Assembly (NCBI GenBank): GCA_964642835.1
Contig: CAZXQA010000002.1
Coordinates: forward strand, 11,875-75,874
DNA length: 64,000 nt
Reading direction: 5' to 3'
From: an uncultured Candidatus Saccharibacteria bacterium
Lineage (GTDB): Bacteria > Patescibacteriota > Minisyncoccia > Phycocordibacterales > Zambryskibacteraceae
Part shown: one piece after another, positions 1 to 64,000 of the stretch
Position numbering within the stretch: the first letter of the stretch is position 1
Layout: each line of letters starts with the position of its first letter
Translations under genes and position numbers: made by a program
Notes under the pieces: model-generated
What the model saw: only the letters and a program-made list of their open reading frames with translations
Databases searched by the model: none
Told to the model about the DNA's origin: nothing

Positions 1-88
1 TTCGTGGCATATGCGTACGTGTTAACAAAGGATAATCCTTTGCATTGTAGGGGAAAGGAGGTAAAGAAAAATTAAAGATTTAAGCGCA

Positions 89-116
89 CAAAAAGCCCCC
101 TTGCGGGGGCTTTTTG
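89..116. terminator. Rho-independent terminator, bidirectional hairpin (GCCCCC-ttgc-GGGGGC flanked by A-run and T-run)
   Basis: Perfect GC hairpin with flanking A/T runs, immediately downstream of the stop of the minus-strand gene 164..2062. Confidence 0.7.
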
Positions 117-163
117 TTGGTCTTCGCTAGCTTACGCTAGTTCTGAACCCTTTAGTAGTCAGA

Positions 164-2062
164 CTACGGGAGGGTAACAGTCGAAGTCCTCCATTCAGTC
201 CTGCCAGCCATGAAGGTGGAAGACGAGGAGTCATTACCAGTCCTAGACCACGTGATCGACTGGAGGCCGACAGCGTAGGTGTTGGTCGAAACCAATGCAC
301 CTGCAGTCGTGCGGCCTTCGAAGATGAAGTGAGCCGGGAGATCGATCGAAGCACCTTCCTGGAGCTTGAACTGGTTTGCACCAGTCATGCCTGCAGTGAC
401 AACGCCAGCACCAGAGGACGGAACGTCGTAGGAAGTGGACGAAGCTACGAGGAGCGTCGTTGCAGAACCACCGACGTAGGTCTGGAAGCCGAAGGTCGAG
501 GAAGCAGACTGCGAACCGAAGTAGAGGTCACCACCAACGGCCGTAATGCGGACTACGAAGTCAGCAGAAACAGTCGAAGTAGAGGTGTTGTTCTGGTTCG
601 AGGTAGCAGACTTGCTGATCGACTTGGAAACGAGCGTGAACTGAGGACCAACCTTGCGGACGGTCAAAGTGTTGCCCGAAACCGAACCACTGACACTTGC
701 GGCATCACCTTCAGAGTTCTCAGCAGTGATGGACACAGCGGAGATCGAGAAGGTAGTTGCGGAGGTAGCAGCATCGCGGACATCAACCTTGAGGGTGATG
801 GTCTTGGTGCTGTTCTCATCAATGGTGTAATCGATGTCATCGAAGACAGCCGAAGTACCAGAAACACTGGCGCTACCGATCTGAGTGCTACCTACGAAGA
901 GGTAAGCAGTCGTGGTCGTAGCAGAACCGGAGTTGCTGATAGTTGCGGTAACGTCAGTGATGGTTACATCGTCGTCTTCAGCCTTAGCGTCGAAGGCAAC
1001 GAGAGTAAGACCATCGAGTTCATCTTCATCAGAACCGTTCGAAGCGATAACTTCGCCAGTGAGAGGAGAGGAACCGGAGACGGAAACCGTGAGGCTTGCA
1101 GACTCGGACGAAGCGGCCTTCGTTTCGAAGGTGCGAGCGTACGTAGCGTTAGCAGAGCTGTACTGGTTTACACCAGCGCCGTCAGTACCGCGGATACCGG
1201 AGTTCGGGATCGTGACAGTCCAGGTATCACCGTCCAACAACGTGGAGTCGATGCTGTCCTGAGCGTCAATTGCGATAGTAAGGGTCTTCTTCGTATCCTT
1301 GCGGATGACGTAGTTGAGACCAGTGATAGTGACGTAGTACTCACCGGAGGTCTCTTCTACGACAGTGTCGGAGTTGAGATCAACCGAAGCGAGAACAGTC
1401 GAGCCATCCATGACGTACATTCTGTCCGCGATGTCGCGGTAGAACTTCTTGTCGCTGGTTCCGCCAGTCGTCTGATCGAGCTTGATCTTAACGCGCTCAA
1501 TCTTGATGTCGGAGAGCTTAGCCTCGAGTTCAACACCGAGGACAGCCTTCTTCATGTCACCTTCGCGAACGGTCGTGGACGAGCCAGGGACCGGAGCGAG
1601 AGTGGCAGTAAGAGTACCTTCAACACCTGGGGTGCTGATGCCGGTGGTAGAACCAACGGTGGTGCCCGGAACGGTGGTCGTCGCAGAAGTGTTGAGCTTA
1701 GCGCGAGACATCGGACCGAAGAAACCGGTCGAAGGGAGACCAACAGCGGCCTGCCACTTCATAACTGCGGACTTAGTAAGAGCACCGAAGTAACCCATCG
1801 ATACGCCAGCAGGCATGGTCAGATGGCCCTGGGAGACGAGGAGCTGCTGAAGAGCAGACACCTGTGCGCCAGTGGAACCAATCGTGAGGTCCATGGTGAA
1901 GGTCGTGCCGGTCGACACAGAGCTGCCCTGGAGGGAAGCGAGCTGTGACATAAGTGCATTGATCTGAGCCTGGAGTTCGGCAACAGTCACGGCGCTAGCC
2001 GGAGCGGCTGCACCGAGAACGAGTGCCAAGCTGAGGCCGATCGTTGCGAATTTTGCTTTCAT
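164..2062 (-). CDS. Secreted cell-surface protein: signal peptide, peptidoglycan-binding-like domain, long Thr/Ser/Gly/Val-rich low-complexity region
   Basis: N-terminal MKAKFATIGLSLALVLGAAAPASA signal. A PG_binding_1-like segment (TGAQVSALQQLLVSQGHL...KSAVMKWQAAVGLPSTG). About 450 aa of T/S-rich repeats. Confidence 0.6.
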   Translation of the reverse strand: MKAKFATIGLSLALVLGAAAPASAVTVAELQAQINALMSQLASLQGSSVSTGTTFTMDLTIGSTGAQVSALQQLLVSQGHLTMPAGVSMGYFGALTKSAVMKWQAAVGLPSTGFFGPMSRAKLNTSATTTVPGTTVGSTTGISTPGVEGTLTATLAPVPGSSTTVREGDMKKAVLGVELEAKLSDIKIERVKIKLDQTTGGTSDKKFYRDIADRMYVMDGSTVLASVDLNSDTVVEETSGEYYVTITGLNYVIRKDTKKTLTIAIDAQDSIDSTLLDGDTWTVTIPNSGIRGTDGAGVNQYSSANATYARTFETKAASSESASLTVSVSGSSPLTGEVIASNGSDEDELDGLTLVAFDAKAEDDDVTITDVTATISNSGSATTTTAYLFVGSTQIGSASVSGTSAVFDDIDYTIDENSTKTITLKVDVRDAATSATTFSISAVSITAENSEGDAASVSGSVSGNTLTVRKVGPQFTLVSKSISKSATSNQNNTSTSTVSADFVVRITAVGGDLYFGSQSASSTFGFQTYVGGSATTLLVASSTSYDVPSSGAGVVTAGMTGANQFKLQEGASIDLPAHFIFEGRTTAGALVSTNTYAVGLQSITWSRTGNDSSSSTFMAGRTEWRTSTVTLP

Positions 2063-2289
2063 TTTTGTAATTGTTTTTCTAATGCGTTTACGCCTTCCGA
2101 ATTAGTTTCTAAATGCGTTGGAAGACGGAAACGTCTACTAATTTGCCGGGAACGGTTGTGCCTTTCACGGCAAGAACTGCTAATTTTATGCACACCCTTA
2201 GATTATAAGGGCGAAGCCTGCCACGTGCTAAAAGCACTGTGGATAACCGCCATATTACGCCTTTTTAGCCATTTTTGCAAGCTAAACTG

Positions 2290-3000
2290 TTAGTGAGTGT
2301 CGGCCTGAGCGAGGGTATACCTCGTCCAGCGTTTCTCCCCCATTTTCTTAAGGATACCAGCGGTGACCATTTCTGAGAGTTCTCTCTGGATTGTCTTTTC
2401 GCTGCAACCGCTGATAAGAGGAGAGACGTCCTTTATCATGATTTCTTTCTTACGTTTCAAAAGGCCAATAATGACGCTTTGACGGCTATTTTTCTTGACC
2501 GATACAGCTCCGAATTCCTTGAGGGTCTGCAGACGTTCCACGGGAACTTTGGCCTTTATATCTTCAACGGAAGGCAACATGTCCTTTACCGCTTCAGACT
2601 TTGACTCTTCCGGCTGTGAGTGAATTACGGGCTCGGCTGCTTTTTGGATTGGAGCAGAAACAGGAGTTGGGGCCGCGGAAACAGGTGCCGACGCCATGGG
2701 AAGAGCGACAGTCGGAGTAGAGAGCATTGTCTGGACGTTACCTGCTTCAGCCGAAAGCTTGCCGAGCTCGTTGGCTAAAATGTCGTGATTAATTTCAGAG
2801 ACAAGCCCCGCGGCACGGGCTACACCGAAGAGCGAGACGATGTCTCGCGCGGCAGTGAGTTTATCCTTGGCTCCGTCCGAAACAAGGTCAGCGGAAAGGC
2901 CGCGGAGGCGCCATTTAAGAGGCTCTTCGTTGCCGAAAAAGCTCGTAATGAGGTAGATCGCGGAGGCAAGCTTCTGATATTTCTGTTCTGTATCGGACAT
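2290..3000 (-). CDS. Hypothetical DNA-binding protein with C-terminal winged-helix/HTH (DeoR-like)
   Basis: C-terminal segment EIMIKDVSPLISGCSEKTIQRELSEMVTAGILKK is HTH-like; the rest is unrecognised. Confidence 0.5.
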   Translation of the reverse strand: MSDTEQKYQKLASAIYLITSFFGNEEPLKWRLRGLSADLVSDGAKDKLTAARDIVSLFGVARAAGLVSEINHDILANELGKLSAEAGNVQTMLSTPTVALPMASAPVSAAPTPVSAPIQKAAEPVIHSQPEESKSEAVKDMLPSVEDIKAKVPVERLQTLKEFGAVSVKKNSRQSVIIGLLKRKKEIMIKDVSPLISGCSEKTIQRELSEMVTAGILKKMGEKRWTRYTLAQADTH

Positions 3001-3167
3001 ATTGTTTAACGGCCAATTTACTCGTTATTTTTACTGTCCTTTAATTCTACCATCTTTTGTCCTTTATTGCAAGTCCCGTCCATTATGTGCCTCAGAGACA
3101 GATCTTGCAAGAGCCTCTGTGGACAAAAAGACCCTGAGAGGCGTGTGGTAGAATATGAGAGCTCTAT

Positions 3168-5348
3168 ATGGCTAAGAAAAAGAAATCTTCTCGAGACGAC
3201 CAGGGCGCCTCGTCCATCCCCTCCTTACAACTCATCTCCCGTGAGACGCTTAACACTATTTTGGGCATCTTTTCTATCGTTGTCTCTGTCTTCTTCCTCC
3301 TCGCCGCCTTCGGCGCGGGTGGGCGCGCTGGCGCCTTCTCTTATGAGATCCTCGACTACCTTACTGGCGTCGGATACTACCTCCTCCCGGTGGTCTTCCT
3401 CTTAGTGGCCCTCTCTCTTCTCCATGAGCGCGAGCGCAAGTTCGCCCTCCCGCAACTCATCGGCTCTTCCCTCCTCTTCCTCTCAGGTCTCGGCCTCGTC
3501 AACCTTCTTTCCGCGAAGGGCGGCGTCGTAGGCGCTCTTATATCAGAGCCTTTGGTGAACCTTTTTGATGTCTACGTGAGCGCCCTCGCTCTTCTCGCCT
3601 TCTCGACGATTGCCGTTCTCGTCATCTTTGATATCCCTCTCAAACTTAACCTCGGCAAATTCTTCTCTAAAGAGAAGCCGGCGATGGGTCCTGATTCCGT
3701 AAAGGAGAACGCGGCCGTTGAAAAAGCCCTTGAGAAAGTCGCGGAAAAAGAACCCCGCGAGCGCGTGCCAGAGATTCGCGACATGAAGACGAAGAAAGAA
3801 GAGACCGAGCCCTCCTTCCGCCCCGTCTTTACCCGCAAATCCGGCAAGGTGTGGACGCCTCCTCCGATTTCTCTTTTGGAAAAGGATTCCGGCAAGCCAG
3901 GCGTCGGCGACATTAAAGCGAACGCGAACCTTATTAAGAGAACGCTTCAGAACTTCGGCATCGTCGTTGAAATGGATGAGATCTCGATTGGTCCTTCCGT
4001 CACTCGCTACGCCATGAAGCCGGCCGAGGGCGTGAAGCTCTCCAAGATCTTGGGCCTCCAGACAAACCTCGAGCTCGCTCTCGCCGCCCACCCCGTTCGC
4101 ATCGAAGCTCCCATCCCCGGCAAATCTCTCGTTGGTATTGAAGTGCCAAACACCGCAAAGACTACCATCGGCTTAGGTTCTCTCCTCACGGAAGCCACAT
4201 ACACGAACTCCGATAAGCCGCTCCTCGTTGCTGTCGGCAAGGACATTACCGGTGAATCTATCTTTGCCGACATCGCTAGGATGCCGCACCTCCTCGTCGC
4301 CGGCGCCACCGGATCCGGTAAGTCCGTCACCATCCACGCCTTTATCAATTCTCTTTTGTATAGAAATCCGCCAGAGAACCTCAAGTTCATCATGATCGAC
4401 CCCAAGCGCGTCGAACTCACTCTTTATAACGGTATCCCCCATCTCCTTACTCCCGCTATCACCGATCCTAAGAAAGCCATCATGGCCTTGAAGTGGCTCG
4501 GCAAAGAGATGGATCGCCGCTACGACGTACTCGAGAAAGCTTCTGTTCGCGACATTGGTTCGTATCACAAGACGATCTACTTCCCCGCTCTCGAGAAGGC
4601 CAAGGAGGGTGAGGAGCTCCCGTCCGCCATGCCTTACATTGTCGTCGTCATCGACGAGCTCGCTGACCTCATGCAGAGCTATCCGCGCGAACTCGAATCC
4701 TCAATCGTGCGCCTCGCCCAGATGTCACGCGCCGTAGGCATCCACCTCGTGATCGCCACCCAGCGTCCGTCGGTAAACGTCATCACCGGTCTTATCAAAG
4801 CGAACATTCCAAGCCGTCTCGCTCTCCAGGTCGTCTCTCAGATCGATTCACGCACCATCCTCGACGCTCCAGGCGCGGAAAAGCTCCTCGGCGCGGGCGA
4901 CATGCTCTACCAAGGTGGTGATATGGCGAAGCCTACTCGTATCCAGTCGGCCTATATTCGTGAAGCAGAGGCGAAGTCGGTTGTGAAGTATTTGAAGGAA
5001 GCCTACGCTGACGAGCTTCAGGATGAGATCAACTTCTCCGTTGAGAATACCTCAAACGCGATCTTCTCTTCGGGCATCGGGAGCGAGGGTGGCGACGGCG
5101 ATGATGACGATCTCTACGAGGAGGCTCGCAACACCGTCATGGAGGCTGGCAAGGCCTCGACCTCATTCCTCCAAAGGAAGCTCCGCATTGGGTATGCCCG
5201 CGCCGCCCGCCTCATGGATATGCTCGAGGAGCGCGGCGTGATCGGCCCTGGTTCTGGTGCCAAGCCTCGTGATGTGATCGGCGCTTCCCCGGCGGGCGGC
5301 GCGGATGCCGAGTTCGCTGAAGCGGCTGACGAGACATATGTCGGGTAG
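3168..5348 (+). CDS. ftsK: DNA translocase FtsK/SpoIIIE
   Basis: N-terminal TM segments, Walker A GATGSGKSV, and a C-terminal gamma/winged-helix domain (FLQRKLRIGYARAARLMDMLEERGVIG). Confidence 0.92.
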   Translation: MAKKKKSSRDDQGASSIPSLQLISRETLNTILGIFSIVVSVFFLLAAFGAGGRAGAFSYEILDYLTGVGYYLLPVVFLLVALSLLHERERKFALPQLIGSSLLFLSGLGLVNLLSAKGGVVGALISEPLVNLFDVYVSALALLAFSTIAVLVIFDIPLKLNLGKFFSKEKPAMGPDSVKENAAVEKALEKVAEKEPRERVPEIRDMKTKKEETEPSFRPVFTRKSGKVWTPPPISLLEKDSGKPGVGDIKANANLIKRTLQNFGIVVEMDEISIGPSVTRYAMKPAEGVKLSKILGLQTNLELALAAHPVRIEAPIPGKSLVGIEVPNTAKTTIGLGSLLTEATYTNSDKPLLVAVGKDITGESIFADIARMPHLLVAGATGSGKSVTIHAFINSLLYRNPPENLKFIMIDPKRVELTLYNGIPHLLTPAITDPKKAIMALKWLGKEMDRRYDVLEKASVRDIGSYHKTIYFPALEKAKEGEELPSAMPYIVVVIDELADLMQSYPRELESSIVRLAQMSRAVGIHLVIATQRPSVNVITGLIKANIPSRLALQVVSQIDSRTILDAPGAEKLLGAGDMLYQGGDMAKPTRIQSAYIREAEAKSVVKYLKEAYADELQDEINFSVENTSNAIFSSGIGSEGGDGDDDDLYEEARNTVMEAGKASTSFLQRKLRIGYARAARLMDMLEERGVIGPGSGAKPRDVIGASPAGGADAEFAEAADETYVG

Positions 5349-5682
5349 CCTCCATCCCCGGCACTGGCTCCTCATCATTCTAGGCATCCTCTTTGCGGGC
5401 TACTGCCTCTTCCAGGCCCGCTTCCTCGTCTTCGGACCAGGTATTACCATTGAGAGCCCCTTGGACGGGGCCGTGGCCACGAGCTCAAGCCTGACCATGG
5501 TCGGCCGAGCGAGAAACGCAGCTTGGATTTCCCTGAACGGTGCTCAGATCTTTACCGACGAGCGCGGACACTGGCAAGAGAAATTGATCCTCTCTCCGGG
5601 CACGAGTATAATGACGGTGCTCGTCCGTGACCGCTTTGGTCGCGAAGTCGAGAAACAGGTGCGTATTACGTTCACTAATTAA
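5338..5682 (+). CDS. Hypothetical membrane-anchored protein
   Basis: ORF with one N-terminal TM helix ([16 protein letters not shown]). It overlaps the ftsK stop by a few nt. No recognised domain. Confidence 0.5.
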
Positions 5683-5690
5683 ACAGCCAT

Positions 5691-6719
5691 ATGCCTAAAG
5701 CGAAACCGCAAGAAGAAAAGTCAGAAACCCCGTCCGAGAAACGCACCGGCAATATCGAGAACACGCTCGACGCGATCCGCACCAAGTTCGGCGAAGACTC
5801 TATTATGAAATTGGGTGACAAGCCGAAGGTTGGCGTTGATGCCATCCCTACTGGCTCGATCGGCCTCGACTCCGCTCTCGGCGTCGGTGGTCTCCCCCGC
5901 GGTCGCATTATCGAAATTTTTGGTCCCGAATCATCCGGCAAAACTACCCTCTCTCTCCACGTGGTGGCCGAAGCTCAGAAGATGGGCGGCATCTGCGCCT
6001 TCATCGACGCCGAGCACGCCATGGACCCGGAGTATGCCAAGCGCTTGGGTGTAAAGATTGATGAGCTCCTCATCTCTCAGCCTGACACCGGCGAACAGGC
6101 TTTGGAAATTGTCGACTCTCTCGTGCGCTCCGGCAAGCTCGACGTCATCGTCATCGACTCCGTGGCCGCTCTCACCCCGAAGGACGAGATCGAGGGTGAT
6201 ATGGGCGCTCACCACGTCGGCAAGCAGGCTCGTCTCATGTCTCAAGCCCTCCGCAAGCTCACGGCGATCGTCGCGAAGACGAAGACCGTCGTCATCTTTA
6301 TTAACCAGATCCGCATGCAGATCGGCGTCATGTTTGGCAACCCTGAGACTACTCCGGGCGGCAAGGCGCTCAAGTTCTACACCTCCGTGCGTCTCGACAT
6401 CCGTCGTATCGCCCAGATTAAAAAGGGTGAAGAGGTCATGGGCGGCCGCACGCGCGTGAAGGTCGTGAAAAACAAGGTCGCTGCCCCATTCAAGCAAACC
6501 GAGTTCGATCTCATGTACAACGAGGGCATCTCCAAAGAGGGCGAAATGATTGCGCTCGGTGAGAAGTTTGGCTTCATTCAGAAAGCCGGTTCGACCTACA
6601 AGTACAACGGCGAGAAGCTCGCGGTCGGCTACGATGCCACCCGCACCTACCTCCGTGAGAACAAAAAGATCTCCGATGAGATCATGAAAGAAATCAGAAC
6701 GAAGTTGAAGGAAGTCTAA
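5691..6719 (+). CDS. recA: Recombinase RecA
   Basis: [10 protein letters not shown] Walker A and full-length similarity to RecA ([17 protein letters not shown]). About 20 aa basic N-terminal extension. Confidence 0.95.
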
Positions 6720-6758
6720 GCTTTGCCTTTAGCTCTATTCTGTGTAGAATAGCCGCCT

Positions 6759-7319
6759 ATGTTGGACTACAGCGAAGTTAAGGAACGCAAATACATCATC
6801 TACGAGAACGAGCCGTGGGAGGTGCTCTCTTCTCATGTCTTTAGAAAGCAGCAGCGCAAGCCCGTGAACGCCACGAAGTTGAAGAACCTCATGACGGGTC
6901 GCATCACCGAAGTCTCCTTCCACGTCTCCGACAAAGTCGAAGAAGCCGACATCGACAAGAAGGAGGTGAAGTATCTCTACGTGAACCGCGGGGAATACTG
7001 GTTCTGTGACGCCAAAGACCCCTCAGTGCGCTTCCAGATTGCCGAGGAGATGATTGGCTCCCCTGCCAAGTTCTTGAAGCCAAACATCGTCGTCGACGCC
7101 ATGCTCTTCGACGAAAAGATTATCGGCTTGAAGCTCCCGATCAAGATGGAACTCAAGGTAGTCGAGGCCCACGAAGCCACCAAGGGCAACACCGCTCAAG
7201 GTGCTACCAAGTCAGTTAAGCTCGAGACCGGCGCCGAGATCCAAGTCCCTATGTTTATCAAAGAGGGTGATATCGTCCGCATCAACACTGAGGAAGGCAT
7301 GTATACGGACCGCGTTTAA
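6759..7319 (+). CDS. efp: Elongation factor P
   Basis: Full-length EF-P similarity (KPVNATKLKNLMTGRI...VPMFIKEGDIVRINT). Confidence 0.92.
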   Translation: MLDYSEVKERKYIIYENEPWEVLSSHVFRKQQRKPVNATKLKNLMTGRITEVSFHVSDKVEEADIDKKEVKYLYVNRGEYWFCDAKDPSVRFQIAEEMIGSPAKFLKPNIVVDAMLFDEKIIGLKLPIKMELKVVEAHEATKGNTAQGATKSVKLETGAEIQVPMFIKEGDIVRINTEEGMYTDRV

Positions 7320-7337
7320 CGCGGGCGCAAATATTAT

Positions 7338-7646
7338 TTAACCGTTGGAGGAAGAGACTCGAGCGGAGTCTCTTTTTTTCGGCAACCACATGTCGCACGC
7401 GAGACCAATAAGAAAGCCGATCGCCGCCCAGTAGAGAAAGACAAAGAGCACTTCCTGACCATTGGGATCCGGCACGTGGCCGAAGATCCGATACATGGCG
7501 ATAAGCGGCAGGAACACAGGCGTGGCAAAGGAGTCTGCAAAACACGCCGCCCCTACCCCGACGGGACAGAAGGCCTTGAGAATGAAAATGAGGCCCACGA
7601 GCGCCGGGGCGAAAATCGTCGCTTGAACAGCATACGGAATACGCAT
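7338..7646 (-). CDS. Hypothetical small membrane protein
   Basis: ORF with 2-3 predicted TM helices. Its 3' end overlaps the efp terminator, so the exact extent is uncertain. Confidence 0.4.
   Translation of the reverse strand: MRIPYAVQATIFAPALVGLIFILKAFCPVGVGAACFADSFATPVFLPLIAMYRIFGHVPDPNGQEVLFVFLYWAAIGFLIGLACDMWLPKKRDSARVSSSNG
7353..7381 (+). terminator. Rho-independent terminator after efp
   Basis: AGAGACTC-gagcgg-AGTCTCT hairpin followed by TTTTTTT. Confidence 0.75.
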
Positions 7647-7685
7647 GCGCTTATTATATACGAGTTATCTGGATGTTACGCGATG

Positions 7686-7886
7686 TTAGCGCGAAACATA
7701 CGGGAGAAGTCCCATGAAGCGAGCGCGCTTGATGGCCATGGCAACCTGACGCTGGTTCTTGGAAGGCGCGGCAGAGCGACGGCGGGACTGAATGCGGGCG
7801 TGAGGGGTCAAGAAGAGCTTTAAGGTCTCCGTGTCCTTGTAATCCACATAGTCGACGTTATTTTCTTGGAAGTAATTCTTGGTCAT
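7686..7886 (-). CDS. rpsR: 30S ribosomal protein S18
   Basis: Sequence similarity to S18 (FLTPHARIQSRRRSAAPSKNQRQVAMAIKRARFMGLLPY). Sits in rpsF-ssb-rpsR synteny. Confidence 0.93.
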   Translation of the reverse strand: MTKNYFQENNVDYVDYKDTETLKLFLTPHARIQSRRRSAAPSKNQRQVAMAIKRARFMGLLPYVSR

Positions 7887-7910
7887 GTGAGCGGGGCTAT
7901 CTTACCTTAT

Positions 7911-8375
7911 TTAGAACGGAATGTCATCTATATTGATATTTTCTTCAGGATACTCAATCGTCTCACCCCCTGGCTCTTGAGGTTCAGGCGCTTGGGCTCC
8001 GGCCTTTGACGTCTGTGCCACCGGGCTCGCAGCGCTGGCCCCGCCAGTACTGCGAGGGCCGAACTGGATGCGGTCGGCGATGATTTCGGTGCGGTACTTC
8101 TTCTGACCAGAGGCATCATCCCAGGAGCGGGTCTGCATGCGGCCCTCAACGAGGAGGCTCGCCCCTTTGCGCAAGTACTGAGCGGTTGTTTCCGCCTGGC
8201 GGCCGAAGACAACGACGTTGTGGTAATCGGTCGATTCCTGCTTGGCTCCGTTCTTATCCTTCCAGACGCGGTTGGTAGCCAAGGAGAGAGAGGCTACCTG
8301 GATGCCGGAAGGCAACGAGCGAAGCTCCGGGTCACGGGTCAGGTTGCCAATAAGAATCGCTCGGTTGAAGTACAT
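7911..8375 (-). CDS. ssb: Single-stranded DNA-binding protein
   Basis: OB fold (NRAILIGNLTRDPELR), Gly/Ala-rich linker and a C-terminal DDIPF tail. Confidence 0.93.
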   Translation of the reverse strand: MYFNRAILIGNLTRDPELRSLPSGIQVASLSLATNRVWKDKNGAKQESTDYHNVVVFGRQAETTAQYLRKGASLLVEGRMQTRSWDDASGQKKYRTEIIADRIQFGPRSTGGASAASPVAQTSKAGAQAPEPQEPGGETIEYPEENINIDDIPF

Positions 8376-8379
8376 GCGG

Positions 8380-8811
8380 TTATTCTACCACGGCCTCTGT
8401 AGGGGTGCTCACAACCTCTTCAGCAGGAGCGGCAGCGGCCTCAAGAGCGGCCTGAGCCTTAGCGAAGGTGAAAGCGCTTTCGCGAGGAGCCTTCACGAGG
8501 AGAATGCGGACAATCTCATCCATGCGGCTGATCTCCTCCTTGAGAGCGGTCACGGCAGCAGGCTCAATCTCAAACTTCATCCAGCCCAAGTAGGCGTCAT
8601 TGACGACGTAGCGGGAAGCACCCACCACCTTGGTCATTTTGTAGGAAAGGTCGATTTTAACGGCAGATTCCCCGTCAAACTTAGTGCCTCCAGCGGCGGC
8701 CACAGCCTTTTCAAGCTTGGCTTCCACTGCTTCAACCGCGTCCTCGGCAATGCTCGGCAAAATAAGATAGCCGAGTTCGTAGACCTCTCTTTCTGATGTA
8801 TTCTCTGTCAT
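8380..8811 (-). CDS. rpsF: 30S ribosomal protein S6
   Basis: S6 similarity (YELGYLILPS...EISRMDEIVRILLVK); gene order rpsF-ssb-rpsR. Confidence 0.9.
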   Translation of the reverse strand: MTENTSEREVYELGYLILPSIAEDAVEAVEAKLEKAVAAAGGTKFDGESAVKIDLSYKMTKVVGASRYVVNDAYLGWMKFEIEPAAVTALKEEISRMDEIVRILLVKAPRESAFTFAKAQAALEAAAAPAEEVVSTPTEAVVE

Positions 8812-8820
8812 AAGTGCTCA

Positions 8821-9591
8821 CTACCCTACCATACGGAGGGCATTCTCGACAAGGGCTTTCCGAAGCGCCTCAGGGTCCTCGCCCCGCACCTCCGCCAGCC
8901 GCTTGTAGACCTCCTGCACATAGGCTGGCTCGTTCCGCTCACCACGATACGGCTTTGGCGCGACATACGGAGCATCTGTCTCCGCGTGGATCATGCCGAT
9001 GGGAGCGTTTTTGATCACCTCATCGTACTCCGAGGCGAATGTAATGACACCTGTAAATGAGGTCGAGAAACCAAGAGCCCAGAAGCGCTTCGCCTCCTCA
9101 AGCGTCCCCGCGAAGAAGTGAATATTGCCGCGGAGTTTGTCACCGTGAGTAACCTTCAACTCTTCAAGAAGCGCGATCTGCTCGGGATACGCGGCGCGGG
9201 AGTGGATCATAAGCGGCTTGCTATGACGGATGGCGAACTCAACCTGCGCGAGGAAGAGTTCTCGCTGGCGTTCGAAATCCGCCATCTTATTACCATGGAA
9301 AAAGTCGAGACCGCACTCCCCGATCGCCACCGTCTTCGGGTGACGGGCCAAGGCTTCAAAGTCCTCGGGATCAAATTTCCTCAACGGATTGTCGACCGGG
9401 TGCACGCCGACGCAGGCATAGATTTCCGGATACATCTCCGAGAGTTCGACGGCCCGTTTCGACGTCTCCAAATCAGTTCCGACCACAATCGTATGCGTTC
9501 CTGTTTCGCGCAAACGCGCGATCACGGCCTCAAAGTCCGCCTCGTACCCAGGCAGGTTAAGGTGCGAATGAATATCAAAATATTTAGGCAT
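8821..9591 (-). CDS. tatD: TatD-family metal-dependent hydrolase / DNase
   Basis: FDIHSHLN start and HxH..E..H..D TIM-barrel hydrolase motifs typical of TatD. Confidence 0.88.
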   Translation of the reverse strand: MPKYFDIHSHLNLPGYEADFEAVIARLRETGTHTIVVGTDLETSKRAVELSEMYPEIYACVGVHPVDNPLRKFDPEDFEALARHPKTVAIGECGLDFFHGNKMADFERQRELFLAQVEFAIRHSKPLMIHSRAAYPEQIALLEELKVTHGDKLRGNIHFFAGTLEEAKRFWALGFSTSFTGVITFASEYDEVIKNAPIGMIHAETDAPYVAPKPYRGERNEPAYVQEVYKRLAEVRGEDPEALRKALVENALRMVG

Positions 9592-11002
9592 TGAGACGAG
9601 GGAACAGTGGTTGCTCAGGCTTCTGGTTCGCCTTAATAAGAGCCTTAATCTTTGCGGATGTCTCGGGCATGAAGGGGTTAATAAGTCGAGCGATGGAATA
9701 AAGCTCGAGCACGAGAGCCGAGATCACTGCCTGATCCTTTGTCTCCCACGGCTTACTGTCTTGAATCTTTTTGTCCAGGGACCAGATTCTCTTCCAGACA
9801 TACTCGAGAGCGTTCTTTACTTCATAGGCATTGAGGTAGGCAAAATATTCCGACATATCTTCTCTCTCGGGAACCGGTACCGGCGCGGAGAGGTTCGCCT
9901 GAGCCAACGTCATGATGCGAGAGGTAAGATTCCCCAGACCGTTCACGAGGTTCGAGGTGTAGGCAATATTAAAGCTCTCGATACTGACGTCGGTGTCTTC
10001 GAACTGGTTCACCCCCGCCATGAGCACGCGGAACACTTCCCGACCGAAACGCGTCACCATCTCATGCGGCGTAATAAAGTTGCCGAGACTCTTCGACATC
10101 TTTTGTCCGCCAACATTGAGGAAGCCGTGAATAACAATCTGCTTCGAAGGGGTGAGGCCAGCCGAGAGAAGCATCGCCTGCCACATGGCCGCCTGTTGGC
10201 GCACCTGGTCCTTGCCGGCAAATTGCACTACCGGCCACCACTTCTGGAAGTTCGCCGTGTTGTCGGGCCAACCGATGGTCGAGATGTAGTTGGTGAGCGC
10301 GTCGAACCAGACGTACATGACGTGCTCTTCATCATCCGGCACCGCGACACCCCAGGGCATCTTGGACTTCAAACGAGAGATGGAGAAATCTTCGAGTCCC
10401 CTCTCGACGAACTTAATAATTTCGTTAAAGCGGAAATCAGGAATAACGAACTCAGGATTTTCCCGATACAACTTCAAGAGAGGGTCCTGATACTTCGAGA
10501 ACCGGAAGAAATAATTTTCTTCCTCGCGGATCTCAAGATCTTTGTTCGGGTGGAGTGGGCAAACACCATCCACAAGCTCGGAATCCGTCTTCTCGAGTTC
10601 GCAGCCGTTACAATACTTGATCGTGTAATTCTTTTTATAAATATCCCCCGCTTCTTTGCAACGCTTCCACATTTCCTGCGCCGCCATCTTGTGATGCGAA
10701 TCAGTGGTGCGGATAAAGTGAACAATCTCTTCATCAATACCGAGGAGCGCAATGAGTTCCCGGAACTTCGCCGCGTACTCATCCGTATACGCCTGCGTAT
10801 CTTGTCCGGCTTCTTCGGCCTTAGTGTAAATCTTTACTCCATGCTCATCGGTGCCTGTGTTGAAGAAAACTTCTCTCCCCTGGAGCCTCATAGCCCTTGC
10901 CACAACATCGGCGTGAATAAGCTCCATGGCAAATCCGATATGTGGCTCCGCATTCACATAGGGTAACGTCGTCGTGATGTAGAAAGGTTTCTGCTCAGAC
11001 AT
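9584..11002 (-). CDS. metG: Methionyl-tRNA synthetase, minimal form without a C-terminal tRNA-binding domain
   Basis: LPYVNAEPHIGFAME (HIGH), KMSKSLGN, and a CxxC...CPLH zinc knuckle. Confidence 0.93.
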   Translation of the reverse strand: MSEQKPFYITTTLPYVNAEPHIGFAMELIHADVVARAMRLQGREVFFNTGTDEHGVKIYTKAEEAGQDTQAYTDEYAAKFRELIALLGIDEEIVHFIRTTDSHHKMAAQEMWKRCKEAGDIYKKNYTIKYCNGCELEKTDSELVDGVCPLHPNKDLEIREEENYFFRFSKYQDPLLKLYRENPEFVIPDFRFNEIIKFVERGLEDFSISRLKSKMPWGVAVPDDEEHVMYVWFDALTNYISTIGWPDNTANFQKWWPVVQFAGKDQVRQQAAMWQAMLLSAGLTPSKQIVIHGFLNVGGQKMSKSLGNFITPHEMVTRFGREVFRVLMAGVNQFEDTDVSIESFNIAYTSNLVNGLGNLTSRIMTLAQANLSAPVPVPEREDMSEYFAYLNAYEVKNALEYVWKRIWSLDKKIQDSKPWETKDQAVISALVLELYSIARLINPFMPETSAKIKALIKANQKPEQPLFPRLNA

Positions 11003-11008
11003 AGGGGT

Positions 11009-12076
11009 CTAGTGCGCCTCGGTCGCCAAGGAATGCTTGCGCTCTTCGAGGTCATTCAAAAACTCCATAAGGATGACCGCGACGGGCACCGAGATGAGAA
11101 TACCGAGGAAGCCCGCCAACTCTCCGCCGATCAAAAGTGCCATGATAGAAACCAGAGGCGGCACTCCCACCACCTTCTTGACCACCATTGGGTAGATGAG
11201 GTGATTCTCCAACTGCTGCACGAAGAGGTAGAGACCAGCCACAATAAGTGCGTCAGAAGCTCCAAGCGCGCTATAGGCAGTAAAGACAGCGGGAATAGCC
11301 GAAATAATCGGCCCAAAGATCGGGATAAGCTCAAAGAGACCCGTCAGCACGGCGAAGAGAAGCGCGTTCGGCACTCCTATGATAGTAAGCCCAATATAGA
11401 CCATGACCGCGACAACCAGCCCGAGAAGAAGCTGTCCTTGCATCCAGAAACCAATCTTCACTTGAGAGCGCTTCCAGAGACCGACGGCGTATCCTTCATG
11501 CTGGGCTGGGACGATGACGCGAAGGAACCGCTCCATACCATCTTCCTGCACAGTCAGATAGAACGAGAGAACGATGATAAGAAGGAATCCAAGCGCTCCG
11601 CCAAAGAAGAGGGATGCCGTTGAGAAAAGACCTTGTGAGAGGAACTGGGAGAAGTCAGTAAGGTAGTTCGAGAGTTCGCTCATGAGCGCCGGGGTTTGAA
11701 TCCCGCCGAAAACATGCTGATTCGCGAACATGTTCGAAAGAATGTTGTCGTTTACGACAGAATTCGAATAGATGGTGAGAGTATTCACGAAAGCCTTTAC
11801 TTCGTCGACAAGCGGTAAGAACAGGAAATAGAAGCAGACGGAGAGAATGCCGCCCGTGAGCGCGTAGAGGCCAATAACCGTCGGCAAACGTGGAATGTGG
11901 AATCGTTTCGTGAAGCGCAAAGCCGGTTCCACCGCGGCGGAAATCACCAGCGCGGTGAGAAAGATGAGAATAATGCCCGAAATCTTGAAGAGCATGAACG
12001 CAAGGAAGACGATGAGCAAGGCTCTCGCCCAACTCCCGAGCGTAATGGACAACCGGCGATGTGAAGTCTCTGACAT
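11009..12076 (-). CDS. AI-2E family transporter (UPF0118/PerM)
   Basis: About 8 TM helices and typical AI-2E family similarity. Confidence 0.8.
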   Translation of the reverse strand: MSETSHRRLSITLGSWARALLIVFLAFMLFKISGIILIFLTALVISAAVEPALRFTKRFHIPRLPTVIGLYALTGGILSVCFYFLFLPLVDEVKAFVNTLTIYSNSVVNDNILSNMFANQHVFGGIQTPALMSELSNYLTDFSQFLSQGLFSTASLFFGGALGFLLIIVLSFYLTVQEDGMERFLRVIVPAQHEGYAVGLWKRSQVKIGFWMQGQLLLGLVVAVMVYIGLTIIGVPNALLFAVLTGLFELIPIFGPIISAIPAVFTAYSALGASDALIVAGLYLFVQQLENHLIYPMVVKKVVGVPPLVSIMALLIGGELAGFLGILISVPVAVILMEFLNDLEERKHSLATEAH

Positions 12077-12091
12077 GGGGTTATAGTATCA

Positions 12092-13363
12092 TTATTTAAA
12101 AGTGAGAACCTTTCGCAAGCCCTTTTCGTCGGACAAATCACCAACCATGGCGACGCTAAGATTGTTGTCGGTAAAGAGCGCTTTGGCCACGCGACGCACA
12201 TCCGCGGCCGTCACCTTTCTCATTTCTGCCTCCAGAGCGCTCGGCACGCGCACTTCGCCGTGAACAATCTCTTCTCCCACGCAGTAGTTCGCGAGCGCGT
12301 CGGTTGTCTCCAAGGACATTGAGAGGTGGCTGGCCATGTAGTCCTTCACTTTCTGAAGTTCACTGGCCGAGACTTCTTCGAGGGTCAGGCGTCGGCACTC
12401 CTCGAGCAGAGCCTGAATAACCTCGGCGGCGCGCGCCTTGTCGATCCCCGTCGCGATACTCGCGAACCCATGGTCCGTTGCCACGCTATGAGAAGCGCTT
12501 ACGTAGTAACACGCTCCCATCTCCTCGCGCAGACGCTGGAAGAGGCGTGAGGACATGCCAGCTCCCAAGATGCCCATGAGCACAGCCGCCTTCATAGCCC
12601 TCGGATCTCCCGCGCGGTAACCATGGAAAGCCATAACCATGTGCGTCTGATCGCTTGGTTTACGTTTGATACGGAGAGCCGGAGCCTCCTGCTGCACCCG
12701 CACCTTCTCCTTCCCCACTTTCTTCTTCTTGAGTTGCGACGAGAAAATCTTTTTAACCTCCTTGAGAACCATTGCGGGTGGAAGGTCACCAGCAATCACC
12801 ACTATCGTCTTTGCTGGCACATAATGCTTGGCATGATACGCGAGAAAGTCCTCTCGGGAAAAGCTTTTCACATTTTCCTTTGTGCCGATAGTTGAGCGAC
12901 CAGCCGGAGTATCCCCGTACAGCAATGCCCCCAACACCTCCCAGACGTATCGCTGCGGCAAATCCTCGTACATGCTGATTTCCTGGAGGATAACTCCTCG
13001 CTCTTTCTCTAAGTCGTTGGCCGGAAAAACGGGATGAAGATATATATCCGAAACAACGTCGAGCAATTTCTGCCAATGTCGTTTCTCTGACTTCGCATAA
13101 TACGCTGTTACTTCCTCCGAAGTGAACGCGTTCGACTCGGCACCAATGGCATCGAGCTCGGTAGATATTGCCAGAGCCGACGTCCTGGTCGGCGTACCCT
13201 TAAAGAGCATGTGTTCAAGGAAGTGTGCGAGGCCGTTCTCGACCTTCGACTCGTACTTCGACCCTGTTTCGCACGCGACCATGACCGTGGCCGACGGGTT
13301 GTCCCTCGTGGGCACGAAAATAACCCGAGTACCGTTGGGAAGAATGGTTTTCGTGTATTTCAT
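12092..13363 (-). CDS. M16-family zinc peptidase (insulinase-like)
   Basis: Inverted zinc motif HFLEHM near the N-terminus; both M16 domains present. Confidence 0.85.
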   Translation of the reverse strand: MKYTKTILPNGTRVIFVPTRDNPSATVMVACETGSKYESKVENGLAHFLEHMLFKGTPTRTSALAISTELDAIGAESNAFTSEEVTAYYAKSEKRHWQKLLDVVSDIYLHPVFPANDLEKERGVILQEISMYEDLPQRYVWEVLGALLYGDTPAGRSTIGTKENVKSFSREDFLAYHAKHYVPAKTIVVIAGDLPPAMVLKEVKKIFSSQLKKKKVGKEKVRVQQEAPALRIKRKPSDQTHMVMAFHGYRAGDPRAMKAAVLMGILGAGMSSRLFQRLREEMGACYYVSASHSVATDHGFASIATGIDKARAAEVIQALLEECRRLTLEEVSASELQKVKDYMASHLSMSLETTDALANYCVGEEIVHGEVRVPSALEAEMRKVTAADVRRVAKALFTDNNLSVAMVGDLSDEKGLRKVLTFK

Positions 13364-13404
13364 AGATAAGGGAAGCCTACCCTATCTCAAGACGTAATCC
13401 AAGC

Positions 13405-14622
13405 CTATCTTATGAGAGCGGCGAGGTCTGAGATATGAACGCGCTTCTGTTCCCCACTGTCGCGGTCGCGAAGGGTGACAGTATCTTTCTGCTCGGGGAT
13501 TTCTTCACCTAAGGTACCGAAGTCGATCGTAATGCAGAATGGCGTGCCGATCTCATCCTGACGGCGATAGCGCTTGCCAATATTGCCGTTGTCATCAAAC
13601 TCAATATTTGGAATTTCTTTTTTGAGCATTGCGTAAACCTCACGAGCCTTCTCAACGAGAGCGGGCTTATTCTTCAAAAGTGGAAAGACAGCTGCACGTA
13701 CGGGAGCCACATGTTTATGCAATTTCAAATACGCACGAGTCTCTCCTCCCAACTCATCTTCGGTATACGCGTCCGAAAGTACAGCCATGACGAGACGATC
13801 GACACCCATCGTCGGCTCAATGCAGTGCGGCACAAAACGCTCTTTGGTTTCCTCATCGTAATAAGAAAGGTCCGCGCCGCTCTTTTCGGAGTGGGCGTTA
13901 AGATCGTAATCCGTACGATACGCGATACCAAGAAGTTCCTTCTGGCCAAATGGGAAATCGAACTCCGTGTCGACACTGCGTTTGGAGTAGTGAGCTCGAT
14001 CTTCGGCAGGCACGTCGATTTTGTGAATCTTTTCTTTGGAAAGACCGATCTCATCCAAGAATTCCATCTGAGCGGCATGGAGTTCGTCAAAGATCTCATG
14101 AACTTTCTGTTCGTCACGAGGATCGACGAAGTATTCGAGTTCCATCTGCTCGAACTCGCGCTGACGAAAGATGAAGTCACGCGGAGAAATTTCGTTTCTA
14201 AACGACTTCCCAATCTGCGCGATACCGAACGGCAGCGTCGGGTGGAAAGAGTCGAGAATGTTTTTGAAATTGACGAACATGCCCTGCGCGGTCTCTGGTC
14301 GCAAGTGAGAAGTAGTGGCCTCTTCCCCGGTACCCACGCTCACCGCGAAGAGTTCGTTGCCGAAATTGCCAACATGACCAGAGGCCTCAAGGACGCGCGG
14401 ATTACTAATGATCGACGTACTCACCGGGTAAACATCTTCACGACCGGAGACGAATTTGTTCCAGAAGCGCTGCTTAATGTTATGCCTCAGCTCAACGCCT
14501 AAAGGACCGTAATCCCAGAAGCCGGCAATACCTCCATAGATCTCAGAGGACGGGAAAATAAACCCCCTTCTTTTGCAGAGGGATACGATCTTTTCCATCA
14601 GATTTTCCTTATTCTCAGCCAT
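13405..14622 (-). CDS. glyQS: Glycyl-tRNA synthetase, alpha2 (archaeal/eukaryote-like) type
   Basis: Class II aaRS motifs and full-length similarity to alpha2-type GlyRS (CKRRGFIFPSSEIYGG...). Confidence 0.9.
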   Translation of the reverse strand: MAENKENLMEKIVSLCKRRGFIFPSSEIYGGIAGFWDYGPLGVELRHNIKQRFWNKFVSGREDVYPVSTSIISNPRVLEASGHVGNFGNELFAVSVGTGEEATTSHLRPETAQGMFVNFKNILDSFHPTLPFGIAQIGKSFRNEISPRDFIFRQREFEQMELEYFVDPRDEQKVHEIFDELHAAQMEFLDEIGLSKEKIHKIDVPAEDRAHYSKRSVDTEFDFPFGQKELLGIAYRTDYDLNAHSEKSGADLSYYDEETKERFVPHCIEPTMGVDRLVMAVLSDAYTEDELGGETRAYLKLHKHVAPVRAAVFPLLKNKPALVEKAREVYAMLKKEIPNIEFDDNGNIGKRYRRQDEIGTPFCITIDFGTLGEEIPEQKDTVTLRDRDSGEQKRVHISDLAALIR

Positions 14623-16538
14623 TACTTCACCACTATATCATCTCCACGCACAAATGCAGGATCGGAAGGCATCATGGTCGTAAGAGGACCGTTAGTGACG
14701 GTCAAAGGCTTCCCGGAAGCATCGAGCGCGGAGAGCGTAATCCCGGTGACGAGAGTCGGCGTCGTGCCGGCCTGGGAAGCGGCTGGCGTGATGGAAACTT
14801 GGAAGGCCGCTTCTCGCATCTCGTCGCTAAAGCCCGTGCCGGAAGTGACAGTGCCCATGGTCCAGGTCACGGTATTGGTCTTTTCATCATATGTTATGTC
14901 CTCTTCCTTGACGCTCTTTGCGCCCACCCACTTCACGCCAGGTCCCAGGCGCGCAGTGACTTTAGCATTGGTAACATTGCTTTGAGTGTTCCCGACCGAC
15001 CAGAGTACCGCGTACGTGGTGGTTGTTTGCACTTTCGGCGGAGTAGGCCCCGTATTTACAAAAGGTCCCGTCGAGTGAAGCACTTTAGAGCCAAGAGATA
15101 CCTGTGAAGCAATCTTTACCGTGCGCGTCTGCGTAACCTGCACCGGAGTATTGGTGCCTCGCGGGGTGCCACTCATCGTGACGGAGAGTGTGATGCCGCG
15201 ACTGATTTGAAGAGCGGTGAGTTGCGGGAATGAGCTGAAACGGAAAGAGAGTAATCTGCCATCACCAGGCAAGAGGTCATCGAGACCTTCTCCACCGCTC
15301 CAGGTAATCTTCCCACTCGAAGCATCATAGAAACCGCCAGACAACGTCAAGACTGAGCTCGAGTCAAGGGCACTACCGGAGAGCGTGGCTTCGATTCGAG
15401 GATTAAGGAGTTCTTCTGAAAGATTGTTAGCAAAGGAAATCGAAGCGTTAATCGGTTGTCCCGCTGGAGCGATGTAGGTAGTCGAGCTGTCACCGTTCAA
15501 CTTCACAGCCAGAGAAAGAGCTGGGCGCTCAATGGCCACAGTGGTCTGCATAGAGATAAGCACGGTTTTAAAGTTGGCGGATGGCGCGCTGCCGTCGGCC
15601 ACTCCGGCGTAAAATCGAATCGTGCGCTCATCATTATTCTCCCCAGAGAGCGAGCCTGCGATCTGAATTTTCTTCGCGACACCCGGCGAAAGATCCCCGA
15701 GAGCCCAAATATTATTGTCGGCATACGGCGCTGGCGTCGAGGCATTCGACGAATAGCCGTATGGGTACTCCGCTCGAAGCATGACATTCTTCAAAACATC
15801 GGTGGAGTTGAGAGTAATGGTCACCGTGGTGGTGAATGGATCGCCAGAAGCAACCACCGTAGGAGCTTCAACCGTCACAGACAGTGGCGAACTACCAATC
15901 ACGATATTGTAAATTTTATCTTTATAGAACGTAGCGTTCGAACCCGCTACTTTATACTCAATCGAGAATTTAAGCTCCTTTACCTCCCCTGTCTGGCCGA
16001 CGAGTGAGAACTTCACGTTCCGCACAATACTCTGCCCCGCCTTCACCACTCCCAAATCGTCCTTGGCGAACGTGAGCTGCTTGGTGGAATCGAGAGCATC
16101 ACGAGCACCTGAAGGATATTGCACGGAGAAATTGGCGGTCTCAAGGTCCGCGTTGTTGCCATTCTCAATCGTTACTTGAAGTTCGACAACATCCCCCGCT
16201 GGAGAACTGGCTGGCCCCGTCACTTCCAAATTCACGTTCTTGGAAGAAATGAAGTTAGTCCCTCCGAAGAAGACAATGCCCGCCACCGCCACCGTAGCCG
16301 CGAAGAAAAGCGTGGCAAAGACGAAAAACTTCTTGATAAACGGCATCCCACTCGTATTCGTGCGCTCCCGCGCGAGAATGTCGTCGAGCTTCGGCGTCTG
16401 CCAACTCTCAGCCACCCCTGCCGACTCCGCTTCCCGACTGCCGGTCACTGGTCGTGTCCGGTTGAGCGGATCCTCGTACCGCGTGCGCGAATAGAGCGTG
16501 TTATCGAGTCGATCGACCTTGCTCGTGTCGTTGGTCAT
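14622..16538 (-). CDS. Large membrane-anchored surface protein, hypothetical, with Ig-like/CARDB-like repeats
   Basis: N-terminal TM anchor (FVFATLFFAATVAVAGIVFF) then about 560 aa of T/S/V-rich beta-repeat sequence. No catalytic motifs. Confidence 0.6.
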   Translation of the reverse strand: MTNDTSKVDRLDNTLYSRTRYEDPLNRTRPVTGSREAESAGVAESWQTPKLDDILARERTNTSGMPFIKKFFVFATLFFAATVAVAGIVFFGGTNFISSKNVNLEVTGPASSPAGDVVELQVTIENGNNADLETANFSVQYPSGARDALDSTKQLTFAKDDLGVVKAGQSIVRNVKFSLVGQTGEVKELKFSIEYKVAGSNATFYKDKIYNIVIGSSPLSVTVEAPTVVASGDPFTTTVTITLNSTDVLKNVMLRAEYPYGYSSNASTPAPYADNNIWALGDLSPGVAKKIQIAGSLSGENNDERTIRFYAGVADGSAPSANFKTVLISMQTTVAIERPALSLAVKLNGDSSTTYIAPAGQPINASISFANNLSEELLNPRIEATLSGSALDSSSVLTLSGGFYDASSGKITWSGGEGLDDLLPGDGRLLSFRFSSFPQLTALQISRGITLSVTMSGTPRGTNTPVQVTQTRTVKIASQVSLGSKVLHSTGPFVNTGPTPPKVQTTTTYAVLWSVGNTQSNVTNAKVTARLGPGVKWVGAKSVKEEDITYDEKTNTVTWTMGTVTSGTGFSDEMREAAFQVSITPAASQAGTTPTLVTGITLSALDASGKPLTVTNGPLTTMMPSDPAFVRGDDIVVK

Positions 16539-16553
16539 GATTGTTTTATTATA

Positions 16554-17060
16554 TCATTCTCCGGCCAGCTGGCTCTGATGCAATCCCTCATTAATCGCTT
16601 TGACGAGATCTGTTTTCTCGAGAGTAAGATCCTTTTCCTTCAAATATCCCAAGTGGTAGAGCATCGTCGCGACAAAACGCGGCTCAAAAAGCTCATCCTC
16701 AATCTCTGCACTTGTGAGAAACACTTCCACCGCGTCAAAAAGTTCGGCGTGGACCGCCTCACCTTGCACGAGCCTCTCGAGCAAGACGAGTGGTCGCAGC
16801 AAAGCCGGTCTCGCCTTAACGCGAACGTGGGCCTGCGCTGAAGTGATGCGCCAATACTCTTTACCACGTACCAAGGACACGTTTGCAAAGGCCACCGGTT
16901 CCAAGGAGCCGCGTAATTTGGAAGTGCTCTTACGTACGCCTGTCGCGGTCGCTCGCACGAGTCCTAGATCACGAGTAAGGATGGAGTACACTCGGTCTGC
17001 CTCCCGTAGCGGACGCTCCGAGAGCACGAGACCCTTGGTGGTGTAGATGTGGTACGACAC
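16554..17060 (-). CDS. recO: DNA repair protein RecO, short form lacking a zinc-finger tail
   Basis: N-terminal OB-fold similarity to RecO (YTTKGLVLSERPLREADRVYSILTRDLGLVRATATGVRKSTSKLRGSLEP) and a C-terminal LYHLGYL helical region. Confidence 0.72.
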   Translation of the reverse strand: MSYHIYTTKGLVLSERPLREADRVYSILTRDLGLVRATATGVRKSTSKLRGSLEPVAFANVSLVRGKEYWRITSAQAHVRVKARPALLRPLVLLERLVQGEAVHAELFDAVEVFLTSAEIEDELFEPRFVATMLYHLGYLKEKDLTLEKTDLVKAINEGLHQSQLAGE

Positions 17061-20000
17061 TAGAAGTCGATATTGCCCGCTTTCTTGATTTCAAGAGCGT
17101 GAGCGGCAAAGAAGGCTTCTTCACCTGCCGGCACCGTGTACGCCGCCCTCTCTCCCGGTTTCAAGTTATTTGTTTTCCTCCATTCCTGAACCGAGCGGAT
17201 CACGTCACGCACCTTCCCCTCTTCGATGAGCGCAGGGGTGAGCGTCGTATCCAAGAACACCTCTTCCACAAGAGACGGATCGCTCACCACTTCCTTCACA
17301 TTGATCTCATCTTTAATGATGTCTTGGTATTCTGCGGCGAGCTGCAAACTCTTCACTGCCAGCTTTGCTAAAGGTTGGCGCACTTTGATATTGGCCTTAG
17401 AGCGTAGTTCCAAGGCGAGTGAGACGAGGCGGCGAGTTTCGGCCATGTGTTCGAGCACAACGGGTTTCTTTTCTGATGTGAAGCGAGCAAGGAGAGATTT
17501 CTTCTTTTCTGTCCACGTGGTGAGGTGCACACTCACAGGCTCATTGTCTTCTCTGACCTTTTGATATATTTCCTCGGCCATAAACGGCATAATCGGCGCC
17601 ATGATCTTCGAGAGCTCCTTGAAGACATATCGCGACGTCGCGAGAGCGTGCTGCTTGTCTTCTTTATCCTCTCCCTTAAACCTGTCACGAGAACGCCTGA
17701 CGTACCACGTCGATAGATCGGCCACGAAGTCCTTGATCGGCCGACTCGCACGCACGAGATCATACGCCTCGAGCGCCTCCGTCACTTCCTTCAATAATTC
17801 TTCCAAGCGAGCCAAGATCCAACGATCAAGCACACGCGGGCTCTTCTCGCCATTCGCAGGCGTGCCATCAGCGTAAAGCTCGTAGAAGGTGAAGGTGTTG
17901 GCGAGGATATTGAGCAGACGGTTATGAACGTCTTTCACCTCTTCGTCCTTAAACGACGCGTCCTCGGCCTGCATGACGACGGAAGACATGAGGTAGTAAC
18001 GGAAGGCGTCGGCCCCGATGGTGTCGAGAAGAATAAGTGGGTCGGTGTAGTTCCCTTTCGACTTACTCATCTTCGAACCATCCTTCGCCAAGATGTTACC
18101 GGTCGTGATGACGTTCGTGAATGCCGGTTTGTTGAAGAGCATAACCGCGACGACATGCATGTAGTAGAACCACGTGCGCGTCTGAGCGATATACTCCGCC
18201 ACAAAGTGGCCAGGGAAATGATGCTTGAACGCTTCCTCGTTCTCGAAGGGATAGTGGTATTCGGCAAAGGGCATGGACGCTGACTCCACCCAGCCGTCGA
18301 TCACTTCTGGAATACGCTTCAAGGGCTTACCCTCTTCTGTCACAAGCTCTACTTCGTCGATGTAAGGGCGATGAAGATCGAGTTCGAAGTGCTTGTTATG
18401 AGGCAAGGGCACGAACGATAATTCGCGAACCTCCGCATTCGTAAATTTCTTAAAGTCACCCACCTTAGGACTCTGATTTTCAGGACGATACCACTCTGAG
18501 TGCTCCGCGCCCATAGACTGCCCTAACCCGATCATGGTGAGCATCCATGCGGGAGTGCTATGAGTGCTGATAAGGATATTTTTGCCTTGGTATTTCTTTT
18601 CAAGATCGTAAAGGAATTCTCCTACGCGGCCACGAATGTCGGTCAATGATTCACCCTCCGGCACAGATGCCGTGAGAGGGTTTTCCTTCGTGTGTTCTGC
18701 TAAGCCGAGGTGATATTCCTTATAAGATTTGCCGTTGTAGATACCTGCGTTGATTTCTCCGATCCGAGAATCATATACAACAGCATCCTTTGGAAGTCCG
18801 AACACATCGGCCGCGATCTCTGCCGTTTCTTTAGCACGTACAAAATCTGAAGTAATAATTACGTCGATGTTATTCCCCGCAAGTTGAGCCGCCGCTTTTC
18901 TCACCTGCTCTTTCCCCACATCAGATAGGCGGTCATATTCATGACCTACGGTATTGGCAACAATCTCTTTTGCATTACTGAGACTTTCTCCATGTCTTAT
19001 AGCAAAATAGCGGTTCCCTGATTTCTTGGCATATTTCTTAAAGTCGTCGAGAGAGCCAACGACTGTCACCTTGCCGTTTTCGTCCTTCCAGATTGGCAGA
19101 GGCGCCGCCCAGTAGCGGTTACGGGAGATCGTCCAGTCCGGCGCGTTCTCGACAATGTTCAAGAAGCGGCCGTGCTTTAAGTGAGCCGGGAACCAGTTCA
19201 CCTCTTCATTGAGAGCAATCATGCGATCTTTCACCTTCTGAATATTGAGGAACCACGAAGAGATCGCGTTATAGAGAAGTGCCGTACCGCAGCGGTGACA
19301 ATGCGGATACGAGTGGGTATGCATCTCACGCTTATAGAGCAAGTGTCTTGTTTCCAGATCTTCCTTCACGAGCTTCTCCGCTTTTTTGAAGTATTGCGTG
19401 CGGATAAATTCCGGCGCAAGCGCGTTAAAGTGCCCCGCTCCGTCGAGCAGCTGAATCATCGGTAAATCGTTCTTCAATCCCAGAGCATAGTCGTCTTCAC
19501 CATAAATCACGGCGGTGTGCACGAGTCCCGTGCCGTCGGTAGTCGTCACGAAATCGGCTTCCGTTACGTACCAGCCCTTCTTCCCCGTTTCGCGAGCAGC
19601 CGGAATTTCATAGAGCGGCTCATATTCCATGCCGATCATCTCGCTTCCTTTGTGCTCGGCCACTACTTCATACGGCTCAGTAAGCACGGAGAGGCGCTCT
19701 TTAGCGAGAACGAGAATTTCCTTCCCTACTTTGGCCTCCACATAATCAATATCTCTCCCCACCGCGAGCGCCACGTTCCCCGGCAAGGTCCACGGCGTCG
19801 TTGTCCACGCGAGGAAGTAGGCATCCGGGAACGCTTTGATTTTAAATTTCACGTAGACCGACTCTTCGGTGACGTCGCGGTAACTGTTGTCCATCGCCAC
19901 TTCTGCCTTGGCGATTGGCGTCTGGCAGTGCGGACAATAGAGCAAAACTTTTTTACCCTCATAGAGAAGACCCTTCTCGTCCATCTTCTTCAAGGCATGC

Positions 20001-20485
20001 CAAACGCTCTCGATGTACGTGTTGTCCATCGTCTTGTAGGCGTTGTCGTACTCGACCCAGCGACCGACGCGGTCAACATATTTCTTCCACTCATGCGCGT
20101 ATCGCATGACAGAAGCGCGGCACGTTTCGTTAAAGGCTTCGATACCGATCTTGCCTTCGATCTCTGTCTTATCTTTAAGACCGAGCTCTTTCTCGATCAT
20201 GTTCTCGATTGGCAAGCCGTGGCAGTCCCAACCCCAGCGACGACGCACATGGTAGCCTTGCATCGTCTTGTAGCGAGGGATGACGTCTTTAATCACGGAG
20301 GAAAGGAGACTCCCGGCGTGAGGCAACCCCGTCGCGAATGGCGGCCCGTCATAGAAAGTGAATTCCCCTTTCGGCGCCTCTTTCTCGAGACTCTTTTCGA
20401 AAATGTGATTCTCCTGCCAGAACTTCAAAACCGCCTCTTCCTTAAGAGCGCGCTCGGACTTGGGATTGGTGTGGGTGGTATCCAT
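17060..20485 (-). CDS. ileS: Isoleucyl-tRNA synthetase, eukaryote-like type 2, with an in-frame histidine phosphatase (PGM-like) domain insertion
   Basis: FYDGPPFATGLPH...WGWDCHGLPIE, KMSKSKGN, and an editing domain. ATG at 20485 chosen; the ORF track's 20533 is a TTG in the leader. Residues about 507-715 contain an RHGES histidine-phosphatase fold. Confidence 0.9.
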   Translation of the reverse strand: MDTTHTNPKSERALKEEAVLKFWQENHIFEKSLEKEAPKGEFTFYDGPPFATGLPHAGSLLSSVIKDVIPRYKTMQGYHVRRRWGWDCHGLPIENMIEKELGLKDKTEIEGKIGIEAFNETCRASVMRYAHEWKKYVDRVGRWVEYDNAYKTMDNTYIESVWHALKKMDEKGLLYEGKKVLLYCPHCQTPIAKAEVAMDNSYRDVTEESVYVKFKIKAFPDAYFLAWTTTPWTLPGNVALAVGRDIDYVEAKVGKEILVLAKERLSVLTEPYEVVAEHKGSEMIGMEYEPLYEIPAARETGKKGWYVTEADFVTTTDGTGLVHTAVIYGEDDYALGLKNDLPMIQLLDGAGHFNALAPEFIRTQYFKKAEKLVKEDLETRHLLYKREMHTHSYPHCHRCGTALLYNAISSWFLNIQKVKDRMIALNEEVNWFPAHLKHGRFLNIVENAPDWTISRNRYWAAPLPIWKDENGKVTVVGSLDDFKKYAKKSGNRYFAIRHGESLSNAKEIVANTVGHEYDRLSDVGKEQVRKAAAQLAGNNIDVIITSDFVRAKETAEIAADVFGLPKDAVVYDSRIGEINAGIYNGKSYKEYHLGLAEHTKENPLTASVPEGESLTDIRGRVGEFLYDLEKKYQGKNILISTHSTPAWMLTMIGLGQSMGAEHSEWYRPENQSPKVGDFKKFTNAEVRELSFVPLPHNKHFELDLHRPYIDEVELVTEEGKPLKRIPEVIDGWVESASMPFAEYHYPFENEEAFKHHFPGHFVAEYIAQTRTWFYYMHVVAVMLFNKPAFTNVITTGNILAKDGSKMSKSKGNYTDPLILLDTIGADAFRYYLMSSVVMQAEDASFKDEEVKDVHNRLLNILANTFTFYELYADGTPANGEKSPRVLDRWILARLEELLKEVTEALEAYDLVRASRPIKDFVADLSTWYVRRSRDRFKGEDKEDKQHALATSRYVFKELSKIMAPIMPFMAEEIYQKVREDNEPVSVHLTTWTEKKKSLLARFTSEKKPVVLEHMAETRRLVSLALELRSKANIKVRQPLAKLAVKSLQLAAEYQDIIKDEINVKEVVSDPSLVEEVFLDTTLTPALIEEGKVRDVIRSVQEWRKTNNLKPGERAAYTVPAGEEAFFAAHALEIKKAGNIDF

Positions 20486-20722
20486 AGTGTGAAAAATAAA
20501 AACTCGTCGCTGAGCAGAAATAATTCTGCGCAAGGACGAGTTTTCACCCGTGGTACCACCTTGATTTTTACCCGCCTTTGGCGGGGCTTCTCATTCACAG
20601 CTATACCGGGCTTACCCGTCGGGTTCTACACAGCTTTCGCCTTTCTTCCCGAAGCTTGCCCGCCGCTCTTTCTGGCGGGCTTGGGAGTGATTAGTTCCCT
20701 TAACGCGTATGCACCCACTATA
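20486..20722 (-). promoter_or_regulatory. T-box riboswitch leader with intrinsic terminator upstream of ileS
   Basis: Minus-strand RNA contains AUCAAGGUGGUACCACGGG, matching the T-box consensus GGUGGNACCGCG. This is followed by a terminator hairpin (ACUCGUC...GACGAGU, forward 20501..20544) and a U-run. A hairpin resembling stem III (CCCGCC-aaa-GGCGGG) lies just 5' of the T-box. A candidate AUC(A) specifier is at 20689..20691. Confidence 0.75.
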
Positions 20723-22270
20723 TCACATTCGCTCAGGCGCCGGAATACCGAGCACCGTGAGGCCGTTTTTCATTACTTGTTTGAAGGCCTTGGTGACGGC
20801 GAGGTTATGCGCATCTTCTGCAATTCTCTCGTGTGCATAGAAGTTATTAAAGGCTGAGGCTAGTTCGGTGAGATAGGTCACGATGTAGTTCGGCGCGTAT
20901 TCTGCACCGGCGCGCTCAATGATTTCTGGGAATCGGTAAAGCAACTTTTCAATAAGTCGCACGTCTTCTTCCCCTCTCCTTACGTCTAGGAGAGGGGTTG
21001 GGGTGAGGTTTGATTTCTCAATCACTGAACAAGCGCGCGCATAGGCGTACTGGAGATACACCCCCGAGTCACCTTCGGTGGAAACCGATTTCTCGAAGTC
21101 GAAAATAATATCCTGCCCGATCCCTTGGCGAAGGATCATGTACTTCACCGCGGCAATGGCGACCCGCTCATCGCCCTTCACATGTTGCTTCACTTCCTCA
21201 ATGAGAGATTCCGCGGTAATGATATTCCCCGTGCGTGAGCTCATCTTCCCGGTCGGAAGGCGGAGCATGCCGTGCGGGAGGTGCTTGGTCTTTGTAGCGA
21301 GGTCTGGGTAAATCAAACCAAGTGCCGCGAGCATGACGCGGAAGTAATCCTTGATCTCATTCCCGGTTACTACTACTGAGAGATCGTACGGGTAGGTATC
21401 ATATTTGTTCTTCGCGTTCCCTAAGTCCTTCGCCTCATACGTTGGGATACCTTGGGAGTTGATGAAGACGCGAGTGTGAAGAGAGGGATCAACGTTCTCA
21501 CCCTTAAAGACGATGGCACCGTCTGACTCTTCGAAGACCTTCCCCACATTTTCTCTTACAATCTTCTCCCCGATCGGCGCCGTGTCAGATTCGAAGAAGT
21601 AATAATCGAAGTGGCTCCCGAGTCTCTTGTACATCTCTTCAAAGGCCGCGAGACTTACTTGCTTCCCTTTTTCATACACGGTATTTACCTCCGCGTCAGT
21701 GCCTGCGTAAATTGTTTTGTTAAGCGCTTCGATCTCTGCCTTGGCACTCAAGTCTTCCTCATAGGCCTTACTGCCCGCCGCGTAAGCTTCTTTCTCTGGC
21801 ACGCCTTTAAGCATCGCGTATACAGCCTTCGCCACATGCAGACCCTTGTCGCCTTGGTAGTTAGCCTGCTTCACCTCTGCCCCGTTCCACGCGATAATTC
21901 GCGCGATAGTTGAGCCGATAACGTTTGGCATCAGGTGACCGATATGAAATTCCTTAAATGGGTTAGGGTCGGTATGCTCGACCATGACCTTATATCCCTT
22001 CACGTGCGCACCCTTCCCGAACTCATCCCCCTTCTCGATAATCTCTTCCGCGCTATTTTTGAAAAATGTTTTCGAGAGATAGATATTGATAAACCGACCG
22101 CTCGCAAGTTCGAGCTTCTCGATTTCATCCACATGCGCTAGCTCGAGCTTCGCGAGGTCTTCTGCCGCCGTCTTCACGTCCGCGATAATCGTATAATCGC
22201 CATTCTTAATATCCTTGGGGTGCACCAAGGTGATCTTCCGACCTAAAATTGCTTCGAGTTTTTCTTTCAT
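20723..22270 (-). CDS. argS: Arginyl-tRNA synthetase
   Basis: HIGHLMPNVIGSTIARII HIGH region and full-length ArgRS similarity. Confidence 0.92.
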   Translation of the reverse strand: MKEKLEAILGRKITLVHPKDIKNGDYTIIADVKTAAEDLAKLELAHVDEIEKLELASGRFINIYLSKTFFKNSAEEIIEKGDEFGKGAHVKGYKVMVEHTDPNPFKEFHIGHLMPNVIGSTIARIIAWNGAEVKQANYQGDKGLHVAKAVYAMLKGVPEKEAYAAGSKAYEEDLSAKAEIEALNKTIYAGTDAEVNTVYEKGKQVSLAAFEEMYKRLGSHFDYYFFESDTAPIGEKIVRENVGKVFEESDGAIVFKGENVDPSLHTRVFINSQGIPTYEAKDLGNAKNKYDTYPYDLSVVVTGNEIKDYFRVMLAALGLIYPDLATKTKHLPHGMLRLPTGKMSSRTGNIITAESLIEEVKQHVKGDERVAIAAVKYMILRQGIGQDIIFDFEKSVSTEGDSGVYLQYAYARACSVIEKSNLTPTPLLDVRRGEEDVRLIEKLLYRFPEIIERAGAEYAPNYIVTYLTELASAFNNFYAHERIAEDAHNLAVTKAFKQVMKNGLTVLGIPAPERM

Positions 22271-22693
22271 TTATTTTCCCGTACTACCGAACCCTCCTTC
22301 CCCACGAACAGTGTCAGAGAGCTCACTCACTTCTACAATCTCCAGACTCTCCACTTTCTGAATAAGCATCTGCATCACCTTCTCTCCTTGGCGGAAGGTG
22401 TAAGGCTCGGTGCCGAGGTTCAGCACTCCCAGTATAAGCTCTCCGCGGAATCCCGCATCAATGACGCCGCCCAAAACTTTAAGCGAGTGATTCATGGAGA
22501 GCCCGCTCTTGTCCCAGCAGAGCCCCACATAACCCATGGGAATCTCCATCGCCACCCCACTTCGCACGCGGCCAACCTTCCCCGCCTCAATCGTCACCTC
22601 CTCAGCGGCATAGAGATCCATCCCCGCGTCGCCTAAGTGAGCATACGACGGCACCTTCGCCTTAGGGTGGAGTTTTTTCACATTAAGAATCAT
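22271..22693 (-). CDS. dut: dUTP diphosphatase
   Basis: dUTPase motifs (AGMDLYA, GVIDAGFRGEL, RGEGGFGSTG). Confidence 0.92.
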   Translation of the reverse strand: MILNVKKLHPKAKVPSYAHLGDAGMDLYAAEEVTIEAGKVGRVRSGVAMEIPMGYVGLCWDKSGLSMNHSLKVLGGVIDAGFRGELILGVLNLGTEPYTFRQGEKVMQMLIQKVESLEIVEVSELSDTVRGEGGFGSTGK

Positions 22694-22750
22694 GGCCCCA
22701 TCATAACAATTAAGACCGCCTCTTTCGAGGCGGTCTACGTTTAAAGAAGG

Positions 22751-23440
22751 TTACTTCCGCATCTTGTCCGCCATGAGACGGACGCGCTGCGGATCGAGTT
22801 CAGTGTGCGAATGGCTCACCCCTGTCGCCACGAGGAAGAAATCGACGTGATCGAGGAATGGGTCGACGTTCTCCGGAGTAATACCGCTTGCGATAGCAAT
22901 CGGCACGTCAGGAACAGCTTCCCGCATGGTGACTATCTTCTCGAGAGTAGGCGGACTCCCCGTGCGAGGGCCGCTCGTCGTCACAACATCTCCAAAATGA
23001 GACATTGTTTCCGTGACGCGAGACAGATTCTTCGCCGCCCGCTGATACTTGAAATCAACAGGGGCAAATGTGAGCCCTCTGTACCCCAAGGCCTTGAGGG
23101 TGCCGCGGATCTTCATGGGCGTATCGATATTGTCGATGCGCTCCGAACCACCTTCGACACACTCCATGTCATCAAACCAAATCCCCGAAGAATTCCACGC
23201 TTCCGACAGTAGGTCGATCGCCTGCAGAGGATGGATGCCAAGGAAGTTCAGCCCAATGAAGTACTGGGCTCCCATGGTTTGATCCACCTTGGCATACACG
23301 TCGACCAGCGCTTTTGCCGAAATCTCGTGATTGATGAGAAAGACGCCATGGGCTCCCTCTTGAACAGCGATAGCCACATTCTCCAAAACTTGCCGCTTGT
23401 TCACGGCATGCACAACGATAAGCAACTTATTTGTACGCAT
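22751..23440 (-). CDS. BtpA/SgcQ-family TIM-barrel protein
   Basis: C-terminal SGPRTGSPPTLEKIVTMREAVPDVPIAIASGITPENV closely matches the BtpA family signature. Confidence 0.6.
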   Translation of the reverse strand: MRTNKLLIVVHAVNKRQVLENVAIAVQEGAHGVFLINHEISAKALVDVYAKVDQTMGAQYFIGLNFLGIHPLQAIDLLSEAWNSSGIWFDDMECVEGGSERIDNIDTPMKIRGTLKALGYRGLTFAPVDFKYQRAAKNLSRVTETMSHFGDVVTTSGPRTGSPPTLEKIVTMREAVPDVPIAIASGITPENVDPFLDHVDFFLVATGVSHSHTELDPQRVRLMADKMRK

Positions 23441-23477
23441 CAGGTACCCCCTTTTCTAAAGCCAGAATACGGTTCTT

Positions 23478-23508
23478 CATAGATAAAAGCAAAGCCCCCG
23501 CGTACGTG
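23478..23508 (-). terminator. Rho-independent terminator downstream of rplK
   Basis: AAGCCCCCacgtacgcGGGGGCTT hairpin followed by a U-run on the minus strand. Confidence 0.7.
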
Positions 23509-23541
23509 GGGGCTTTGCGAATATAAAACGAGGGGGTGAAA

Positions 23542-23964
23542 TTACTTCACGTCGACACCCATGTTCCGAGCCGTACCAGCGATGATCTTTGCAGCAGCAT
23601 CGAGGTCATTTGCATTGAGGTCAGGCATCTTCTTCTCGGCAATTTCGCGAATCTTCGCCATCGAGAGCGAGCCGATCTTCGAGGTGTTCGGAGTACCGGA
23701 ACCCTTCTCCTTGCCCAAGGCCTTGAGGATAAGAGCGGAAGCCGGTTCGACCTTGTAGGTCATCTTATAGGTGCGGTCTTCGTAGACTTCGACCACGGTC
23801 GGCACGGTCTCGCCGCGACGATCCTTGGTCTCGTCGTTAAAGCGCTTTACGAACTCACCGATGTTAATGCCGGCAGAACCGAGCACAGGACCCAGCTGTT
23901 GACCCGGCACTGCCGCGCCGCCAGGGACCTGAAGCTTCAAGATTTTGGTAACTTTCTTAGCCAT
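23542..23964 (-). CDS. rplK: 50S ribosomal protein L11
   Basis: Full-length L11 similarity (KLQVPGGAAVPGQQLGPVLGSAGINIGEFVKRFN). Confidence 0.95.
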   Translation of the reverse strand: MAKKVTKILKLQVPGGAAVPGQQLGPVLGSAGINIGEFVKRFNDETKDRRGETVPTVVEVYEDRTYKMTYKVEPASALILKALGKEKGSGTPNTSKIGSLSMAKIREIAEKKMPDLNANDLDAAAKIIAGTARNMGVDVK

Positions 23965-23983
23965 ATTAGTGCGTTACAATACC

Positions 23984-24529
23984 TTACGCTTTCTTAACTT
24001 GCAAGAAGTCGAGCTCAACTGGGGTCTCGCGACCGAACATGTTGACCAAGACCTTCACCTTCCCTCTTTCCTCATCGATCTCGGAAACCTTACCCTCCAA
24101 GTCCTTGAACGGGCCATCGACAATAAGGACCGCGTCGTGCTCGGTGAGGTTAATAGTGTGGGTCACCTTGTCCGCGTTCATGCGGGCGAAGAGCGCGTCC
24201 ACTTCCTTCTTCTCGATCGGCACTGGGAAGACACCGGAGCCCACGAAACCCGTCACGCGAGGGGTATTTCTCACGACATACCATGAATCATCGGTCACGA
24301 TCATGTCGACCAAGATGTAGCCCGGGTAGATCTTCTCTTCTTCCTCGACGCGTTTGCCGCCCTTGATCTTCACCTTCTTTTCCGTCGGGACAATCACGTT
24401 GAAGATCTTGTCTTCCATACCCAAGGATTCGATGCGCTGCTTCAAATTGCGCTGGACCGCGTTCTCATAGCCTGCGTAGGTGTGAACGACGTACCAATTC
24501 CTGCCTTCGGAGATTTGCTGTTTGGACAT
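23984..24529 (-). CDS. nusG: Transcription antitermination factor NusG
   Basis: NGN domain (WYVVHTYAGYENAV) and a KOW motif; sits in secE-nusG-rplK synteny. Confidence 0.93.
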   Translation of the reverse strand: MSKQQISEGRNWYVVHTYAGYENAVQRNLKQRIESLGMEDKIFNVIVPTEKKVKIKGGKRVEEEEKIYPGYILVDMIVTDDSWYVVRNTPRVTGFVGSGVFPVPIEKKEVDALFARMNADKVTHTINLTEHDAVLIVDGPFKDLEGKVSEIDEERGKVKVLVNMFGRETPVELDFLQVKKA

Positions 24530-24544
24530 GGGCGTAAGCTAAAC

Positions 24545-24727
24545 TTAAATAATAAATTTCTGAAGAATAAGGGAGAAGAGGTAGTCGAAGAAGCCGAGGA
24601 ATACAGCCGTGAGGATAGAGACCACCACCACGACGGCGGTAAAGGCGGCCGCCTGACGACGGGTTGGCCACGACACGTGAGTAAGCTCGGCGCGCGTATC
24701 CTTGATGTAGTTGATGAACGTGTTCAT
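24545..24727 (-). CDS. secE: Preprotein translocase subunit SecE
   Basis: 60 aa with a single TM helix and a conserved N-terminus (IKDTRAELTHVSWPTRRQ). Confidence 0.88.
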   Translation of the reverse strand: MNTFINYIKDTRAELTHVSWPTRRQAAAFTAVVVVVSILTAVFLGFFDYLFSLILQKFII

Positions 24728-24747
24728 GGGGTGTGACTGGTCTATAA

Positions 24748-24778
24748 AAAAACACCTCGGGGGTGTTCTTTTATATTA
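24748..24778 (-). terminator. Rho-independent terminator downstream of the SIMPL gene
   Basis: AACACCcccgagGGTGTT hairpin followed by TTTTTTTAT on the minus strand. Confidence 0.7.
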
Positions 24779-24803
24779 CTACGAATCGGAGACTCGTGCA
24801 ACC

Positions 24804-25571
24804 TTAACGGATTTCGTACATGACCGAGACGCTCACTTTGGTCTTGTTCTCCCCTGGCACGACGGTGGCAGTCTTGGACTGATCCATGGGAGCAGCGGCC
24901 GAAAGAGCGGCCTCGCGGTAGTACATTGGTTCAGATGGATTGTTGTAGTAGTACCCAACCACCTTTACGAGACGGACGCCGAGCTGCTTCGCGATGACTT
25001 CCGCGCGAGCGCGAGCGTCAGCGATTGCCTTACCCATCGCCTCATCCGCCACCTGCTTCGAATCATCGACGGTGAAGGAGAGCGAGGAAAGGTTGGTTAC
25101 GCCACTCTGACCGGCGGCGGCGAGAGCATCCCCTGCCTTGGCGGTGTCGCGAACCTTAACCGAAACGGAAGTGCTGACCGTATAACCGTCCTGCTTCTGA
25201 GGTGGGCAGTAACCGGCCATGCACGGAGTGTAAACATACTTCGGATAGACGCTGTAGTCGGTCGTCTTGACGTCCTTCTCATCAACACCAAGATTCTTCA
25301 TGGCGGCAAGAGTGGCATCAGTCTTCTTGGTAACGGCTTCCTGAGCGGCGGCAACAGAAGGAGCCTCCGAAGAGATTGTGAAGGAGAAGGTGGCAATATC
25401 AGGCACGGCGATGGCTTCCCCTTCACCCATGACGGTGATCGAGTTATAGCTCAATTCTGGATTCCGCAAGTCTTTCAACTTACCGAGCGTTACCACGGCG
25501 AGGAACACGACGAACGTAACAAGTGCGATACGGCCCCAACGATACATCTGGCTCATGTCTTGTGTTTGCAT
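24804..25571 (-). CDS. SIMPL-domain protein (DUF541/YggE-like), membrane anchored
   Basis: N-terminal TM helix and SIMPL family similarity. Confidence 0.75.
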   Translation of the reverse strand: MQTQDMSQMYRWGRIALVTFVVFLAVVTLGKLKDLRNPELSYNSITVMGEGEAIAVPDIATFSFTISSEAPSVAAAQEAVTKKTDATLAAMKNLGVDEKDVKTTDYSVYPKYVYTPCMAGYCPPQKQDGYTVSTSVSVKVRDTAKAGDALAAAGQSGVTNLSSLSFTVDDSKQVADEAMGKAIADARARAEVIAKQLGVRLVKVVGYYYNNPSEPMYYREAALSAAAPMDQSKTATVVPGENKTKVSVSVMYEIR

Positions 25572-25596
25572 GCGCCTATTTTAGCACAAGCCTCCA

Positions 25597-26262
25597 TTAC
25601 AAATCGATCCGACTGCGCAAGGAACGGCTCTCACCGAAAGCGAGGTTGAACATAAGGATCGTAAAGCTCACCGACAGAAGACCCAACGCAATACCCGCGA
25701 GGATGTCGAGCGTCCAATGAGCACCTAGGTAAAGGCGGGAGAAAGCGGCTAAAAAGACTCCGAGGAAGGAGGTGGCGACGAGGATGATCTTGTTGCGCGT
25801 CGTCTTCACTTTATTGAAAAACGTGTACGAAAGAAGGAAGAAGAATGTCGTCGCAAGCGTTGTGTGCCCCGATGGGAAGCTCCACCCTTCCACGCTGTAG
25901 ATATCAGAAACCGGGCGACTGATCTGCAGCACGTTCTTGAGGACGGTGAGAGAAATGACGGAAACAATGAGCGAAGTGAGTAGGAGCACGGCGTCATATT
26001 TGTCTCGCTTCACAATAAGGACGATCGCGATGACGAAGGCCGCGGAGGCAAAGAGGAACGGATTGCCGATCTTCGTGATCGTCACCATGAGCGTCGTGAG
26101 AAGCGGGGTGCGAACGGCCACCATAGCGCTCTCGATTGCCGTGTTAAGTGGCAGAAGATCGCTACCCGAGAGCAGATCCTCAATAATAATCGCGAGGATA
26201 AGCCCTGAGATCATGTACACAATGAGAAACAAAATATTTTTCGCCCAGATCGGCAGTGACAT
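25597..26262 (-). CDS. PAP2-family phosphatase (phosphatidic acid/undecaprenyl-PP phosphatase-like)
   Basis: PAP2 motifs RP...PSGHT...SRLYLGAHWTLD. Start set at the internal ATG at 26262; the longer 26352 start would overlap mpg. Confidence 0.8.
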   Translation of the reverse strand: MSLPIWAKNILFLIVYMISGLILAIIIEDLLSGSDLLPLNTAIESAMVAVRTPLLTTLMVTITKIGNPFLFASAAFVIAIVLIVKRDKYDAVLLLTSLIVSVISLTVLKNVLQISRPVSDIYSVEGWSFPSGHTTLATTFFFLLSYTFFNKVKTTRNKIILVATSFLGVFLAAFSRLYLGAHWTLDILAGIALGLLSVSFTILMFNLAFGESRSLRSRIDL

Positions 26263-26281
26263 GGTATATAAGTATATCACT

Positions 26282-26803
26282 ATGCTCCCCCATTCATTCT
26301 TCGAAGACAAGACCCTCCAGGTAGCCAGGAAGCTTCTCGGCAAAACCCTCACGCGCCGTCTGGACGGGAAGCATATCCGTATGACGATTACCGAGACGGA
26401 AGCCTACGTGGGGCCTAAAGATTTGGCCTGCCACACCTCACACGGACGCACCAAGCGCAACGACCCCATGTACGGCCCGGCTGGTACGATCTACGTCTAC
26501 TTCACCTACGGCATGCACTGGATGCTCAACATTGTGACCGAGGGTGGCAAGGGCACGGCGATTCTTATCCGCGCCACCGAAGACGTGAAGGGTCCTGCCC
26601 GTCTGACAAAGGCCCTGCGAATCGACAAAAATCTAAATGGGAAAATGTTGGGTAAGAAATCTGGATTGTGGGTTGAAGAGAATCCCCACTCCAAGCGGCA
26701 AGCTAAAGGCTACAAACTCATCCGCACTCCGCGCATCGGCGTTACATATGCAAAGGAAGGTTGGGCCGAGAAGCCGTACCGGTTTGTGTTGAAAGAGAAA
26801 TAA
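26282..26803 (+). CDS. mpg: DNA-3-methyladenine glycosylase (Mpg/AAG family)
   Basis: MLPHSFFEDKTLQVARKLLGK...ETEAYVGPKDLACHTSHGRTKRN...GTIYVYFTYGMHWMLN match Mpg over the full length. The true start at 26282 lies inside the longer ORF 25937..26803. Confidence 0.88.
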   Translation: MLPHSFFEDKTLQVARKLLGKTLTRRLDGKHIRMTITETEAYVGPKDLACHTSHGRTKRNDPMYGPAGTIYVYFTYGMHWMLNIVTEGGKGTAILIRATEDVKGPARLTKALRIDKNLNGKMLGKKSGLWVEENPHSKRQAKGYKLIRTPRIGVTYAKEGWAEKPYRFVLKEK

Positions 26804-26805
26804 AA

Positions 26806-26836
26806 AAAGGCCGTCGCTTTGTGCAACGGCCCGAAT
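26806..26836 (-). terminator. Rho-independent terminator, minus-strand orientation
   Basis: GGCCGTtgcacaaagcgACGGCC hairpin followed by TTTTTTT on the minus strand. It is about 260 nt downstream of the rarA stop. Confidence 0.65.
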
Positions 26837-27095
26837 TGGGGGGGGGAAATTTGTCAGAGCGGCTCACGTTTCGCTCTCAAGCCTTTTGGCTACCCTCAAA
26901 AGAATGGGTGCAGATGGTTCCTTTTGGATCCCTGCACTGAATAAATTGTACGAGTGTGAGCCACCCGCCAACCCAAGAGGAATTCCACCTCTTGTAAACT
27001 CATGAGAGGACCATACATGGCCACTTCAGGGAGGTTCCCTGCTCACGAATATCTACACTGATACTAGCATACTCCGTTGCTATTGTCAAGGGACA

Positions 27096-28262
27096 TTATG
27101 CCTCCCCATTTTTACCCTTATTTTGAGGCTTTTTCTGCCAATACGTCTTCCCTTTCAACTTCTCGGGCAATAAATCTTCCCTGGTATATTTCTCGTAGCC
27201 TTTGTGATAGCCCAAATCTTTCATAAGTTTGGTCGGGGCGTTTCTGATCGACAGAGGGATCGGCAGATTCCCCTGCGTGCGGGCGTCTTCCATGGCCGCG
27301 AGATACGCGTAGTAGGCAGCTTTGGATTTGGGCGCGAGCGAGAGATAGATGACACCGTGCGAGAGGTTGATCCCGGCTTCGGGGTAGCCAATCGTCTCGA
27401 CCGCGCGGAAGACGGCATTCGCGAGCGGCAAAGCATGCGGATCTTCCATGCCGATATCCTCACTCGCGAAGATCACCATGCGTCGGGCGATAAATTTCGG
27501 TTCTTCCCCACTCTCAATCATGCGCGCGAGATAATAGAGAGCCGCGTCGGGTTGCGAAGCGCGCATACTCTTTATGAAAGCGGAGATGGTGTTGTAATGT
27601 TCATCTCCTTTTTTATCAAATCTAAGCCGAACATCGCCAAGCGTTTGCTCCACGCTCTTCACCGTCACTTCTCCATAGAGCTTCCGCGCATTCTCCACCA
27701 AGGCGAGGGCTTGGCGCGCGTCGCCGTTCGCGACGCGCGCGATGTACTCTCGCGTCTCCGCGGCCATCTTTACCTCCGCGCGGGAAATAATTTCTCCGAT
27801 TTCCTTCTCCGAGAGCTCGCGAAGCACGAAGACTCTCATGCGCGAGAGAAGCGCGGGAATCACTTCAAATGACGGATTCTCGGTCGTCGCACCGATAAGG
27901 GTAAGTGCGCCGCTTTCGACATACGGAAGGAGGAAATCCTGCTGCGCTTTGTTGAAGCGATGGATTTCATCGAGGAACAAAATTTTCGGCCCGAAGAGCG
28001 CTCCGCTTTTCTCGATAATATTTCTAATATCCTCCTTCCCCGCCGAGACCGCGGAGAGTTCGTGATAATCCGCGTTAAGTGACTTCGCATAGATGCGGGC
28101 GAGAGTTGTCTTGCCCGTACCGGGCGGACCCCAGAGCACGAAGGAGAAGAGATGCTTCTCCTCGATCGCCACGCGCAGGGGCTTCCCTTCGCCCACCAGC
28201 TCCTGCTGCCCCACGTATTGAGCGAGTGACTTCGGCCTCATTGTATTCGCGAGCGGTTCCAT
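27096..28262 (-). CDS. rarA: Replication-associated recombination protein A (RarA/MgsA AAA+ ATPase)
   Basis: GPPGTGKTTLA Walker A, LFLDEIHRFNK, and C-terminal MgsA helical domains. Confidence 0.9.
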   Translation of the reverse strand: MEPLANTMRPKSLAQYVGQQELVGEGKPLRVAIEEKHLFSFVLWGPPGTGKTTLARIYAKSLNADYHELSAVSAGKEDIRNIIEKSGALFGPKILFLDEIHRFNKAQQDFLLPYVESGALTLIGATTENPSFEVIPALLSRMRVFVLRELSEKEIGEIISRAEVKMAAETREYIARVANGDARQALALVENARKLYGEVTVKSVEQTLGDVRLRFDKKGDEHYNTISAFIKSMRASQPDAALYYLARMIESGEEPKFIARRMVIFASEDIGMEDPHALPLANAVFRAVETIGYPEAGINLSHGVIYLSLAPKSKAAYYAYLAAMEDARTQGNLPIPLSIRNAPTKLMKDLGYHKGYEKYTREDLLPEKLKGKTYWQKKPQNKGKNGEA

Positions 28263-28321
28263 GTCGGTATTCTACTCTTAAGACGTCTTAGCCTCTATCC
28301 CTTACTCAATAACCAACCACC

Positions 28322-28810
28322 ATGGCGAAATACAAAAACTTGCCCGACATGTTCACGATGAAGCTCCAAGCCCTCTACGATATTGAGACACATCTGGTGA
28401 AAGCGTTGCCAAAAATGGCCAAGGCCGCCATGGATCCCGTCCTTAAGGCCGCCTTTACCGACCACCTTGCCGAGACCAAGGAGCATGTGGTTCGTCTCCA
28501 GGAAGCCTTCGCTATCTTGGGTGAGAAGAAAAAGAAACTTACCGTCGATGCCATTAGAGGCCTCACCGCTGACGCGGGGTGGTGCATCGCTCATGTGGAA
28601 AAGGGCAACGCTCTCGACGCCGCTCTCATTGGCGCCGCGCGGTATGTCGAGCATTACGAAATGGCTGGCTATCTCGCCGCTCTCGAATGGTCCGATATCT
28701 TAGAGCAGAAGCCCGTCATGGCCCTCCTTGAGAAGACGCTCGCCGAGGAAGAAGGTGCCGACGACATTCTCGCCGAACTTGGCATCACGATTGCCGCAAG
28801 ACTTGTTTAA
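28322..28810 (+). CDS. Ferritin-like domain protein (YciE/YciF, DUF892)
   Basis: Full-length similarity to YciE/YciF stress proteins. Confidence 0.75.
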   Translation: MAKYKNLPDMFTMKLQALYDIETHLVKALPKMAKAAMDPVLKAAFTDHLAETKEHVVRLQEAFAILGEKKKKLTVDAIRGLTADAGWCIAHVEKGNALDAALIGAARYVEHYEMAGYLAALEWSDILEQKPVMALLEKTLAEEEGADDILAELGITIAARLV

Positions 28811-29232
28811 CCGATTTTGTTGCCGAGACCCCAGACCTTGCCGGCTTGGAACGTCGCGAGGGTGAGGAGCCCGAAGATGTAGATAATGTGCTCATCGACG
28901 AGATAGCTGTGTTCCCCAACGTACGGGAAGTTCAATACGACGAAATAGTAAAGCACCATGAGAATCGCGCCGAGCACAGCCGAGAAGCGAACGAAAATAC
29001 CGAGGATAAGAGAGACGCCGAGGAGTGTGAGACCCCATTCGTTCACAAGATTAACGAGCGGCAAGATGTTCGGCTGAAGGAACCAAGCGAAGAAACCATG
29101 GAAGGTCTGCGCGCTCCCGATATATCCTGCGGCACTCCACGAGGAGTCGAGTACTTTGGTAATACCCGCGTAGAAAAAGAGCCAGCCCAAAGAAATTCGA
29201 AGGAAAAAAAGTGAAATATTTTGTGCGTTCAT
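28807..29232 (-). CDS. DoxX-family membrane protein
   Basis: Four TM helices with a DoxX pattern. The internal ATG at 29232 is preferred over the long basic N-terminal extension. Confidence 0.65.
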   Translation of the reverse strand: MNAQNISLFFLRISLGWLFFYAGITKVLDSSWSAAGYIGSAQTFHGFFAWFLQPNILPLVNLVNEWGLTLLGVSLILGIFVRFSAVLGAILMVLYYFVVLNFPYVGEHSYLVDEHIIYIFGLLTLATFQAGKVWGLGNKIG

Positions 29233-29251
29233 GGCAATAGTATAACAGGAG

Positions 29252-29974
29252 TTAAATAAATTTTTTAAACCAAGAAACAGTTTCTTTGTAGAGCTTTTCT
29301 TGAGCGCCCACTTCCGTGAAGTTGTGGGACGCCCCCTTGATGATTGCAAGAGCCTTCTGCCCGGTAAGGGCCTTGAAAACTTTTCCCGCGGCCTTCCCAT
29401 TCCCCTTCTCCGCGCCAATCATTTTAATCGGACGATTAAATGTTTGAGCTAGTGGTATACCTTGAACTCGAGTCGATTCTTGAGCCATTTCTTCACCCAT
29501 AATAATGAAATAGCCACTATCAATGATACGCCCCTTCACGGGAGATTCAATGACCGGGAATTTCAAAAAGGCATCTTTGTACGGCAAATTCGACCCGTCC
29601 CAAGAAACCAGGGCATCGATCAATCCTGTTTTGGTGTGGAGAATCGAGGGGAAACCGTAACTGTGACCCGCGGCCATGATTTTCTTGACACCTTTTTTCT
29701 TAAGAAACTTCAATACCGTATCGATATCTTCTCCGTGCGTCTGAAGGGTGCATTCATGTAGCTTGCGGTGATTCTTTTTCCAAGAATAGAGATTGATCCG
29801 AAATACGGAGAACCCCTGTTTCGTGAAGTGCGAAACCGCATTCTGGTGAAGTGCTTCGTGCGCATAGCCAGAAAGCCCATGCACAAGTAATATGAGCGGC
29901 TTCTTCACATTGCCGTTCAGCATCCCTTCGATAAATTTCCCGTCTGGAGTCTTGATCTTGAAGGTTTGTTCCAT
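29252..29974 (-). CDS. Alpha/beta-fold hydrolase
   Basis: GHSYG nucleophile elbow and alpha/beta hydrolase topology. Confidence 0.7.
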   Translation of the reverse strand: MEQTFKIKTPDGKFIEGMLNGNVKKPLILLVHGLSGYAHEALHQNAVSHFTKQGFSVFRINLYSWKKNHRKLHECTLQTHGEDIDTVLKFLKKKGVKKIMAAGHSYGFPSILHTKTGLIDALVSWDGSNLPYKDAFLKFPVIESPVKGRIIDSGYFIIMGEEMAQESTRVQGIPLAQTFNRPIKMIGAEKGNGKAAGKVFKALTGQKALAIIKGASHNFTEVGAQEKLYKETVSWFKKFI

Positions 29975-29981
29975 GAACTTC

Positions 29982-30383
29982 TTACTCCGTCGTCACGCCA
30001 TCGAACTCGGCTTCGTTCGAGACAGCTTCTTCGCGAGTGGCGCGCACAATGCCGTCAGCGTGATGAGCTGGTGAGTAGATCGTGTAGAACTTGAGATCTT
30101 CGGTCGCCGACGTGTTCACCACATTGTGCTCGGCTCCTCTCGGCACGATTACCGCATCCCCGTCACCCACCTGGTACGTGGTAAGGTCGATCATCACTTC
30201 TCCGGTCCCGGCTTCGAAGCGGAAGAACTGGTCATTGTCTTCGTGCACCTCCGCGCCAATCTCCTCTCCTGGCTTTAGCGACATGAGCACGAGTTGCGAA
30301 CGCTCGCCAGTGTAGAGCACGTGGCGGAAGTCTGTATTCTCCTTCGTCAACTTTTCAATATTGTCTTTGTATCCTTTTTTCAT
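29982..30383 (-). CDS. Cupin-domain protein
   Basis: Cupin motifs (GAEVHEDNDQFF...GDGDAVIVPRGAEHN). Confidence 0.7.
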   Translation of the reverse strand: MKKGYKDNIEKLTKENTDFRHVLYTGERSQLVLMSLKPGEEIGAEVHEDNDQFFRFEAGTGEVMIDLTTYQVGDGDAVIVPRGAEHNVVNTSATEDLKFYTIYSPAHHADGIVRATREEAVSNEAEFDGVTTE

Positions 30384-30420
30384 GATGTAGCGAAATTATG
30401 TAGACACCTCCTCAATAATA

Positions 30421-32163
30421 CTACGATCTCTCTCCAATCTGCTGCCTCCACATCGCGTAGTAAAGGCCCTTCTTCTCGAGGAGTTCCTCGTGGGCTCCCA
30501 TTTCCGCCACCTCTCCTTTCTCCAAGACGTAGATCCGATCGGCGTGCATGATCGTCGAGAGACGGTGCGCGATGAGAACGGTAATGTGCGCGTGAAGCGT
30601 CGAGATATCGCGGACGGTCTTCCCTATTTCCGCTTCGGTAATGGAGTCGAGCGCGCTCGTCGCTTCGTCAAAGATAAGGATGTTCGGCTTGCGAAGCAGG
30701 GCGCGCGCGATCGAGAGACGCTGCTTCTCCCCACCAGAAACTTTCACTCCTCCCTCCCCGATCACGGTATCAAGCCCCTTACCACCACGCTCCAAGAGAC
30801 TCTGGCACTGTGCCTTGTTGAGCGCGTCGAGGCACTCGCTGTCGGTCGCGGCAGAGTTAACGAAGAGAAGGTTCTCACGAATTGTTCCGGAGAAGAGCTG
30901 AGTATCCTGCGTCACAAAGCCGATCTGAGAACGAAGCTCTTCTTTGTCGATCTCCGTGTACGGCATGCCGTTGTAGAGAATCGTGCCTCCTGTCGGCTCA
31001 TAGAGTCCGACGAGGAGCTTCACGAGCGAGGTCTTCCCAGAGCCAGACGGACCAACAAAGGCGATCGTCTCGCCGCGAGAAGCTTCGTACGAGATCCCAG
31101 AGAGAGCCTGAGTGGTGGCCGAGCGATAGCCGAAGGAGACATCTTTGAACGCGAGCGTCGTTACGGGCCCAAGCGTCTGTGGCGCCACGGCCTTCGGCTC
31201 AGCCGGAGTGTTCATGAGCTTCGAGTAGTTCGCGAGCGAGGCTTCGGCCTGGCGGTAAGTGCCAATGAAGCTTGTGATCTGCGACATCGGGAAGAAAAGC
31301 CAGAAGGAGTAAATGTTGAGTGAAAGATACTGACCGAAGGTAATCCGCTCGGTAAAGATGAGGTAGAAGAGGAAGAAGTAGAGACCGGCTCGGATAAAGT
31401 TTGTGACCGTTCCCTGCACGAAGTCGAGCATGCGCAGATATCTCAGCTTCTTCAACTCAAGCGCCAAGATCTTCTCCGTCACGGCGTTCAAACGATCCAC
31501 TTCCTGTGTCGCAAGACCAAGCGCCTTCACAAGCTCAATATTCCGCAAGGATTCCGTCGTCGCGCCGGCCAAGGCCGTTGTCTCGGCCACGATGGTCTGC
31601 TGGATAACCTTAATCTTTCTCGAGAAGACGAGCGTGATGGTGCTCACGATCGTGATCATGGCGATAAAGATAAGCGGGATCACCCAATACACCGATGCGG
31701 CATAGACCAAGACAAAGGCGAGAATAATAACCGACATGAACACGACGTTGATCGTGTCCGAGATAAGCTTCTCGGTATCCTGGCGAGCCTTCTGCAATTT
31801 CCCAAGCGTCTCCCCGCTCCGCTCATCCTCGAAGGTGGCGTACGGCAAGTCGAGTGAGTGGCGAACACCCTCGCGGTACATATCGGCGCCGGAGCGCTGG
31901 CTTACCGTGTTGAGGAAATAATCCTGGAAGTTCTTGGCAATGCGAGACACGAAGGCGTTGCCAATGAAGAGGAGGAGTAAGAGTCCGGTCCCTCGGAAAA
32001 ACGTGGCGCGAGAAATCTCGTGGAAGCGGAGCGCGTACTCGTCAATGACGCGCTGGAAGATGATTGGCTCGAGAAGCGAGAATACGTTGTTCACCGCCGC
32101 CAATACCAAGACTAAAGCACACAGCTTCCAATATTTCTTGAGATAGGTAAATAAAATTTTCAT
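30421..32163 (-). CDS. ABC exporter, fused permease/ATPase (MsbA-like)
   Basis: Six-TM domain, GPSGSGKTS Walker A, LSGGEKQRLSIARAL signature, and Walker B ILIFDEATSALD. Confidence 0.9.
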   Translation of the reverse strand: MKILFTYLKKYWKLCALVLVLAAVNNVFSLLEPIIFQRVIDEYALRFHEISRATFFRGTGLLLLLFIGNAFVSRIAKNFQDYFLNTVSQRSGADMYREGVRHSLDLPYATFEDERSGETLGKLQKARQDTEKLISDTINVVFMSVIILAFVLVYAASVYWVIPLIFIAMITIVSTITLVFSRKIKVIQQTIVAETTALAGATTESLRNIELVKALGLATQEVDRLNAVTEKILALELKKLRYLRMLDFVQGTVTNFIRAGLYFFLFYLIFTERITFGQYLSLNIYSFWLFFPMSQITSFIGTYRQAEASLANYSKLMNTPAEPKAVAPQTLGPVTTLAFKDVSFGYRSATTQALSGISYEASRGETIAFVGPSGSGKTSLVKLLVGLYEPTGGTILYNGMPYTEIDKEELRSQIGFVTQDTQLFSGTIRENLLFVNSAATDSECLDALNKAQCQSLLERGGKGLDTVIGEGGVKVSGGEKQRLSIARALLRKPNILIFDEATSALDSITEAEIGKTVRDISTLHAHITVLIAHRLSTIMHADRIYVLEKGEVAEMGAHEELLEKKGLYYAMWRQQIGERS

Positions 32164-32190
32164 AAGAAAATCTACTATACTACAAACCCT

Positions 32191-32589
32191 TTAGACGAGT
32201 TCACCGCAGTAGGCGCAGCGCTTGGCCTCACGCGGAATCTCCGAGAGACACTCAGGGCACTTCTTGGTAGCAGGGTCAGCCGGCGCCTCTTTATGCGAAC
32301 GGGCGATAAGAAGATTCATCGGTTTAATCACGAAGAAAAAGACCGTGCCCGTGACGAGGAGGAAGGAGATGAGCGCGTTCAAGAAGTGACCGTAGAGGAA
32401 TTCACTTCCGTTCAGGCTGAAGGTAAGCGCGCTGAAGTCAGGAAGCTTGGCAACCGCCGAGATAAACGGGGTGAGAATGTCTGAGACAAGAGCGGTAACA
32501 ACGGTACCGAAAGCCGCTCCCACCATGACACCCACCGCGAGATCTACCACGTTCCCCCGGAGGAGAAATTGTTTGAATTCTTTAAGCAT
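32191..32589 (-). CDS. mscL: Large-conductance mechanosensitive channel MscL with a C-terminal CxxC...CxxC zinc-ribbon tail
   Basis: LKEFKQFLLRGNVVDLAVGVMVGAAF matches the MscL N-terminus. The C-terminal CPECLSEI...CAYCG is unusual. Confidence 0.85.
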   Translation of the reverse strand: MLKEFKQFLLRGNVVDLAVGVMVGAAFGTVVTALVSDILTPFISAVAKLPDFSALTFSLNGSEFLYGHFLNALISFLLVTGTVFFFVIKPMNLLIARSHKEAPADPATKKCPECLSEIPREAKRCAYCGELV

Positions 32590-32635
32590 ACGACTATGGT
32601 ACACCAAATAAACGCAGGAGGAGGCAACATGCGTC

Positions 32636-33097
32636 CTAGATCGAAGGCGTGAGCTTCGCCTTGGCGAAGCCGACCGAGAAGGCGCGGCACCAAATCCACA
32701 CTTCGTTGTAGTCGAGGAGATTCACTCCCGCGGGCACTTCGTAGTTCTGGGAACCGAGGTTGCCCTTTAGTTTCCCCACTTCCGTCCCCTTCGCATACGC
32801 ACCATCCTTCCCTAACCCCACATAGAGATCCGGGCCGTTGGCAACGGCGAAGTTGTCTTCCAGCCGAATAATATATTTCTCTCCCACTTGAATAACGCTC
32901 ACGTTACCAGAACCCGTGTGAACTGCATCGAACCCTGTAAACAATCCTCGAAGCGCGAGCACGGGCTGCACTCCCTCTGACTCAGCGGTGAGATTAAATT
33001 CTTCAGAAACGCGCTTATCGATAAAGAGCGGCGAAATCGTCCAGTAACCGAACCCGAGAGCTAGAATGACAACGACTCCGATGATAAGTTTTTTCAT
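32636..33097 (-). CDS. DM13-domain secreted protein
   Basis: N-terminal TM/signal and DM13-like core (HTGSGNVSVIQVGEKYIIRLEDNFAVANGPDLYVGLGKD). Confidence 0.65.
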   Translation of the reverse strand: MKKLIIGVVVILALGFGYWTISPLFIDKRVSEEFNLTAESEGVQPVLALRGLFTGFDAVHTGSGNVSVIQVGEKYIIRLEDNFAVANGPDLYVGLGKDGAYAKGTEVGKLKGNLGSQNYEVPAGVNLLDYNEVWIWCRAFSVGFAKAKLTPSI

Positions 33098-33130
33098 AAG
33101 TAGAAAATTAATCTAGATGGCTTCTCAAAT

Positions 33131-33168
33131 GTATACCTAGAAGGGGTTAAAGAGAAGCCGGATTTTAT
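33131..33168 (-). repeat. Cassette repeat R0, truncated terminal copy (T-module 3' part only)
   Basis: gtatacctagaaggggttaaagagaagccggattttat matches the distal part of R1-R6. It marks the distal end of the array. Confidence 0.7.
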
Positions 33169-33177
33169 AAAACTTGC

Positions 33178-33699
33178 CTACTTAGCTAAATCCAACACGT
33201 TTGCCAAAACGCTCTCAATATCTTGATTCGCATCCACCACCAATGCACCCTGCTCCACCAAGCTTCTTTCTATCTTCTCTTTTCTTTCAAGAATATAGTC
33301 CTGAACTTCTGGAGATTTACCGAACCCATTATCGGTTCGAGCAAGTAATCTGCTGCGGACATTCTCTGGGCTCGCAACTAACAAAATTACTTTGCTAAAC
33401 AATGAGACTATTTCTTCTAAGTTATTCGGAGCTCCACAATAGAAAACTAATTCATTCTCCTGATTAGCAATAATCTCTTTGAGCTTATCCTTTTTATACA
33501 GCCAATACATCTTCTGGATTTTCTCCAGATCATTGTTGTTGTCATAGGGTGTAGGAAGTCCTGTCTTTTTATCCACCATGACACACAAATCTTCCACTCC
33601 ATCCATATCACGAGTTTCGTAACCTAAAGCTTTGAGTCTGCGGCTTACTTCGGACTTACCTGAGCCGCTAACTCCTGCAATAAGAATTGATTGCTTCAT
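33178..33699 (-). CDS. Cassette gene 1: P-loop NTPase / nucleoside-nucleotide kinase-like
   Basis: GVSGSGKS Walker A near the N-terminus; small kinase fold. Confidence 0.7.
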   Translation of the reverse strand: MKQSILIAGVSGSGKSEVSRRLKALGYETRDMDGVEDLCVMVDKKTGLPTPYDNNNDLEKIQKMYWLYKKDKLKEIIANQENELVFYCGAPNNLEEIVSLFSKVILLVASPENVRSRLLARTDNGFGKSPEVQDYILERKEKIERSLVEQGALVVDANQDIESVLANVLDLAK

Positions 33700-33806
33700 G
33701 CAGAAACTATACCAGAATAAGAATCGTTGGGGCCAGAGTAGGAAAATTATTCTGAGGGTGTTTTCAGATAGAGTATACCTGGAAGGGGTTAAAGAGAAGC
33801 TGGATT
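33700..33806 (-). repeat. Cassette repeat R1 (P-module + T-module)
   Basis: ataccagaataag...ttggggccagagtaggaaaattattctg...gtatacctggaaggggttaaagagaagctggatttta; the upstream gene's TAA stop is embedded in the repeat. Confidence 0.85.
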
Positions 33807-34361
33807 TTATCTCATCATTTCAACTAATCCCTCTAAACAAGGAGGTAACTGTGTCCATCCACTAGACCCGTTAAGATGCCTGCCATTTGGCACAAGAACC
33901 AACTCACCCCCCAATTCCCTTGAAAGGGTTCCGGCGTTAGACACTGGAACATTTGGATCATTGTCTCCGTGGATAATCAGAAACTTACCGCATTTTGTCT
34001 TAGCTTTTTGATAATCAAAAGGAGTTTCAAGGAACGTATCAATCTTCCTATTGTTATTCTTCTCACTGGGACCGGACACAAGCACAACCCCAGCGATATT
34101 CCTTGATTCTTCGGACTCCAAATAACGCAGAATTGCTGGGACACCCAAGCTGTGTCCTACGAGATAGATCTCATCTTCCGTATTCATATCTGCCACTCTT
34201 CTGATTTCATTTACCCAATCATTGCAAATAGGTTGAGATGGGTTGGGCATTGGTAAGGCACAAGCATAGACATCGTGCTTCTCAAGCTCTCCCATCAACC
34301 AAGGTCTCCATCCACCATTTGGGCTTCCTTCAAATCCGTGAATTATAAAAACTTTTTTCAT
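33807..34361 (-). CDS. Cassette gene 2: YdeN/RBBP9-like serine alpha/beta hydrolase
   Basis: GHSLG nucleophile elbow and IHGDNDPNVP, in an alpha/beta hydrolase of about 185 aa. Confidence 0.7.
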   Translation of the reverse strand: MKKVFIIHGFEGSPNGGWRPWLMGELEKHDVYACALPMPNPSQPICNDWVNEIRRVADMNTEDEIYLVGHSLGVPAILRYLESEESRNIAGVVLVSGPSEKNNNRKIDTFLETPFDYQKAKTKCGKFLIIHGDNDPNVPVSNAGTLSRELGGELVLVPNGRHLNGSSGWTQLPPCLEGLVEMMR

Positions 34362-34454
34362 TTCAATACTTTAATAATACCTTTAATTGCTTCGAGTTTA
34401 TTGTCTGGATTCTTAAACCGCCAAAGATACTCTTCCAAATGAGCTGCGACACTC

Positions 34455-34613
34455 GGCTTATCCTTATATGGTAACGACTATACCAGAATAAGCCACTCAC
34501 CTACCCCTTCAAGAACCTTATTCTGAACTGGGGCCAGAACAGGAAAATTATTCTGGAGGTGTTTTCGGATAGGGTTTATTTGGAGAGTCTGAGGGAAAAG
34601 CTCGATTTTATAG
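34455..34613 (-). repeat. Cassette repeat R2
   Basis: Same P and T modules. The P-module has an extra inverted copy (cagaataag...cttattctg). An 80-nt stretch with a start-less 38-codon ORF lies between the P-module and the gene 2 ATG. Confidence 0.85.
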
Positions 34614-35255
34614 CTAAAGCAGCTCCTTAAGTTCAATAAGATTATTCACTTTCTTCCACGCAACCTTTTCCAACTCAACCGCCTCAAACTCCGTTCTTAC
34701 AGCAACACCATTGCTGGTGAGACTAAACAGACCAATATCGTTAGAGCTGTCCCCCACTGGCACACATTCATTTATATTGAGCCCGTGTTTTTCTCTAAAC
34801 TGATTGAATAATTCAATCTTCTTCTCCTTATCACCAGTTACGGTTATAACGTCAGTCAAATTATCTTTTTCATCCCAGACCAATGTCGATATTGCATACC
34901 AATCTGGTATACCAAGCTCTTCTCCTACAAGTTGAGCGTAAAGATCGAAGGAGCCGGTAATCATACAAAGTTTATATCCTTTTTCTTTTAGGTAAGAGAT
35001 TATTTCCTTTGCATCCTCCCTGATGGGAATCTCTTTAAGAATCTTTGTTATATCTTTTTTATTCGCCTTGCCTTCCTTAGACCAGTTTTCAAGACAAAGT
35101 TTATTAGATTCTTGAAGAGTCAACTCTCCCCTTTTCCATCTACCATAAATTTCATCATGGACTTCTATGGATCCGCCTAATCCCAAAGTAAACCTATTCC
35201 AAGAAATATCCCGAGTAAGAGTCCCGTCTATATCAAAAACTACAGCTTTAAACAT
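34614..35255 (-). CDS. Cassette gene 3: HAD-superfamily hydrolase (phosphoserine-phosphatase-like)
   Basis: N-terminal DIDGTL motif I and other HAD motifs (GDSSNDIG). Confidence 0.8.
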   Translation of the reverse strand: MFKAVVFDIDGTLTRDISWNRFTLGLGGSIEVHDEIYGRWKRGELTLQESNKLCLENWSKEGKANKKDITKILKEIPIREDAKEIISYLKEKGYKLCMITGSFDLYAQLVGEELGIPDWYAISTLVWDEKDNLTDVITVTGDKEKKIELFNQFREKHGLNINECVPVGDSSNDIGLFSLTSNGVAVRTEFEAVELEKVAWKKVNNLIELKELL

Positions 35256-35510
35256 ATTAAAACTATACCAGAATAAGAATCGTTGGGGCGACTATCGGGA
35301 TTCGGTCACGGATAATTTCTTGCTAGAAATTTCCGCTACCCCCCGCTCGGCCCGTCGGCCTCCGCACTTCGAATCCCGTAGACGTGAATAGAAAAAGCCG
35401 CCACACGGGCGGGCCTTTTCTATTCATGGGCCAGAGTAGGAAAACTATTCTGGATGTCTTCTCAGATAGAGTATACCTTGAGGGTGTCAAAGAGAAGCTG
35501 GATTTTATTG
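35256..35510 (-). repeat. Cassette repeat R3 with a 142-nt insert (35289..35430)
   Basis: The insert begins with a tRNA-His 3'-end-like cgactatcggg. It shares a 55-nt GC-rich segment with the tRNA-Val scar. It carries a bidirectional terminator hairpin at 35386..35425. Confidence 0.85.
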
Positions 35511-36389
35511 CTAACTTTGCAGCTTAGTTTGTTGCCAAGTGATATGAGGCAAAGCAGCTGCCAACATAATCAAACTGCCGCCGACAGCAATTTGAATAGT
35601 AAGGGCTTCTTTGAAGATAAGGATGCCGAAGATAACCGCAAATACCACTTCAAGCAATGACAACAAACCTCCAACACTCGCTTCGATGTATTTATAACCT
35701 TCTATAGCAAGCCAGAATCCAAGTAGACTCACTACTGCATAAATAACCAGATACAGCCAAGTAATATTCAATACTGGCCAATGTTGCATCTCTCCTAAAG
35801 CAACTGACGCCACAGCATTTGTAATGGCGATTATGATCCAACTGAGCCATGTAATATATAAGGGAGAATAAGACCCGGTTAGTTTCTTTGAAGAAGACAA
35901 TTCAAGTCCACTCGCCAATCCATTAAGAAGAGCCATGGAAGCTGCAAGAAGCGTAAACGCCGTCAAAGAGAACGAGAAGGTGATATAAAGCCCTAAGCAG
36001 GCAAGAAGAAAAGCGAATAGCTTTATTCTTGTCACCCGCTCTCCGAGAAATATAAAGCCAAAGGAATACATCATGATAATCATGCCGACAAAGAACAAGA
36101 GAGTGGCGGTACCAATGTCCATATGATTAAACGCATAGTAGATAGGGGCCTGAGTAAGTGAAGTAGAGACAAGGAACACCGACATCCATTTCCAATCCTC
36201 TCTCTTTATTGAAACAATTTGTTTCTTGTATAAAACAATTGGCAAAAGAAGAACTGCAATTAAAAGAGTTCTCGTCCAACCTTGATAGAAAACACCAAAA
36301 CTATCCCCCATTAGTCGAGACCAGACTCCATAACTTCCAAACATAAGAGTGGAAACAAGAAGAAAACCTATTCCCTTTGAAACTTTCAT
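35511..36389 (-). CDS. Cassette gene 4: EamA/DMT-family transporter
   Basis: Ten TM helices with duplicated EamA-type halves. Confidence 0.75.
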   Translation of the reverse strand: MKVSKGIGFLLVSTLMFGSYGVWSRLMGDSFGVFYQGWTRTLLIAVLLLPIVLYKKQIVSIKREDWKWMSVFLVSTSLTQAPIYYAFNHMDIGTATLLFFVGMIIMMYSFGFIFLGERVTRIKLFAFLLACLGLYITFSFSLTAFTLLAASMALLNGLASGLELSSSKKLTGSYSPLYITWLSWIIIAITNAVASVALGEMQHWPVLNITWLYLVIYAVVSLLGFWLAIEGYKYIEASVGGLLSLLEVVFAVIFGILIFKEALTIQIAVGGSLIMLAAALPHITWQQTKLQS

Positions 36390-36700
36390 ATTAAAACTAT
36401 ACCAGAATAAGCATCCTTCCCTACCCCTTCGAAAACCTTATTCTGAATTGGGGCGACTAGAGAGACGCTACGCTATCGAACTCCTCGGAAACCCACGGTT
36501 TTCCGAATCCTTCCTCCACGGGGAACTCCCGTTCCCCGACCCCCTCCCCGTTCGATTCTCTCCAGGGCCGGAGTGAAAATAAAAAGACCCACGCGAGGCG
36601 GATCTTTTTATTTTCATGGGCCAGAGTAGGAAAATTATTCTGGAGGTGTTTTCGGATAGAGTGTACCTAGAAGGGGTTAAAGAAAAGCTGGATTTTATCT
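36390..36700 (-). repeat. Cassette repeat R4 with a 167-nt insert (36454..36620)
   Basis: The insert begins cgactagagag... This is a degenerate copy of the tRNA-His variable loop, T-arm and acceptor on the same strand as tRNA-His. It also has an AAAATAAAAAGA...TCTTTTTATTTT terminator hairpin at 36575..36615. Confidence 0.85.
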
Positions 36701-37231
36701 CTAACTTTCAGCTTTCTTCACCATCTCCATCTCGGTAAAGATAGCCCCACTTTTCATTCTAAACCGCTCGTCTTGGAACCTCCTGCCCGTATCTGTAAAT
36801 CCAATATTCTTATAGAAGTTAATGGCCCCTTGATTGTAATCAACAACTTCCACATATGTATCTTTTGTATGGTCAGTGAATTCTATCGCTTTTGACCAGA
36901 GCAGTTTACCAACGCCCTTACCTTGAAAATCAGGGAGGACATAGATTGCCTGAAGCTGGTTTCTATCTTCTTTCTTAATTACACGACACACCCCAATTAC
37001 TTCACCGCTATTTTTAGCCACCAATAAAATCTCATCCTCCTTTGACTCTAGAATTTGTTTACGTTGCTTTTCCACACCCCCTTCTTCCCTCTTCTTATTA
37101 ATCCTCTCTTGAATATCCTCAAGATAAATGCCCTTTTCTTCGTTTGGGTAAGTAGCGAGCCAAGTTATATCAAAAACATTCCGAATTCCTTCAGCATCTT
37201 CCGGCTTTGGTTTTTCAATAACAAAATCCAT
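36701..37231 (-). CDS. Cassette gene 5: GNAT-family N-acetyltransferase
   Basis: Acetyl-CoA binding motif VLPDFQGKGVGKLL and the GNAT fold. Confidence 0.85.
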   Translation of the reverse strand: MDFVIEKPKPEDAEGIRNVFDITWLATYPNEEKGIYLEDIQERINKKREEGGVEKQRKQILESKEDEILLVAKNSGEVIGVCRVIKKEDRNQLQAIYVLPDFQGKGVGKLLWSKAIEFTDHTKDTYVEVVDYNQGAINFYKNIGFTDTGRRFQDERFRMKSGAIFTEMEMVKKAES

Positions 37232-37388
37232 TACTCAAACTATATCAGAATAAGCATCCTTCTTTACCCCTTCGAGAACCTTATTCTGAATTGGGGCCAG
37301 AGTAGGAAAATTATTCTGGAAGTATTCTCAGATAGAGTATACCTGGAGGGGGTTAAAGAAAAGCTGGATTTTATTGCTAACTTCCCAA
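37232..37388 (-). repeat. Cassette repeat R5
   Basis: Same organisation as R4 but without the insert. Confidence 0.85.
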
Positions 37389-37949
37389 TCACTTATCTTG
37401 CCCGGTCCTAAATTTAAGATTTGGTGGGGTAACCTTACTTTGACCACCACCATATTGACTTTGAATCTTTTGAACTACCGGGTCTTTTAACTCCGCAAAT
37501 ACCATCATCGCAATAGGGTCCTTGAATTTAAGTTTGACTCTAAAGTTGCCTACATTTTTTATTTCAAGCACAACAACGTGAGGCATTTCAAATGTCCCAT
37601 CTGCAATAGAAGCAGTGATGTGAGTCGTTATGCCTAAACGAGCAACAGTGCTTCTACCATCTAAAATTGCCAAGATATTTGGCGGAGTTTGTATGGCTTC
37701 ATAAGTTGCTCCAAGAATAAACTGATTTGGTTCAAGATAAAATTCTTCTTTAGTAAGGTCAATTTCCTTATACTTGAGCTCTTGTGCCCCTCCAATCTCA
37801 ACTGTTTGATTTGGTTCAGGAACAAGAATTTCTTTTGCCAAATGAATGCGAAGTCCGACTGGCCTGATATTTTTCTTATCAAATTCTGGCTTGATAATTA
37901 TCTGTCCTTCGTCTATGAGTTTCTCAATTGTTTGGTGTGATAAAAACAT
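37389..37949 (-). CDS. Cassette gene 6: dCTP deaminase / dUTPase-superfamily protein
   Basis: Similarity to Dcd-like proteins (IKPEFDKKNIRPVGLRIHL...ILGATYEAIQTPPNILAILDGRSTVARLGI). Confidence 0.7.
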   Translation of the reverse strand: MFLSHQTIEKLIDEGQIIIKPEFDKKNIRPVGLRIHLAKEILVPEPNQTVEIGGAQELKYKEIDLTKEEFYLEPNQFILGATYEAIQTPPNILAILDGRSTVARLGITTHITASIADGTFEMPHVVVLEIKNVGNFRVKLKFKDPIAMMVFAELKDPVVQKIQSQYGGGQSKVTPPNLKFRTGQDK

Positions 37950-38095
37950 ACGTTAAGTATAAGTCAGAATAAGAACCTATTCCTACTCCTTCAGATAAAT
38001 TATTCGTTGGGCCAGAGTAGGAAAATTATTCTGGAGGTGTTTAGTGATAGGGTTTATTTGGAGAGCGTGGCGGAAAAACTCGATTTTATAGGTAA
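37950..38095 (-). repeat. Cassette repeat R6
   Basis: Same P and T modules. Confidence 0.85.
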
Positions 38096-38716
38096 CTACC
38101 TAGGGGTAAGTCGGTAAGTTGAAACTTGAACCAGAAGTACCAAGCAAAGCCATCCTATAGCTAATGGGGAGACAAGCCACCAAACGATCGAGGTTACCAT
38201 AGTGGCATACAAGTGGATATGCTTCATGTTTTTTCTCATTCCCAAAATGACCGGAATAGTTCTCATTCTCTCCTCCTTGTCTTTTTCCACATCACGCATG
38301 TCACCGGTTAAATTTCTGGCGAACAATACCGCCCCGACGAGATAAGGAATGTATGAGGCATACCCTGTAATTGCCCCGACAATCAGAAGGTTCTGGAGCC
38401 CTCTGCAGAATGGACTTAGCCACCCTAAATTCTTGGTTTTCTTTGTATACAAGTAACTAACAAAGATATATAAGATACCTTCTAGTCTTTTAAATAAAAG
38501 TAGGCCAAAAATAGCTAAGATGTAAGAAAAACTTACAGGCACTCTCTTTCTATAGGTGTGAGCGTGTCTATTTTCTAAATGAGCCAGGAAAGCAACGTGC
38601 AACAATAATGCTCCCCAAAACTGATGAGTTATTGCACCGACAGCAATAAGCAGAAGTACTAAATCTGCCAACGAATATAGGCGTAGCTGTCCCAAGTAAT
38701 TCAAAAACGTCTTCAT
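38096..38716 (-). CDS. Cassette gene 7: polytopic membrane protein with a UbiA-like Asp-rich motif (GDMRDVEKD)
   Basis: About six TM helices and a single DxxDxxxD motif. Function uncertain; possibly a truncated prenyltransferase. Confidence 0.45.
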   Translation of the reverse strand: MKTFLNYLGQLRLYSLADLVLLLIAVGAITHQFWGALLLHVAFLAHLENRHAHTYRKRVPVSFSYILAIFGLLLFKRLEGILYIFVSYLYTKKTKNLGWLSPFCRGLQNLLIVGAITGYASYIPYLVGAVLFARNLTGDMRDVEKDKEERMRTIPVILGMRKNMKHIHLYATMVTSIVWWLVSPLAIGWLCLVLLVQVSTYRLTPR

Positions 38717-38750
38717 ATAAAAAGCATACCAGTCAGAATAAGAAACACTA
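38717..38750 (-). repeat. Cassette repeat R7 (P-module only) joining gene 7 to tRNA-His
   Basis: cagtcagaataagaaacacta immediately 3' of tRNA-His, in the same position the P-module takes next to the tRNA-His remnants in R3/R4. Confidence 0.7.
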
Positions 38751-38823
38751 GGGCGACTAGAGAGAATCGAACTCTCGAGACCAGCTCCACAAGCTGGAGT
38801 TTTACCACTAAACTATAGTCGCC
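38751..38823 (-). tRNA. tRNA-His (GTG) with an encoded G-1
   Basis: GGCGACUA...UAGUCGCCC gives an 8-bp acceptor stem including G-1:C73. Anticodon loop UUGUGGA. T-loop GUUCGAUUC. Confidence 0.88.
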
Positions 38824-38894
38824 ATCAGGAGCACAAGCCCATTATACATTTCTGTACGAATCGAGCCCGCAATTAAGCGAGCTCGATTTCGCAC

Positions 38895-38980
38895 TGGTGC
38901 GCGGGAGAGGATTTGAACCTCCATGCCTCTCGGCGCTACCACCTCAAGGTAGTGCGTCTACCAATTTCGCCACCCGCGCA
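38895..38980 (-). tRNA. tRNA-Leu (GAG)
   Basis: Long variable arm; anticodon loop UUGAGGU; encoded CCA. Confidence 0.85.
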
Positions 38981-39003
38981 TTGGGGAAACTTTAACGTAA
39001 AAC

Positions 39004-39402
39004 TTAAGCGTTTTCAACCGGAGTCTCTTCCGCCACCACTTCATCCTTCTGCATACGGAGGTTTCTCATCTGGCGGCTGATCTCCTTCGCGGCCTTATCG
39101 CGAATGTGATAGAGCTTCGCGCGGCGAACCTGAGCGCGCTTGATCGTCTCGATGCGATCGATAACCGGTGAGTAGAGAGGGAAAATCTTCTCGACGCCGA
39201 CGCCAGAAGCCACGCGGCGAACGGTGAAGGTAGCACCAGCTTCCGTGCCGTGCTTACGAGCGAGAACGAGACCCTCGAAGGCCTGGAGGCGGACCTTACC
39301 CTTTTCCTGGATCTTCTGCCAGACACGAATAGTGTCGCCCGCGCGGAGGTCGAGCTTCTGGCGTTCTTCGATATTAACCGGTGAAATGACTCTGTTTGCC
39401 AT
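39004..39402 (-). CDS. rplS: 50S ribosomal protein L19
   Basis: L19 similarity (VGDTIRV...GKVRLQAFEGLVLARKHGTEAGATFTVRRV). Confidence 0.92.
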   Translation of the reverse strand: MANRVISPVNIEERQKLDLRAGDTIRVWQKIQEKGKVRLQAFEGLVLARKHGTEAGATFTVRRVASGVGVEKIFPLYSPVIDRIETIKRAQVRRAKLYHIRDKAAKEISRQMRNLRMQKDEVVAEETPVENA

Positions 39403-39418
39403 ATGTCTGATGTGCGGA

Positions 39419-40165
39419 CTAATCTAACACACCTCCACCCACCATGTCTACAGCGGCTTGGAAGTCGGCCGGATACGGGGCCACGAGCTCGACACGCTCC
39501 CCCGCGAGGTTCGTGAAGGCGATTTTCCGCGCATGGAGAGCCGTGCGCTCGAAGCCTAAGAGCTTTGGCTTCCCCGCGGCGTAGAGCGGATCGGAGACGA
39601 CGGGTCGCTGGAGCGCCTGGAAGTGGACGCGGATCTGGTGTGTGCGCCCCGTCTTCGGCTGAGCCTCGATAAAACTCACGTTGTGAGTTTTATCGCGCCG
39701 CAAAACGCGGAAATACGTCACAGCCTCGCGATTTTCGCCGCGCGTACTGCCCGGACGAGCCGACCATTTACGGAAGTCACCAGAGCTTCGACCAATCGGG
39801 AAGGTGATCGTCCCATGGTCATCCTTGAGATCACCATATACAAAGAGATGATAGGTCTTCTCCACTTCCCTGTTTTGAAACTGAGCCTTCAAATGCTCGT
39901 GCCCTTGAGCGGTCTTCGCCAGGAGAAGAACGCCCGAGGTGTCGCGGTCAATCCGGTGAACGATACCGGGGCGCGCGATCTCCTTGCCCTCGCGCGTTTG
40001 AATCGGCTCTCCTAGTCCCACGGCCTCTGGATACGCCGCGACAAACCAGTCCGCGAGGCTCGGCTCTTCCGTTCGTCCATCTGAATGCACGACAAGCCCG
40101 GCGGGTTTGTTGACCGCCACAATATCTGCGTCTTCGTAGAGAATCGCGTCTTTTAAATCGACCAT
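39419..40165 (-). CDS. RluA-family pseudouridine synthase (RluD-like)
   Basis: Catalytic HRIDRDTSGVLLLAK motif. Confidence 0.88.
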   Translation of the reverse strand: MVDLKDAILYEDADIVAVNKPAGLVVHSDGRTEEPSLADWFVAAYPEAVGLGEPIQTREGKEIARPGIVHRIDRDTSGVLLLAKTAQGHEHLKAQFQNREVEKTYHLFVYGDLKDDHGTITFPIGRSSGDFRKWSARPGSTRGENREAVTYFRVLRRDKTHNVSFIEAQPKTGRTHQIRVHFQALQRPVVSDPLYAAGKPKLLGFERTALHARKIAFTNLAGERVELVAPYPADFQAAVDMVGGGVLD

Positions 40166-40238
40166 GTGTCCCTGGTAGGAATCGAACCTACATCAGCGCC
40201 TTAGAAGAGCGCTGCTCTATCCATTGAGCTACAAGGAC
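40166..40238 (-). tRNA. tRNA-Arg (TCT)
   Basis: Cloverleaf with anticodon loop CUUCUAA. Confidence 0.85.
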
Positions 40239-40242
40239 AGGG

Positions 40243-40327
40243 TGGGCACGAGAGGACTTGAACCTCCAATCCCTTGCGGGAACAGCGACCTGAACGCTGC
40301 GCGTCTGCCAATTTCGCCACGTGCCCG
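40243..40327 (-). tRNA. tRNA-Leu (CAG)
   Basis: Long variable arm; anticodon loop UUCAGGU. Confidence 0.85.
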
Positions 40328-40392
40328 ACAGTGCCCATTGGGGCCCGAAGCCCGTGCAAAAACAATACAACATATGCTAGTATCTCGCTATT

Positions 40393-40468
40393 GCGGGATT
40401 AGCTCAGTTGGTAGAGCAACTCTTTTACACAGAGAAGGTCACAGGTTCGAGTCCTGTATCCCGCACCC
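40393..40468 (+). tRNA. tRNA-Val (TAC)
   Basis: GCGGGAU acceptor stem, anticodon loop UUUACAC, T-loop GGUUCGAGUCC. Confidence 0.85.
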
Positions 40469-40561
40469 GATGGACGAGAAGCGCGCAGGCCGACGGGCCG
40501 AGCGGGGGTCGCGAAAATTTCAGTAAGAAATTATTCGTGACCGAGTCCTGTATCCCGCACC
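40469..40561 (+). repeat. att-like scar downstream of tRNA-Val. A 55-nt segment related to the R3 insert is followed by a 22-nt direct duplicate of the tRNA-Val 3' end
   Basis: ...aggccgacgggccgagcgggggtcgcgaaaatttcagtaagaaattattcgtgaccGAGTCCTGTATCCCGCACC. The capitals repeat 40447..40468. Confidence 0.7.
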
Positions 40562-40954
40562 TTAGTTCGAATCGATATAGTTCTTAAGGATGATAGCCGC
40601 GGCCGAAGCATCGGTCATGCTCGTGTTGCCCTGGATCTGGCGAGCCTCCATGGTGGTAAAGATTTCCGGATGGAGAATGACTTCCACGCCATTCTTCTCG
40701 AGAGCGGCCTTGAACTCCTGAATCCGGCCGAGGATCGCGTTCGCCGAACCATCCAAGTTCCTGGATTCTCCCATAATCACCTTCTCGATCCCCTCTTTCA
40801 TCTTGAACTCAAGCACCGTCTCTAAGAGATGCTCATCGTTCGGTAAGACTAGGCGAGGCAAGGCGAAGGTGCCTCCTTCGTCTGTGGAAGCGATGCCTAC
40901 CCGCTTTTCGCCATAATCGATCGCCATTAACTTCATGAGTTCAGTATAGTACAC
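40562..40954 (-). CDS. ruvX: Holliday junction resolvase-like RuvX/YqgF (pre-16S rRNA nuclease)
   Basis: AIDYGEKRVGIA...LVLP N-terminus typical of YqgF. Confidence 0.85.
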   Translation of the reverse strand: MYYTELMKLMAIDYGEKRVGIASTDEGGTFALPRLVLPNDEHLLETVLEFKMKEGIEKVIMGESRNLDGSANAILGRIQEFKAALEKNGVEVILHPEIFTTMEARQIQGNTSMTDASAAAIILKNYIDSN

Positions 40955-40962
40955 TAAGGGCC

Positions 40963-41196
40963 ATGGAATCCCTCACCACTCTCTCGAACCTCGTTGGCCT
41001 TGACCCTATCGTTATCATCCTTATTGTCGCGTGGACCTTAGCCTGGAAGGGCTTCGCGCTCTGGCGCGCTGCCGAACTTCGCGAGAAGAACTGGTTCATC
41101 GCCCTCTTTCTCTTGAACACGCTCGGCATTCTCGACATCATTTACCTCTTTGTCCTCACGCGCGGATATAAGGTGGAAGTGGTCGAAGAAAAGTAA
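40963..41196 (+). CDS. Small hypothetical membrane protein
   Basis: 77 aa with two TM helices. Confidence 0.5.
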   Translation: MESLTTLSNLVGLDPIVIILIVAWTLAWKGFALWRAAELREKNWFIALFLLNTLGILDIIYLFVLTRGYKVEVVEEK

Positions 41197-41218
41197 GGGT
41201 GGTATTGTACAAACATCC

Positions 41219-41306
41219 GGGAGGAGTGGCGGAGTGGTCTAACGCACCTGTCTTGAAAACAGGAGGGCTCGCAAGGGTCCCGTGAGTTCGAATCTCACCT
41301 CCTCCG
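41219..41306 (+). tRNA. tRNA-Ser (TGA)
   Basis: GGAGGAG acceptor stem, anticodon loop CUUGAAA, and a long variable arm. Confidence 0.85.
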
Positions 41307-41341
41307 CAACTTATTTAATTAAATTAAGGTAAGCTAGGTTC

Positions 41342-42133
41342 ATGAACCCTGACCATATCTCTCATCGCAAATTTATCCTCGGAGCGAGTGTTGTTGCCGC
41401 TATTTTAATCTTTTCTGCGCATACCGTTTCTCGTCACACTCCCTCCAATTCTCTCCCTGAAGTCCCCGAGGAAGTTTCTGACACCACCTCTTCCCCACCC
41501 GCTTCTCTGACTGAAAGTGCTCCAGCAGAAACCTTGATCCCCACTCTCTCACTTGCGGAAGCTCTGAGTGCGATACCATCAGACGAATCGGCCGAGCCCC
41601 TTTCATCAAGTTCAAATCAAATCATCCTTGAGAAACTTGGTCTTATGTTCGATCTCCCTAAGGGGTACACGGCGTACCAGAAGGAAGGTTTTGAAGGAGG
41701 ATACGGCTTGAACGTCGTCATAACCAAGGACGTTACTCCTGGTCACGTAACGTATGCCGCTATTACTATGAGAACCTTTTACGGTGAGCAGGTCAGTCAT
41801 GAGACTCCTCACGAACCATTCTTCTCTGCGAAGAACTATCTTTCCGCTCTCGTTAAACAAATTAACCTGAAAGAAGCCGAGGCTACTCACTTTTCTTTCC
41901 ATAGTCTGTACCGCACCCCCGCGAAGACCACTCTTGCAGGAAGAGAAGCTCTGTTCTATGAATATGATGAAGTGGACTTGAGTTATCACGTGGTGACGGT
42001 TCTCTCAGGTTCCTGGTATGATTCCGAATATCTCGGATTAGAGATCAGCAGTTCCACCTACGGCACCGGCGCCCAGTTCAACCCCGCCCTCTTTAAACAG
42101 ATTGTGCTCAGCCTCCGACCTATTAACAAATAA
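41342..42133 (+). CDS. Hypothetical secreted/membrane-anchored protein
   Basis: N-terminal TM helix and a Ser/Pro-rich linker; no recognised domain. Confidence 0.55.
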   Translation: MNPDHISHRKFILGASVVAAILIFSAHTVSRHTPSNSLPEVPEEVSDTTSSPPASLTESAPAETLIPTLSLAEALSAIPSDESAEPLSSSSNQIILEKLGLMFDLPKGYTAYQKEGFEGGYGLNVVITKDVTPGHVTYAAITMRTFYGEQVSHETPHEPFFSAKNYLSALVKQINLKEAEATHFSFHSLYRTPAKTTLAGREALFYEYDEVDLSYHVVTVLSGSWYDSEYLGLEISSSTYGTGAQFNPALFKQIVLSLRPINK

Positions 42134-42134
42134 C

Positions 42135-42467
42135 ATGCGTCCCATGATCACCATCGACGACTTCGTTAAGTGCGAAATTAGGATTGGCAAAGTGCTCTCC
42201 GCCGAGAGAATTGAGGGCTCGGAGAAACTCCTCAAGCTCTCGATCGATCTCGGAGAAGCAAGTCCTCGCCAGATTCTCTCCGGTGTTGCGAAGGCTGTTT
42301 CTGATCCATCGGAACTTGTCGGCAAGGAGGTGCCAATTATCGCGAACCTCGCGCCGCGCATGATGATGGGTATGGAAAGCCAGGGCATGATGCTCTGCGC
42401 CGACGGCGATCTCCCCGTCTTTCTCCACCCCGCCAAGGACGTTCTTCCCGGCAGCCTCGTTAAGTAG
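42135..42467 (+). CDS. tRNA-binding domain protein (CsaA/Trbp111-like, EMAP/MetRS C-terminal-domain homologue)
   Basis: ITIDDFVKCEIRIGKVLSAERIEGSEKLLKLSIDLGE...ANLAPRMMMGMESQGMML matches the OB-fold tRNA-binding domain. The ATG at 42135 is preferred. Confidence 0.8.
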   Translation: MRPMITIDDFVKCEIRIGKVLSAERIEGSEKLLKLSIDLGEASPRQILSGVAKAVSDPSELVGKEVPIIANLAPRMMMGMESQGMMLCADGDLPVFLHPAKDVLPGSLVK

Positions 42468-42483
42468 TGATATAATTGGGTGA

Positions 42484-42957
42484 ATGAAAAAAGTTTCTCC
42501 CTTCACGATTGAATGGGAAGCCCCTGAACACGAGCATAAACAGCGCAGCGCTGACTGGTTCTGGGCCACGGGCATTCTCACCATCTCGGCCTCTGTTGCC
42601 GCTTTCATCTTCGGAAACGTTATCTTCGGCATTCTCATCCTTATTGCCGCCTTCTCTCTCGCCCTCTTCATCAACAGAGAGCCTGACATGATCAGCGTCC
42701 GCATGGACGAGCGCGGTATCGCGCGAGACAAGATGTATTACCCATACGAGATGCTGCAGAGCTTCTGGATCGACGTCGAGCACGCGCATCCGAAGATCAT
42801 GCTCGCTTCGAAGAAGGCTTACCTCCCTCTCATCATCATTCCCCTGAGTCACGAGACGGACGCGGAGAAGGTTGCCGACTTGCTCATGGCCCATTTGAAG
42901 GAAGAACCCCACACTCTCCCCCTCCTTGAGAGACTCATCGAATATTTAGGATTTTAA
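42484..42957 (+). CDS. Hypothetical membrane protein
   Basis: Two TM helices; no recognised domain. Confidence 0.5.
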   Translation: MKKVSPFTIEWEAPEHEHKQRSADWFWATGILTISASVAAFIFGNVIFGILILIAAFSLALFINREPDMISVRMDERGIARDKMYYPYEMLQSFWIDVEHAHPKIMLASKKAYLPLIIIPLSHETDAEKVADLLMAHLKEEPHTLPLLERLIEYLGF

Positions 42958-42961
42958 ATAA

Positions 42962-42998
42962 TAGAAAGGGCGCCGCAATATATCGCGGCGCCCTTTTC
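42962..42998. terminator. Bidirectional rho-independent terminator
   Basis: AAGGGCGCCGCaatatatcGCGGCGCCCTTTT perfect hairpin. Confidence 0.8.
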
Positions 42999-43009
42999 GT
43001 CTTACTTCT

Positions 43010-43252
43010 TCACGTCCTGATGGACTTCTGCGATCGCCGGCTCGGCGGACGGTTGTGGTACTTCTGGCGTTCCCGTTCCTGGGGGTTCATGTAGAACCTC
43101 CGGAGATGGTGCGGGACTTGCTTTCCAGAACCTGTCTGCTGAGCCTGCGCGTGCTGCTGTGCCATCCTGTTGTTCCTTTCCGAGTGGAAGAGACTTACAG
43201 TGGAGTGGGTGCTGCCGAATACCAATGTAGCGCACCTTACAGTCGCGTTCAA
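43010..43252 (-). CDS. Hypothetical small basic protein; frame ambiguous with the overlapping ORF 43002..43235
   Basis: Two overlapping minus-strand ORFs. Neither has recognisable similarity. Confidence 0.25.
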   Translation of the reverse strand: MNATVRCATLVFGSTHSTVSLFHSERNNRMAQQHAQAQQTGSGKQVPHHLRRFYMNPQERERQKYHNRPPSRRSQKSIRT

Positions 43253-43304
43253 GAGGACCTGTGCATAATGTAAAAATGTGCTAGCATGACTTTTGTTGAA
43301 GCTG

Positions 43305-43379
43305 GCTCCCGTCGTTCAATGGATAGGACACAACCTTGCGGAGGTTGCGATGTGGGTTCGATTCCTGCCGGGAGCACCA
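43305..43379 (+). tRNA. tRNA-Arg (anticodon read as GCG)
   Basis: GCUCCCG acceptor stem, anticodon loop UUGCGGA, T-loop GGUUCGAUUCC, encoded CCA. The unusual G34 should be verified. Confidence 0.7.
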
Positions 43380-43380
43380 A

Positions 43381-43416
43381 ATGAAAAATCCCCTCAATGG
43401 GGATTTTTCATTTGAG
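43381..43416. terminator. Bidirectional terminator hairpin
   Basis: AAATGAAAAATCCCCtcaatGGGGATTTTTCATTT. Confidence 0.8.
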
Positions 43417-43430
43417 GCGGAACCTTTGTA

Positions 43431-43694
43431 TTATTTAATACCTTTTACAAGCTTCGAAAGGCCAGACTTGCGGCGAGCGGCCGTGTTCTTGTTGAGAACA
43501 CCTCCCTTCACGGCCTTGTCGAGAGCCTGCTGAGCGGTGGCCATCATGGCCTGAGCGGCCTTCTTGTCACCCTTGAGAACAAGCTTCTTGAGAGACTTCA
43601 TGGCATTCGTAGCCTTCTCCTTGCGGGCGATATTAACCTCGCGACGGCGGAGCGATTGGCGGCGGGCTTTCTTGGCTGATCTAGTGATTGGCAT
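43431..43694 (-). CDS. rpsT: 30S ribosomal protein S20
   Basis: MPITRSAKKARRQSLRRREVNIARK... matches S20. Start taken at 43694 rather than the extended ORF. Confidence 0.88.
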   Translation of the reverse strand: MPITRSAKKARRQSLRRREVNIARKEKATNAMKSLKKLVLKGDKKAAQAMMATAQQALDKAVKGGVLNKNTAARRKSGLSKLVKGIK

Positions 43695-43733
43695 AAGAGG
43701 CAATATACCAGGGTTTACCCTATAATGGCAAGT

Positions 43734-44309
43734 ATGATTGCTTCGCTCAGCGGCACCATCCGACACAAGGACACTACGTCTCTCGTGATTGACGTCGGAG
43801 GCGTGGGCTACCGCGTAGCTGTCCCCGCGGACGTCTCTCTCGCCACCTCCCTCTCCCAGCCGGTCTTCCTCTGGACCCACCTGGCCGTCCGCGAAACCTC
43901 ACTCGACCTCTTCGGCTTCCTCGAGCGCGAAACGTTAGAAATCTTCGAGCTTCTCATCACCATTTCTGGCATTGGGCCTAAAACGGCTCTCGGGATCTTA
44001 AACGTCGCCTCCCCCGCCACCCTGCGTCAGGCCGTCGGCTCGGGCGACACTTCCTATCTCACTCGTGTCTCCGGTATCGGCAAGAAAAACGCCGAGAAGA
44101 TCGTCATGGAACTCAAAGATAAGCTCATCGTCACCGACGAAGAGAAGAGTATGGATACCCGCACCGAGGGTGACGCCATGGAGGCCCTCCTCTCCTTGGG
44201 CTACAGCGAACGCGATGCCCGTGATGCCTTGAAGAAGGTTGATAAAACTGTGAAGGGAGCGAGCGATAGAGTGAAGCAGGCTTTGAAGGTATTATCTCAG
44301 CATGCCTGA
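43734..44309 (+). CDS. ruvA: Holliday junction DNA helicase RuvA
   Basis: LITISGIGPKTALGILN helix-hairpin-helix motif. TATAAT at 43721..43726 sits 7 nt upstream of this ATG, suggesting a leaderless transcript. Confidence 0.9.
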   Translation: MIASLSGTIRHKDTTSLVIDVGGVGYRVAVPADVSLATSLSQPVFLWTHLAVRETSLDLFGFLERETLEIFELLITISGIGPKTALGILNVASPATLRQAVGSGDTSYLTRVSGIGKKNAEKIVMELKDKLIVTDEEKSMDTRTEGDAMEALLSLGYSERDARDALKKVDKTVKGASDRVKQALKVLSQHA

Positions 44310-45162
44310 GTTACCAGAAGTCCAAACTACCGTCGACGGGATTAACCAGACGAGCCGAGGGAAGACGATCGCGGGTGTCACTACCTCGTACAACAGCTCT
44401 CATTACGCTGGCAAGGATGAGGTGAAGAACCCAACCTTTTTCAAAGAGTTTAAGAAACGCGTCATCGGCAAAACAATTCTCAAAGCCGAGCGCCGAGCGA
44501 AAAATATTTTGATTCACCTCTCTGGCCAAGAGACCATCCTCACCCACATGAAGATGACGGGCTCCTATTTCTACAACCCGCCCAAGGACGCCAAACACAT
44601 CCGCCTCACCTTCACCCTCAACAATGGCAAAGCACTCGCTCTCGCAGATCTCCGCCGCTTCGCCAAGGTCACGGTGATTAAAACTGACAAACTCAAGGAT
44701 TCTACTCACCTCGCGAACATCGGCCCCGAACCACTCGACAAGAATTTTCAATTTCCCCGTTTCAAGTTTCAATTACTGCAAAAGCCGAAGGGGAAAATTA
44801 AACAAGTCCTTATGGACCCGAGCGTCGTCGCTGGTATCGGCAACATCTACTCAGACGAAATTCTCTGGCGCTCCTCCGTCCATCCCCTCTCGCTCGTCGC
44901 GAAGATTCCAGAGAAGAATCTGAAGCTCATGTTTAAAGCCATGAAGGAAACACTTACAAAAGGCATCCACTTCGGCGGTGACTCAACCTCTGACTACTTA
45001 AATATCGAGGGCAAGCCAGGAGCATTCCAAGCCCACCATCGCGCGTACCACATGCACAAGAAACCATGTTTGAAGAAAGGCTGCCCAGGCGTCTTAGAGC
45101 GCCTCATCATCGGCGGCCGCTCCGCGCACTTCTGCCCGGTGCATCAGAAACTGTATAAATAA
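44302..45162 (+). CDS. mutM: Formamidopyrimidine-DNA glycosylase (Fpg/MutM)
   Basis: N-terminal MPELPEV and a C-terminal zinc finger (CPGVLERLIIGGRSAHFCPVHQ). Confidence 0.9.
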   Translation: MPELPEVQTTVDGINQTSRGKTIAGVTTSYNSSHYAGKDEVKNPTFFKEFKKRVIGKTILKAERRAKNILIHLSGQETILTHMKMTGSYFYNPPKDAKHIRLTFTLNNGKALALADLRRFAKVTVIKTDKLKDSTHLANIGPEPLDKNFQFPRFKFQLLQKPKGKIKQVLMDPSVVAGIGNIYSDEILWRSSVHPLSLVAKIPEKNLKLMFKAMKETLTKGIHFGGDSTSDYLNIEGKPGAFQAHHRAYHMHKKPCLKKGCPGVLERLIIGGRSAHFCPVHQKLYK

Positions 45163-45174
45163 TAAGCGGCGCGC

Positions 45175-45480
45175 TCAGCTTTCGCTTTGCGCGCCACTCT
45201 TTTCTTCTTTCTTTACTTCGAGAATCAGGCTGCCGTCGTGGAAAAACGCTGACCCAAGAGTTCTGATCAAGGACCATCTCTTCCACAACTGATTCCGTCG
45301 TGCATCTGAGAGTCTTAGAAAAAATCCTCGACGGTAGGGGTACACCTCGTTGAAGATGGCCGCGTGATTCTCTCTCGGCTCAACTACGGCATTGTGCAGT
45401 CGCCCCAGGAACTGCCTTTCTTGTGGAGTTTCGCCTTCGAGCCGCAAGTTTCCTTCATCAGTAAGAATTGCTTTCATCAC
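45175..45480 (-). CDS. Hypothetical protein
   Basis: ORF of 101 aa with no recognisable motif. Confidence 0.4.
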   Translation of the reverse strand: MMKAILTDEGNLRLEGETPQERQFLGRLHNAVVEPRENHAAIFNEVYPYRRGFFLRLSDARRNQLWKRWSLIRTLGSAFFHDGSLILEVKKEEKSGAQSES

Positions 45481-45560
45481 ACTCTCCTTTCTTAATCATA
45501 CACCCATTTAGCCTATTTGTCAAGGAGTATTTGGTGGCTTAAGGGCTTACTATTTCGCAT

Positions 45561-46034
45561 ATGAAGACAGGCGTCCTGATTTTGGACAATTTACGAAGCG
45601 TCGAGAACACGGGCTCCATTTTCCGCACCGCGGAGGGACTTGGCGTAAGCAAAATCTATTGCATCGGCACCACCCCTACCCCACTCGACCGCTTCGGCCG
45701 CAAGCGTACCGACTTCGCCAAGGTCTCTCTCGGCGCGGAAGAAATGCTTGAGTGGGAATATGCGAAAGAAATTATGCCAGTGTTAAAAGAATTGAAATCA
45801 CAGAACTTTAAAATCCTCGCGCTCGAACAAGATGAACGCTCTATACCTCTCCAAGCCGCAGGCCCCAAGCTCTCTACCTTTGCCCTTGTCGTCGGTAACG
45901 AAGTAGATGGTGTCTCGAAAGAAGTTCTCGATACGGCGGATAAGATCCTCGAGATCTCGATGCGGGGCAAGAAAGAGTCCTTAAACGTCTCCGTCTCGAC
46001 GGGCATCGCCCTGTATTCCCTCATGCTAGAATAA
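45561..46034 (+). CDS. SpoU/TrmH-family RNA 2'-O-methyltransferase
   Basis: SPOUT motifs (NTGSIFRTAEGLGV, ALVVGNEVDGVS, LNVSVSTGIALY). Confidence 0.88.
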   Translation: MKTGVLILDNLRSVENTGSIFRTAEGLGVSKIYCIGTTPTPLDRFGRKRTDFAKVSLGAEEMLEWEYAKEIMPVLKELKSQNFKILALEQDERSIPLQAAGPKLSTFALVVGNEVDGVSKEVLDTADKILEISMRGKKESLNVSVSTGIALYSLMLE

Positions 46035-46038
46035 ATCC

Positions 46039-46443
46039 ATGCTTAACCCATTCCCAGAACTCTTGAACTACGCTCTCCTTGCCCCCTTCCTCTTGCGTGC
46101 TCTCTTGGGCCTCATCTTCCTCGACCTCGGCATCTTGAAGCTCCGCGGCGAACGCTCTCGCTGGATCACCTCCTTTGAAACACTTCATCTCAACCCAGCC
46201 GATCTCCTCGTCGGTTTCTATGCCCTTCTCCAGATTGCTGGCGCCGCCCTCCTCTTCCTTGGTCTCTACACTCAAGTCGCGGCGCTCTTCTTCGCTCTCT
46301 CGACCGGCGCGGAACTCTTTGTGGAGACGCGCGCGCAAAGTGTCCTCAAGCGCGACTACACCTTCTACCTCATCCTCTTTGTTATCTCACTCTCTCTCCT
46401 TCTCACTGGTGCCGGCGCCTTCGCTTTTGATATTCCACTTTAG
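46039..46443 (+). CDS. DoxX-like membrane protein
   Basis: Four TM helices. Confidence 0.55.
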   Translation: MLNPFPELLNYALLAPFLLRALLGLIFLDLGILKLRGERSRWITSFETLHLNPADLLVGFYALLQIAGAALLFLGLYTQVAALFFALSTGAELFVETRAQSVLKRDYTFYLILFVISLSLLLTGAGAFAFDIPL

Positions 46444-46464
46444 TTTCGGTATAGTTTCGTGGAC

Positions 46465-46537
46465 GCGTCCATAGCTCAGTCGGTAGAGCAGGTCCCTTTT
46501 AAGGACAAGGTCGTTGGTTCGATTCCAACTGGACGCA
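46465..46537 (+). tRNA. tRNA-Lys (TTT)
   Basis: GCGUCCA acceptor stem, anticodon loop CUUUUAA, T-loop GGUUCGAUUCC. Confidence 0.85.
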
Positions 46538-46542
46538 CTCAC

Positions 46543-46866
46543 ATGACTCAACTGAATCTCAAAGAAAATCCGCAGATCTCGGACTTCCAGACCTACGTTG
46601 CTAAGATGGTTGTTGAGCGCGGCTTCGGCAAAGAAACGCCTCCGGAAATGCTTATGCTTCTCGTTGAAGAAGTTGGCGAGCTAGCAAAGGCAATCCGCAA
46701 AGCTCACGGCATAAAGTCTGACGAACAGTCGGAGAAGTTTAAAATCGAACAAGAAGCAGCTGATGTTTTCATTTACCTTCTCGATATCTGCAATCATTTC
46801 GGAATTGATTTAGAAAAAGCGTTTCGGGACAAGGAAGAAATCAATAAGAACAGGACTTGGAAATAG
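46543..46866 (+). CDS. MazG-like nucleotide pyrophosphohydrolase
   Basis: EEVGELAKAIRK...EEAADVFIYLLDICNHFGIDLEKA all-alpha NTP-PPase motifs. The start was moved out of the tRNA-Lys gene. Confidence 0.8.
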   Translation: MTQLNLKENPQISDFQTYVAKMVVERGFGKETPPEMLMLLVEEVGELAKAIRKAHGIKSDEQSEKFKIEQEAADVFIYLLDICNHFGIDLEKAFRDKEEINKNRTWK

Positions 46867-46942
46867 GTTGGTTACTTTGATACTTCAATATCTAGGGGTG
46901 TTTTATTTTAAAAAGATAAGAGACTCGGAGTATACTTACCTT

Positions 46943-47320
46943 ATGATTCTTCAATATATTGCTGCTCTCGTGGTCCTCTTGGGTCTCGACGCTCTATGGC
47001 TCGGGGTGATTGCTAAAAGTTTTTACGCCAATGAACTTGGCCACCTCTTCCGAAGCTCCCCTCTCTGGCTCCCGATCGCTCTCTTCTATATTCTCTACGC
47101 TGTCGCCATTATCTACTTCGCCGTTCCAACAAGCGGCTCCCTTCTCAAAGGAGCTCTGCTCGGCGCCGCCTTGGGCTTCACGGCTTATATGACTTACGAC
47201 TTGGTTAACTACGCCACCATCAAGGACTGGCCGCTCACCGTTGTCCTCGTCGACATGCTTTGGGGCACCTTCATTACCATGTGCGCCGCGCTCGTCGCCA
47301 CCTGGATCACGAGGTTCTAA
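46943..47320 (+). CDS. Hypothetical membrane protein (DUF2177-like)
   Basis: Four TM helices. The ATG at 46943 is preceded by TATACT in a leaderless configuration. Confidence 0.55.
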   Translation: MILQYIAALVVLLGLDALWLGVIAKSFYANELGHLFRSSPLWLPIALFYILYAVAIIYFAVPTSGSLLKGALLGAALGFTAYMTYDLVNYATIKDWPLTVVLVDMLWGTFITMCAALVATWITRF

Positions 47321-47827
47321 CTAGAGTCTCAGAAGCGCCTTTTCGACAAGAGTTTCGATCTCTCCCTCTCCTCTGCGCGCCGCGTGATATCCAGATACAA
47401 GATGCGTCGAAAGTCGCTCAAGTTCGCCTGGTTTAAATCCTTTAAGAAATCCTTTCGCCTTCTGATACGGATAGGGCTTCATGTCGGTCTCGGCCACACT
47501 CTTGGTCTTCTCGGCAACAAGCATCGTCTTCACCTGCCAGACCAGTTTATAAAAGACTTCTTCGGGGGCCATCCCAGCGGCGAGGGCCTTCTGGTAGAGT
47601 ACCCATGCGTCGCGCTTCTTGCGCGCGCCGATCGCGTCGGTAAGAGAGAAAATATTAAACGCGGCGCGCGCCTTGGGGCCAATGAGATCCTCTTCCTCGG
47701 CCTTCGGCGGCACGACCACTTCCCCAAACAAGTTCGTCGCGTACATCTCCGGGTGAATTTCCACCGGCTCTATCTCAAACTCATTTTCTGTCTTTACTTC
47801 TTCTTCCATGGTTTCATTTCCCCCCAA
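47321..47827 (-). CDS. DNA polymerase III delta subunit-like protein (HolA C-terminal-domain-like)
   Basis: Weak similarity to HolA domain III; sits directly downstream of polA. Confidence 0.35.
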   Translation of the reverse strand: MGGNETMEEEVKTENEFEIEPVEIHPEMYATNLFGEVVVPPKAEEEDLIGPKARAAFNIFSLTDAIGARKKRDAWVLYQKALAAGMAPEEVFYKLVWQVKTMLVAEKTKSVAETDMKPYPYQKAKGFLKGFKPGELERLSTHLVSGYHAARRGEGEIETLVEKALLRL

Positions 47828-50202
47828 TTCTCTCCCGTGTTCGCTTCGGAAACAATGGGCACTCCATTGGCCTTCTCCGCCGGGAGCGCGTTGTTCATAA
47901 TCTCTTGAAACTTCTCGACCGTCTCATCGACGAACTGATCACGAATTTCGAACACGAGCTCGTCGTGCACCTGGAGCACCATGCGGATGTCGTGCGTTAG
48001 TTTCTTCTTCTTGATGTAGCGATCGATCTCTACCATGGCGATCTTAATGAGATCGGCCTGCGTGCCCTGGATGGGCGCGTTAATAGCCATGCGCTCCGCG
48101 GACGCGCGGATGAAGGGCAGAGGTGATTTAAAGCCCGTGAAGTAGCGTCGGCGGCCGAACATCGTCTCCGTATACCCCTTGCGCTCCGCTTCCGCCTTCG
48201 TCTTGTTGATATAGCTCGCGAGCCCCGTGAAGGTCTCGAAGTATTCGTTGTAAAAGTCCTGCGCTTCCTTCCGGTCACTCTTCAGATTGGCCTTAAGAGC
48301 GTTCACGCCCATGCCGTAGAGGATGCCGAAGTTAATCGTCTTCGCCTTACTTCTCATCCCCTTGTCGACCTCGGCTTGTGAGACCTTAAAGACGCGCGCC
48401 GCCACGCCCGCGTGAATGTCCTCACCATTTTTGAAAATCTCAATCAACTTCTCATCCCCCGAGAGAATAGCGGCGAGACGCAACTCGATCTGAGAATAGT
48501 CGAGCGAAACGAGGGTGAAGCCCTTCTCCGGCACGAAGGCCTTCCTAATGGCCCGACCAAGCTCGGTCTTGTTGGGAATGTTCTGGAGGTTCGGATTGTT
48601 CGACGCCATGCGCCCCGTCACCGCTCCGTACTGGGTGAAGGTTGAGTGCAGGCGGGAGTGCTTGTCGAGCTGGGGCGGAATAGCGTCAATGTAGGTGCCG
48701 AGGAGCTTCGAGAGTTCGCGATATTCGAGAATGAGCGAAATGATCGGGTGCTTGTCCTTCAACTTCTCGAGCTCGCTCTCCTTCGTCGAAAGTCCCCCGC
48801 TCGCCGTCTTCTTCTGACGCTTCTCGCCAAGTCCAAGTTTCGTAAAGAGAATTTCCGAGAGCACCTTCGGCGAATTCACGTTGAACTCTTCTCCAGCGAG
48901 TTTCCAAATCTCCTTTTCAATTCTTGAGAGTTCGGCATGATACGTGGTCGAGAGATGGGTCAAAACCTTAAGATCAATCTTAACCCCACACTCGTTCATC
49001 TCGGCGACGACCGGCATGAGCAGCTTCTCAATCCCTAGAAAGATCTGTTCCACTCCACGCTTCTTCAGTTCTTGCTCGATCACAGGGCGAGCTTCCTCCA
49101 AGGTCTTCGCGCGGGCGAAGCCGAGCACATCCTCGACCGTTGGGTTCGTGATATTCGAATCGATCACCCAGAGAGCGAGCGCGAGCTCCTTCTCTTCGAT
49201 AGAGGCGGGGGCGGTAGAAACAATACCCAACCCTTCCTGTACCGGCTTCGCCGCGAGCGGTTCGGCCTTCTGGCCCAGCTTCTTCACGCGCTCCGAGAGC
49301 GTACGGAACCCGAGTTCGCGGAACAGAGTGAGGGCTTTCTCCGCCACAAATCGCTCGCGCCACGGCGCACCGATCGAGAAGCGAATAGGAGCATCCGTGC
49401 GGATGGTCGCAAGCGCTTTGGAAAAGAGGGCCTCCTCTTCGTTCTCGAGCAACAAGTTCTTCACTCGCTCGGTAATCCCCCACTCCGCCAAGGCTTCGCG
49501 GGACAAGCCTGGCTTCTTTAATGCTTTATATATCTGCTCAACTGTACCTAGGGCAGTGATAAGTGAGGTGGCTGTCTTCTCGCCGATCCCCTTCACGCCG
49601 ATGATATTGTCCGAAGGGTCACCACGAAGACCTTTGTAGTCGACGAGCATCTTAGGCGGGAACCCGAAACGCGAGAGCACGGCGGCCTCGTCGTAGAGGA
49701 TGGTGTCGTTCAACCCCTTCTTCAAGGTATACACCTGCACGCGCGTGCCGTCGATAAGCTGCATCGTGTCCATGTCCCCCGAGGCGATAATGACATCGAG
49801 GTTCTTTTCTTTCTTCGTGTCATGGACGATAGTGCCAATAATGTCGTCCGCTTCGAAACCATCCGATGAGTAAACCGGGATGCCGAGTGCTTCAAAGACG
49901 TCGAGAGAACGCTTGAGCTGGAGTTCAAGATTCTCATCAGACTCTTTGCGGCCCGCTTTGTACGCTTCGTACGCTTCGTGCCGATGTGTCGGCCCAGTGA
50001 GGTCGAAACCGGCCACGATATAGTCTGGCTTCAACTCATCGATGATCTTTAGGAGCATGGCGACCAAGCCGTAGAGCGCACCTGTCGGCTCACCCGTCGA
50101 AGCGGCGCTAAATTCCGGCAACGCATGATACGCGCGGTGAATGATGGCGTGCGAGTCGAGGAGGATGAGTCGCTTCTTACGCTGTGGAACCACCTTAGGC
50201 AT
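47794..50202 (-). CDS. polA: DNA polymerase I (5'-3' exonuclease + family A polymerase)
   Basis: 5'-nuclease N-terminus (LILLDSHAIIHRAYHA) and family A motifs (DYSQIELR, QVHDELVFE). Start taken at the internal ATG at 50202, which overlaps tsaE by 8 nt. Confidence 0.92.
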   Translation of the reverse strand: MPKVVPQRKKRLILLDSHAIIHRAYHALPEFSAASTGEPTGALYGLVAMLLKIIDELKPDYIVAGFDLTGPTHRHEAYEAYKAGRKESDENLELQLKRSLDVFEALGIPVYSSDGFEADDIIGTIVHDTKKEKNLDVIIASGDMDTMQLIDGTRVQVYTLKKGLNDTILYDEAAVLSRFGFPPKMLVDYKGLRGDPSDNIIGVKGIGEKTATSLITALGTVEQIYKALKKPGLSREALAEWGITERVKNLLLENEEEALFSKALATIRTDAPIRFSIGAPWRERFVAEKALTLFRELGFRTLSERVKKLGQKAEPLAAKPVQEGLGIVSTAPASIEEKELALALWVIDSNITNPTVEDVLGFARAKTLEEARPVIEQELKKRGVEQIFLGIEKLLMPVVAEMNECGVKIDLKVLTHLSTTYHAELSRIEKEIWKLAGEEFNVNSPKVLSEILFTKLGLGEKRQKKTASGGLSTKESELEKLKDKHPIISLILEYRELSKLLGTYIDAIPPQLDKHSRLHSTFTQYGAVTGRMASNNPNLQNIPNKTELGRAIRKAFVPEKGFTLVSLDYSQIELRLAAILSGDEKLIEIFKNGEDIHAGVAARVFKVSQAEVDKGMRSKAKTINFGILYGMGVNALKANLKSDRKEAQDFYNEYFETFTGLASYINKTKAEAERKGYTETMFGRRRYFTGFKSPLPFIRASAERMAINAPIQGTQADLIKIAMVEIDRYIKKKKLTHDIRMVLQVHDELVFEIRDQFVDETVEKFQEIMNNALPAEKANGVPIVSEANTGENWGEMKPWKKK

Positions 50203-50524
50203 GGTGAGTGAAGCTGAGACGCTTGGCGTCTTCTGGAATAAGGTTGGCGACTCGCTCTGGCCATTCAATGAGAATAATGTTTTCCGGATTGGCGACGAGC
50301 GCTTCCCACCCGAGGTTCAAGAGTTCTTCTTCTCGTTCGAGGCGGTAAGCATCGATATGAATAAGTTTTTTGAGCCCACGCCAATCAATGTCATACATAT
50401 TCATGATGACAAATGTCGGAGAAGTCATAGGCTCCCTCACGCCGAGCACCTGACCGAAATGTTGGGCAAAATAAGTCTTCCCCGCTCCGAGGTCTCCTTC
50501 AAGAGTAATGACAGTGGCTTTCAT
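50195..50524 (-). CDS. tsaE: tRNA threonylcarbamoyladenosine biosynthesis protein TsaE (YjeE)
   Basis: GDLGAGKTYFAQ Walker A and the TsaE signature SPTFVIMN. Confidence 0.85.
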   Translation of the reverse strand: MKATVITLEGDLGAGKTYFAQHFGQVLGVREPMTSPTFVIMNMYDIDWRGLKKLIHIDAYRLEREEELLNLGWEALVANPENIILIEWPERVANLIPEDAKRLSFTHHA

Positions 50525-50563
50525 GGAAGCATTTTAGCATTTTGGAGTACAATAAAGGAATCT

Positions 50564-52240
50564 ATGGTGACCTTTGATGAAAGACGGCAAGATGAGCAGG
50601 TAAAGGCCCTTCACGGCCGCGAGGAAGAGGAACTGGCGGCGACGCTCGCGAGCCACTACGGCGTCCCCTACCTCGATCTCTCCGCTCACCCCATCAATAT
50701 CGACTCGCTTCGCCTCATTAAGGAAGTGGACGCCCGCGCGGCGGAGGTGGCGGTCTTTAATGCCACGGACAAGAAGGTACAAATAGCCGTTCTTTCTCCC
50801 GGCAGCGACAAGGTAAAGAGCGCTGTCGCCGAGATCGCTTCCCACGGGTATGAACCGGAGGTCTTTATGGTTTCTCACAAGAGCCTCGAGAAGGTTTGGG
50901 ATCGCTACAAGGATCTCTCCTACTCCTTCGAGACAAAGTCGGGTGCGCTCGATATTTCAAACGACGACATCCTCGGCATGACGAGCTCGGTAAAGAGCTT
51001 GAGCGATGTAAAGAAACTGATTGAAGACGTCCTCACCTTGAAGAAGTCCTACCGCATCTCGCGCATTCTCGAGATCATTCTCGCGGGTTCGATCTCTCTT
51101 AAGGCCTCCGACATTCACCTCGAGCCGGAAGACGATAAAGTCCGCCTCCGCTACCGCTTGGACGGTGTTCTCACCGACATTCTCTTCTTCGACAAAGAGA
51201 CCTTCACCCTTCTTCTCTCTCGCATCAAGCTCGTAAGCGAACTTAAGCTCAACGTCTCCGCCTCAGCCCAGGACGGCCGCTTCTCCATTAAGCTTGGCGC
51301 GCAAGAGATCGAAGTGCGCACGTCTCTTCTCCCTGGTCCGAATGGCGAATCCGTCGTGCTCCGCGTCTTGAATCCGGATTCCATTACCGTCGACGTAGGC
51401 ATGCTCGGTATTCATCCGAAGCTCCTCGCGCGCATTGAAGCTCAGATCAAGAAGCCGAACGGCCTTATCCTCACAACCGGCCCGACCGGCTCCGGTAAGA
51501 CGACAACGCTCTACGCCTTTTTGAAAAAGATTTATAGTCCGGAGATCAAAGTTATTACGATCGAGAACCCAATCGAGTATCATCTCGCTGGCATCGTGCA
51601 GACTCAAACGGACACCGAGCGACACTACACCTTCGCCGAAGGTTTGCGCTCCGCTCTTCGCCAAGACCCAGACGTCATCATGGTCGGCGAGATTCGCGAC
51701 AACGAAACGGCCGAGGTAGCGGTAAATGCCGCTCTCACTGGTCACCTCGTCTTCTCGACCCTTCACACCAACAACGCGGCTGGTGCCTTCCCTCGCCTCC
51801 TTGATCTTGGTGTGAACTATAAAGTGGTGAGCTCGGCACTTAACATCTCCATCGCTCAACGTCTCGTGCGCACTCTCTGCGAAGCCTGCAAAAAAGAAAA
51901 GCCCCTTGCCGGAGCCGACAAGGAGAAGGTGGAGCGTGTATTGAGTGGAATTACGGACCCGAGCTATCTGGAAGCTCTCCAGCGCGATCACGTCTGGGAG
52001 GCGGTCGGCTGCCCTGTTTGCAATAACACGGGGTACAAGGGCCGCGTCGGGATCTATGAAGCGATTCTTATGGATGAAAAAATTGAGAAAGCGGTGCTCG
52101 AAAACCCTTCTGAGCGCGATATTCGCGAAGCGGCGAAGTCCCAAGGCCTTCTCACTCTCGCCCAGGATGGTGTCGTGAAGGCTCTCGAAGGCAAAACAAC
52201 GCTTGAGGAATTAGACCGAATGATTGATCTCACTGTCTAG
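50564..52240 (+). CDS. pilB: Type II/IV secretion-system ATPase (PilB/GspE family)
   Basis: GPTGSGKTT Walker A, Asp/His boxes, and a C-terminal CxxC tetracysteine. The ATG at 50564 has an AAAGGAA RBS. Confidence 0.88.
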   Translation: MVTFDERRQDEQVKALHGREEEELAATLASHYGVPYLDLSAHPINIDSLRLIKEVDARAAEVAVFNATDKKVQIAVLSPGSDKVKSAVAEIASHGYEPEVFMVSHKSLEKVWDRYKDLSYSFETKSGALDISNDDILGMTSSVKSLSDVKKLIEDVLTLKKSYRISRILEIILAGSISLKASDIHLEPEDDKVRLRYRLDGVLTDILFFDKETFTLLLSRIKLVSELKLNVSASAQDGRFSIKLGAQEIEVRTSLLPGPNGESVVLRVLNPDSITVDVGMLGIHPKLLARIEAQIKKPNGLILTTGPTGSGKTTTLYAFLKKIYSPEIKVITIENPIEYHLAGIVQTQTDTERHYTFAEGLRSALRQDPDVIMVGEIRDNETAEVAVNAALTGHLVFSTLHTNNAAGAFPRLLDLGVNYKVVSSALNISIAQRLVRTLCEACKKEKPLAGADKEKVERVLSGITDPSYLEALQRDHVWEAVGCPVCNNTGYKGRVGIYEAILMDEKIEKAVLENPSERDIREAAKSQGLLTLAQDGVVKALEGKTTLEELDRMIDLTV

Positions 52241-52286
52241 ATTGCGACTCTCACCGATTAGTTCATAATGAACGATAGATCAGGAG

Positions 52287-52430
52287 CATAAATCTCTAAG
52301 CAACACTTTCAGAATGAACTAGAAGCTAAGCGATTCTCACGAGGATAGTCCCAGCGACCACAAGGGTACCAGGAACGTCCTTAAAGAAAAGCCCAAACGC
52401 CCCGAAGGGCGCGTTGCTTAGAGATTTATG
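52287..52430. repeat. 144-nt element bounded by an 18-bp perfect terminal inverted repeat (cataaatctctaagcaac / gttgcttagagatttatg). Candidate MITE or structured ncRNA
   Basis: The inverted repeat is seen directly. The interior contains a GNRA-type hairpin, cgcccCGAAgggcg. Confidence 0.5.
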
Positions 52431-52495
52431 ACCCGGATAAGCCGGAGATGAGAGGAACAACGCTTCAATATCTAGTCTAGCACAGATTATATTTT

Positions 52496-53530
52496 ATGTC
52501 AAGCACTGAGACAGGTGGCAACAAGGAGGCTCCCAAGGAAGGAGCGGGCGGCCGCTACCTCGATCACGAGCTTCGACCAGCTACCTGGGAGTCCTACATC
52601 GGGCAAAAGGCGGTCAAAGACAACCTCCACATCCTGCTGAGCGCCGCTCGCGAACGCGGTACGCCACCGGAACACGTTCTCTTCTACGGTCCGCCAGGTT
52701 TGGGGAAGACCACGCTCGCCCACCTCATCGCCAAGGAGACGGGACGCAATCTAAAGATCACTTCCGGCCCCGCCATTGAGCGCGTGGGCGACCTCGCGAG
52801 CATTCTCACGAACCTCACCGCGGGTGACATTCTCTTTATCGACGAGATCCATCGTTTGAACAAGGCGATTGAAGAAGTCCTCTACCCTGCCATGGAGTCA
52901 GGGGTGCTCGACATCATTATTGGCAAGGGGCCATCAGCTCGCACGATCCAGCTTGAGCTCCCACCCTTCACTCTCCTCGCCGCCACCACTCGTGTGGCCA
53001 TGATCTCTTCCCCACTCCGTTCACGCTTCTCGGGGGGCGTCTTCCGTCTTGAGTTCTACACCGACGAAGAGATCGCGGAGATCATTCGTCGCTCAGCTAA
53101 GGTTCTTGGTATCTCCCTCGAGGGTGGCGCCGAGACGGAAATTGCTCGTCGGGCACGCTTCACGCCGCGCACGGCGAACTACTTCTTGAAGCGCGCTCGC
53201 GACTTCTCGCAAGTGGGCTCTCGCCCACTCGACCGCGAAGCGGTGGAAGAAGCTCTCGCGCTCCTCGGTGTCGATGAAAAGGGTCTCACCCCTTCGGACA
53301 GGAAGCTCTTGGAGACGATTGCCGAGAAGTTCCAAGGCGGACCGGTGGGTTTGGGCACGCTCGCGGCCGCGCTCTCGGAAGAGGAGGCAACGATCGAGGA
53401 ATTCAACGAACCCTATCTTCTCCAACTCGGCCTCCTCGAACGCACAACGCGCGGCCGCGTGCTGACTCCCTTGGGTTATGAGCACTTGGGGAAGAAGGTG
53501 CCGGCAAATTTGCAAAAGAAATTAGTATAA
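52496..53530 (+). CDS. ruvB: Holliday junction DNA helicase RuvB
   Basis: [11 protein letters not shown] Walker A, FIDEIHRL, and a winged-helix C-terminus. Confidence 0.95.
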
Positions 53531-53534
53531 ACAC

Positions 53535-54065
53535 ATGGCAGGACACAACAAATGGTCAAAGATTAAGAGACAGAAAGCGGGCACCGATGCCGCGAAGGCG
53601 AAAACCTTTTCCAAACTCGCGCGCGCCATTACGACCGCGTCGAAACAAGTGAACGGCAACGAAACATCCCCCGTGCTTCGCGCCGCGATCGAGAAGGCGC
53701 GCGAGTTCAACATGCCAAACGACAACATCGAGCGCGCGGTGAAGAAGGGTACTGGCAGCGAAGCAGAACATTTGGACAACGTCACCTACGAAGCCTACGG
53801 TCCCGGCGGCTCCGCTCTTATTATCGAAGCTCTTACCTCGAACAGGAACAAGGCCGCGCAAGAAATTAAATTTATCCTCTCCGAGCATGGCACCTCGCTC
53901 GCCGCTCAGGGATCTGCCGCGTGGGCCTTCACCAAGGAAGGTGCCGAGTGGAAGCCAACCATGACGACTCCCCTCTCTCCCGAAGATGAGCAAGCTCTCG
54001 AAAAGCTCATCGATGCGTTGGAAGAAAACGACGAGGTGCAGGACGTCTACACCAACGCGGAATAA
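53535..54065 (+). CDS. yebC: YebC/PmpR-family protein, compact form lacking the middle domain
   Basis: MAGHNKWSKIKRQKA N-terminus plus a C-terminal ENDEVQDVYTN segment; about 65 aa shorter than canonical. Confidence 0.85.
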   Translation: MAGHNKWSKIKRQKAGTDAAKAKTFSKLARAITTASKQVNGNETSPVLRAAIEKAREFNMPNDNIERAVKKGTGSEAEHLDNVTYEAYGPGGSALIIEALTSNRNKAAQEIKFILSEHGTSLAAQGSAAWAFTKEGAEWKPTMTTPLSPEDEQALEKLIDALEENDEVQDVYTNAE

Positions 54066-54139
54066 TTTTGCTCTATACAAAAACTGGTCGACTTGCAGAG
54101 CAAGCCGACCAGAAGGTTAGAAGATTCAGAATCTAAGCA

Positions 54140-54904
54140 TTAAACCCAGACCCTGCGGGAACGGAGGCCCGAGCCGCGATCCGAAGCCTCGCACCAGCCG
54201 ACGCCGAACCCGCCGCCACACCAGTCCGCGCCCGGCACGCAGCCATCGCGATAGCGAGAACCTGAGCACAGCGTCCAGTTCTCCTGGTCGAGATGCTCGC
54301 CCTTCTCGAAGAAGTAATCTGCTTCGAGAAGCAAACGCTCGAGGAGGGTGATGCCAGGATGGCCTTCCGACATGAGAACGTTCGCCGATTTGTTGGCGAA
54401 TTCTTCGTCGGCTTCGCGGACGTCCCGCACCCAGACCGCGTAGGAGCGGTTGTGGGAATCGCGATCGTGGTGCGGAATGTCCGCATCGAGATCGTCCGCA
54501 TACTCCCAACCCGGGAAGTGCTTCTTGAGCGCTTCCTGAACGCCTTCGAGCGGCTTGTTGTCCGTCCACTCGAAAAGTTCCTTCGCGACGACGATGAGAC
54601 GCATGGGGCCAAAACCCTCGGGCTTCGAGGGGATATCGATTACCGAGAAATCAGGATCATGGCCAAAGAGCTTGTGGTACACGATCTTCCAGCGGAGGAG
54701 ATCGGCCCAATACGGAATCTCCTCTTTCGGCAAATCCTCCGCGAACGCCTTCTCCAGCACTTTCTGAAGACGCTTCGGATCACGAATGTAATTCTGCTGA
54801 TCTGCTTCCGAAAGTCTCGGAAGTTGAGCCAAGACGGATCCGGCGAACGCGAGGGTCTGCTTGTGCAGAGTTGGGGTGAGCGGGGTCTTGCCAGCTTTAC
54901 GCAT
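54140..54904 (-). CDS. Hypothetical protein
   Basis: No recognisable domain. The C-terminal 40 aa are Gly/Cys/Trp-rich, in a locally GC-rich stretch. Confidence 0.4.
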   Translation of the reverse strand: MRKAGKTPLTPTLHKQTLAFAGSVLAQLPRLSEADQQNYIRDPKRLQKVLEKAFAEDLPKEEIPYWADLLRWKIVYHKLFGHDPDFSVIDIPSKPEGFGPMRLIVVAKELFEWTDNKPLEGVQEALKKHFPGWEYADDLDADIPHHDRDSHNRSYAVWVRDVREADEEFANKSANVLMSEGHPGITLLERLLLEADYFFEKGEHLDQENWTLCSGSRYRDGCVPGADWCGGGFGVGWCEASDRGSGLRSRRVWV

Positions 54905-55023
54905 GGGTTTTCTCCCTTATGAACAGAAGCTGAAGTGCTTCATGGTCTTTCTGGATTAAGAACTTATTTGTCTTGTTTGTCAAGCACTACCCCTTCCGTC
55001 TATACCTCTATACACTTTCTGAT

Positions 55024-55509
55024 ATGACCATCATTATAAGTATCGACCCGGGCTTCGACAGGATGGGTCTTGCTGTGCTTATGCAAGAAAGCGGCAAGGT
55101 TTCTCTCCTCCACTCCGAATGTGTTGTGACCCAAGCAAAGGAGGCGCATGAGAAGCGCCTCCTCGCTATCGGCAAGCGGCTCGATGAAGTGGTGAAGGAG
55201 TGGGCCCCGAGCGAACTCGCCATCGAGAAACTCTTCTTCAACGCAAACACAACCTCCGCCATGGGTGTCGCCGAAGCTCGAGGTGTGGTACTGTTCCAAG
55301 CCGCAAGAGCCGGATTGGGGGTGTATGAATACACTCCTCAAGACGTCAAGATTGCCGTCACGGGCTACGGTAAAGCAGACAAGCCACAAGTAGAAAGCAT
55401 GGTGAGGAAGCTTGTGAAAATTGCCGAAACGGAGCGGAAACGTCTCGACGACGAGATCGACGCGGTAGCAGTGGGGATTACCCACCTTGCCAGTCGAAAA
55501 GCGATTTGA
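55024..55509 (+). CDS. ruvC: Crossover junction endodeoxyribonuclease RuvC
   Basis: IISIDPGFDRMGLAV catalytic N-terminus; RNase H-like fold. Confidence 0.9.
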   Translation: MTIIISIDPGFDRMGLAVLMQESGKVSLLHSECVVTQAKEAHEKRLLAIGKRLDEVVKEWAPSELAIEKLFFNANTTSAMGVAEARGVVLFQAARAGLGVYEYTPQDVKIAVTGYGKADKPQVESMVRKLVKIAETERKRLDDEIDAVAVGITHLASRKAI

Positions 55510-55578
55510 TAGAAATAAGGGCATTCGAAAATTGTTTGAGATGATTTTCGATTAAAAAATTAACTTAGATTTTCAAAA

Positions 55579-55776
55579 ATGGAATATCCAGAGGAACCGC
55601 GAGAGGATGAGGATCTGGTCGAACCAGATGTCGACGAGCTGAAGAAGAAGGCAGCCGGCCTCGACCCGCTCGAAGATGATTTGGCAGACGAAGACACTGT
55701 CCCCCTGAGTGAGCTTGAAGACGAGGAGCTCGACGAGGATGAGGAGGATTCCTACGAAGATACGGATGACAATTAA
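55579..55776 (+). CDS. Small, highly acidic protein (65 aa, about 45% D/E)
   Basis: The ORF is immediately followed by a strong terminator; no similarity recognised. Confidence 0.4.
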   Translation: MEYPEEPREDEDLVEPDVDELKKKAAGLDPLEDDLADEDTVPLSELEDEELDEDEEDSYEDTDDN

Positions 55777-55778
55777 CA

Positions 55779-55806
55779 AAAACCCCGCCAGTGGCGGGGT
55801 TTTTGT
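55779..55806. terminator. Bidirectional terminator (AAAAACCCCGCCagtGGCGGGGTTTTT)
   Basis: Perfect hairpin with symmetric A/T runs between convergent genes. Confidence 0.85.
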
Positions 55807-56933
55807 TATCGACGAACAATTTTAATAAACCGGTGTTTGCCAACACGATAGGTGCCTGGCTCTATTTCCTTAATCGCGCCGTCTTTCTCAAGTCTCGTGT
55901 ATTCGGTCTTTGAAGCGACGATCCCCTCTTCCAAGAGAATCTCAACGAGTAGCTTCTCTGGCGAGGCTTCGACGGTCTTAATATCTTCTGGGATACCGCC
56001 TTTGGAGAAGGTGGCTTCGAAACTCTCTTGAGCAGCCTGCGCGGCCGCTTCGCCGTGATAGATCTTTACAATCTCAAAGGCGAGACGCATCTTTGCCGTT
56101 TTCGGATGCTCGGCCATGATGGCACTGATCTCATCCAATGGAACACGGGTGCAAATTTCAAAATAATTCTTCACTTCGGCATCGACCATGCTCATAATCT
56201 TGCCGTACATATCCGCCGGAGCGTCGCTGAAGTTAATAGTGTTACCCCAACTCGAACTCATTTTGCGCCCATCGAGCCCCATGACGGGGAACGTCGTCAT
56301 GACAATCGCCTGAGGCGTTTGCTTGAAGTGCTCTTGAAGAGCGCGGCCAGCCAGCAGATTGAAGCGTTGATCAACTCCACCAAGCTCAATGTCGGCTTCA
56401 ATGGCAACGGAATCGTACCCCTGCATGAGCGGATAGAGCACTTCGCGCAACGACACGCGCTTCCCTTCTTCGAGACGGCGCCTGATATTGTCGCGCGCGA
56501 TGAAGTCGGCTACGGAGAACTGATCGGCATGCTCGCCTATCTCACGATATGTCAAAGGCTCAAGCCATTCGGAGTTATAGCGGAGCTCTGCTTTGTCGAG
56601 ATCGATAATCTTCCCGATCTGCGCGAAGTAATTCTTTTTATTTTCTTCGATCGCCTCTCGAGTAAGCATGGGGCGCTCACTGTCTTTATCAGAGGTATCT
56701 CCGATCACGCCGGTAAAATCTCCCACAATAAGAACGGCTTGGTGCCCCGCTTCCTGGAAATCGCGCATTTTAAGAAGGGGTACCGAGCGACCGAGATGAA
56801 GATTTGGGCTCGTTGGATCAATCCCGAGCTTAACGCGAAGCTTTTCGCCGTTCGCGATTCTTTCTTGAATCTTTTTTTCATCAATAACTTCGGCTACGCC
56901 GCGAGAAAGGAGAGTTTTAACGTCTGTATTCAT
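55806..56933 (-). CDS. tyrS: Tyrosyl-tRNA synthetase with a C-terminal S4-like domain
   Basis: GIDPTSPNLHLGRSVPLLKMRDFQEAGHQAVLIVGDFTGVIGD matches the TyrRS HIGH region. KMSSS(W) is a KMSKS variant. Confidence 0.88.
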   Translation of the reverse strand: MNTDVKTLLSRGVAEVIDEKKIQERIANGEKLRVKLGIDPTSPNLHLGRSVPLLKMRDFQEAGHQAVLIVGDFTGVIGDTSDKDSERPMLTREAIEENKKNYFAQIGKIIDLDKAELRYNSEWLEPLTYREIGEHADQFSVADFIARDNIRRRLEEGKRVSLREVLYPLMQGYDSVAIEADIELGGVDQRFNLLAGRALQEHFKQTPQAIVMTTFPVMGLDGRKMSSSWGNTINFSDAPADMYGKIMSMVDAEVKNYFEICTRVPLDEISAIMAEHPKTAKMRLAFEIVKIYHGEAAAQAAQESFEATFSKGGIPEDIKTVEASPEKLLVEILLEEGIVASKTEYTRLEKDGAIKEIEPGTYRVGKHRFIKIVRR

Positions 56934-56961
56934 AGGAACAATCTAACAGAAATATGATAAA

Positions 56962-59121
56962 ATGAGAATCTCAATGAAGAATCTAAAAAAGGCCCTCCTT
57001 GAGCCGAATCATCTCATGGCAGCCGCGGGTGCTGTCTTTGTTATTGGTGGTCTTTGCCTCCTCTGGGTCGCTTCGCTTCGCATCCCCGCTCTCGAGTCGA
57101 TCGAGGAGCGCCGTGTCGACAGTTCAACGAAGATTTATGACCGCACCGGGGAAATTCTCCTCTACGACTTCTCCCAAGACGTTCGCCGCGAGGTTGTGCC
57201 AATCGACCAGATCAGCGACTATGCCAAGAACGCCGCGATCGCGATCGAGGACAAAACCTTCTACGAGCACAACGGCTTCGTCTTCTCCTCCTTCGTCCGC
57301 GCCATGTGGGCAAACCTCTCTACCCTCTCTTTCAGCCAAGGTGGCTCCACGATCACTCAGCAGGTAGTAAAGAACTCTATTCTCACGACCGACAAGAGCC
57401 CGACTCGTAAGCTCAAGGAACTCATTCTCGCTCTCAAGCTTGAGCGCGTTCTCACCAAGAAAGAGATTCTCTCCCTCTATCTCAACGAAATCCCGTACGG
57501 CGGGAATGTCTACGGCATTGAGGAAGCGGCGAGCCGATTCTTCGGCAAAGATGCGAAGGATCTCGACTTGGCCGAGTCCGCGTACCTCGCCGCCATTCCA
57601 CAAGCTCCCACCCACTTCTCCCCTTACGGCTCATACGTTAACGAATTAGAGGCGCGCAAAAACTTGGTACTCAAGGAAATGAAGAACAACGACTTCATTA
57701 CCGACGAAGAATACAAAACCGCGATCAAAGAGAAGGTGACCTTCAAACCACGTGAGAATTCCGGCAGTATCAAGGCCCCTCACTTCGTCTTCTTTGTTAT
57801 CGAACAGTTAGCTCAGAAATACGGCGAAGACGCGGTTCAGAGTGGTGGATGGAAGATTATCACCACTCTCGACTACTCCATCCAAGAACAAGCTGAGGCA
57901 CTCGCCAAGAAATACGGTGAGATAAACCAGAAAACCTTCAACGCCAACAACAACGCCATTGTCGCCATTGATCCGAAAACGGGTGAGATTCTCGCCATGA
58001 CCGGTTCCCGAGACTACTTCGACCAGAAGATTGGCGGTAACTTCAACGCCTCCACCGGTCACCGCCAGCCGGGATCGACCTTTAAACCGTTTGTGTACTC
58101 GGTGCTTTTCAACAAGGGGTACACGGATTCAACGATTCTCTACGACGTGCCAATTCAGTTCAATCCGAACTGCGCGGCGGACGACTTTGTAACGCATGAC
58201 AACTGCTACGCGCCAGGAAACTATGACGACGCCTTCCGTGGTCCCATGACGGTGAGAAACGCACTCGCGCAGTCTATCAACCTCCCAGCCGTCGAAGCCC
58301 TTTATCTCGCCGGCGTGCCGAATTCCATTAGACTCGCTCAAGATCTCGGCATTCAAGGTTTGACGGAGAAGAACACCTACGGCCTCTCTCTCGTACTCGG
58401 AGGTGGCGCCGTCTCCCTTCTCGACATGACTTCAGCTTATGGTGTCTTTGCCAATGATGGTATCCGTAATCCTTATACCCCCGTGCTCGAGATCCGCGAC
58501 AACTACGGCAATGTGATTGATCGTGAGAATCTCTACCCTCAGCGCGTGCTCCCCGAACAAACCGCTCGCCTTATGAACAATATTCTCTCGGACAACGTCG
58601 CGCGCACGCCGGGATACGGCCCGAACTCCCCTCTCTACATCCCTGACCGTGATGTTGCTGTGAAGACCGGTACTTCGAACGACTACCGCGACGCTTGGAT
58701 CATCGGCTACTCTCCAAACATCGTTATCGGCGCGTGGACGGGTAACAACGACAACTCTCCCATGGAAAAGAAAGTGGCAGGTCTTATCGTCTCCCCGCTC
58801 TGGAGAGACCTTATGAATGCTGTTCTTCCTCATATCCCGGCCGATTCTTTCATCCCTCCGACTCCAGAAGATCCAGCTGAGTTGAAGCCGGTGCTCCGCG
58901 GCGAGATTTCAACCGAACCACACTCGATCCTTTACTATGTCGACAAAGACAACCCGCGCGGACCTCAACCAACCAACCCATCACAAGATTCTCAGTTTAA
59001 AAATTGGGAGTATAGTGTTCAGCGCTGGGTTTTCGGAAATGGATTCACCTCTTCGAGCCCTCTCCCTGGCACCCAGGAGCCCGCTACAGCAGGTTTCGTA
59101 CCGTTGCCGACCAACTTCTAG
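56962..59121 (+). CDS. Class A penicillin-binding protein (glycosyltransferase + transpeptidase; PBP1A-like)
   Basis: GT51 motifs (AIEDKTFYEHNGF, GGSTITQQ) and transpeptidase STFK and KTGT motifs. Confidence 0.9.
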   Translation: MRISMKNLKKALLEPNHLMAAAGAVFVIGGLCLLWVASLRIPALESIEERRVDSSTKIYDRTGEILLYDFSQDVRREVVPIDQISDYAKNAAIAIEDKTFYEHNGFVFSSFVRAMWANLSTLSFSQGGSTITQQVVKNSILTTDKSPTRKLKELILALKLERVLTKKEILSLYLNEIPYGGNVYGIEEAASRFFGKDAKDLDLAESAYLAAIPQAPTHFSPYGSYVNELEARKNLVLKEMKNNDFITDEEYKTAIKEKVTFKPRENSGSIKAPHFVFFVIEQLAQKYGEDAVQSGGWKIITTLDYSIQEQAEALAKKYGEINQKTFNANNNAIVAIDPKTGEILAMTGSRDYFDQKIGGNFNASTGHRQPGSTFKPFVYSVLFNKGYTDSTILYDVPIQFNPNCAADDFVTHDNCYAPGNYDDAFRGPMTVRNALAQSINLPAVEALYLAGVPNSIRLAQDLGIQGLTEKNTYGLSLVLGGGAVSLLDMTSAYGVFANDGIRNPYTPVLEIRDNYGNVIDRENLYPQRVLPEQTARLMNNILSDNVARTPGYGPNSPLYIPDRDVAVKTGTSNDYRDAWIIGYSPNIVIGAWTGNNDNSPMEKKVAGLIVSPLWRDLMNAVLPHIPADSFIPPTPEDPAELKPVLRGEISTEPHSILYYVDKDNPRGPQPTNPSQDSQFKNWEYSVQRWVFGNGFTSSSPLPGTQEPATAGFVPLPTNF

Positions 59122-59122
59122 T

Positions 59123-59386
59123 CTAGGCGTATAAAATCTTCCTGACGGGCAATTTATAGAGTCCTCGTAACTCGTCCATAATCCCTTCTTCTTTGAGACG
59201 GATCTCATTTTTCGCTACGGCGCTTGAGATCTCAATTTTCAATACTCCGTCCTTAAAGGAAACTTGATCTTGCGTGAGAGTAACGCGGGCTCTTGTGCGA
59301 ATCACATCAACGACAGCGCTCTTGGCGATGCCGTCACGATTAAGCGCTTTAGCAAACCGTTCGAGGAGGCTTTGAATATTGCGCAT
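59123..59386 (-). CDS. DUF721/DciA-like protein
   Basis: 87 aa immediately downstream of dnaN, with a DUF721-like pattern. Confidence 0.6.
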   Translation of the reverse strand: MRNIQSLLERFAKALNRDGIAKSAVVDVIRTRARVTLTQDQVSFKDGVLKIEISSAVAKNEIRLKEEGIMDELRGLYKLPVRKILYA

Positions 59387-60489
59387 TAGGCCTGATTCAT
59401 CGGCATAACGAGATAGAGGAAGCTCGTATCCCCTACTCCTTGGATAATAATCGGCTTGGCTTGTCCGCTGAAGGAGAGCATCAAGCTATCAGTCGTGACC
59501 GACTGGAAACAATCCGTGAAGTAGCGATGATTCACATTAATCACAATCTCTTCTCCTTCAAGAGCGGCATCAACTTTATGAACGCTTTCACCCACCGTGG
59601 AATTCTTCGATTCGATTTCAAACGTTTTCTCCGTTGGCGAGAGTTTGAGCGTAAGTTGGTTAAAGGAGTCCGAGAAAATAAGCGAAGTCTTCAAGGAGTT
59701 GATGAGGTCCTGCTTGAGGAGGGTGGCGGAGGAAGTCTTCTCCTTAGGAATAATCTGGCGATAATCTGGGAACACACCCTCGATAATACGCGAGGTGAGA
59801 TAAATACCGTGCGAGCGTAGAGCAATCTGATGCTCGGTAATAGAGATCGAGACCTCTTCCTCGCCTCGATCGAAGATCTTCACCATCTCCAAGGCATTCT
59901 TCTGAGGAATGAGGATTTGCTTAAAGTGAGGCATCTTCTTAATGCGGATCTTCTTCTCCGCCAAACGGAAAGAGTCTGTCGCCGCAAAGACAAGTGAGTC
60001 CCCTTCGTGAGTGACGCTCACCGAAGAGAGCTCAGGCTTAATGCTTCCTACGGCTGCCGCATAGATGACCGAGCGGATTCCGAAGACGAAATCGCGCACT
60101 GGCATGGTAAAGGCGTTATCCTCGCTCACTTCCGGAATAATCGGGAAATCCTCAAGTGAGAGGGTTTTGATATTGGTCTTTGTCGAAGCAGTCTTCACCT
60201 CGACAACCTGTCCTTTTACAGTGAAGGTGATATTCCTATCCTTGGTGAGCGAGGAGACGAAGGATGACGTAATATGGGCCGGGATAACGAGTTCGCCTGG
60301 TTCAACGACTTTGACCGGGATCGTGATGGAAAGCCCGATGTCGAGGTTTGTAGCCTTAATGGTGAGGCTTGAGCCGGCTGCTTCGAGTTTGAATCCCGAG
60401 AGAACGGGTAGGCTCGTATTCTTCCCCGCGATCTTGTCGGCTTTGTTCAATGCCTCCTCGAGTTGTTCCTTAACGCATTCTATCTTCAT
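59386..60489 (-). CDS. dnaN: DNA polymerase III beta sliding clamp
   Basis: Three-domain clamp similarity; the dnaA-dnaN synteny supports it. Confidence 0.92.
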   Translation of the reverse strand: MKIECVKEQLEEALNKADKIAGKNTSLPVLSGFKLEAAGSSLTIKATNLDIGLSITIPVKVVEPGELVIPAHITSSFVSSLTKDRNITFTVKGQVVEVKTASTKTNIKTLSLEDFPIIPEVSEDNAFTMPVRDFVFGIRSVIYAAAVGSIKPELSSVSVTHEGDSLVFAATDSFRLAEKKIRIKKMPHFKQILIPQKNALEMVKIFDRGEEEVSISITEHQIALRSHGIYLTSRIIEGVFPDYRQIIPKEKTSSATLLKQDLINSLKTSLIFSDSFNQLTLKLSPTEKTFEIESKNSTVGESVHKVDAALEGEEIVINVNHRYFTDCFQSVTTDSLMLSFSGQAKPIIIQGVGDTSFLYLVMPMNQA

Positions 60490-60712
60490 GGTGTGTATAT
60501 TATTTATATATAAATACTTAGTAGTAGCAGTAGAGGGTGTGGATATGTGGGTAAGTCGGCAAGTGGCTTGGTTGAGCGGAATCTAGGAAATTGTCTCCTG
60601 GGAAGCTGGGGAGAGCGAAGGATGAAATGTGTACGCTACTCCCCCTTGCCGACCCCTCTCCTGTTTCTGCCCTTCTTATTAACATTCTTTCCCGAATTTT
60701 TCCACACGTTGT
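60490..60712. promoter_or_regulatory. Candidate chromosomal replication origin (oriC) between dnaA and dnaN
   Basis: AT-rich DUE-like tract at 60491..60520. Near-consensus DnaA boxes TGTGGATAT (60538..60546) and TTTTCCACA (about 60697..60706). Confidence 0.6.
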
Positions 60713-62065
60713 TCATACATTTAATAAACCCCTGATCTGCTCAACTTCCTCAGCGAGAGACTGGTCCTCTCGAAGGTCGTTCTTCATCTTCTCGCAGGAG
60801 TGGATAACTGTTGTGTGGTCACGGCCACCCAACTTCTGTCCGATAGAGGGATACGAGATCCCGAAGTCCTCACGGAGGAGATACATAATGATCTGTCTCG
60901 GCTTAATGACTTCCTTATGGCGAGTCTTCTCGTAGATGCTCTCCTCCTTCACGTTGTAGAAGTCGGCGATAATCTTGACCACATCCTTCACCGCGATCGA
61001 CTTCTTCGGCTTCACGTTGTTCTTGATGTAGTTACGAGTATCAAGCAGAGTCGGATCCTTGCCTTTGAGCTGGATTTGCATGAGGAGCGTGTTGATAACG
61101 CCTTCCAGCTCACGAATATTGCCGTTAATTGTTTGAGCAAGGTAATCGATGATTTCGGGGGTAAGGCCGATACCCAACTGCTTGGCTTTGGCGGAAATGA
61201 TGGCAATCCGACTCTCTTTGTCCGGGGCGGGAATGTCGACGGTCATACCCGCCGCCATGCGACTCTTCAAGCGATCTTCGAGGCCGGTAATGAAGTGAGG
61301 ATGTTTGTCGGACGAGAAGATGATCTGGCGGTTGTTGTCGTAGAGAGAGTTAAAGGTGTGGAACAACTCTTCTTGGACGCGCTGCTTCTCGGAGAAGAAT
61401 TGGATGTCGTCGACAATGAGGACGTCGTATTTGCGGTACTTCTCCTTAAAGACATGCATCTTCTGGTGTTGGAGAGCGTTCATGAACTCAACTGAGAACT
61501 GTTCGGAAGTGAGATAGTAGACCTTTTTCCCTGGTGACATGGTCTTAATATGGTTCCCCACCGCCTGGATGAGGTGAGTTTTACCATGGCCGGTCGAGCC
61601 ATAGATAAAGAGTGGGTTGTACATAATCCCTGGCTTCTTGATGACAGCTTGAGCGGCGGCATGGGCTAATTCGTTGAAGGGGCCAATCACAAAGTTCTCA
61701 AAGGTGTAGCGCGGGTTGAGGTTATCCTCCTTGTTAACGCTTACTTCCGTGAGCGGAAGTTCGCGCGACATCCCTATCTCCCTTGGCTTACTATCATCTC
61801 GACGGCGAGCTTCTTCCTTATTCACCACATATTCGACACTGTGGATGGAATGTTCGATATTGCGCAGGCTGCGAAGGATAGCGCTGTGGTATTTGGTGAG
61901 GAGCCACTCTTTTACGAAGGCATTCGGTACGGAAAGAACCACTACCCCACCATCTTCCTTAACAATGCGAGTGTCTTTAAACCAGGTGGTGAAGTTTGCC
62001 TTAGAAACTCCGAGTTCCATCTCTACTAATACATGTTGCCAAAGCTGTTTGTAATCCATAGTCAA
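60713..62065 (-). CDS. dnaA: Chromosomal replication initiator DnaA
   Basis: AAA+ GSTGHGKTHL Walker A and a C-terminal DnaA-box-binding domain. Confidence 0.95.
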   Translation of the reverse strand: MTMDYKQLWQHVLVEMELGVSKANFTTWFKDTRIVKEDGGVVVLSVPNAFVKEWLLTKYHSAILRSLRNIEHSIHSVEYVVNKEEARRRDDSKPREIGMSRELPLTEVSVNKEDNLNPRYTFENFVIGPFNELAHAAAQAVIKKPGIMYNPLFIYGSTGHGKTHLIQAVGNHIKTMSPGKKVYYLTSEQFSVEFMNALQHQKMHVFKEKYRKYDVLIVDDIQFFSEKQRVQEELFHTFNSLYDNNRQIIFSSDKHPHFITGLEDRLKSRMAAGMTVDIPAPDKESRIAIISAKAKQLGIGLTPEIIDYLAQTINGNIRELEGVINTLLMQIQLKGKDPTLLDTRNYIKNNVKPKKSIAVKDVVKIIADFYNVKEESIYEKTRHKEVIKPRQIIMYLLREDFGISYPSIGQKLGGRDHTTVIHSCEKMKNDLREDQSLAEEVEQIRGLLNV

Positions 62066-62110
62066 AATATGTTGCTACATAGTATCGCCTTTTACGGAAA
62101 GTAAGAAAAC

Positions 62111-62140
62111 TTGAAAGAAGCCTCGCAATGTGTTTATAAT
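62111..62140 (+). promoter_or_regulatory. Sigma70-like promoter for rpmH-rnpA-yidC (TTGAAA-18-TATAAT)
   Basis: Consensus-like hexamers 21 nt upstream of the rpmH ATG. Confidence 0.55.
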
Positions 62141-62160
62141 GTGTTCATTCGTTAAACGCC

Positions 62161-62295
62161 ATGTCCACGACATACCAGCCCAAGAAACGCAAACGCGCGA
62201 AGACTCACGGTTTTCTCGCCCGCTCCAAGAGCTCGACCGGCAAGCGCACTCTCCAGGCTCGCCGCCGCAAAGGTCGCTCGCGCCTCGGCCTCTAA
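62161..62295 (+). CDS. rpmH: 50S ribosomal protein L34
   Basis: [44 protein letters not shown] is a 44-aa classic L34. It is not in the ORF track (under 60 aa). Confidence 0.92.
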
Positions 62296-62540
62296 TGCTT
62301 CACTTCTCCCTCCGAGTCTCTCCGGCGGAGGAGGCAGGCTTCATTATCTCGGTTTCCAAAAAGACGGCTAAACAAGCCGTGACCAGGAATCGTATCAAGC
62401 GCCGCCTCCGCGCCGCCCTCGCTCCTTATCGAGCCACCCTTAAGCCTGCCTCCTATCTCATCATCGCTCACCGTGGCGCCGAGAGTATTCGGAGCGAGGC
62501 GTTGAGACAAGAATTAGCAATACTCCTCGAAAGACGTTAA
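62295..62540 (+). CDS. rnpA: Ribonuclease P protein component, short form
   Basis: ISVSKKTAKQAVTRNRIKRRLR RNR motif. The start overlaps the rpmH stop (TAATG). Confidence 0.8.
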   Translation: MLHFSLRVSPAEEAGFIISVSKKTAKQAVTRNRIKRRLRAALAPYRATLKPASYLIIAHRGAESIRSEALRQELAILLERR

Positions 62541-62550
62541 AATAGGCCCC

Positions 62551-63267
62551 ATGTCTTTCCTCTACCACGCGTTCTTCTTCAACCCCCTCTACAACTTTCT
62601 TATCCTTCTCTTTAACCTCTTTCCATGGGCTGATGCGGGACTTATGGTGATTGTGCTCACTATTCTCGTACGCCTCCTCCTCTTCCCTCTTTCCCGGAAG
62701 GCTGTTCTTACTCAGCTTAAGATGAATAGTATCGCGCCGGAGATCGCGGAGATTAAGGCAAAGCACGCGAATAATTCCGAAGCTCAAGCCCGCGAAACCT
62801 TTGCTCTCTATAAAGAGAAGGGAGTCAATCCATTCTCTGGTATTGTCGTTATTCTTATTCAGATTCCGTTGATCTTCGCGCTGTATCGGATCTTTCTCCA
62901 TATTTCCGAGATCGACACGAGCGTCCTCTACTCTTTCATGAGTGCTCCTGCCCACATTGATACGATCTTCCTTGGGTTCCTCGACGTAAGTGGCAAGAGC
63001 ATCATCCTCGCTCTCCTCGCCGCGGTTTCCACCTTCCTCCAGCTTTATTTCTCGACCCAAAATCAGGCACCAAGCACCGCCGCCAAAGGCTCTTTTGGAG
63101 AAGGATTGGCCAAGAGCATGCAGACTCAGATGAAATACTTCTTCCCGGTCATGGTCTTCTTTATCTCCTACAATATCTCAGCTGTTATTGCTCTCTACTG
63201 GCTCACCACCAACCTCTTCAGTATCGGTCAGGAATACTTTATTAAGCGAAACGCCGTCTTAGCGTAG
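62551..63267 (+). CDS. yidC: Membrane protein insertase YidC, short YidC2/Oxa1-like form
   Basis: Five TM helices and conserved motifs (PLIFALYRIF, GFLDVS). Confidence 0.9.
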   Translation: MSFLYHAFFFNPLYNFLILLFNLFPWADAGLMVIVLTILVRLLLFPLSRKAVLTQLKMNSIAPEIAEIKAKHANNSEAQARETFALYKEKGVNPFSGIVVILIQIPLIFALYRIFLHISEIDTSVLYSFMSAPAHIDTIFLGFLDVSGKSIILALLAAVSTFLQLYFSTQNQAPSTAAKGSFGEGLAKSMQTQMKYFFPVMVFFISYNISAVIALYWLTTNLFSIGQEYFIKRNAVLA

Positions 63268-64000
63268 AAGATACGCGGCCCAGAGTGAGAGATCGGTCTT
63301 GTTTATAAATACGATATAGGATTCATCCACGGAGAGAGCGGGGCGGAAGACGTCGAGTTCAACGCCGAAGTCACCCTTCGGCTCAACGATAAGGTTCGAG
63401 ATTTGAGTATTGGCATCGAATTGCCAGATATAGTCGGAGAAATGGGTCTTCCCTGCGTACCAATCGTCAGGCTGGTTGCCAGAAAGGCCGTTCGTGGGCG
63501 TCCCACAGAAGAAGGCGGCCGTATTCTTGCTCGACCAGACGCATTTCTCGGCCAGAGTGGCAGGCGAAATCTCCTCGCTTGTTTTCTTGGTGAGGTCGTA
63601 GGTGGCAAGCTGAAGGGGGCCTGCGGCATATGAATAGAGGATGCGAGTCCCGGCGCTGTTCCCCATCACTGAGAGGCCGTTCAATGGGCCGAAAAGCTTC
63701 GTGAGCCCGCCAGCACCCGTGAGCATATAAGCATACCCTGGCACGGCATTCGAAGGCTTAGTGAATACCAGCGTGTTAGTCCCGAACCTCTGAGTGCGCC
63801 AGCTTCGGAAGCTGCTGTTCCAGAGCGTTTTGACCCCATCGCCCTGGAAGGTTGAGGAGATGATAGCCCCCGTTTCCTTAATGACATAGGTAAGGAGGTT
63901 CCCTGTTCCGGCTGCGAGGCCGTCGAGGTTCCCGCGCATCGAGGTAGCTGACACGCTCCACAAGGCTTCCGTGGAGCTCGCGGCGGGAGGTGTCAGCGTA
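63259..64000 (-). CDS. Hypothetical protein, partial; N-terminus is beyond the window end
   Basis: The open frame runs to the window edge; no recognised domain. Confidence 0.4.
   Translation of the reverse strand, partial: TLTPPAASSTEALWSVSATSMRGNLDGLAAGTGNLLTYVIKETGAIISSTFQGDGVKTLWNSSFRSWRTQRFGTNTLVFTKPSNAVPGYAYMLTGAGGLTKLFGPLNGLSVMGNSAGTRILYSYAAGPLQLATYDLTKKTSEEISPATLAEKCVWSSKNTAAFFCGTPTNGLSGNQPDDWYAGKTHFSDYIWQFDANTQISNLIVEPKGDFGVELDVFRPALSVDESYIVFINKTDLSLWAAYLLR

Follow-up and report, generated by a model that had tools for sequence, protein, structure and literature searches.

Two inserts in a tRNA-His-anchored cassette array of Patescibacteria appear to be copies of a conserved, folded tRNA-trailer element

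A strain-variable array of one-gene cassettes lies at the 3' end of a tRNA-His gene in the 64,000-nt stretch of DNA analysed here (the window), and two of its junctions carry extra DNA, the R3 and R4 inserts. Comparison with relatives (denoted by L numbers) indicates that the inserts are two copies of a conserved, folded element of about 100-130 nt, the "tRNA-trailer" element X, which in this Patescibacteria lineage normally stands immediately 3' of a tRNA gene. Read on the tRNA strand, a long hairpin is followed by an inverted copy of the T-loop and the 3' strand of the T-stem of the cognate tRNA (in some copies also of the acceptor), then by two conserved hairpins and finally by a direct copy of the tRNA from C56 to C74/75; the inverted copy is found in all members of the family. 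We propose, with about an even chance of being right, that the X-type inserts are attachment-site modules which mark the older boundaries of the cassette array.

The array is anchored at the 3' end of tRNA-His (...GTTCGATTCTCTCTAGTCGCCC), the promoter module (P-module) of the first cassette beginning directly after C74, and forms an island with a GC content of about 40% against 53%, beyond which lie the host genes for DM13, MscL and an ABC transporter (Table 1). A D-module/P-module repeat stands between neighbouring cassettes, which are predicted to have their own extended -10 promoters (TGGTATAGT). The inserts were defined by alignment of the eight inter-cassette spacers on the minus strand, where two spacers have extra DNA placed exactly between ...CTCTGGCCC and CAA..., that is, exactly at the GCCC^C junction (^ marking the boundary), giving the order G7-G5, X, G4, X, G3-G1. 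The lengths of 142 and 167 nt reported in an initial annotation of the window were confirmed, and the features described there lie at, or at most 3 nt from, the positions in Table 1. All units, whether cargo or X, start after (G/A)CCC and end in (G/A)CCC, the A or G following the local tRNA-His in L021; junctions in the array read GCCC^CAA, GCCC^ATG, GCCC^AAC or GCCC^TAG, and the units sit 3' of this fixed tetranucleotide with no target duplication beyond it. A tRNA-like piece is present at only two of the seven cassette junctions. The other five lack any tRNA-like block, and the D-end at these X-less junctions resembles tRNA in its last 4-5 nt only; as identity falls to about 50% beyond these nucleotides, we make no claim that the D-module ends in a degenerate 3' half of tRNA-His.

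Table 1. Features of the tRNA-His locus and of other parts of the window, with the evidence for each.
Feature	Position	Strand	Evidence
Intact tRNA-His(GTG)	38751..38822	-	ARAGORN; Rfam tRNA 66.6 bits; sequence
Low-GC island with seven one-gene cassettes	33098..38750	all -	Composition, repeats, Pfam, synteny with L008, L009, L018, L020
Cassette genes: G7 UbiA-like, G6 dCTP deaminase, G5 GNAT, G4 EamA, G3 HAD, G2 serine hydrolase, G1 AAA_18 kinase			
R4 insert (hairpin + R4-type X)	36451..36617 (167 nt)	-	Spacer alignment; copies in relatives
R4 long hairpin	36575..36615	.	Folding; L008 sequence; A-run before and T-run after (GAAAATAAAAAGATCCGCC..GGGTCTTTTTATTTTC)
R4 inverted arm GTTCGATTCTCTCCAGGGCC	36550..36569	+	Local alignment to tRNA-His, z = 5.9
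R4 core	36486..36537	-	Folding; conserved in L008 and L009
R4 direct arm AGGAGTTCGAT + AGCGTAGCG + TCTCTCTAGTCGCCC	36451..36485	-	Alignment to tRNA-His, relatives
R3 insert (hairpin + R3-type X)	35286..35427 (142 nt)	-	Spacer alignment; covariance model
R3 long hairpin	35386..35425	.	Folding; flagged terminator-like on both strands by simple scan
R3 inverted arm CTTCGAATCCCGTAGACG	35367..35384	+	Folding; pairs with direct arm to give helix P1
R3 core	35309..35360	-	RNAalifold, pair counts
R3 direct arm TGAC + CGAATCCCGATAGTCGCCC	35286..35308	-	Alignment to tRNA-His; best-match test among tRNAs
X_Val, R3-type X directly after tRNA-Val(TAC) (40392-40468), no cassette	40469..40561	+	
Micro-ORF Y (MGQSRKIILEVFSDRVYLEGVKEKLDFISNF...)	36616..36738	+	Antisense to cassette G5; substitution pattern; AlphaFold2
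Micro-ORF Y copy next to R3 (MGQSRKTILDVFSDRVYLEGVKEKLDFIANFAA)	35426..35527	+	Substitution pattern
5' end of gene for 240-aa Y1/HUH (RAYT-like) transposase	1..28	-	Cut by window edge; L023 6139-6861

The R4 insert is a cassette-like unit without a gene, has GCCC at both sides, and is represented by copies of 86-87% identity in L008 (10657-10825) and L009 (2963-3129). Its end reads ...CGAGGAGTTCGAT(AGCGTAGCG)TCTCTCTAGTCGCCC, and the direct arm corresponds to tRNA-His positions of about 47-59 and 60-74, interrupted between 59 and 60 by 9 nt which are conserved in relatives (AGCGAAGCG). Aligned locally with tRNA-His, R4 scored 36 against 14.4 +/- 2.2 in shuffles (z = 10), while the seven other tRNAs of the window reached z <= 1.3, making His the best of the eight; within the window, tRNA-His and R4 are the only two places with an exact TCTCTCTAGTCGCCC 15-mer. 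The inverted arm reproduces, in reverse, the T-loop, the 3' strand of the T-stem and the acceptor of tRNA-His, matching at 15/16 positions over the T-arm. Within the core, a first hairpin, GGGGAAC-GGGA-GTTCCCC (36520-36537; inverted in L009), is followed by a purine-rich linker and by a second, CGGAAA-ACCGTGGG-TTTCCG (36486-36505), with GTG in its loop.

The R3 insert ends in GACCGAATCCCGATAGTCGCCC, and its identity with the resident tRNA-His is limited to the 9-mer TAGTCGCCC; the alignment taken alone is not significant (z = 1.8). The initial description of both inserts as degenerate copies of the tRNA-His 3' end, better matched than by chance or by other tRNAs, is therefore borne out in R4, whereas the tRNA-like end of R3 owes its meaning to its position directly before the P-module and to the family comparison. 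In both inserts the tRNA-like piece has the orientation of tRNA-His, lies at the far end of the block of inserted DNA and is followed by the P-module as is the intact tRNA, all as first described. The T-stem of R3 is that of another tRNA-His allele; R3 is therefore not derived from a copy of the resident gene, and we propose that X_R3, having the T-arm of another lineage, arrived by horizontal transfer together with its cargo. A covariance model of this type (R1) matches the insert with 101.6 bits at 35287-35380. The core consists of hairpin 1 (GGCCGACGGGCC, 35349-35360), a linker (GAGCGGGGGGTAG) and a long hairpin 2 (CGGAAATTTCT..AGAAATTATCCG, 35309-35335), in which one A is bulged and one G.U pair is invariant, and is 88% identical to that of X_Val. 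The inverted T-loop/T-stem copies of both inserts and the two hairpins between the arms had escaped the initial annotation, as had the same element after tRNA-Val.

The long hairpins of both inserts are real, with stems of 17-18 pairs. Their annotation as bidirectional terminators agrees with the scan result for R3; the R4 hairpin has the same terminator-like architecture, yet was not flagged by the simple terminator scan. In L008 it stands directly 3' of tRNA-His, where it would terminate the tRNA transcript. No clear T-run follows the stem of the homologous hairpins in L015, L018 and L021.

The family extends to several tRNA species. X_Val follows its tRNA with no hairpin between the two, and its last 20 nt reproduce the 3' end of tRNA-Val exactly (CGAGTCCTGTATCCCGCACC). 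With model R1, further R3-type copies were found at tRNA-Val (L004 and L008 besides the window), tRNA-Leu(GAG) (L015/L016, L018), tRNA-His (L020, L021), tRNA-Ser (L020) and tRNA-Asp (L014, two in tandem), while R4-type copies occur among relatives in L008 and L009. Taking both types together and comparing 13 tRNAs, the direct arm best matches its own tRNA upstream in 10 of 11 copies, exactly over 20 nt for Val and Ser and, for His, at 18/19 positions in L020 and exactly over the 18 nt left before the contig end in L021. Both R4 arms covary with tRNA-His (GAGAG/CTCTC in the window, GAGGG/CCCTC in L008 and L009). A fixed boundary in the T-loop, the check suggested with the initial annotation, is seen in the R3-type family: identity with the tRNA starts at C56 in seven of the eight distinct aligned copies, covering five tRNA species, T54-T55 of the tRNA being replaced by CC (GGTT^C... 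in the tRNA, GACC^C... or GGCC^C... in X), and the exception is the second L014 copy (GTCGG^AAACACC). The R4 type is missed by the R3-type model (best 4 bits, E = 0.31), and placing both types in one family rests on shared architecture and short motifs.

Neither insert is a functional tRNA or tmRNA, as ARAGORN finds eight tRNAs in the window and none in 35286-36617. At E <= 10, Rfam gave no match over the X core or the tRNA-like arms of either insert, the sole overlapping match being Spy779816 over the R4 hairpin (36579-36652, 21.9 bits, E = 5); with Rfam 15 only tRNAs matched, and nothing for X_R3, X_R4 or X_Val. The libraries and literature searched contained no match to X, nor did scans of viral contigs with the X cores and the D-module yield any.

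The fold of X is supported by covariation. RNAalifold recorded double changes in 11 of 27 pairs (6 sequences). In nine X copies, pairing extends to 97.5% of cells (73% in shuffles) and double changes are seen in 23 of 27 pairs; 0/500 shuffles reach this, and slid controls give 36-49%. These pair counts come from an alignment fitted to the model, and the P1 covariation could stem simply from the copying of both arms from one tRNA. Read on the opposite strand, the invariant G.U pair would become a C.A mismatch, which favours the tRNA-sense strand as the folded one, as for an RNA. X_Val is identical at 92 of 93 positions between the window and L008, with flanks that are 74-88% identical. About 80-100 nt of each insert are not derived from tRNA, yet are conserved across genomes and tRNA species with compensatory changes, and X is kept at sites without cassette cargo (Val, and Leu in L018). 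The conserved pairing and the high identity of X_Val indicate that X is under selection.

Besides X, the cassette repeat is predicted to encode a conserved antisense micro-ORF, Y, of about 35 aa. The body of Y is the D-module, while its ATG straddles the insert/D junction and is supplied by the first bases of the insert, a contribution that the initial annotation had not noted; the ATG accordingly exists only next to X. Differences by codon position (189/128/497) show a third-position bias, and the ratio of synonymous to non-synonymous changes is 370/221 in the Y frame against 56/563 and 26/578 in the other frames of the same strand; the antisense frame sharing third codon positions is also high (309/285), but contains stop codons in some copies. 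Public data hold about ten small Y ORFs of 39-60 aa and one of 100 aa, six with an MG.. start. Y has no Pfam match and only a non-significant PHROG match (E = 0.1). AlphaFold2 predicts one continuous helix over residues 3-30 (mean pLDDT 84.5), which rules out half a ribbon-helix-helix; a weak LGHS...Y.H resemblance to a tyrosine recombinase C-terminus found neither Pfam support nor a long homologue.

The relatives display the site in different states. The order is tRNA-His, hairpin and X, cargo in L008, and tRNA-His, three genes with D/Y, hairpin and X in L021; cassettes thus separate tRNA-His from X in L021 as they do in the window. L004, of the same species and with identical L19 and tRNA-His, has a different first cassette, and L008, L021, the window, L009 and L004 all differ in what stands between tRNA-His and X or the host gene. 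Shared cassettes (UbiA, kinase) change rank from array to array, the kinase cassette of L008 is preceded by a truncated X end (AGCGAAGCGTCCCCCTAGTCGCCC), and public assemblies of the same organism also break at the array. Scans of public collections with the D-module and D/insert junction patterns returned one true relative (L001, equal to L009), L002 and L003 being chance matches, the former within a coding region of Lachnospiraceae, the latter within a SusC-like gene of TARA Bacteroidetes. The kinase cassette also has more distant homologues (L010-L013), which have no D or P modules; in L010-L012 the arrangement is kinase, tRNA-Ala, EamA.

If X is an attachment site, its direct copy of the tRNA would be the identity block of that site, and the mobile unit would be composed, in order, of a promoter module, a cargo gene, the antisense micro-ORF Y, the hairpin and the X core. 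Such a unit would recombine with the tRNA 3' end, the tRNA staying intact, and its cargo would land between the tRNA and the displaced hairpin, X and tRNA-end copy. Repeated events would push older units inward and could give rise to the present succession G7 G6 G5, hairpin + X_R4, G4, hairpin + X_R3, G3 G2 G1. The X-less D/P junctions would represent units that have lost hairpin and X by a precise GCCC...GCCC deletion, which would also take away the ATG of Y, and an empty site would read tRNA-His...GTCGCCC joined directly to ATGAAAATAAAAAG. The enzyme, not being encoded in the island, would have to act in trans. The seven cassette genes and 37 other window ORFs of at least 170 aa gave no match to Phage_integrase, resolvase or DDE families; several window ORFs have no Pfam match. 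A candidate for a trans-acting enzyme is the RAYT-like HUH protein, encoded 33 kb from the array, which matches Pfam Y1_Tnp (1.8e-9) and NCBIfam REP_Tyr_transpos (43 bits, below the cut-off of 80). The palindrome CAAAGGATTATCCTTTG at its gene was considered as a dispersed REP and was found only there.

The different site states agree with the initial proposal of successive integrations at the tRNA-His 3' end, with L008, L021, the window and L004 providing before and after states. Its corollary, that each event left a simple partial tRNA behind, fared less well: that the inserts are merely mutated, functionless tRNA-His copies from integrase crossovers, accompanied by ordinary terminators, now seems hardly probable at all. 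The strong similarity of R4 to tRNA-His, the orientation and the position before the P-module are what such scars would show, and partial tRNAs have a general precedent in tRNA-linked islands (10.1101/2020.12.28.424599). However, the family comparison already contradicts this, given the conserved non-tRNA part with its compensatory changes, the inverted tRNA copy in every member, the retention of the element at cargo-less sites and the R3 T-arm that does not come from the resident tRNA; the restriction of tRNA pieces to two of seven junctions and the absence of an integrase among the scanned ORFs do not fit it either. The attachment-site reading draws on the same comparison, that is, on a conserved family under apparent selection, arms that track the adjoining tRNA, a boundary fixed in the T-loop, relatives in different site states and units bounded by (G/A)CCC, and islands termed tycheposons have been described with the same growth pattern (10.1101/2020.12.28.424599). 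It is in turn burdened by the missing integrase or recombinase in the island and scanned ORFs, by the five junctions without a tRNA-like block, by an R4 type that the R3-type model does not detect, and by the good conservation of cargo-less X, unexpected for an empty scar. Moreover, ordinary double-stranded att sites need no covarying hairpins, and the fold, as far as the model-fitted pair counts and P1 arms copied from one tRNA can be relied upon, points to RNA or single-stranded DNA, the invariant G.U pair favouring a folded tRNA-sense strand as in RNA; the attachment-site reading does not yet account for this.

The covariation and the strand preference of the G.U pair are more readily accommodated if X is the gene of a small structured RNA or the 3'-trailer RNA of a tRNA, its place in the array being incidental, a possibility to be taken seriously, if probably not the right one. 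The 3' end of X would then imitate the tRNA 3' strand for cutting, trimming or CCA-tailing, or for pairing with tRNA or pre-tRNA, and the cassettes would have been inserted between tRNA-His and its trailer. X_Val, conserved like the tRNA itself and with no hairpin between them, could be co-transcribed with it, and in L020 a TATAAT box lies about 7 nt before the X start. A parallel exists in the E. coli tyrT operon, whose downstream repeats include a copy of the 3' end of the tRNA and are the source of rtT RNA. Yet a strong hairpin separates tRNA and X in the His and Leu contexts, most copies have no convincing promoter before them and no terminator follows X on the tRNA strand, no Rfam family matches, P1 as an RNA helix would not obviously require sequence taken from the tRNA although identity reaches 20/20, and the foreign T-arm of X_R3 fits a transferred DNA site better than a host-tuned RNA. 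A further reading, which we regard as very unlikely, makes X a programmable guide, in which hairpins 1 and 2 would be a conserved scaffold and the flanking segments could pair with either strand at the 3' end of the tRNA gene. Its counterparts would be bridge or omega RNAs if X acts as RNA, and the CTX-phage attP or integron attC if it acts as folded single-stranded DNA; under the direction of X, cassettes would be inserted at tRNA ends by an enzyme acting in trans, such as the RAYT-like HUH protein. The layout of a scaffold with a target-matching 3' segment, the inverted arm complementary to the other strand, insertion 3' of a fixed tetranucleotide without further target duplication, a Y1/HUH gene in the same contig, and the contrast between GGTT in the tRNA and GACC in X just before the match begins, by which self and target could be told apart, are all in keeping with a guide. 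On the other hand, the arms are mutually complementary and may simply form a helix, no effector gene adjoins any X copy, and the HUH gene is distant, with a match below cut-off and a palindrome that is local only.

Returning to the attachment-site reading, the tycheposon islands of Prochlorococcus, where newcomers displace earlier elements into the island and partial tRNAs stay behind, share with the array insertion at the 3' part of a tRNA that stays intact, a partial tRNA copy at the far boundary, inward displacement of earlier arrivals, strain-variable content and non-autonomous units needing a trans enzyme (10.1101/2020.12.28.424599). As in att repeats, X has a direct tRNA 3' copy at the far boundary with a fixed start, and occupied and unoccupied sites occur; an integrase in or beside the element was not found among the scanned cassette genes and window ORFs. 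Tandem accretion is also known from CIME/ICE, another tRNA-targeted integrative system. In contrast to both, the array has no tyrosine recombinase among the scanned ORFs of the island and window, consists of single-gene units with a promoter-like module and a conserved antisense micro-ORF, and holds the tRNA copy inside a conserved folded element that has an inverted copy and is kept at cargo-less sites. Integrons and CALINs (attC clusters without an integrase) likewise have tandem one-gene cassettes in one orientation with a repeat of about 150 nt, contents that turn over rapidly among close relatives and a candidate site conserved in structure over sequence. Unlike an integron, the array is anchored at a tRNA end and not at attI (its flanks being tRNA-His and the DM13 gene, with no IntI or attI found), its junction reads GCCC^CAA and not G^TTRRRY, R''/L''-L'/R' boxes are lacking and the cassettes have apparent promoters of their own. 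The CTX-phage attP(+) and integron attC are attachment sites folded from single-stranded DNA, and X resembles them in its inverted target-like copies about 70-90 nt apart, able to form a target-imitating duplex, and in conserved bulged or wobble positions; it differs in that the apparent crossover point is 3' of the duplex. With REPIN/RAYT and IS200/IS605-derived miniature elements, X shares a short, hairpin-rich, gene-less form, a fixed short flank and a RAYT-like gene in the genome, while its ends are tRNA-specific and not constant and its few copies are tied to tRNA genes. The rtT repeats resemble X as units 3' of a tRNA gene with a copy of the tRNA 3' end, and differ from it as X has a different fold, no Rfam match and a link to mobile cassettes and many tRNA species. 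The literature on integrons, cassette arrays and tRNA-linked islands in Patescibacteria yielded no description of such a system; the group I introns in tRNA genes of Patescibacteria (PMC13011429) are unrelated to X.

Little is understood of how Patescibacteria (CPR), with their tiny genomes, acquire and exchange genes. At the present locus, single-gene cassettes for a transporter, an acetyltransferase, hydrolases and nucleotide enzymes are stacked at the 3' end of a tRNA. The stack differs even where the organisms compared share an identical ribosomal protein L19, and the inserts are the key to reading it. A broader proposition, speculative and in our view rather unlikely, is that X and Y form the backbone of an undescribed integrase-less cassette-capture system in Patescibacteria, a functional analogue of the integron that is anchored at tRNA and uses a different chemistry, X being a folded single-stranded DNA or RNA whose arms are re-written to the chosen tRNA and which, as a programmable recognition module, makes an enzyme supplied in trans, possibly the RAYT-like HUH protein, insert and stack one-gene cassettes at tRNA 3' ends. 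If X is an RNA, it would represent a new tRNA-linked RNA family. If X is an attachment site, promoter, cargo, micro-ORF, hairpin and X would make up a compact mobile unit needing an enzyme from elsewhere, and would provide a searchable signature for such islands, and for the enzyme, across the phylum.

The window has a GC content of about 53% and belongs to a genome of the Patescibacteria (CPR); its ribosomal protein L19 has homologues that carry the label Parcubacteria-group, although one related MAG is labelled Saccharibacteria. Composition falls to about 40% GC in an island that starts at the exact 3' end of tRNA-His(GTG). Its single-gene cassettes (G1-G7) are separated by a repeat which on the minus strand reads D-module (...ATAAAATCCAGCTT...CCAGAATAATTTTCCTACTCTGGCCC), junction and P-module (CAA...CTTATTCTGGTATAGTTTTAAT ATG), and the P-module after the tRNA-His 3' end is the same as that between cassettes. 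An extended -10-like box (TGGTATAGT) precedes each cassette gene and ends about 7 nt from the ATG, with no Shine-Dalgarno spacing, which suggests a separate promoter and an mRNA without leader for every cassette. A simple -35/-10 scan did not pick up these cassette boxes. The long form of the P-module holds an inverted partial copy of the D-module/Y segment (TTCTCGAAGGGGTAAAGAAGG vs CTTTTCTTTAACCCCCTCC), which makes its junction with a D-module an imperfect palindrome: arms of about 35 nt flank the crossover point. No such copy is present in short P-modules. Upstream of G2 the spacer exceeds the others by about 110 nt, the extra DNA lying between P-module and ATG.

Coordinates of features in the window and in the loci compared (L-numbers)
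Feature	Location	Strand	Remarks
dnaA, dnaN	59-62 kb		
Low-GC segment	33.1-38.75 kb		
tRNA-His(GTG)	38751-38822	-	3' end is island start
Host DM13 gene			other end of island
Cassette genes		-	G7 UbiA-like, G6 dCTP deaminase, G5 GNAT, G4 EamA, G3 HAD, G2 serine hydrolase, G1 AAA_18 kinase
R3 insert	35286-35427		142 nt
R4 insert	36451-36617		167 nt
Long hairpins	35386-35425, 36575-36615		
R3 inverted tRNA copy	35367-35384		CTTCGAATCCCGTAGACG
R4 inverted tRNA copy	36550-36569	+	GTTCGATTCTCTCCAGGGCC, z = 5.9
First R4-type hairpin	36520-36537; L009 3042-3061		GGGGAACGGGAGTTCCCC; GGGGAACTCCCGTTCCCC
Y copies	33728-33862, 34529-34627, 35426-35527, 36616-36738, 37292-37408, 38007-38114	+	
Y ATG	35426-35428, 36616-36618		
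Extended -10-like boxes (examples)	36397-36411, 35263-35277, 33707-33721	-	in P-modules
Long P-modules	36390-36450, 37232-37296, 34470-34534	-	
Spacer upstream of G2	34362-34470		
X_Val	40469-40561	+	directly after tRNA-Val(TAC); core 88% identical to R3 core
X copies	L015/L016, L018		after tRNA-Leu(GAG); covariance model
X copies	L020, L021		after tRNA-His; covariance model
X copy	L020		after tRNA-Ser; exact 20-nt copy of tRNA end
X-like copies	L014 515-775		two in tandem after tRNA-Asp; more distant relative
Weak X-model match	L015 4316-4405	-	33 bits
Locus with HNH-like gene	L015 4540-5330		174 aa
Y1/HUH gene	L023 6139-6861 (with palindrome, 6139-6875; window 1-42)		240 aa; RAYT-like transposase
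Palindrome CAAAGGATTATCCTTTG	26-42		
Serine recombinase island	L008 1-7900		about 2-9 kb upstream of L19
Kinase/tRNA-Ala/EamA locus	L010 10001-12235		also L011, L012; Moranbacteria MAG

Two of the spacers carry extra DNA (R3 and R4), which spacer alignment places exactly between GCCC and C, and which the initial annotation had described as degenerate copies of the tRNA-His 3' end accompanied by long hairpins. R4 ends in CGAGGAGTTCGAT[AGCGTAGCG]TCTCTCTAGTCGCCC; its similarity to tRNA-His reaches z = 10 over shuffles, His is the best match among the eight tRNAs of the window, and the 15-mer TCTCTCTAGTCGCCC occurs in the window only in tRNA-His and R4, which strongly confirms this end. R3 has only TAGTCGCCC in common with the resident tRNA-His (z = 1.8), a weak confirmation when R3 is taken by itself. 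The long hairpins are real. In addition, an inverted copy of the tRNA T-loop/T-stem, missed earlier, adjoins the hairpin in each insert, and folding places two more hairpins between the inverted and direct tRNA copies. The observation of tRNA-like ends and hairpins thus stands, while its interpretation as footprints of successive integrations is borne out in part.

The two inserts contain copies of a conserved folded element, X. When the R3 core was compared by BLAST with the window and the loci from relatives, a further copy (X_Val) emerged; its last 20 nt repeat the tRNA-Val 3' end exactly, it abuts the ruvX stop codon and it has no cassette attached. More copies were found in relatives, reached via their L19 and kinase proteins, with a covariance model built from six copies. 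The order of parts is constant on the tRNA strand: usually a long hairpin, then the inverted copy of the T-loop and T-stem 3' strand, a hairpin (hp1), a purine-rich linker, a long hairpin with a bulged A (hp2), TGAC or TGGC, and the direct tRNA copy from C56 to the 3' end. The identity boundary lies between GGTT and C... in the tRNA, as against GACC or GGCC and C... in X. In 10 of 11 copies the best match of the direct arm, among 13 tRNAs compared, is its own upstream tRNA. The arms of the X-like copies in L014 match the T-arm of tRNA-Asp, their acceptor parts being decayed. The weak match in L015 falls in the gap from the L19 stop to tRNA-Leu(GAG), and its strand has no tRNA upstream of it. 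The R4 type is represented by three copies (window, L008 and L009; 86-87% identical), which share with the R3 type the architecture and short motifs (GAGGGGGTCG and CGGAAA...TTCCG); it was not detected by the R3-type model and is therefore treated as a divergent subfamily. Its first hairpin is exactly inverted between the window and L009, a hairpin-flip mutation. No Rfam family matched X.

A reading of the inserts as simple decayed scars is contradicted by the conservation of X. X_Val is identical to its L008 counterpart at 92 of 93 positions, compared with 88% and 74% in the flanks and 86% in the L19 gene. Compensatory changes support the predicted fold: the share of paired cells is 97.5% (73% in shuffles), double changes occur in 23 of 27 pairs, and slid controls give 36-49%, counts made on an alignment fitted to the model and with both arms of the P1 helix tRNA-derived. 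A single G.U pair never varies, and this speaks for folding of the tRNA-sense strand. The main rival to a role in recombination would make X a structured RNA linked to tRNAs, and a guide-like role is possible.

On the plus strand, antisense to the cassette genes, every D-module encodes a conserved peptide, Y (MGQSRKIILEVFSDRVYLEGVKEKLDFI..., about 33-45 aa, motif ..GQSRKIILEVFSDRVYLEGVKEKLDFI..). Differences among 11 distinct copies number 189/128/497 at codon positions 1/2/3, with 370 synonymous vs 221 non-synonymous (56/563 and 26/578 in the other two same-strand frames), a clear coding pattern; the antisense frame with common third codon positions is also high (309/285) and contains stop codons in some copies. 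Among public sequences its homologues comprise tiny ORFs of 39-60 aa and one 100-aa protein with the motif C-terminal, six of them starting MG...; protein-family searches gave no family match, and structure prediction gives a single helix. Y has an ATG only in the two copies whose D-module adjoins an insert, CATG straddling the junction, and TGG or TTG takes its place at junctions without insert. The complete unit is read as promoter module, cargo, Y, hairpin and X, and junctions without X as derivatives that would have lost hairpin and X via precise deletion between two GCCC motifs. On that reading R3 and R4 are the two junctions still showing the tRNA copy, and the earlier proposal that each event leaves such a copy would originally have held for every cassette.

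The tRNA end differs between genomes. In L008 an R4-type unit directly follows the intact tRNA-His (...CCCTCTAGTCGCCC/ATGAAAATAAAAAG-hairpin-X-...CCCTCTAGTCACCC/cargo). In L020 tRNA-His is followed by hairpin, X and a P-like module, and in the soil contig L021 by three genes and a D-module, then hairpin and an X whose end reproduces the tRNA-His end of L021 exactly. In L009 the R4-type unit is flanked by a UbiA and a glyoxalase-like cassette, neither of which borders it in the window, and L004 has the L19 and tRNA-His of the window with a different first cassette. Hairpin and X are therefore the native neighbour of a tRNA or of a mobile unit. Cassettes common to several arrays hold different ranks, and several assemblies of the window's organism end right after L19 or the tRNAs. 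New DNA would enter at the tRNA 3' end (after C74/75) or after the copy of that end in X. The array in the window reads [G7 G6 G5][hairpin + X_R4][G4][hairpin + X_R3][G3 G2 G1]. The arms of X_R4 are those of the resident tRNA-His, and arms and tRNA change together in three separate segments, GAGAG/CTCTC in the window vs GAGGG/CCCTC in L008/L009. The arms of X_R3 pair with each other but have a different T-stem (CGGG/CCCG), and its direct arm resembles the tRNA-His of the L008 type more closely; X_R3 therefore probably arrived from another lineage together with cargo. In L015, the gene with an HNH-like CHNCHHLVHH motif lies between tRNA-Leu(GAG), hairpin and X on one side and tRNA-His on the other, its stop 3 nt before the latter, and looks like a cassette-style insertion behind a tRNA-Leu-matching X. 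After the nearest of the distant homologues of the kinase cassette come first tRNA-Ala(CGC), then an EamA gene; this locus, without D- or P-modules, is another pairing of kinase/EamA cargo genes with a tRNA.

On the best-supported reading an attachment site would have its identity block in X, and site-specific recombination there would add units to the tRNA end, older units being pushed inward by new ones. Anatomy, family, agreement of arms with the tRNA, conserved fold and site differences among genomes are observed directly; recombination at X, growth direction and enzyme are inferred. Pairing of the two inverted target copies in X would resemble that in CTX-phage attP and integron attC. In appearance the array resembles an integron, yet it does not pass as one: there is no IntI and no G/TTRRRY core. 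Closest in working are tRNA-targeted islands with tandem accretion, such as tycheposons, where units are added at the tRNA end and older ones pushed inward (10.1101/2020.12.28.424599). An integrase is one defining feature of such islands, whereas none was found in this island or among the window ORFs scanned. A Y1/HUH protein (motifs HFHLLV and YIHVNP; Pfam Y1_Tnp, E = 1.8e-9; NCBIfam REP-associated tyrosine transposase, 43 bits, cut-off 80) is encoded just past the left edge of the window, its gene being cut by the window start. Enzymes of the Y1/HUH type act on single-stranded hairpins, and this type would fit a folded X and insertion beside a fixed tetranucleotide; it is a candidate for which no link to the array was found. 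The perfect palindrome CAAAGGATTATCCTTTG lies just upstream of this gene, recurs once inside it and has a near-copy close to the gene's 3' end; the rest of the window lacks it. L008 carries an island, absent from the window, with a large serine recombinase (Resolvase + Recombinase + Zn_ribbon), two DNA methylases and a DnaA_C/sigma-like gene beside tRNA-Ser.

Neither X nor Y is described in the libraries and literature searched. The content of the locus is larger than the tRNA-like ends first noticed: this CPR genome has a conserved tRNA-trailer element, which marks the limits of the units by which a hypervariable cassette array probably grew.

Follow-up and report, generated by a model that had tools for sequence, protein, structure and literature searches.

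Downstream of the tRNA-Val(TAC) gene of this CPR bacterium, a segment of only about 75 nt lies between two copies of the tRNA 3′ end, which raises the question of whether it is what an almost complete deletion left of a larger integrated island or a miniature element in its own right. An earlier note on this DNA had offered both options. We analyzed the locus in the window (the whole stretch of 64,000 nt) and compared it with related assemblies, cited below by their L numbers. The unique part of the insert measures 74 nt, and of the two options the miniature non-autonomous element is best supported: the insert appears to be a conserved, structured mini-cassette rather than a scar.

An insertion at the 3′ end of tRNA-Val

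The tRNA-Val(TAC) gene is intact, with the T-loop UUCGAGU and the acceptor stem GCGGGAU/AUCCCGC (Table 1). Its portion from C56 to C75, comprising T-loop, 3′ T-stem strand, 3′ acceptor strand, A73 and CC, recurs downstream on the same strand as an exact direct repeat, CGAGTCCTGTATCCCGCACC. The duplication had been given as 22 nt in the earlier note; since it is preceded by GGTT in the proximal and by TGAC in the distal copy, its actual length is 20 nt. The window contains no third match with three or fewer mismatches, and 100 shuffles yielded none. As already described, the distal copy ends right at the stop codon of ruvX, which reads TTA on the + strand (40562-40564). A terminator scan of 40100-41000 returned no terminator-like site. 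We also considered a split or permuted tRNA, a tmRNA or an alternative tRNA fold using the distal repeat, and ARAGORN and Rfam found none of these.

Table 1 Coordinates of the tRNA-Val locus and of the second element copy (J3) in the window
Feature	Position	Strand	Basis
J3, second window copy of the element, in the tRNA-His array (R3 insert of the earlier note)	35284..35425	-	
J3 bidirectional terminator	35425-35386	-	terminator scan
J3 inverted T-arm copy GTCTACGGGATTCG	35383-35370	-	alignment
J3 Y-core	35374-35303	-	covariance model 88-93 bits; folding z-score -3.1
J3 His-like tRNA 3′ fragment from C56, CGAATCCCGATAGTCGCCCCA	35304-35284	-	sequence, alignment
tRNA-Val(TAC), intact, no encoded CCA	40393..40468	+	ARAGORN; Rfam tRNA model 71.4 bits
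Proximal 20-nt repeat, C56 (T-loop) through A73 plus CC	40448..40467	+	exact repeat; numbering from Rfam alignment
Linker CGATGGACGAGAAG	40468..40481	+	folding; alignment to other element copies
Conserved Y-core	40474..40543	+	covariance model 83-90 bits; covariation, 6 distinct copies; folding z-score -2.8
Hairpin 1, GGCC-GACG-GGCC stem-loop, conserved G-N-A/G-A internal loop	40482-40506	+	
Hairpin 2, about 15-16 pairs, conserved G.U pair, bulged A	40507-40542	+	
Distal 20-nt repeat, read as displaced tRNA-Val 3′ end	40542..40561	+	exact repeat; L042 empty site
ruvX (YqgF), convergent with tRNA-Val	40562..40954	-	ORF list; PF03652 in homologues

RuvX homologues place the bacterium among the Parcubacteria/Patescibacteria. 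The occupied tRNA-Val site was found with the same structure in three other independent assemblies from different projects, namely L009 (ENA; RuvX 99% identical), L010 (NCBI GCA_020049755.1; RuvX 89%) and L011 (Logan). In L042 (RuvX 79% identical), which has the window's gene order (ruvX, tRNA-Val on the opposite strand, tRNA-Leu(CAG), tRNA-Arg(TCT), RluD), the tRNA-Val 3′ end adjoins the stop codon of ruvX directly, and both arm and repeat are lacking. Relative to this empty site the window carries 94 extra nt, i.e., 74 unique nt plus one repeat copy, and the distal copy occupies the exact place of the tRNA-Val 3′ end in L042. The 94 nt are a genuine insertion into the tRNA-Val 3′ end with target duplication.

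A second site was found in L025, L031 and L034, where the core of the element, lacking the repeat, separates tRNA-Arg(TCT) from the stop codon of ruvX. Its empty state is seen in L041, where tRNA-Arg(TCT) lies directly against ruvX without a core, and in contig P0004, where the same arrangement was judged by a C-terminal read-through peptide. At least two sites are thus known in both an occupied and an empty state, and L042, L043/L045, L041 and L013, close relatives that share the gene order, lack the element. Of the features by which Islander recognizes islands, the locus shows an intact tDNA with a displaced 3′ fragment in direct orientation (20/20 nt, same strand) and an unoccupied site in a related genome (L042); an integrase gene inside the island was not found, the 74 nt between the repeats containing no ORF.

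Several local differences among relatives were recorded alongside. The tRNA-Val acceptor stem (40393-40399/40457-40463) differs from that of L042, L012 and L013 by two base-pair flips (2:71 and 4:69), reading GCGGGAU/AUCCCGC in the window versus GGGCGAU/AUCGCCC in those three; the window-lineage allele ATCCCGC stands in both repeat copies, and ATCGCCC in L042, L012 and L013. Behind ruvX, most relatives (L012, L013, L035) carry the pilM-pilN block, tRNA-Arg(TCT) and a gene for malic enzyme. The window lineage has the pilM-pilN block nowhere in the 64 kb, and its tRNA-Arg(TCT) lies on the other side of tRNA-Leu(CAG). The window RuvX ends a few residues earlier (…NYIDSN) than in most relatives. 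A single ancestral insertion of the arm, deduced from the shortened RuvX C-terminus (…YIDS+1) common to the window, L010 and L025, was ruled out by L041, L042, L043 and P0004, in which RuvX ends similarly short or reads through and no arm is present.

A conserved two-hairpin core

The earlier note had reported a 55-nt arm, about 85% identical and in reverse orientation, shared with the insert in the tRNA-His array that we call J3. The shared arm is real, and it proved longer (64-67 nt) and more similar: 40478-40541 (+) and 35305-35370 (-) are 88% identical over 66 nt. An exact 22-mer within it, AGGCCGACGGGCCGAGCGGGGG, occurs at only these two places in the window (0 expected by chance).

The arm holds a conserved core of two hairpins, here the Y-core, joined by a GGGG junction in the Val copy and by a G-rich one across copies. 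The first base of the distal repeat doubles as the last base of hairpin 2. The linker 5′ of the hairpins is in register with the inverted T-arm copies of other elements; its agreement with the complement of the tRNA-Val T-arm is limited to about 7/12 positions, GGAC with GUCC being the only pairing. Each copy was predicted to adopt the same fold, which is 5-13 kcal/mol more stable on the tRNA-sense than on the antisense strand.

Across six distinct copies, 97% of the cells pair and 10 of the 23 pairs have changed on both sides. The covariation score was 0.426 versus 0.154 for shuffles, none of 500 shuffles reaching the observed value, in an alignment fitted to the covariance model, which favors structure. 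Sliding the partner columns by 1-3 lowered pairing to 35-51%. Four near-identical copies alone gave no significant covariation (141/500 shuffles reached the score); significance came only after two diverged copies found by the model had joined the alignment. A G.U pair is kept in 6/6 copies and further U.G pairs occur. Since the opposite strand would have A-C mismatches in their place, the folding strand is probably the tRNA-sense strand.

With Rfam 15, only tRNAs reached the gathering score and no family overlapped the core even at E ≤ 5; at this threshold, J3 and the related insert J4 gave only chance-level matches, to the J4 terminator hairpin. The alternative named in the earlier note, a common terminator or REP element scattered genome-wide, did not hold: 40100-41000 has no terminator-like site, the 64 kb contain two copies, and an exact 20-mer recurs in only two other metagenome contexts.

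Between the window and L010, both the unique insert (0/74) and tRNA-Val (0/75) are free of differences, compared with 7/67 in the Val-Leu spacer and 9/86 in tRNA-Leu(CAG), and the two sequences diverge immediately past the distal repeat. At a background divergence of 10%, a stretch of 74 nt would stay unchanged with a probability of ~4e-4, so the insert is either under constraint or has spread recently. A scar in the sense of a neutral remnant is not supported, fitting neither the absence of differences nor the strongly covarying core.

A family of tRNA-linked copies with a common junction

A scan of 241 million metagenome records for the exact 20-mer returned 20 stretches: 16 were chance matches in GC-rich sequence, and the remaining four, all of Hainich groundwater origin, were real. 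The covariance model derived from these copies picked up two diverged members, one behind tRNA-Leu(GAG) in L012 (5938-6008) and one upstream of the tRNA-His promoter in L019 (133-205). The search for the arm beside other tRNA genes, proposed in the earlier note, was therefore productive: the six distinct copies lie behind tRNA-Val, tRNA-His, tRNA-Leu(GAG) and tRNA-Arg(TCT), always in the orientation of the tRNA and with at most two per genome. The same element family is present in the window's tRNA-His array (J3) and behind tRNA-His, tRNA-Leu(GAG) and tRNA-Arg(TCT) in related groundwater Parcubacteria.

A tRNA 3′ fragment starting at C56 follows the core in four of the six copies, three of which are preceded by a clear inverted T-loop/T-stem copy and a terminator; in the fourth, at tRNA-Val, the inverted copy is degenerate and the terminator is missing. 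This C56 junction occurs in three tRNA species, namely Val, His (L019, and the His-like fragment of J3) and Leu(GAG) of L012, and in all four copies the core ends ...GTGAC just 5′ of the fragment. The duplication, 18-21 nt long, invariably extends from C56 to the end of the tRNA. In L019, tRNA-His is followed by a bidirectional terminator, an inverted T-loop/T-stem copy (ACAGGGATTCGAAT), the core and an exact 19-nt repeat of the tRNA-His 3′ end from C56 (293-311 and 445-463). In L012 the core is flanked by two terminators; between the first of these and the core stands a perfect 13-nt inverted copy of T54-C66, and between the core and the second a fragment from C56 that has decayed slightly. 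The L025 and L019b copies consist of the core without recognizable flanking tRNA fragments.

Together with two loci of a second core type, eight loci share this architecture. They measure 74-175 nt, lie in five tRNA contexts in several genomes and have an identical part order, and none contains an ORF. Since random deletions of a larger island would not give one common layout, a miniature element is favored over a scar.

Searches in other sequence collections returned no further members. An exact 18-mer of the arm had eight matches in IMG/VR viral contigs, all due to chance and without flank similarity, and a relaxed two-anchor pattern had no match there. In one genome per GTDB species this pattern matched once, by chance, inside a coding region of a Truepera MAG; at that stringency the Y-core family is thus not in the GTDB species representatives. 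Neither GenBank phages nor PLSDB plasmids gave a blastn match to the Val locus. When six-frame core peptides were used as a chimeric query for ORFs miscalled across further copies in a set of 5.8 billion proteins, 8000 word-sharing candidates were obtained, none at E ≤ 10.

The tRNA-His cassette array

Between tRNA-His (38751-38822) and a DM13 gene, the window holds seven one-ORF cassettes (33.1-38.75 kb, genes on the - strand) that encode an AAA_18 kinase, a Ser hydrolase, a HAD protein, EamA, a GNAT protein, a dCTP deaminase-like protein and UbiA. The array has a GC content of ~41% versus 53% for the surrounding genome, and its empty state is seen in L013, where the DM13 gene directly follows tRNA-His. 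At each junction, a repeat of ~110 nt starts from the stop codon, contains a CCAGAATA...TACTCTGG hairpin and ends in a degenerate tRNA-His 3′ fragment, followed by a promoter-like box, TGGTATAGT.

J3 sits in this array as a cassette does, between two tRNA-His-like 3′ fragments. The link that the earlier note had drawn between the tRNA-Val locus and the array is confirmed, J3 carrying both the core and a C56-starting tRNA 3′ fragment that follows the arm on its own strand, a point the note had missed. A second core type, unrelated in sequence, was found in J4 (36449-36616, - strand) and directly behind tRNA-His in L010 (12190-12365). Its order of terminator, inverted T-arm copy, GC-rich two-hairpin body and tRNA-His 3′ fragment is the Val-type architecture, and its flanking copies follow the T-stem of the local tRNA-His (GAGAG/CTCTC in the window versus GAGGG/CCCTC in L010). 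J3 and J4 are gene-less cassettes within the array. Patterns of the J4 core and of the array junction repeat had no match in viral contigs. As a separate observation, the J4-type 3′ fragment has a 9-nt T-loop insertion (AGCGWAGCG) that recurs at the next L010 cassette junction (13411-13438).

Outside the array, three further features of the window were noted. A 1157-aa class I aminoacyl-tRNA synthetase (tRNA-synt_1 plus Anticodon_1; 17060-20533, - strand) has a His_Phos_1 histidine-phosphatase domain (residues 511-673) inserted in its catalytic domain. Downstream of tRNA-Ser(TGA), 41220-42133 contains a 263-aa ORF that Pfam does not match, in place of the FtsJ and methyltransferase genes of L013; the region is another tRNA-linked variable spot. 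Finally, dnaN and dnaA are located at 59386-62065, close to the right-hand edge of the window; together with a cumulative GC skew that declines steadily over its whole length, this puts the replication origin probably just past ~62 kb.

Candidate recombinases

The earlier note had read the duplicated tRNA 3′ end as the sign of an integrase-mediated insertion. The insertion with its duplicated 3′ end stands; the integrase is a matter of deduction, as a Pfam scan of the 40 window ORFs found neither a tyrosine nor a serine recombinase. Nor was the arm seen beside integrase genes, no recombinase being linked to any copy. The arrangement is that of cis-mobilizable, non-autonomous elements, in that att-type repeats bound an insert lacking recombination genes of its own.

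Relatives do have large serine recombinase genes near their tRNA genes. In L035, the called ORF (3646-5499) reads through the antisense tRNA-Arg(TCT) (3844-3916), which means that the recombinase gene directly abuts the tRNA 3′ end. In L010, a large serine recombinase lies in an inserted block of at least 9 kb (615-9439) beside tRNA-Ser(TGA) (9592-9681), together with methylases, an S24 peptidase and DnaA_C/sigma-like genes. These genes near tRNAs, along with the two occupied sites and their empty counterparts, point only indirectly to mobilization in trans by a recombinase encoded elsewhere. A large serine recombinase would be the best candidate, as such genes adjoin tRNAs in these relatives and also serve the Dehalococcoides ssrA islands.

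Comparison with known systems

The ssrA islands are the closest documented system. They have a 20-bp repeat starting in mid-T-loop with a conserved motif next to it on the upstream side, form tandem arrays and use a serine recombinase (PMC3146451). Both they and the Y-core elements have a conserved motif immediately upstream of the repeats, tandem arrays and members without integration genes, and the Y-core clade likewise has serine recombinase genes near tRNA genes (L035, L010). The ssrA islands, however, span kilobases with cargo and usually a six-gene integration module, whereas the Y-core unit has 74-175 nt and no ORF, targets ordinary tRNAs (Val, His, Leu, Arg) and includes a covarying two-hairpin core and an inverted target copy, neither of which is described for ssrA islands.

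In islands detected by Islander, a regenerated tDNA and a displaced fragment mark the ends, and sites in the T-stem region are the commonest class (PMC4383910); in mycobacteriophage Ms6, a change in the core sequence retargets integration to other tRNAs (PMC1762012). The Y-core elements resemble both in the identity block from T-loop to tRNA 3′ end, the regenerated tRNA and the displaced far-end fragment, but they have no integrase gene in or beside them and are two orders of magnitude smaller. Their identity starts at C56, whereas the 26-bp Ms6 core also includes the 5′ T-stem (PMC1762012). For arrays separated by partial tRNAs, tycheposon islands are the closest analogue: like the Y-core elements, CIMEs and the cargo-only members of tRNA-linked arrays such as tycheposons have att repeats, no recombinase of their own and a place in such tandem arrays beside a tRNA gene (bioRxiv 10.1101/2020.12.28.424599). 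Those units are gene-carrying and kilobase-sized or are degraded remnants, whereas the Y-core elements are conserved, structured and gene-less.

With integron attC sites, the Y-core shares structure that is kept more than sequence, imperfect hairpins and a conserved bulged base; like ORF-less integron cassettes, it lies in a one-gene-cassette array. As in attC and the folded attP of CTX phage, a folded inverted repeat could rebuild a duplex resembling the double-stranded target. Unlike attC, the predicted folding strand is the ORF/tRNA-sense rather than the bottom strand, and the Val and L025 copies have no closing stem. By inspection, the sequences contain no R″ (RYYYAAC)/R′ (GTTRRRY) closing hairpin: the closing stems are tRNA T-arm sequences, and the two GTT-type motifs of the array junctions are direct, not inverted. 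Neither intI nor attI was found; the 40 ORFs include no tyrosine recombinase, and the array starts at tRNA-His. Nor does the element combine terminal inverted repeats with a fixed short duplication, as a MITE would.

Interpretation of the element

We lean, with little more than even confidence, towards the 94 nt being a gene-less, non-autonomous miniature integrative element that is site-specific for the tRNA-Val T-loop and moved in trans. The comparisons themselves show the insertion at T55/C56 with its exact boundaries, the regenerated tRNA-Val with its old 3′ end displaced, the family with its common C56 junction and the folded core, and no recombinase gene among the window ORFs scanned. 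The mini-cassette would bring its own copy of C56-C75, and the distal repeat on its far side would be the original 3′ end. The element body would be the folded two-hairpin core of ~70 nt, preceded in fuller versions by the bidirectional terminator and the inverted T-loop/T-stem copy of the target. A site-specific recombinase encoded elsewhere would catalyze the insertion, and the core would be the part that this system needs. Some observations count against this reading. A double-stranded att arm would need no 23 compensatorily maintained pairs; the insert is as conserved as tRNA-Val, which fits a host function and a recent spread equally; the L025 and L019b copies lack flanking tRNA fragments; and no recombinase is linked to the element.

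A double-stranded DNA circle of 94 bp, or even of 125-175 bp, is also an implausibly small substrate for classical integration, given the stiffness of DNA. A double-stranded model also fails to explain the minute size, the inverted target copy and the covarying hairpins. It is conceivable, though on balance rather doubtful, that the Y-core elements represent a so far undescribed class of mobile unit in CPR bacteria, without genes and integrating in folded, single-stranded form. The inverted and direct T-loop/T-stem copies would then pair and rebuild a duplex mimicking the tRNA target, the closing-stem sequence would set the target choice, and the covarying core would act as a recognition or terminal structure; a tRNA-targeting attC-like or CTX-like system of this kind might also build the one-gene cassette array at tRNA-His. 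The order after insertion (target copy in the tRNA, body, inverted copy, core or loop, direct target copy) is the one that such integration may be expected to leave. The lack of attC core motifs and the missing closing stems of the Val and L025 copies weaken the proposal.

Among the rival explanations, the one that survives best, although we consider it unlikely, takes the core as a structured RNA kept by the host, either a tRNA trailer or a stand-alone small RNA in tRNA sense, for instance as a decoy or to serve tRNA processing; in that case, its occurrence at tRNA 3′ ends would be due to its site of expression and not to its way of moving. This is consistent with the strong covariation (97% of cells pairing, 10/23 double-sided changes, 0/500 shuffles), the retained G.U and U.G pairs, the 5-13 kcal/mol advantage of the sense fold, the folding z-scores of both window copies, the 0/74 differences from L010 against ~10% in flanking non-coding DNA and the direct passage from tRNA-Val to the core without a terminator. 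It would, however, leave the target duplication unexplained. In four of the six copies the core lies immediately downstream of an intrinsic terminator of the same orientation, and a promoter-like site was not detected. Rfam gives no match up to E ≤ 5, and the absence of the core from L042, L043/L045, L041 and L013 shows that it is not a core host function. The roles as RNA and as mobile element are mutually compatible.

Less probable still is a true scar, in which an integrase-bearing island at tRNA-Val underwent an internal deletion that left its two att-proximal ends. No recombinase gene is left at the site and a 94-bp double-stranded circle cannot integrate as such, both as a scar would have it, and the classical attL/attR arrangement consists of just such a regenerated tRNA and displaced 3′ fragment (PMC4383910). 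Independent deletions, however, leave variable remnants, whereas the eight loci in five tRNA contexts are all small and ORF-less with the same part order; moreover, compensatory changes preserve the structure in diverged copies, and the 74 nt carry no substitutions where neighboring non-coding DNA differs by ~10%.

A transposon-type miniature, MITE-like or similar to a non-autonomous casposon, would have arisen through staggered cuts by a transposase or casposase, with the repeat as target-site duplication. Casposons target tRNA 3′ ends with duplications of 14-15 bp, and small size, lack of genes and internal hairpins suit a MITE. Another small insertion of this clade does have flanks like those of a classical MITE: in L043, 75 nt of GC-rich, hairpin-forming sequence (1050-1125) beside the tRNA-Leu(CAG) 5′ end are bounded by a 9-10-nt direct repeat, ACATGCCCG, and L045, which comes from a second sample and has the same RuvX protein, lacks them. 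Their sequence shows no relation to the Y-core, and the difference is a strain-level polymorphism of another miniature element. For the tRNA-Val insert this origin is very improbable: by inspection its ends (CGATGG... / ...CGTGAC) are not terminal inverted repeats, the length of the duplication follows the tRNA instead of a fixed stagger, and copies are rare, in the genomes and in the metagenome records alike. An assembly artefact or chance repeat, for which only the general risk of metagenome assembly speaks, is refuted for practical purposes by the identical structure in four independent assemblies and by the zero occurrences expected by chance.

Implications

Measured against known tRNA-targeting integrative elements, the mini-cassette is noteworthy for its size, its fold and its CPR host. 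CPR bacteria (Patescibacteria) have tiny genomes, and how they gain and lose genes is little understood. The locus shows CPR tRNA genes as active insertion points, at which the inserted units can be reduced to ~75-175 nt without any gene and nevertheless retain a strongly conserved fold and an exact junction at T-loop position 56. Should the core be a recombination recognition module, the covariance model (R2) would provide a means of finding cassettes, targets and the recombinase across CPR, and would help to account for the integron-like one-gene cassette array at tRNA-His. If it is an RNA, it would be a new structured RNA family tied to tRNA 3′ ends. Under either reading, the element is small enough for direct synthesis and testing.
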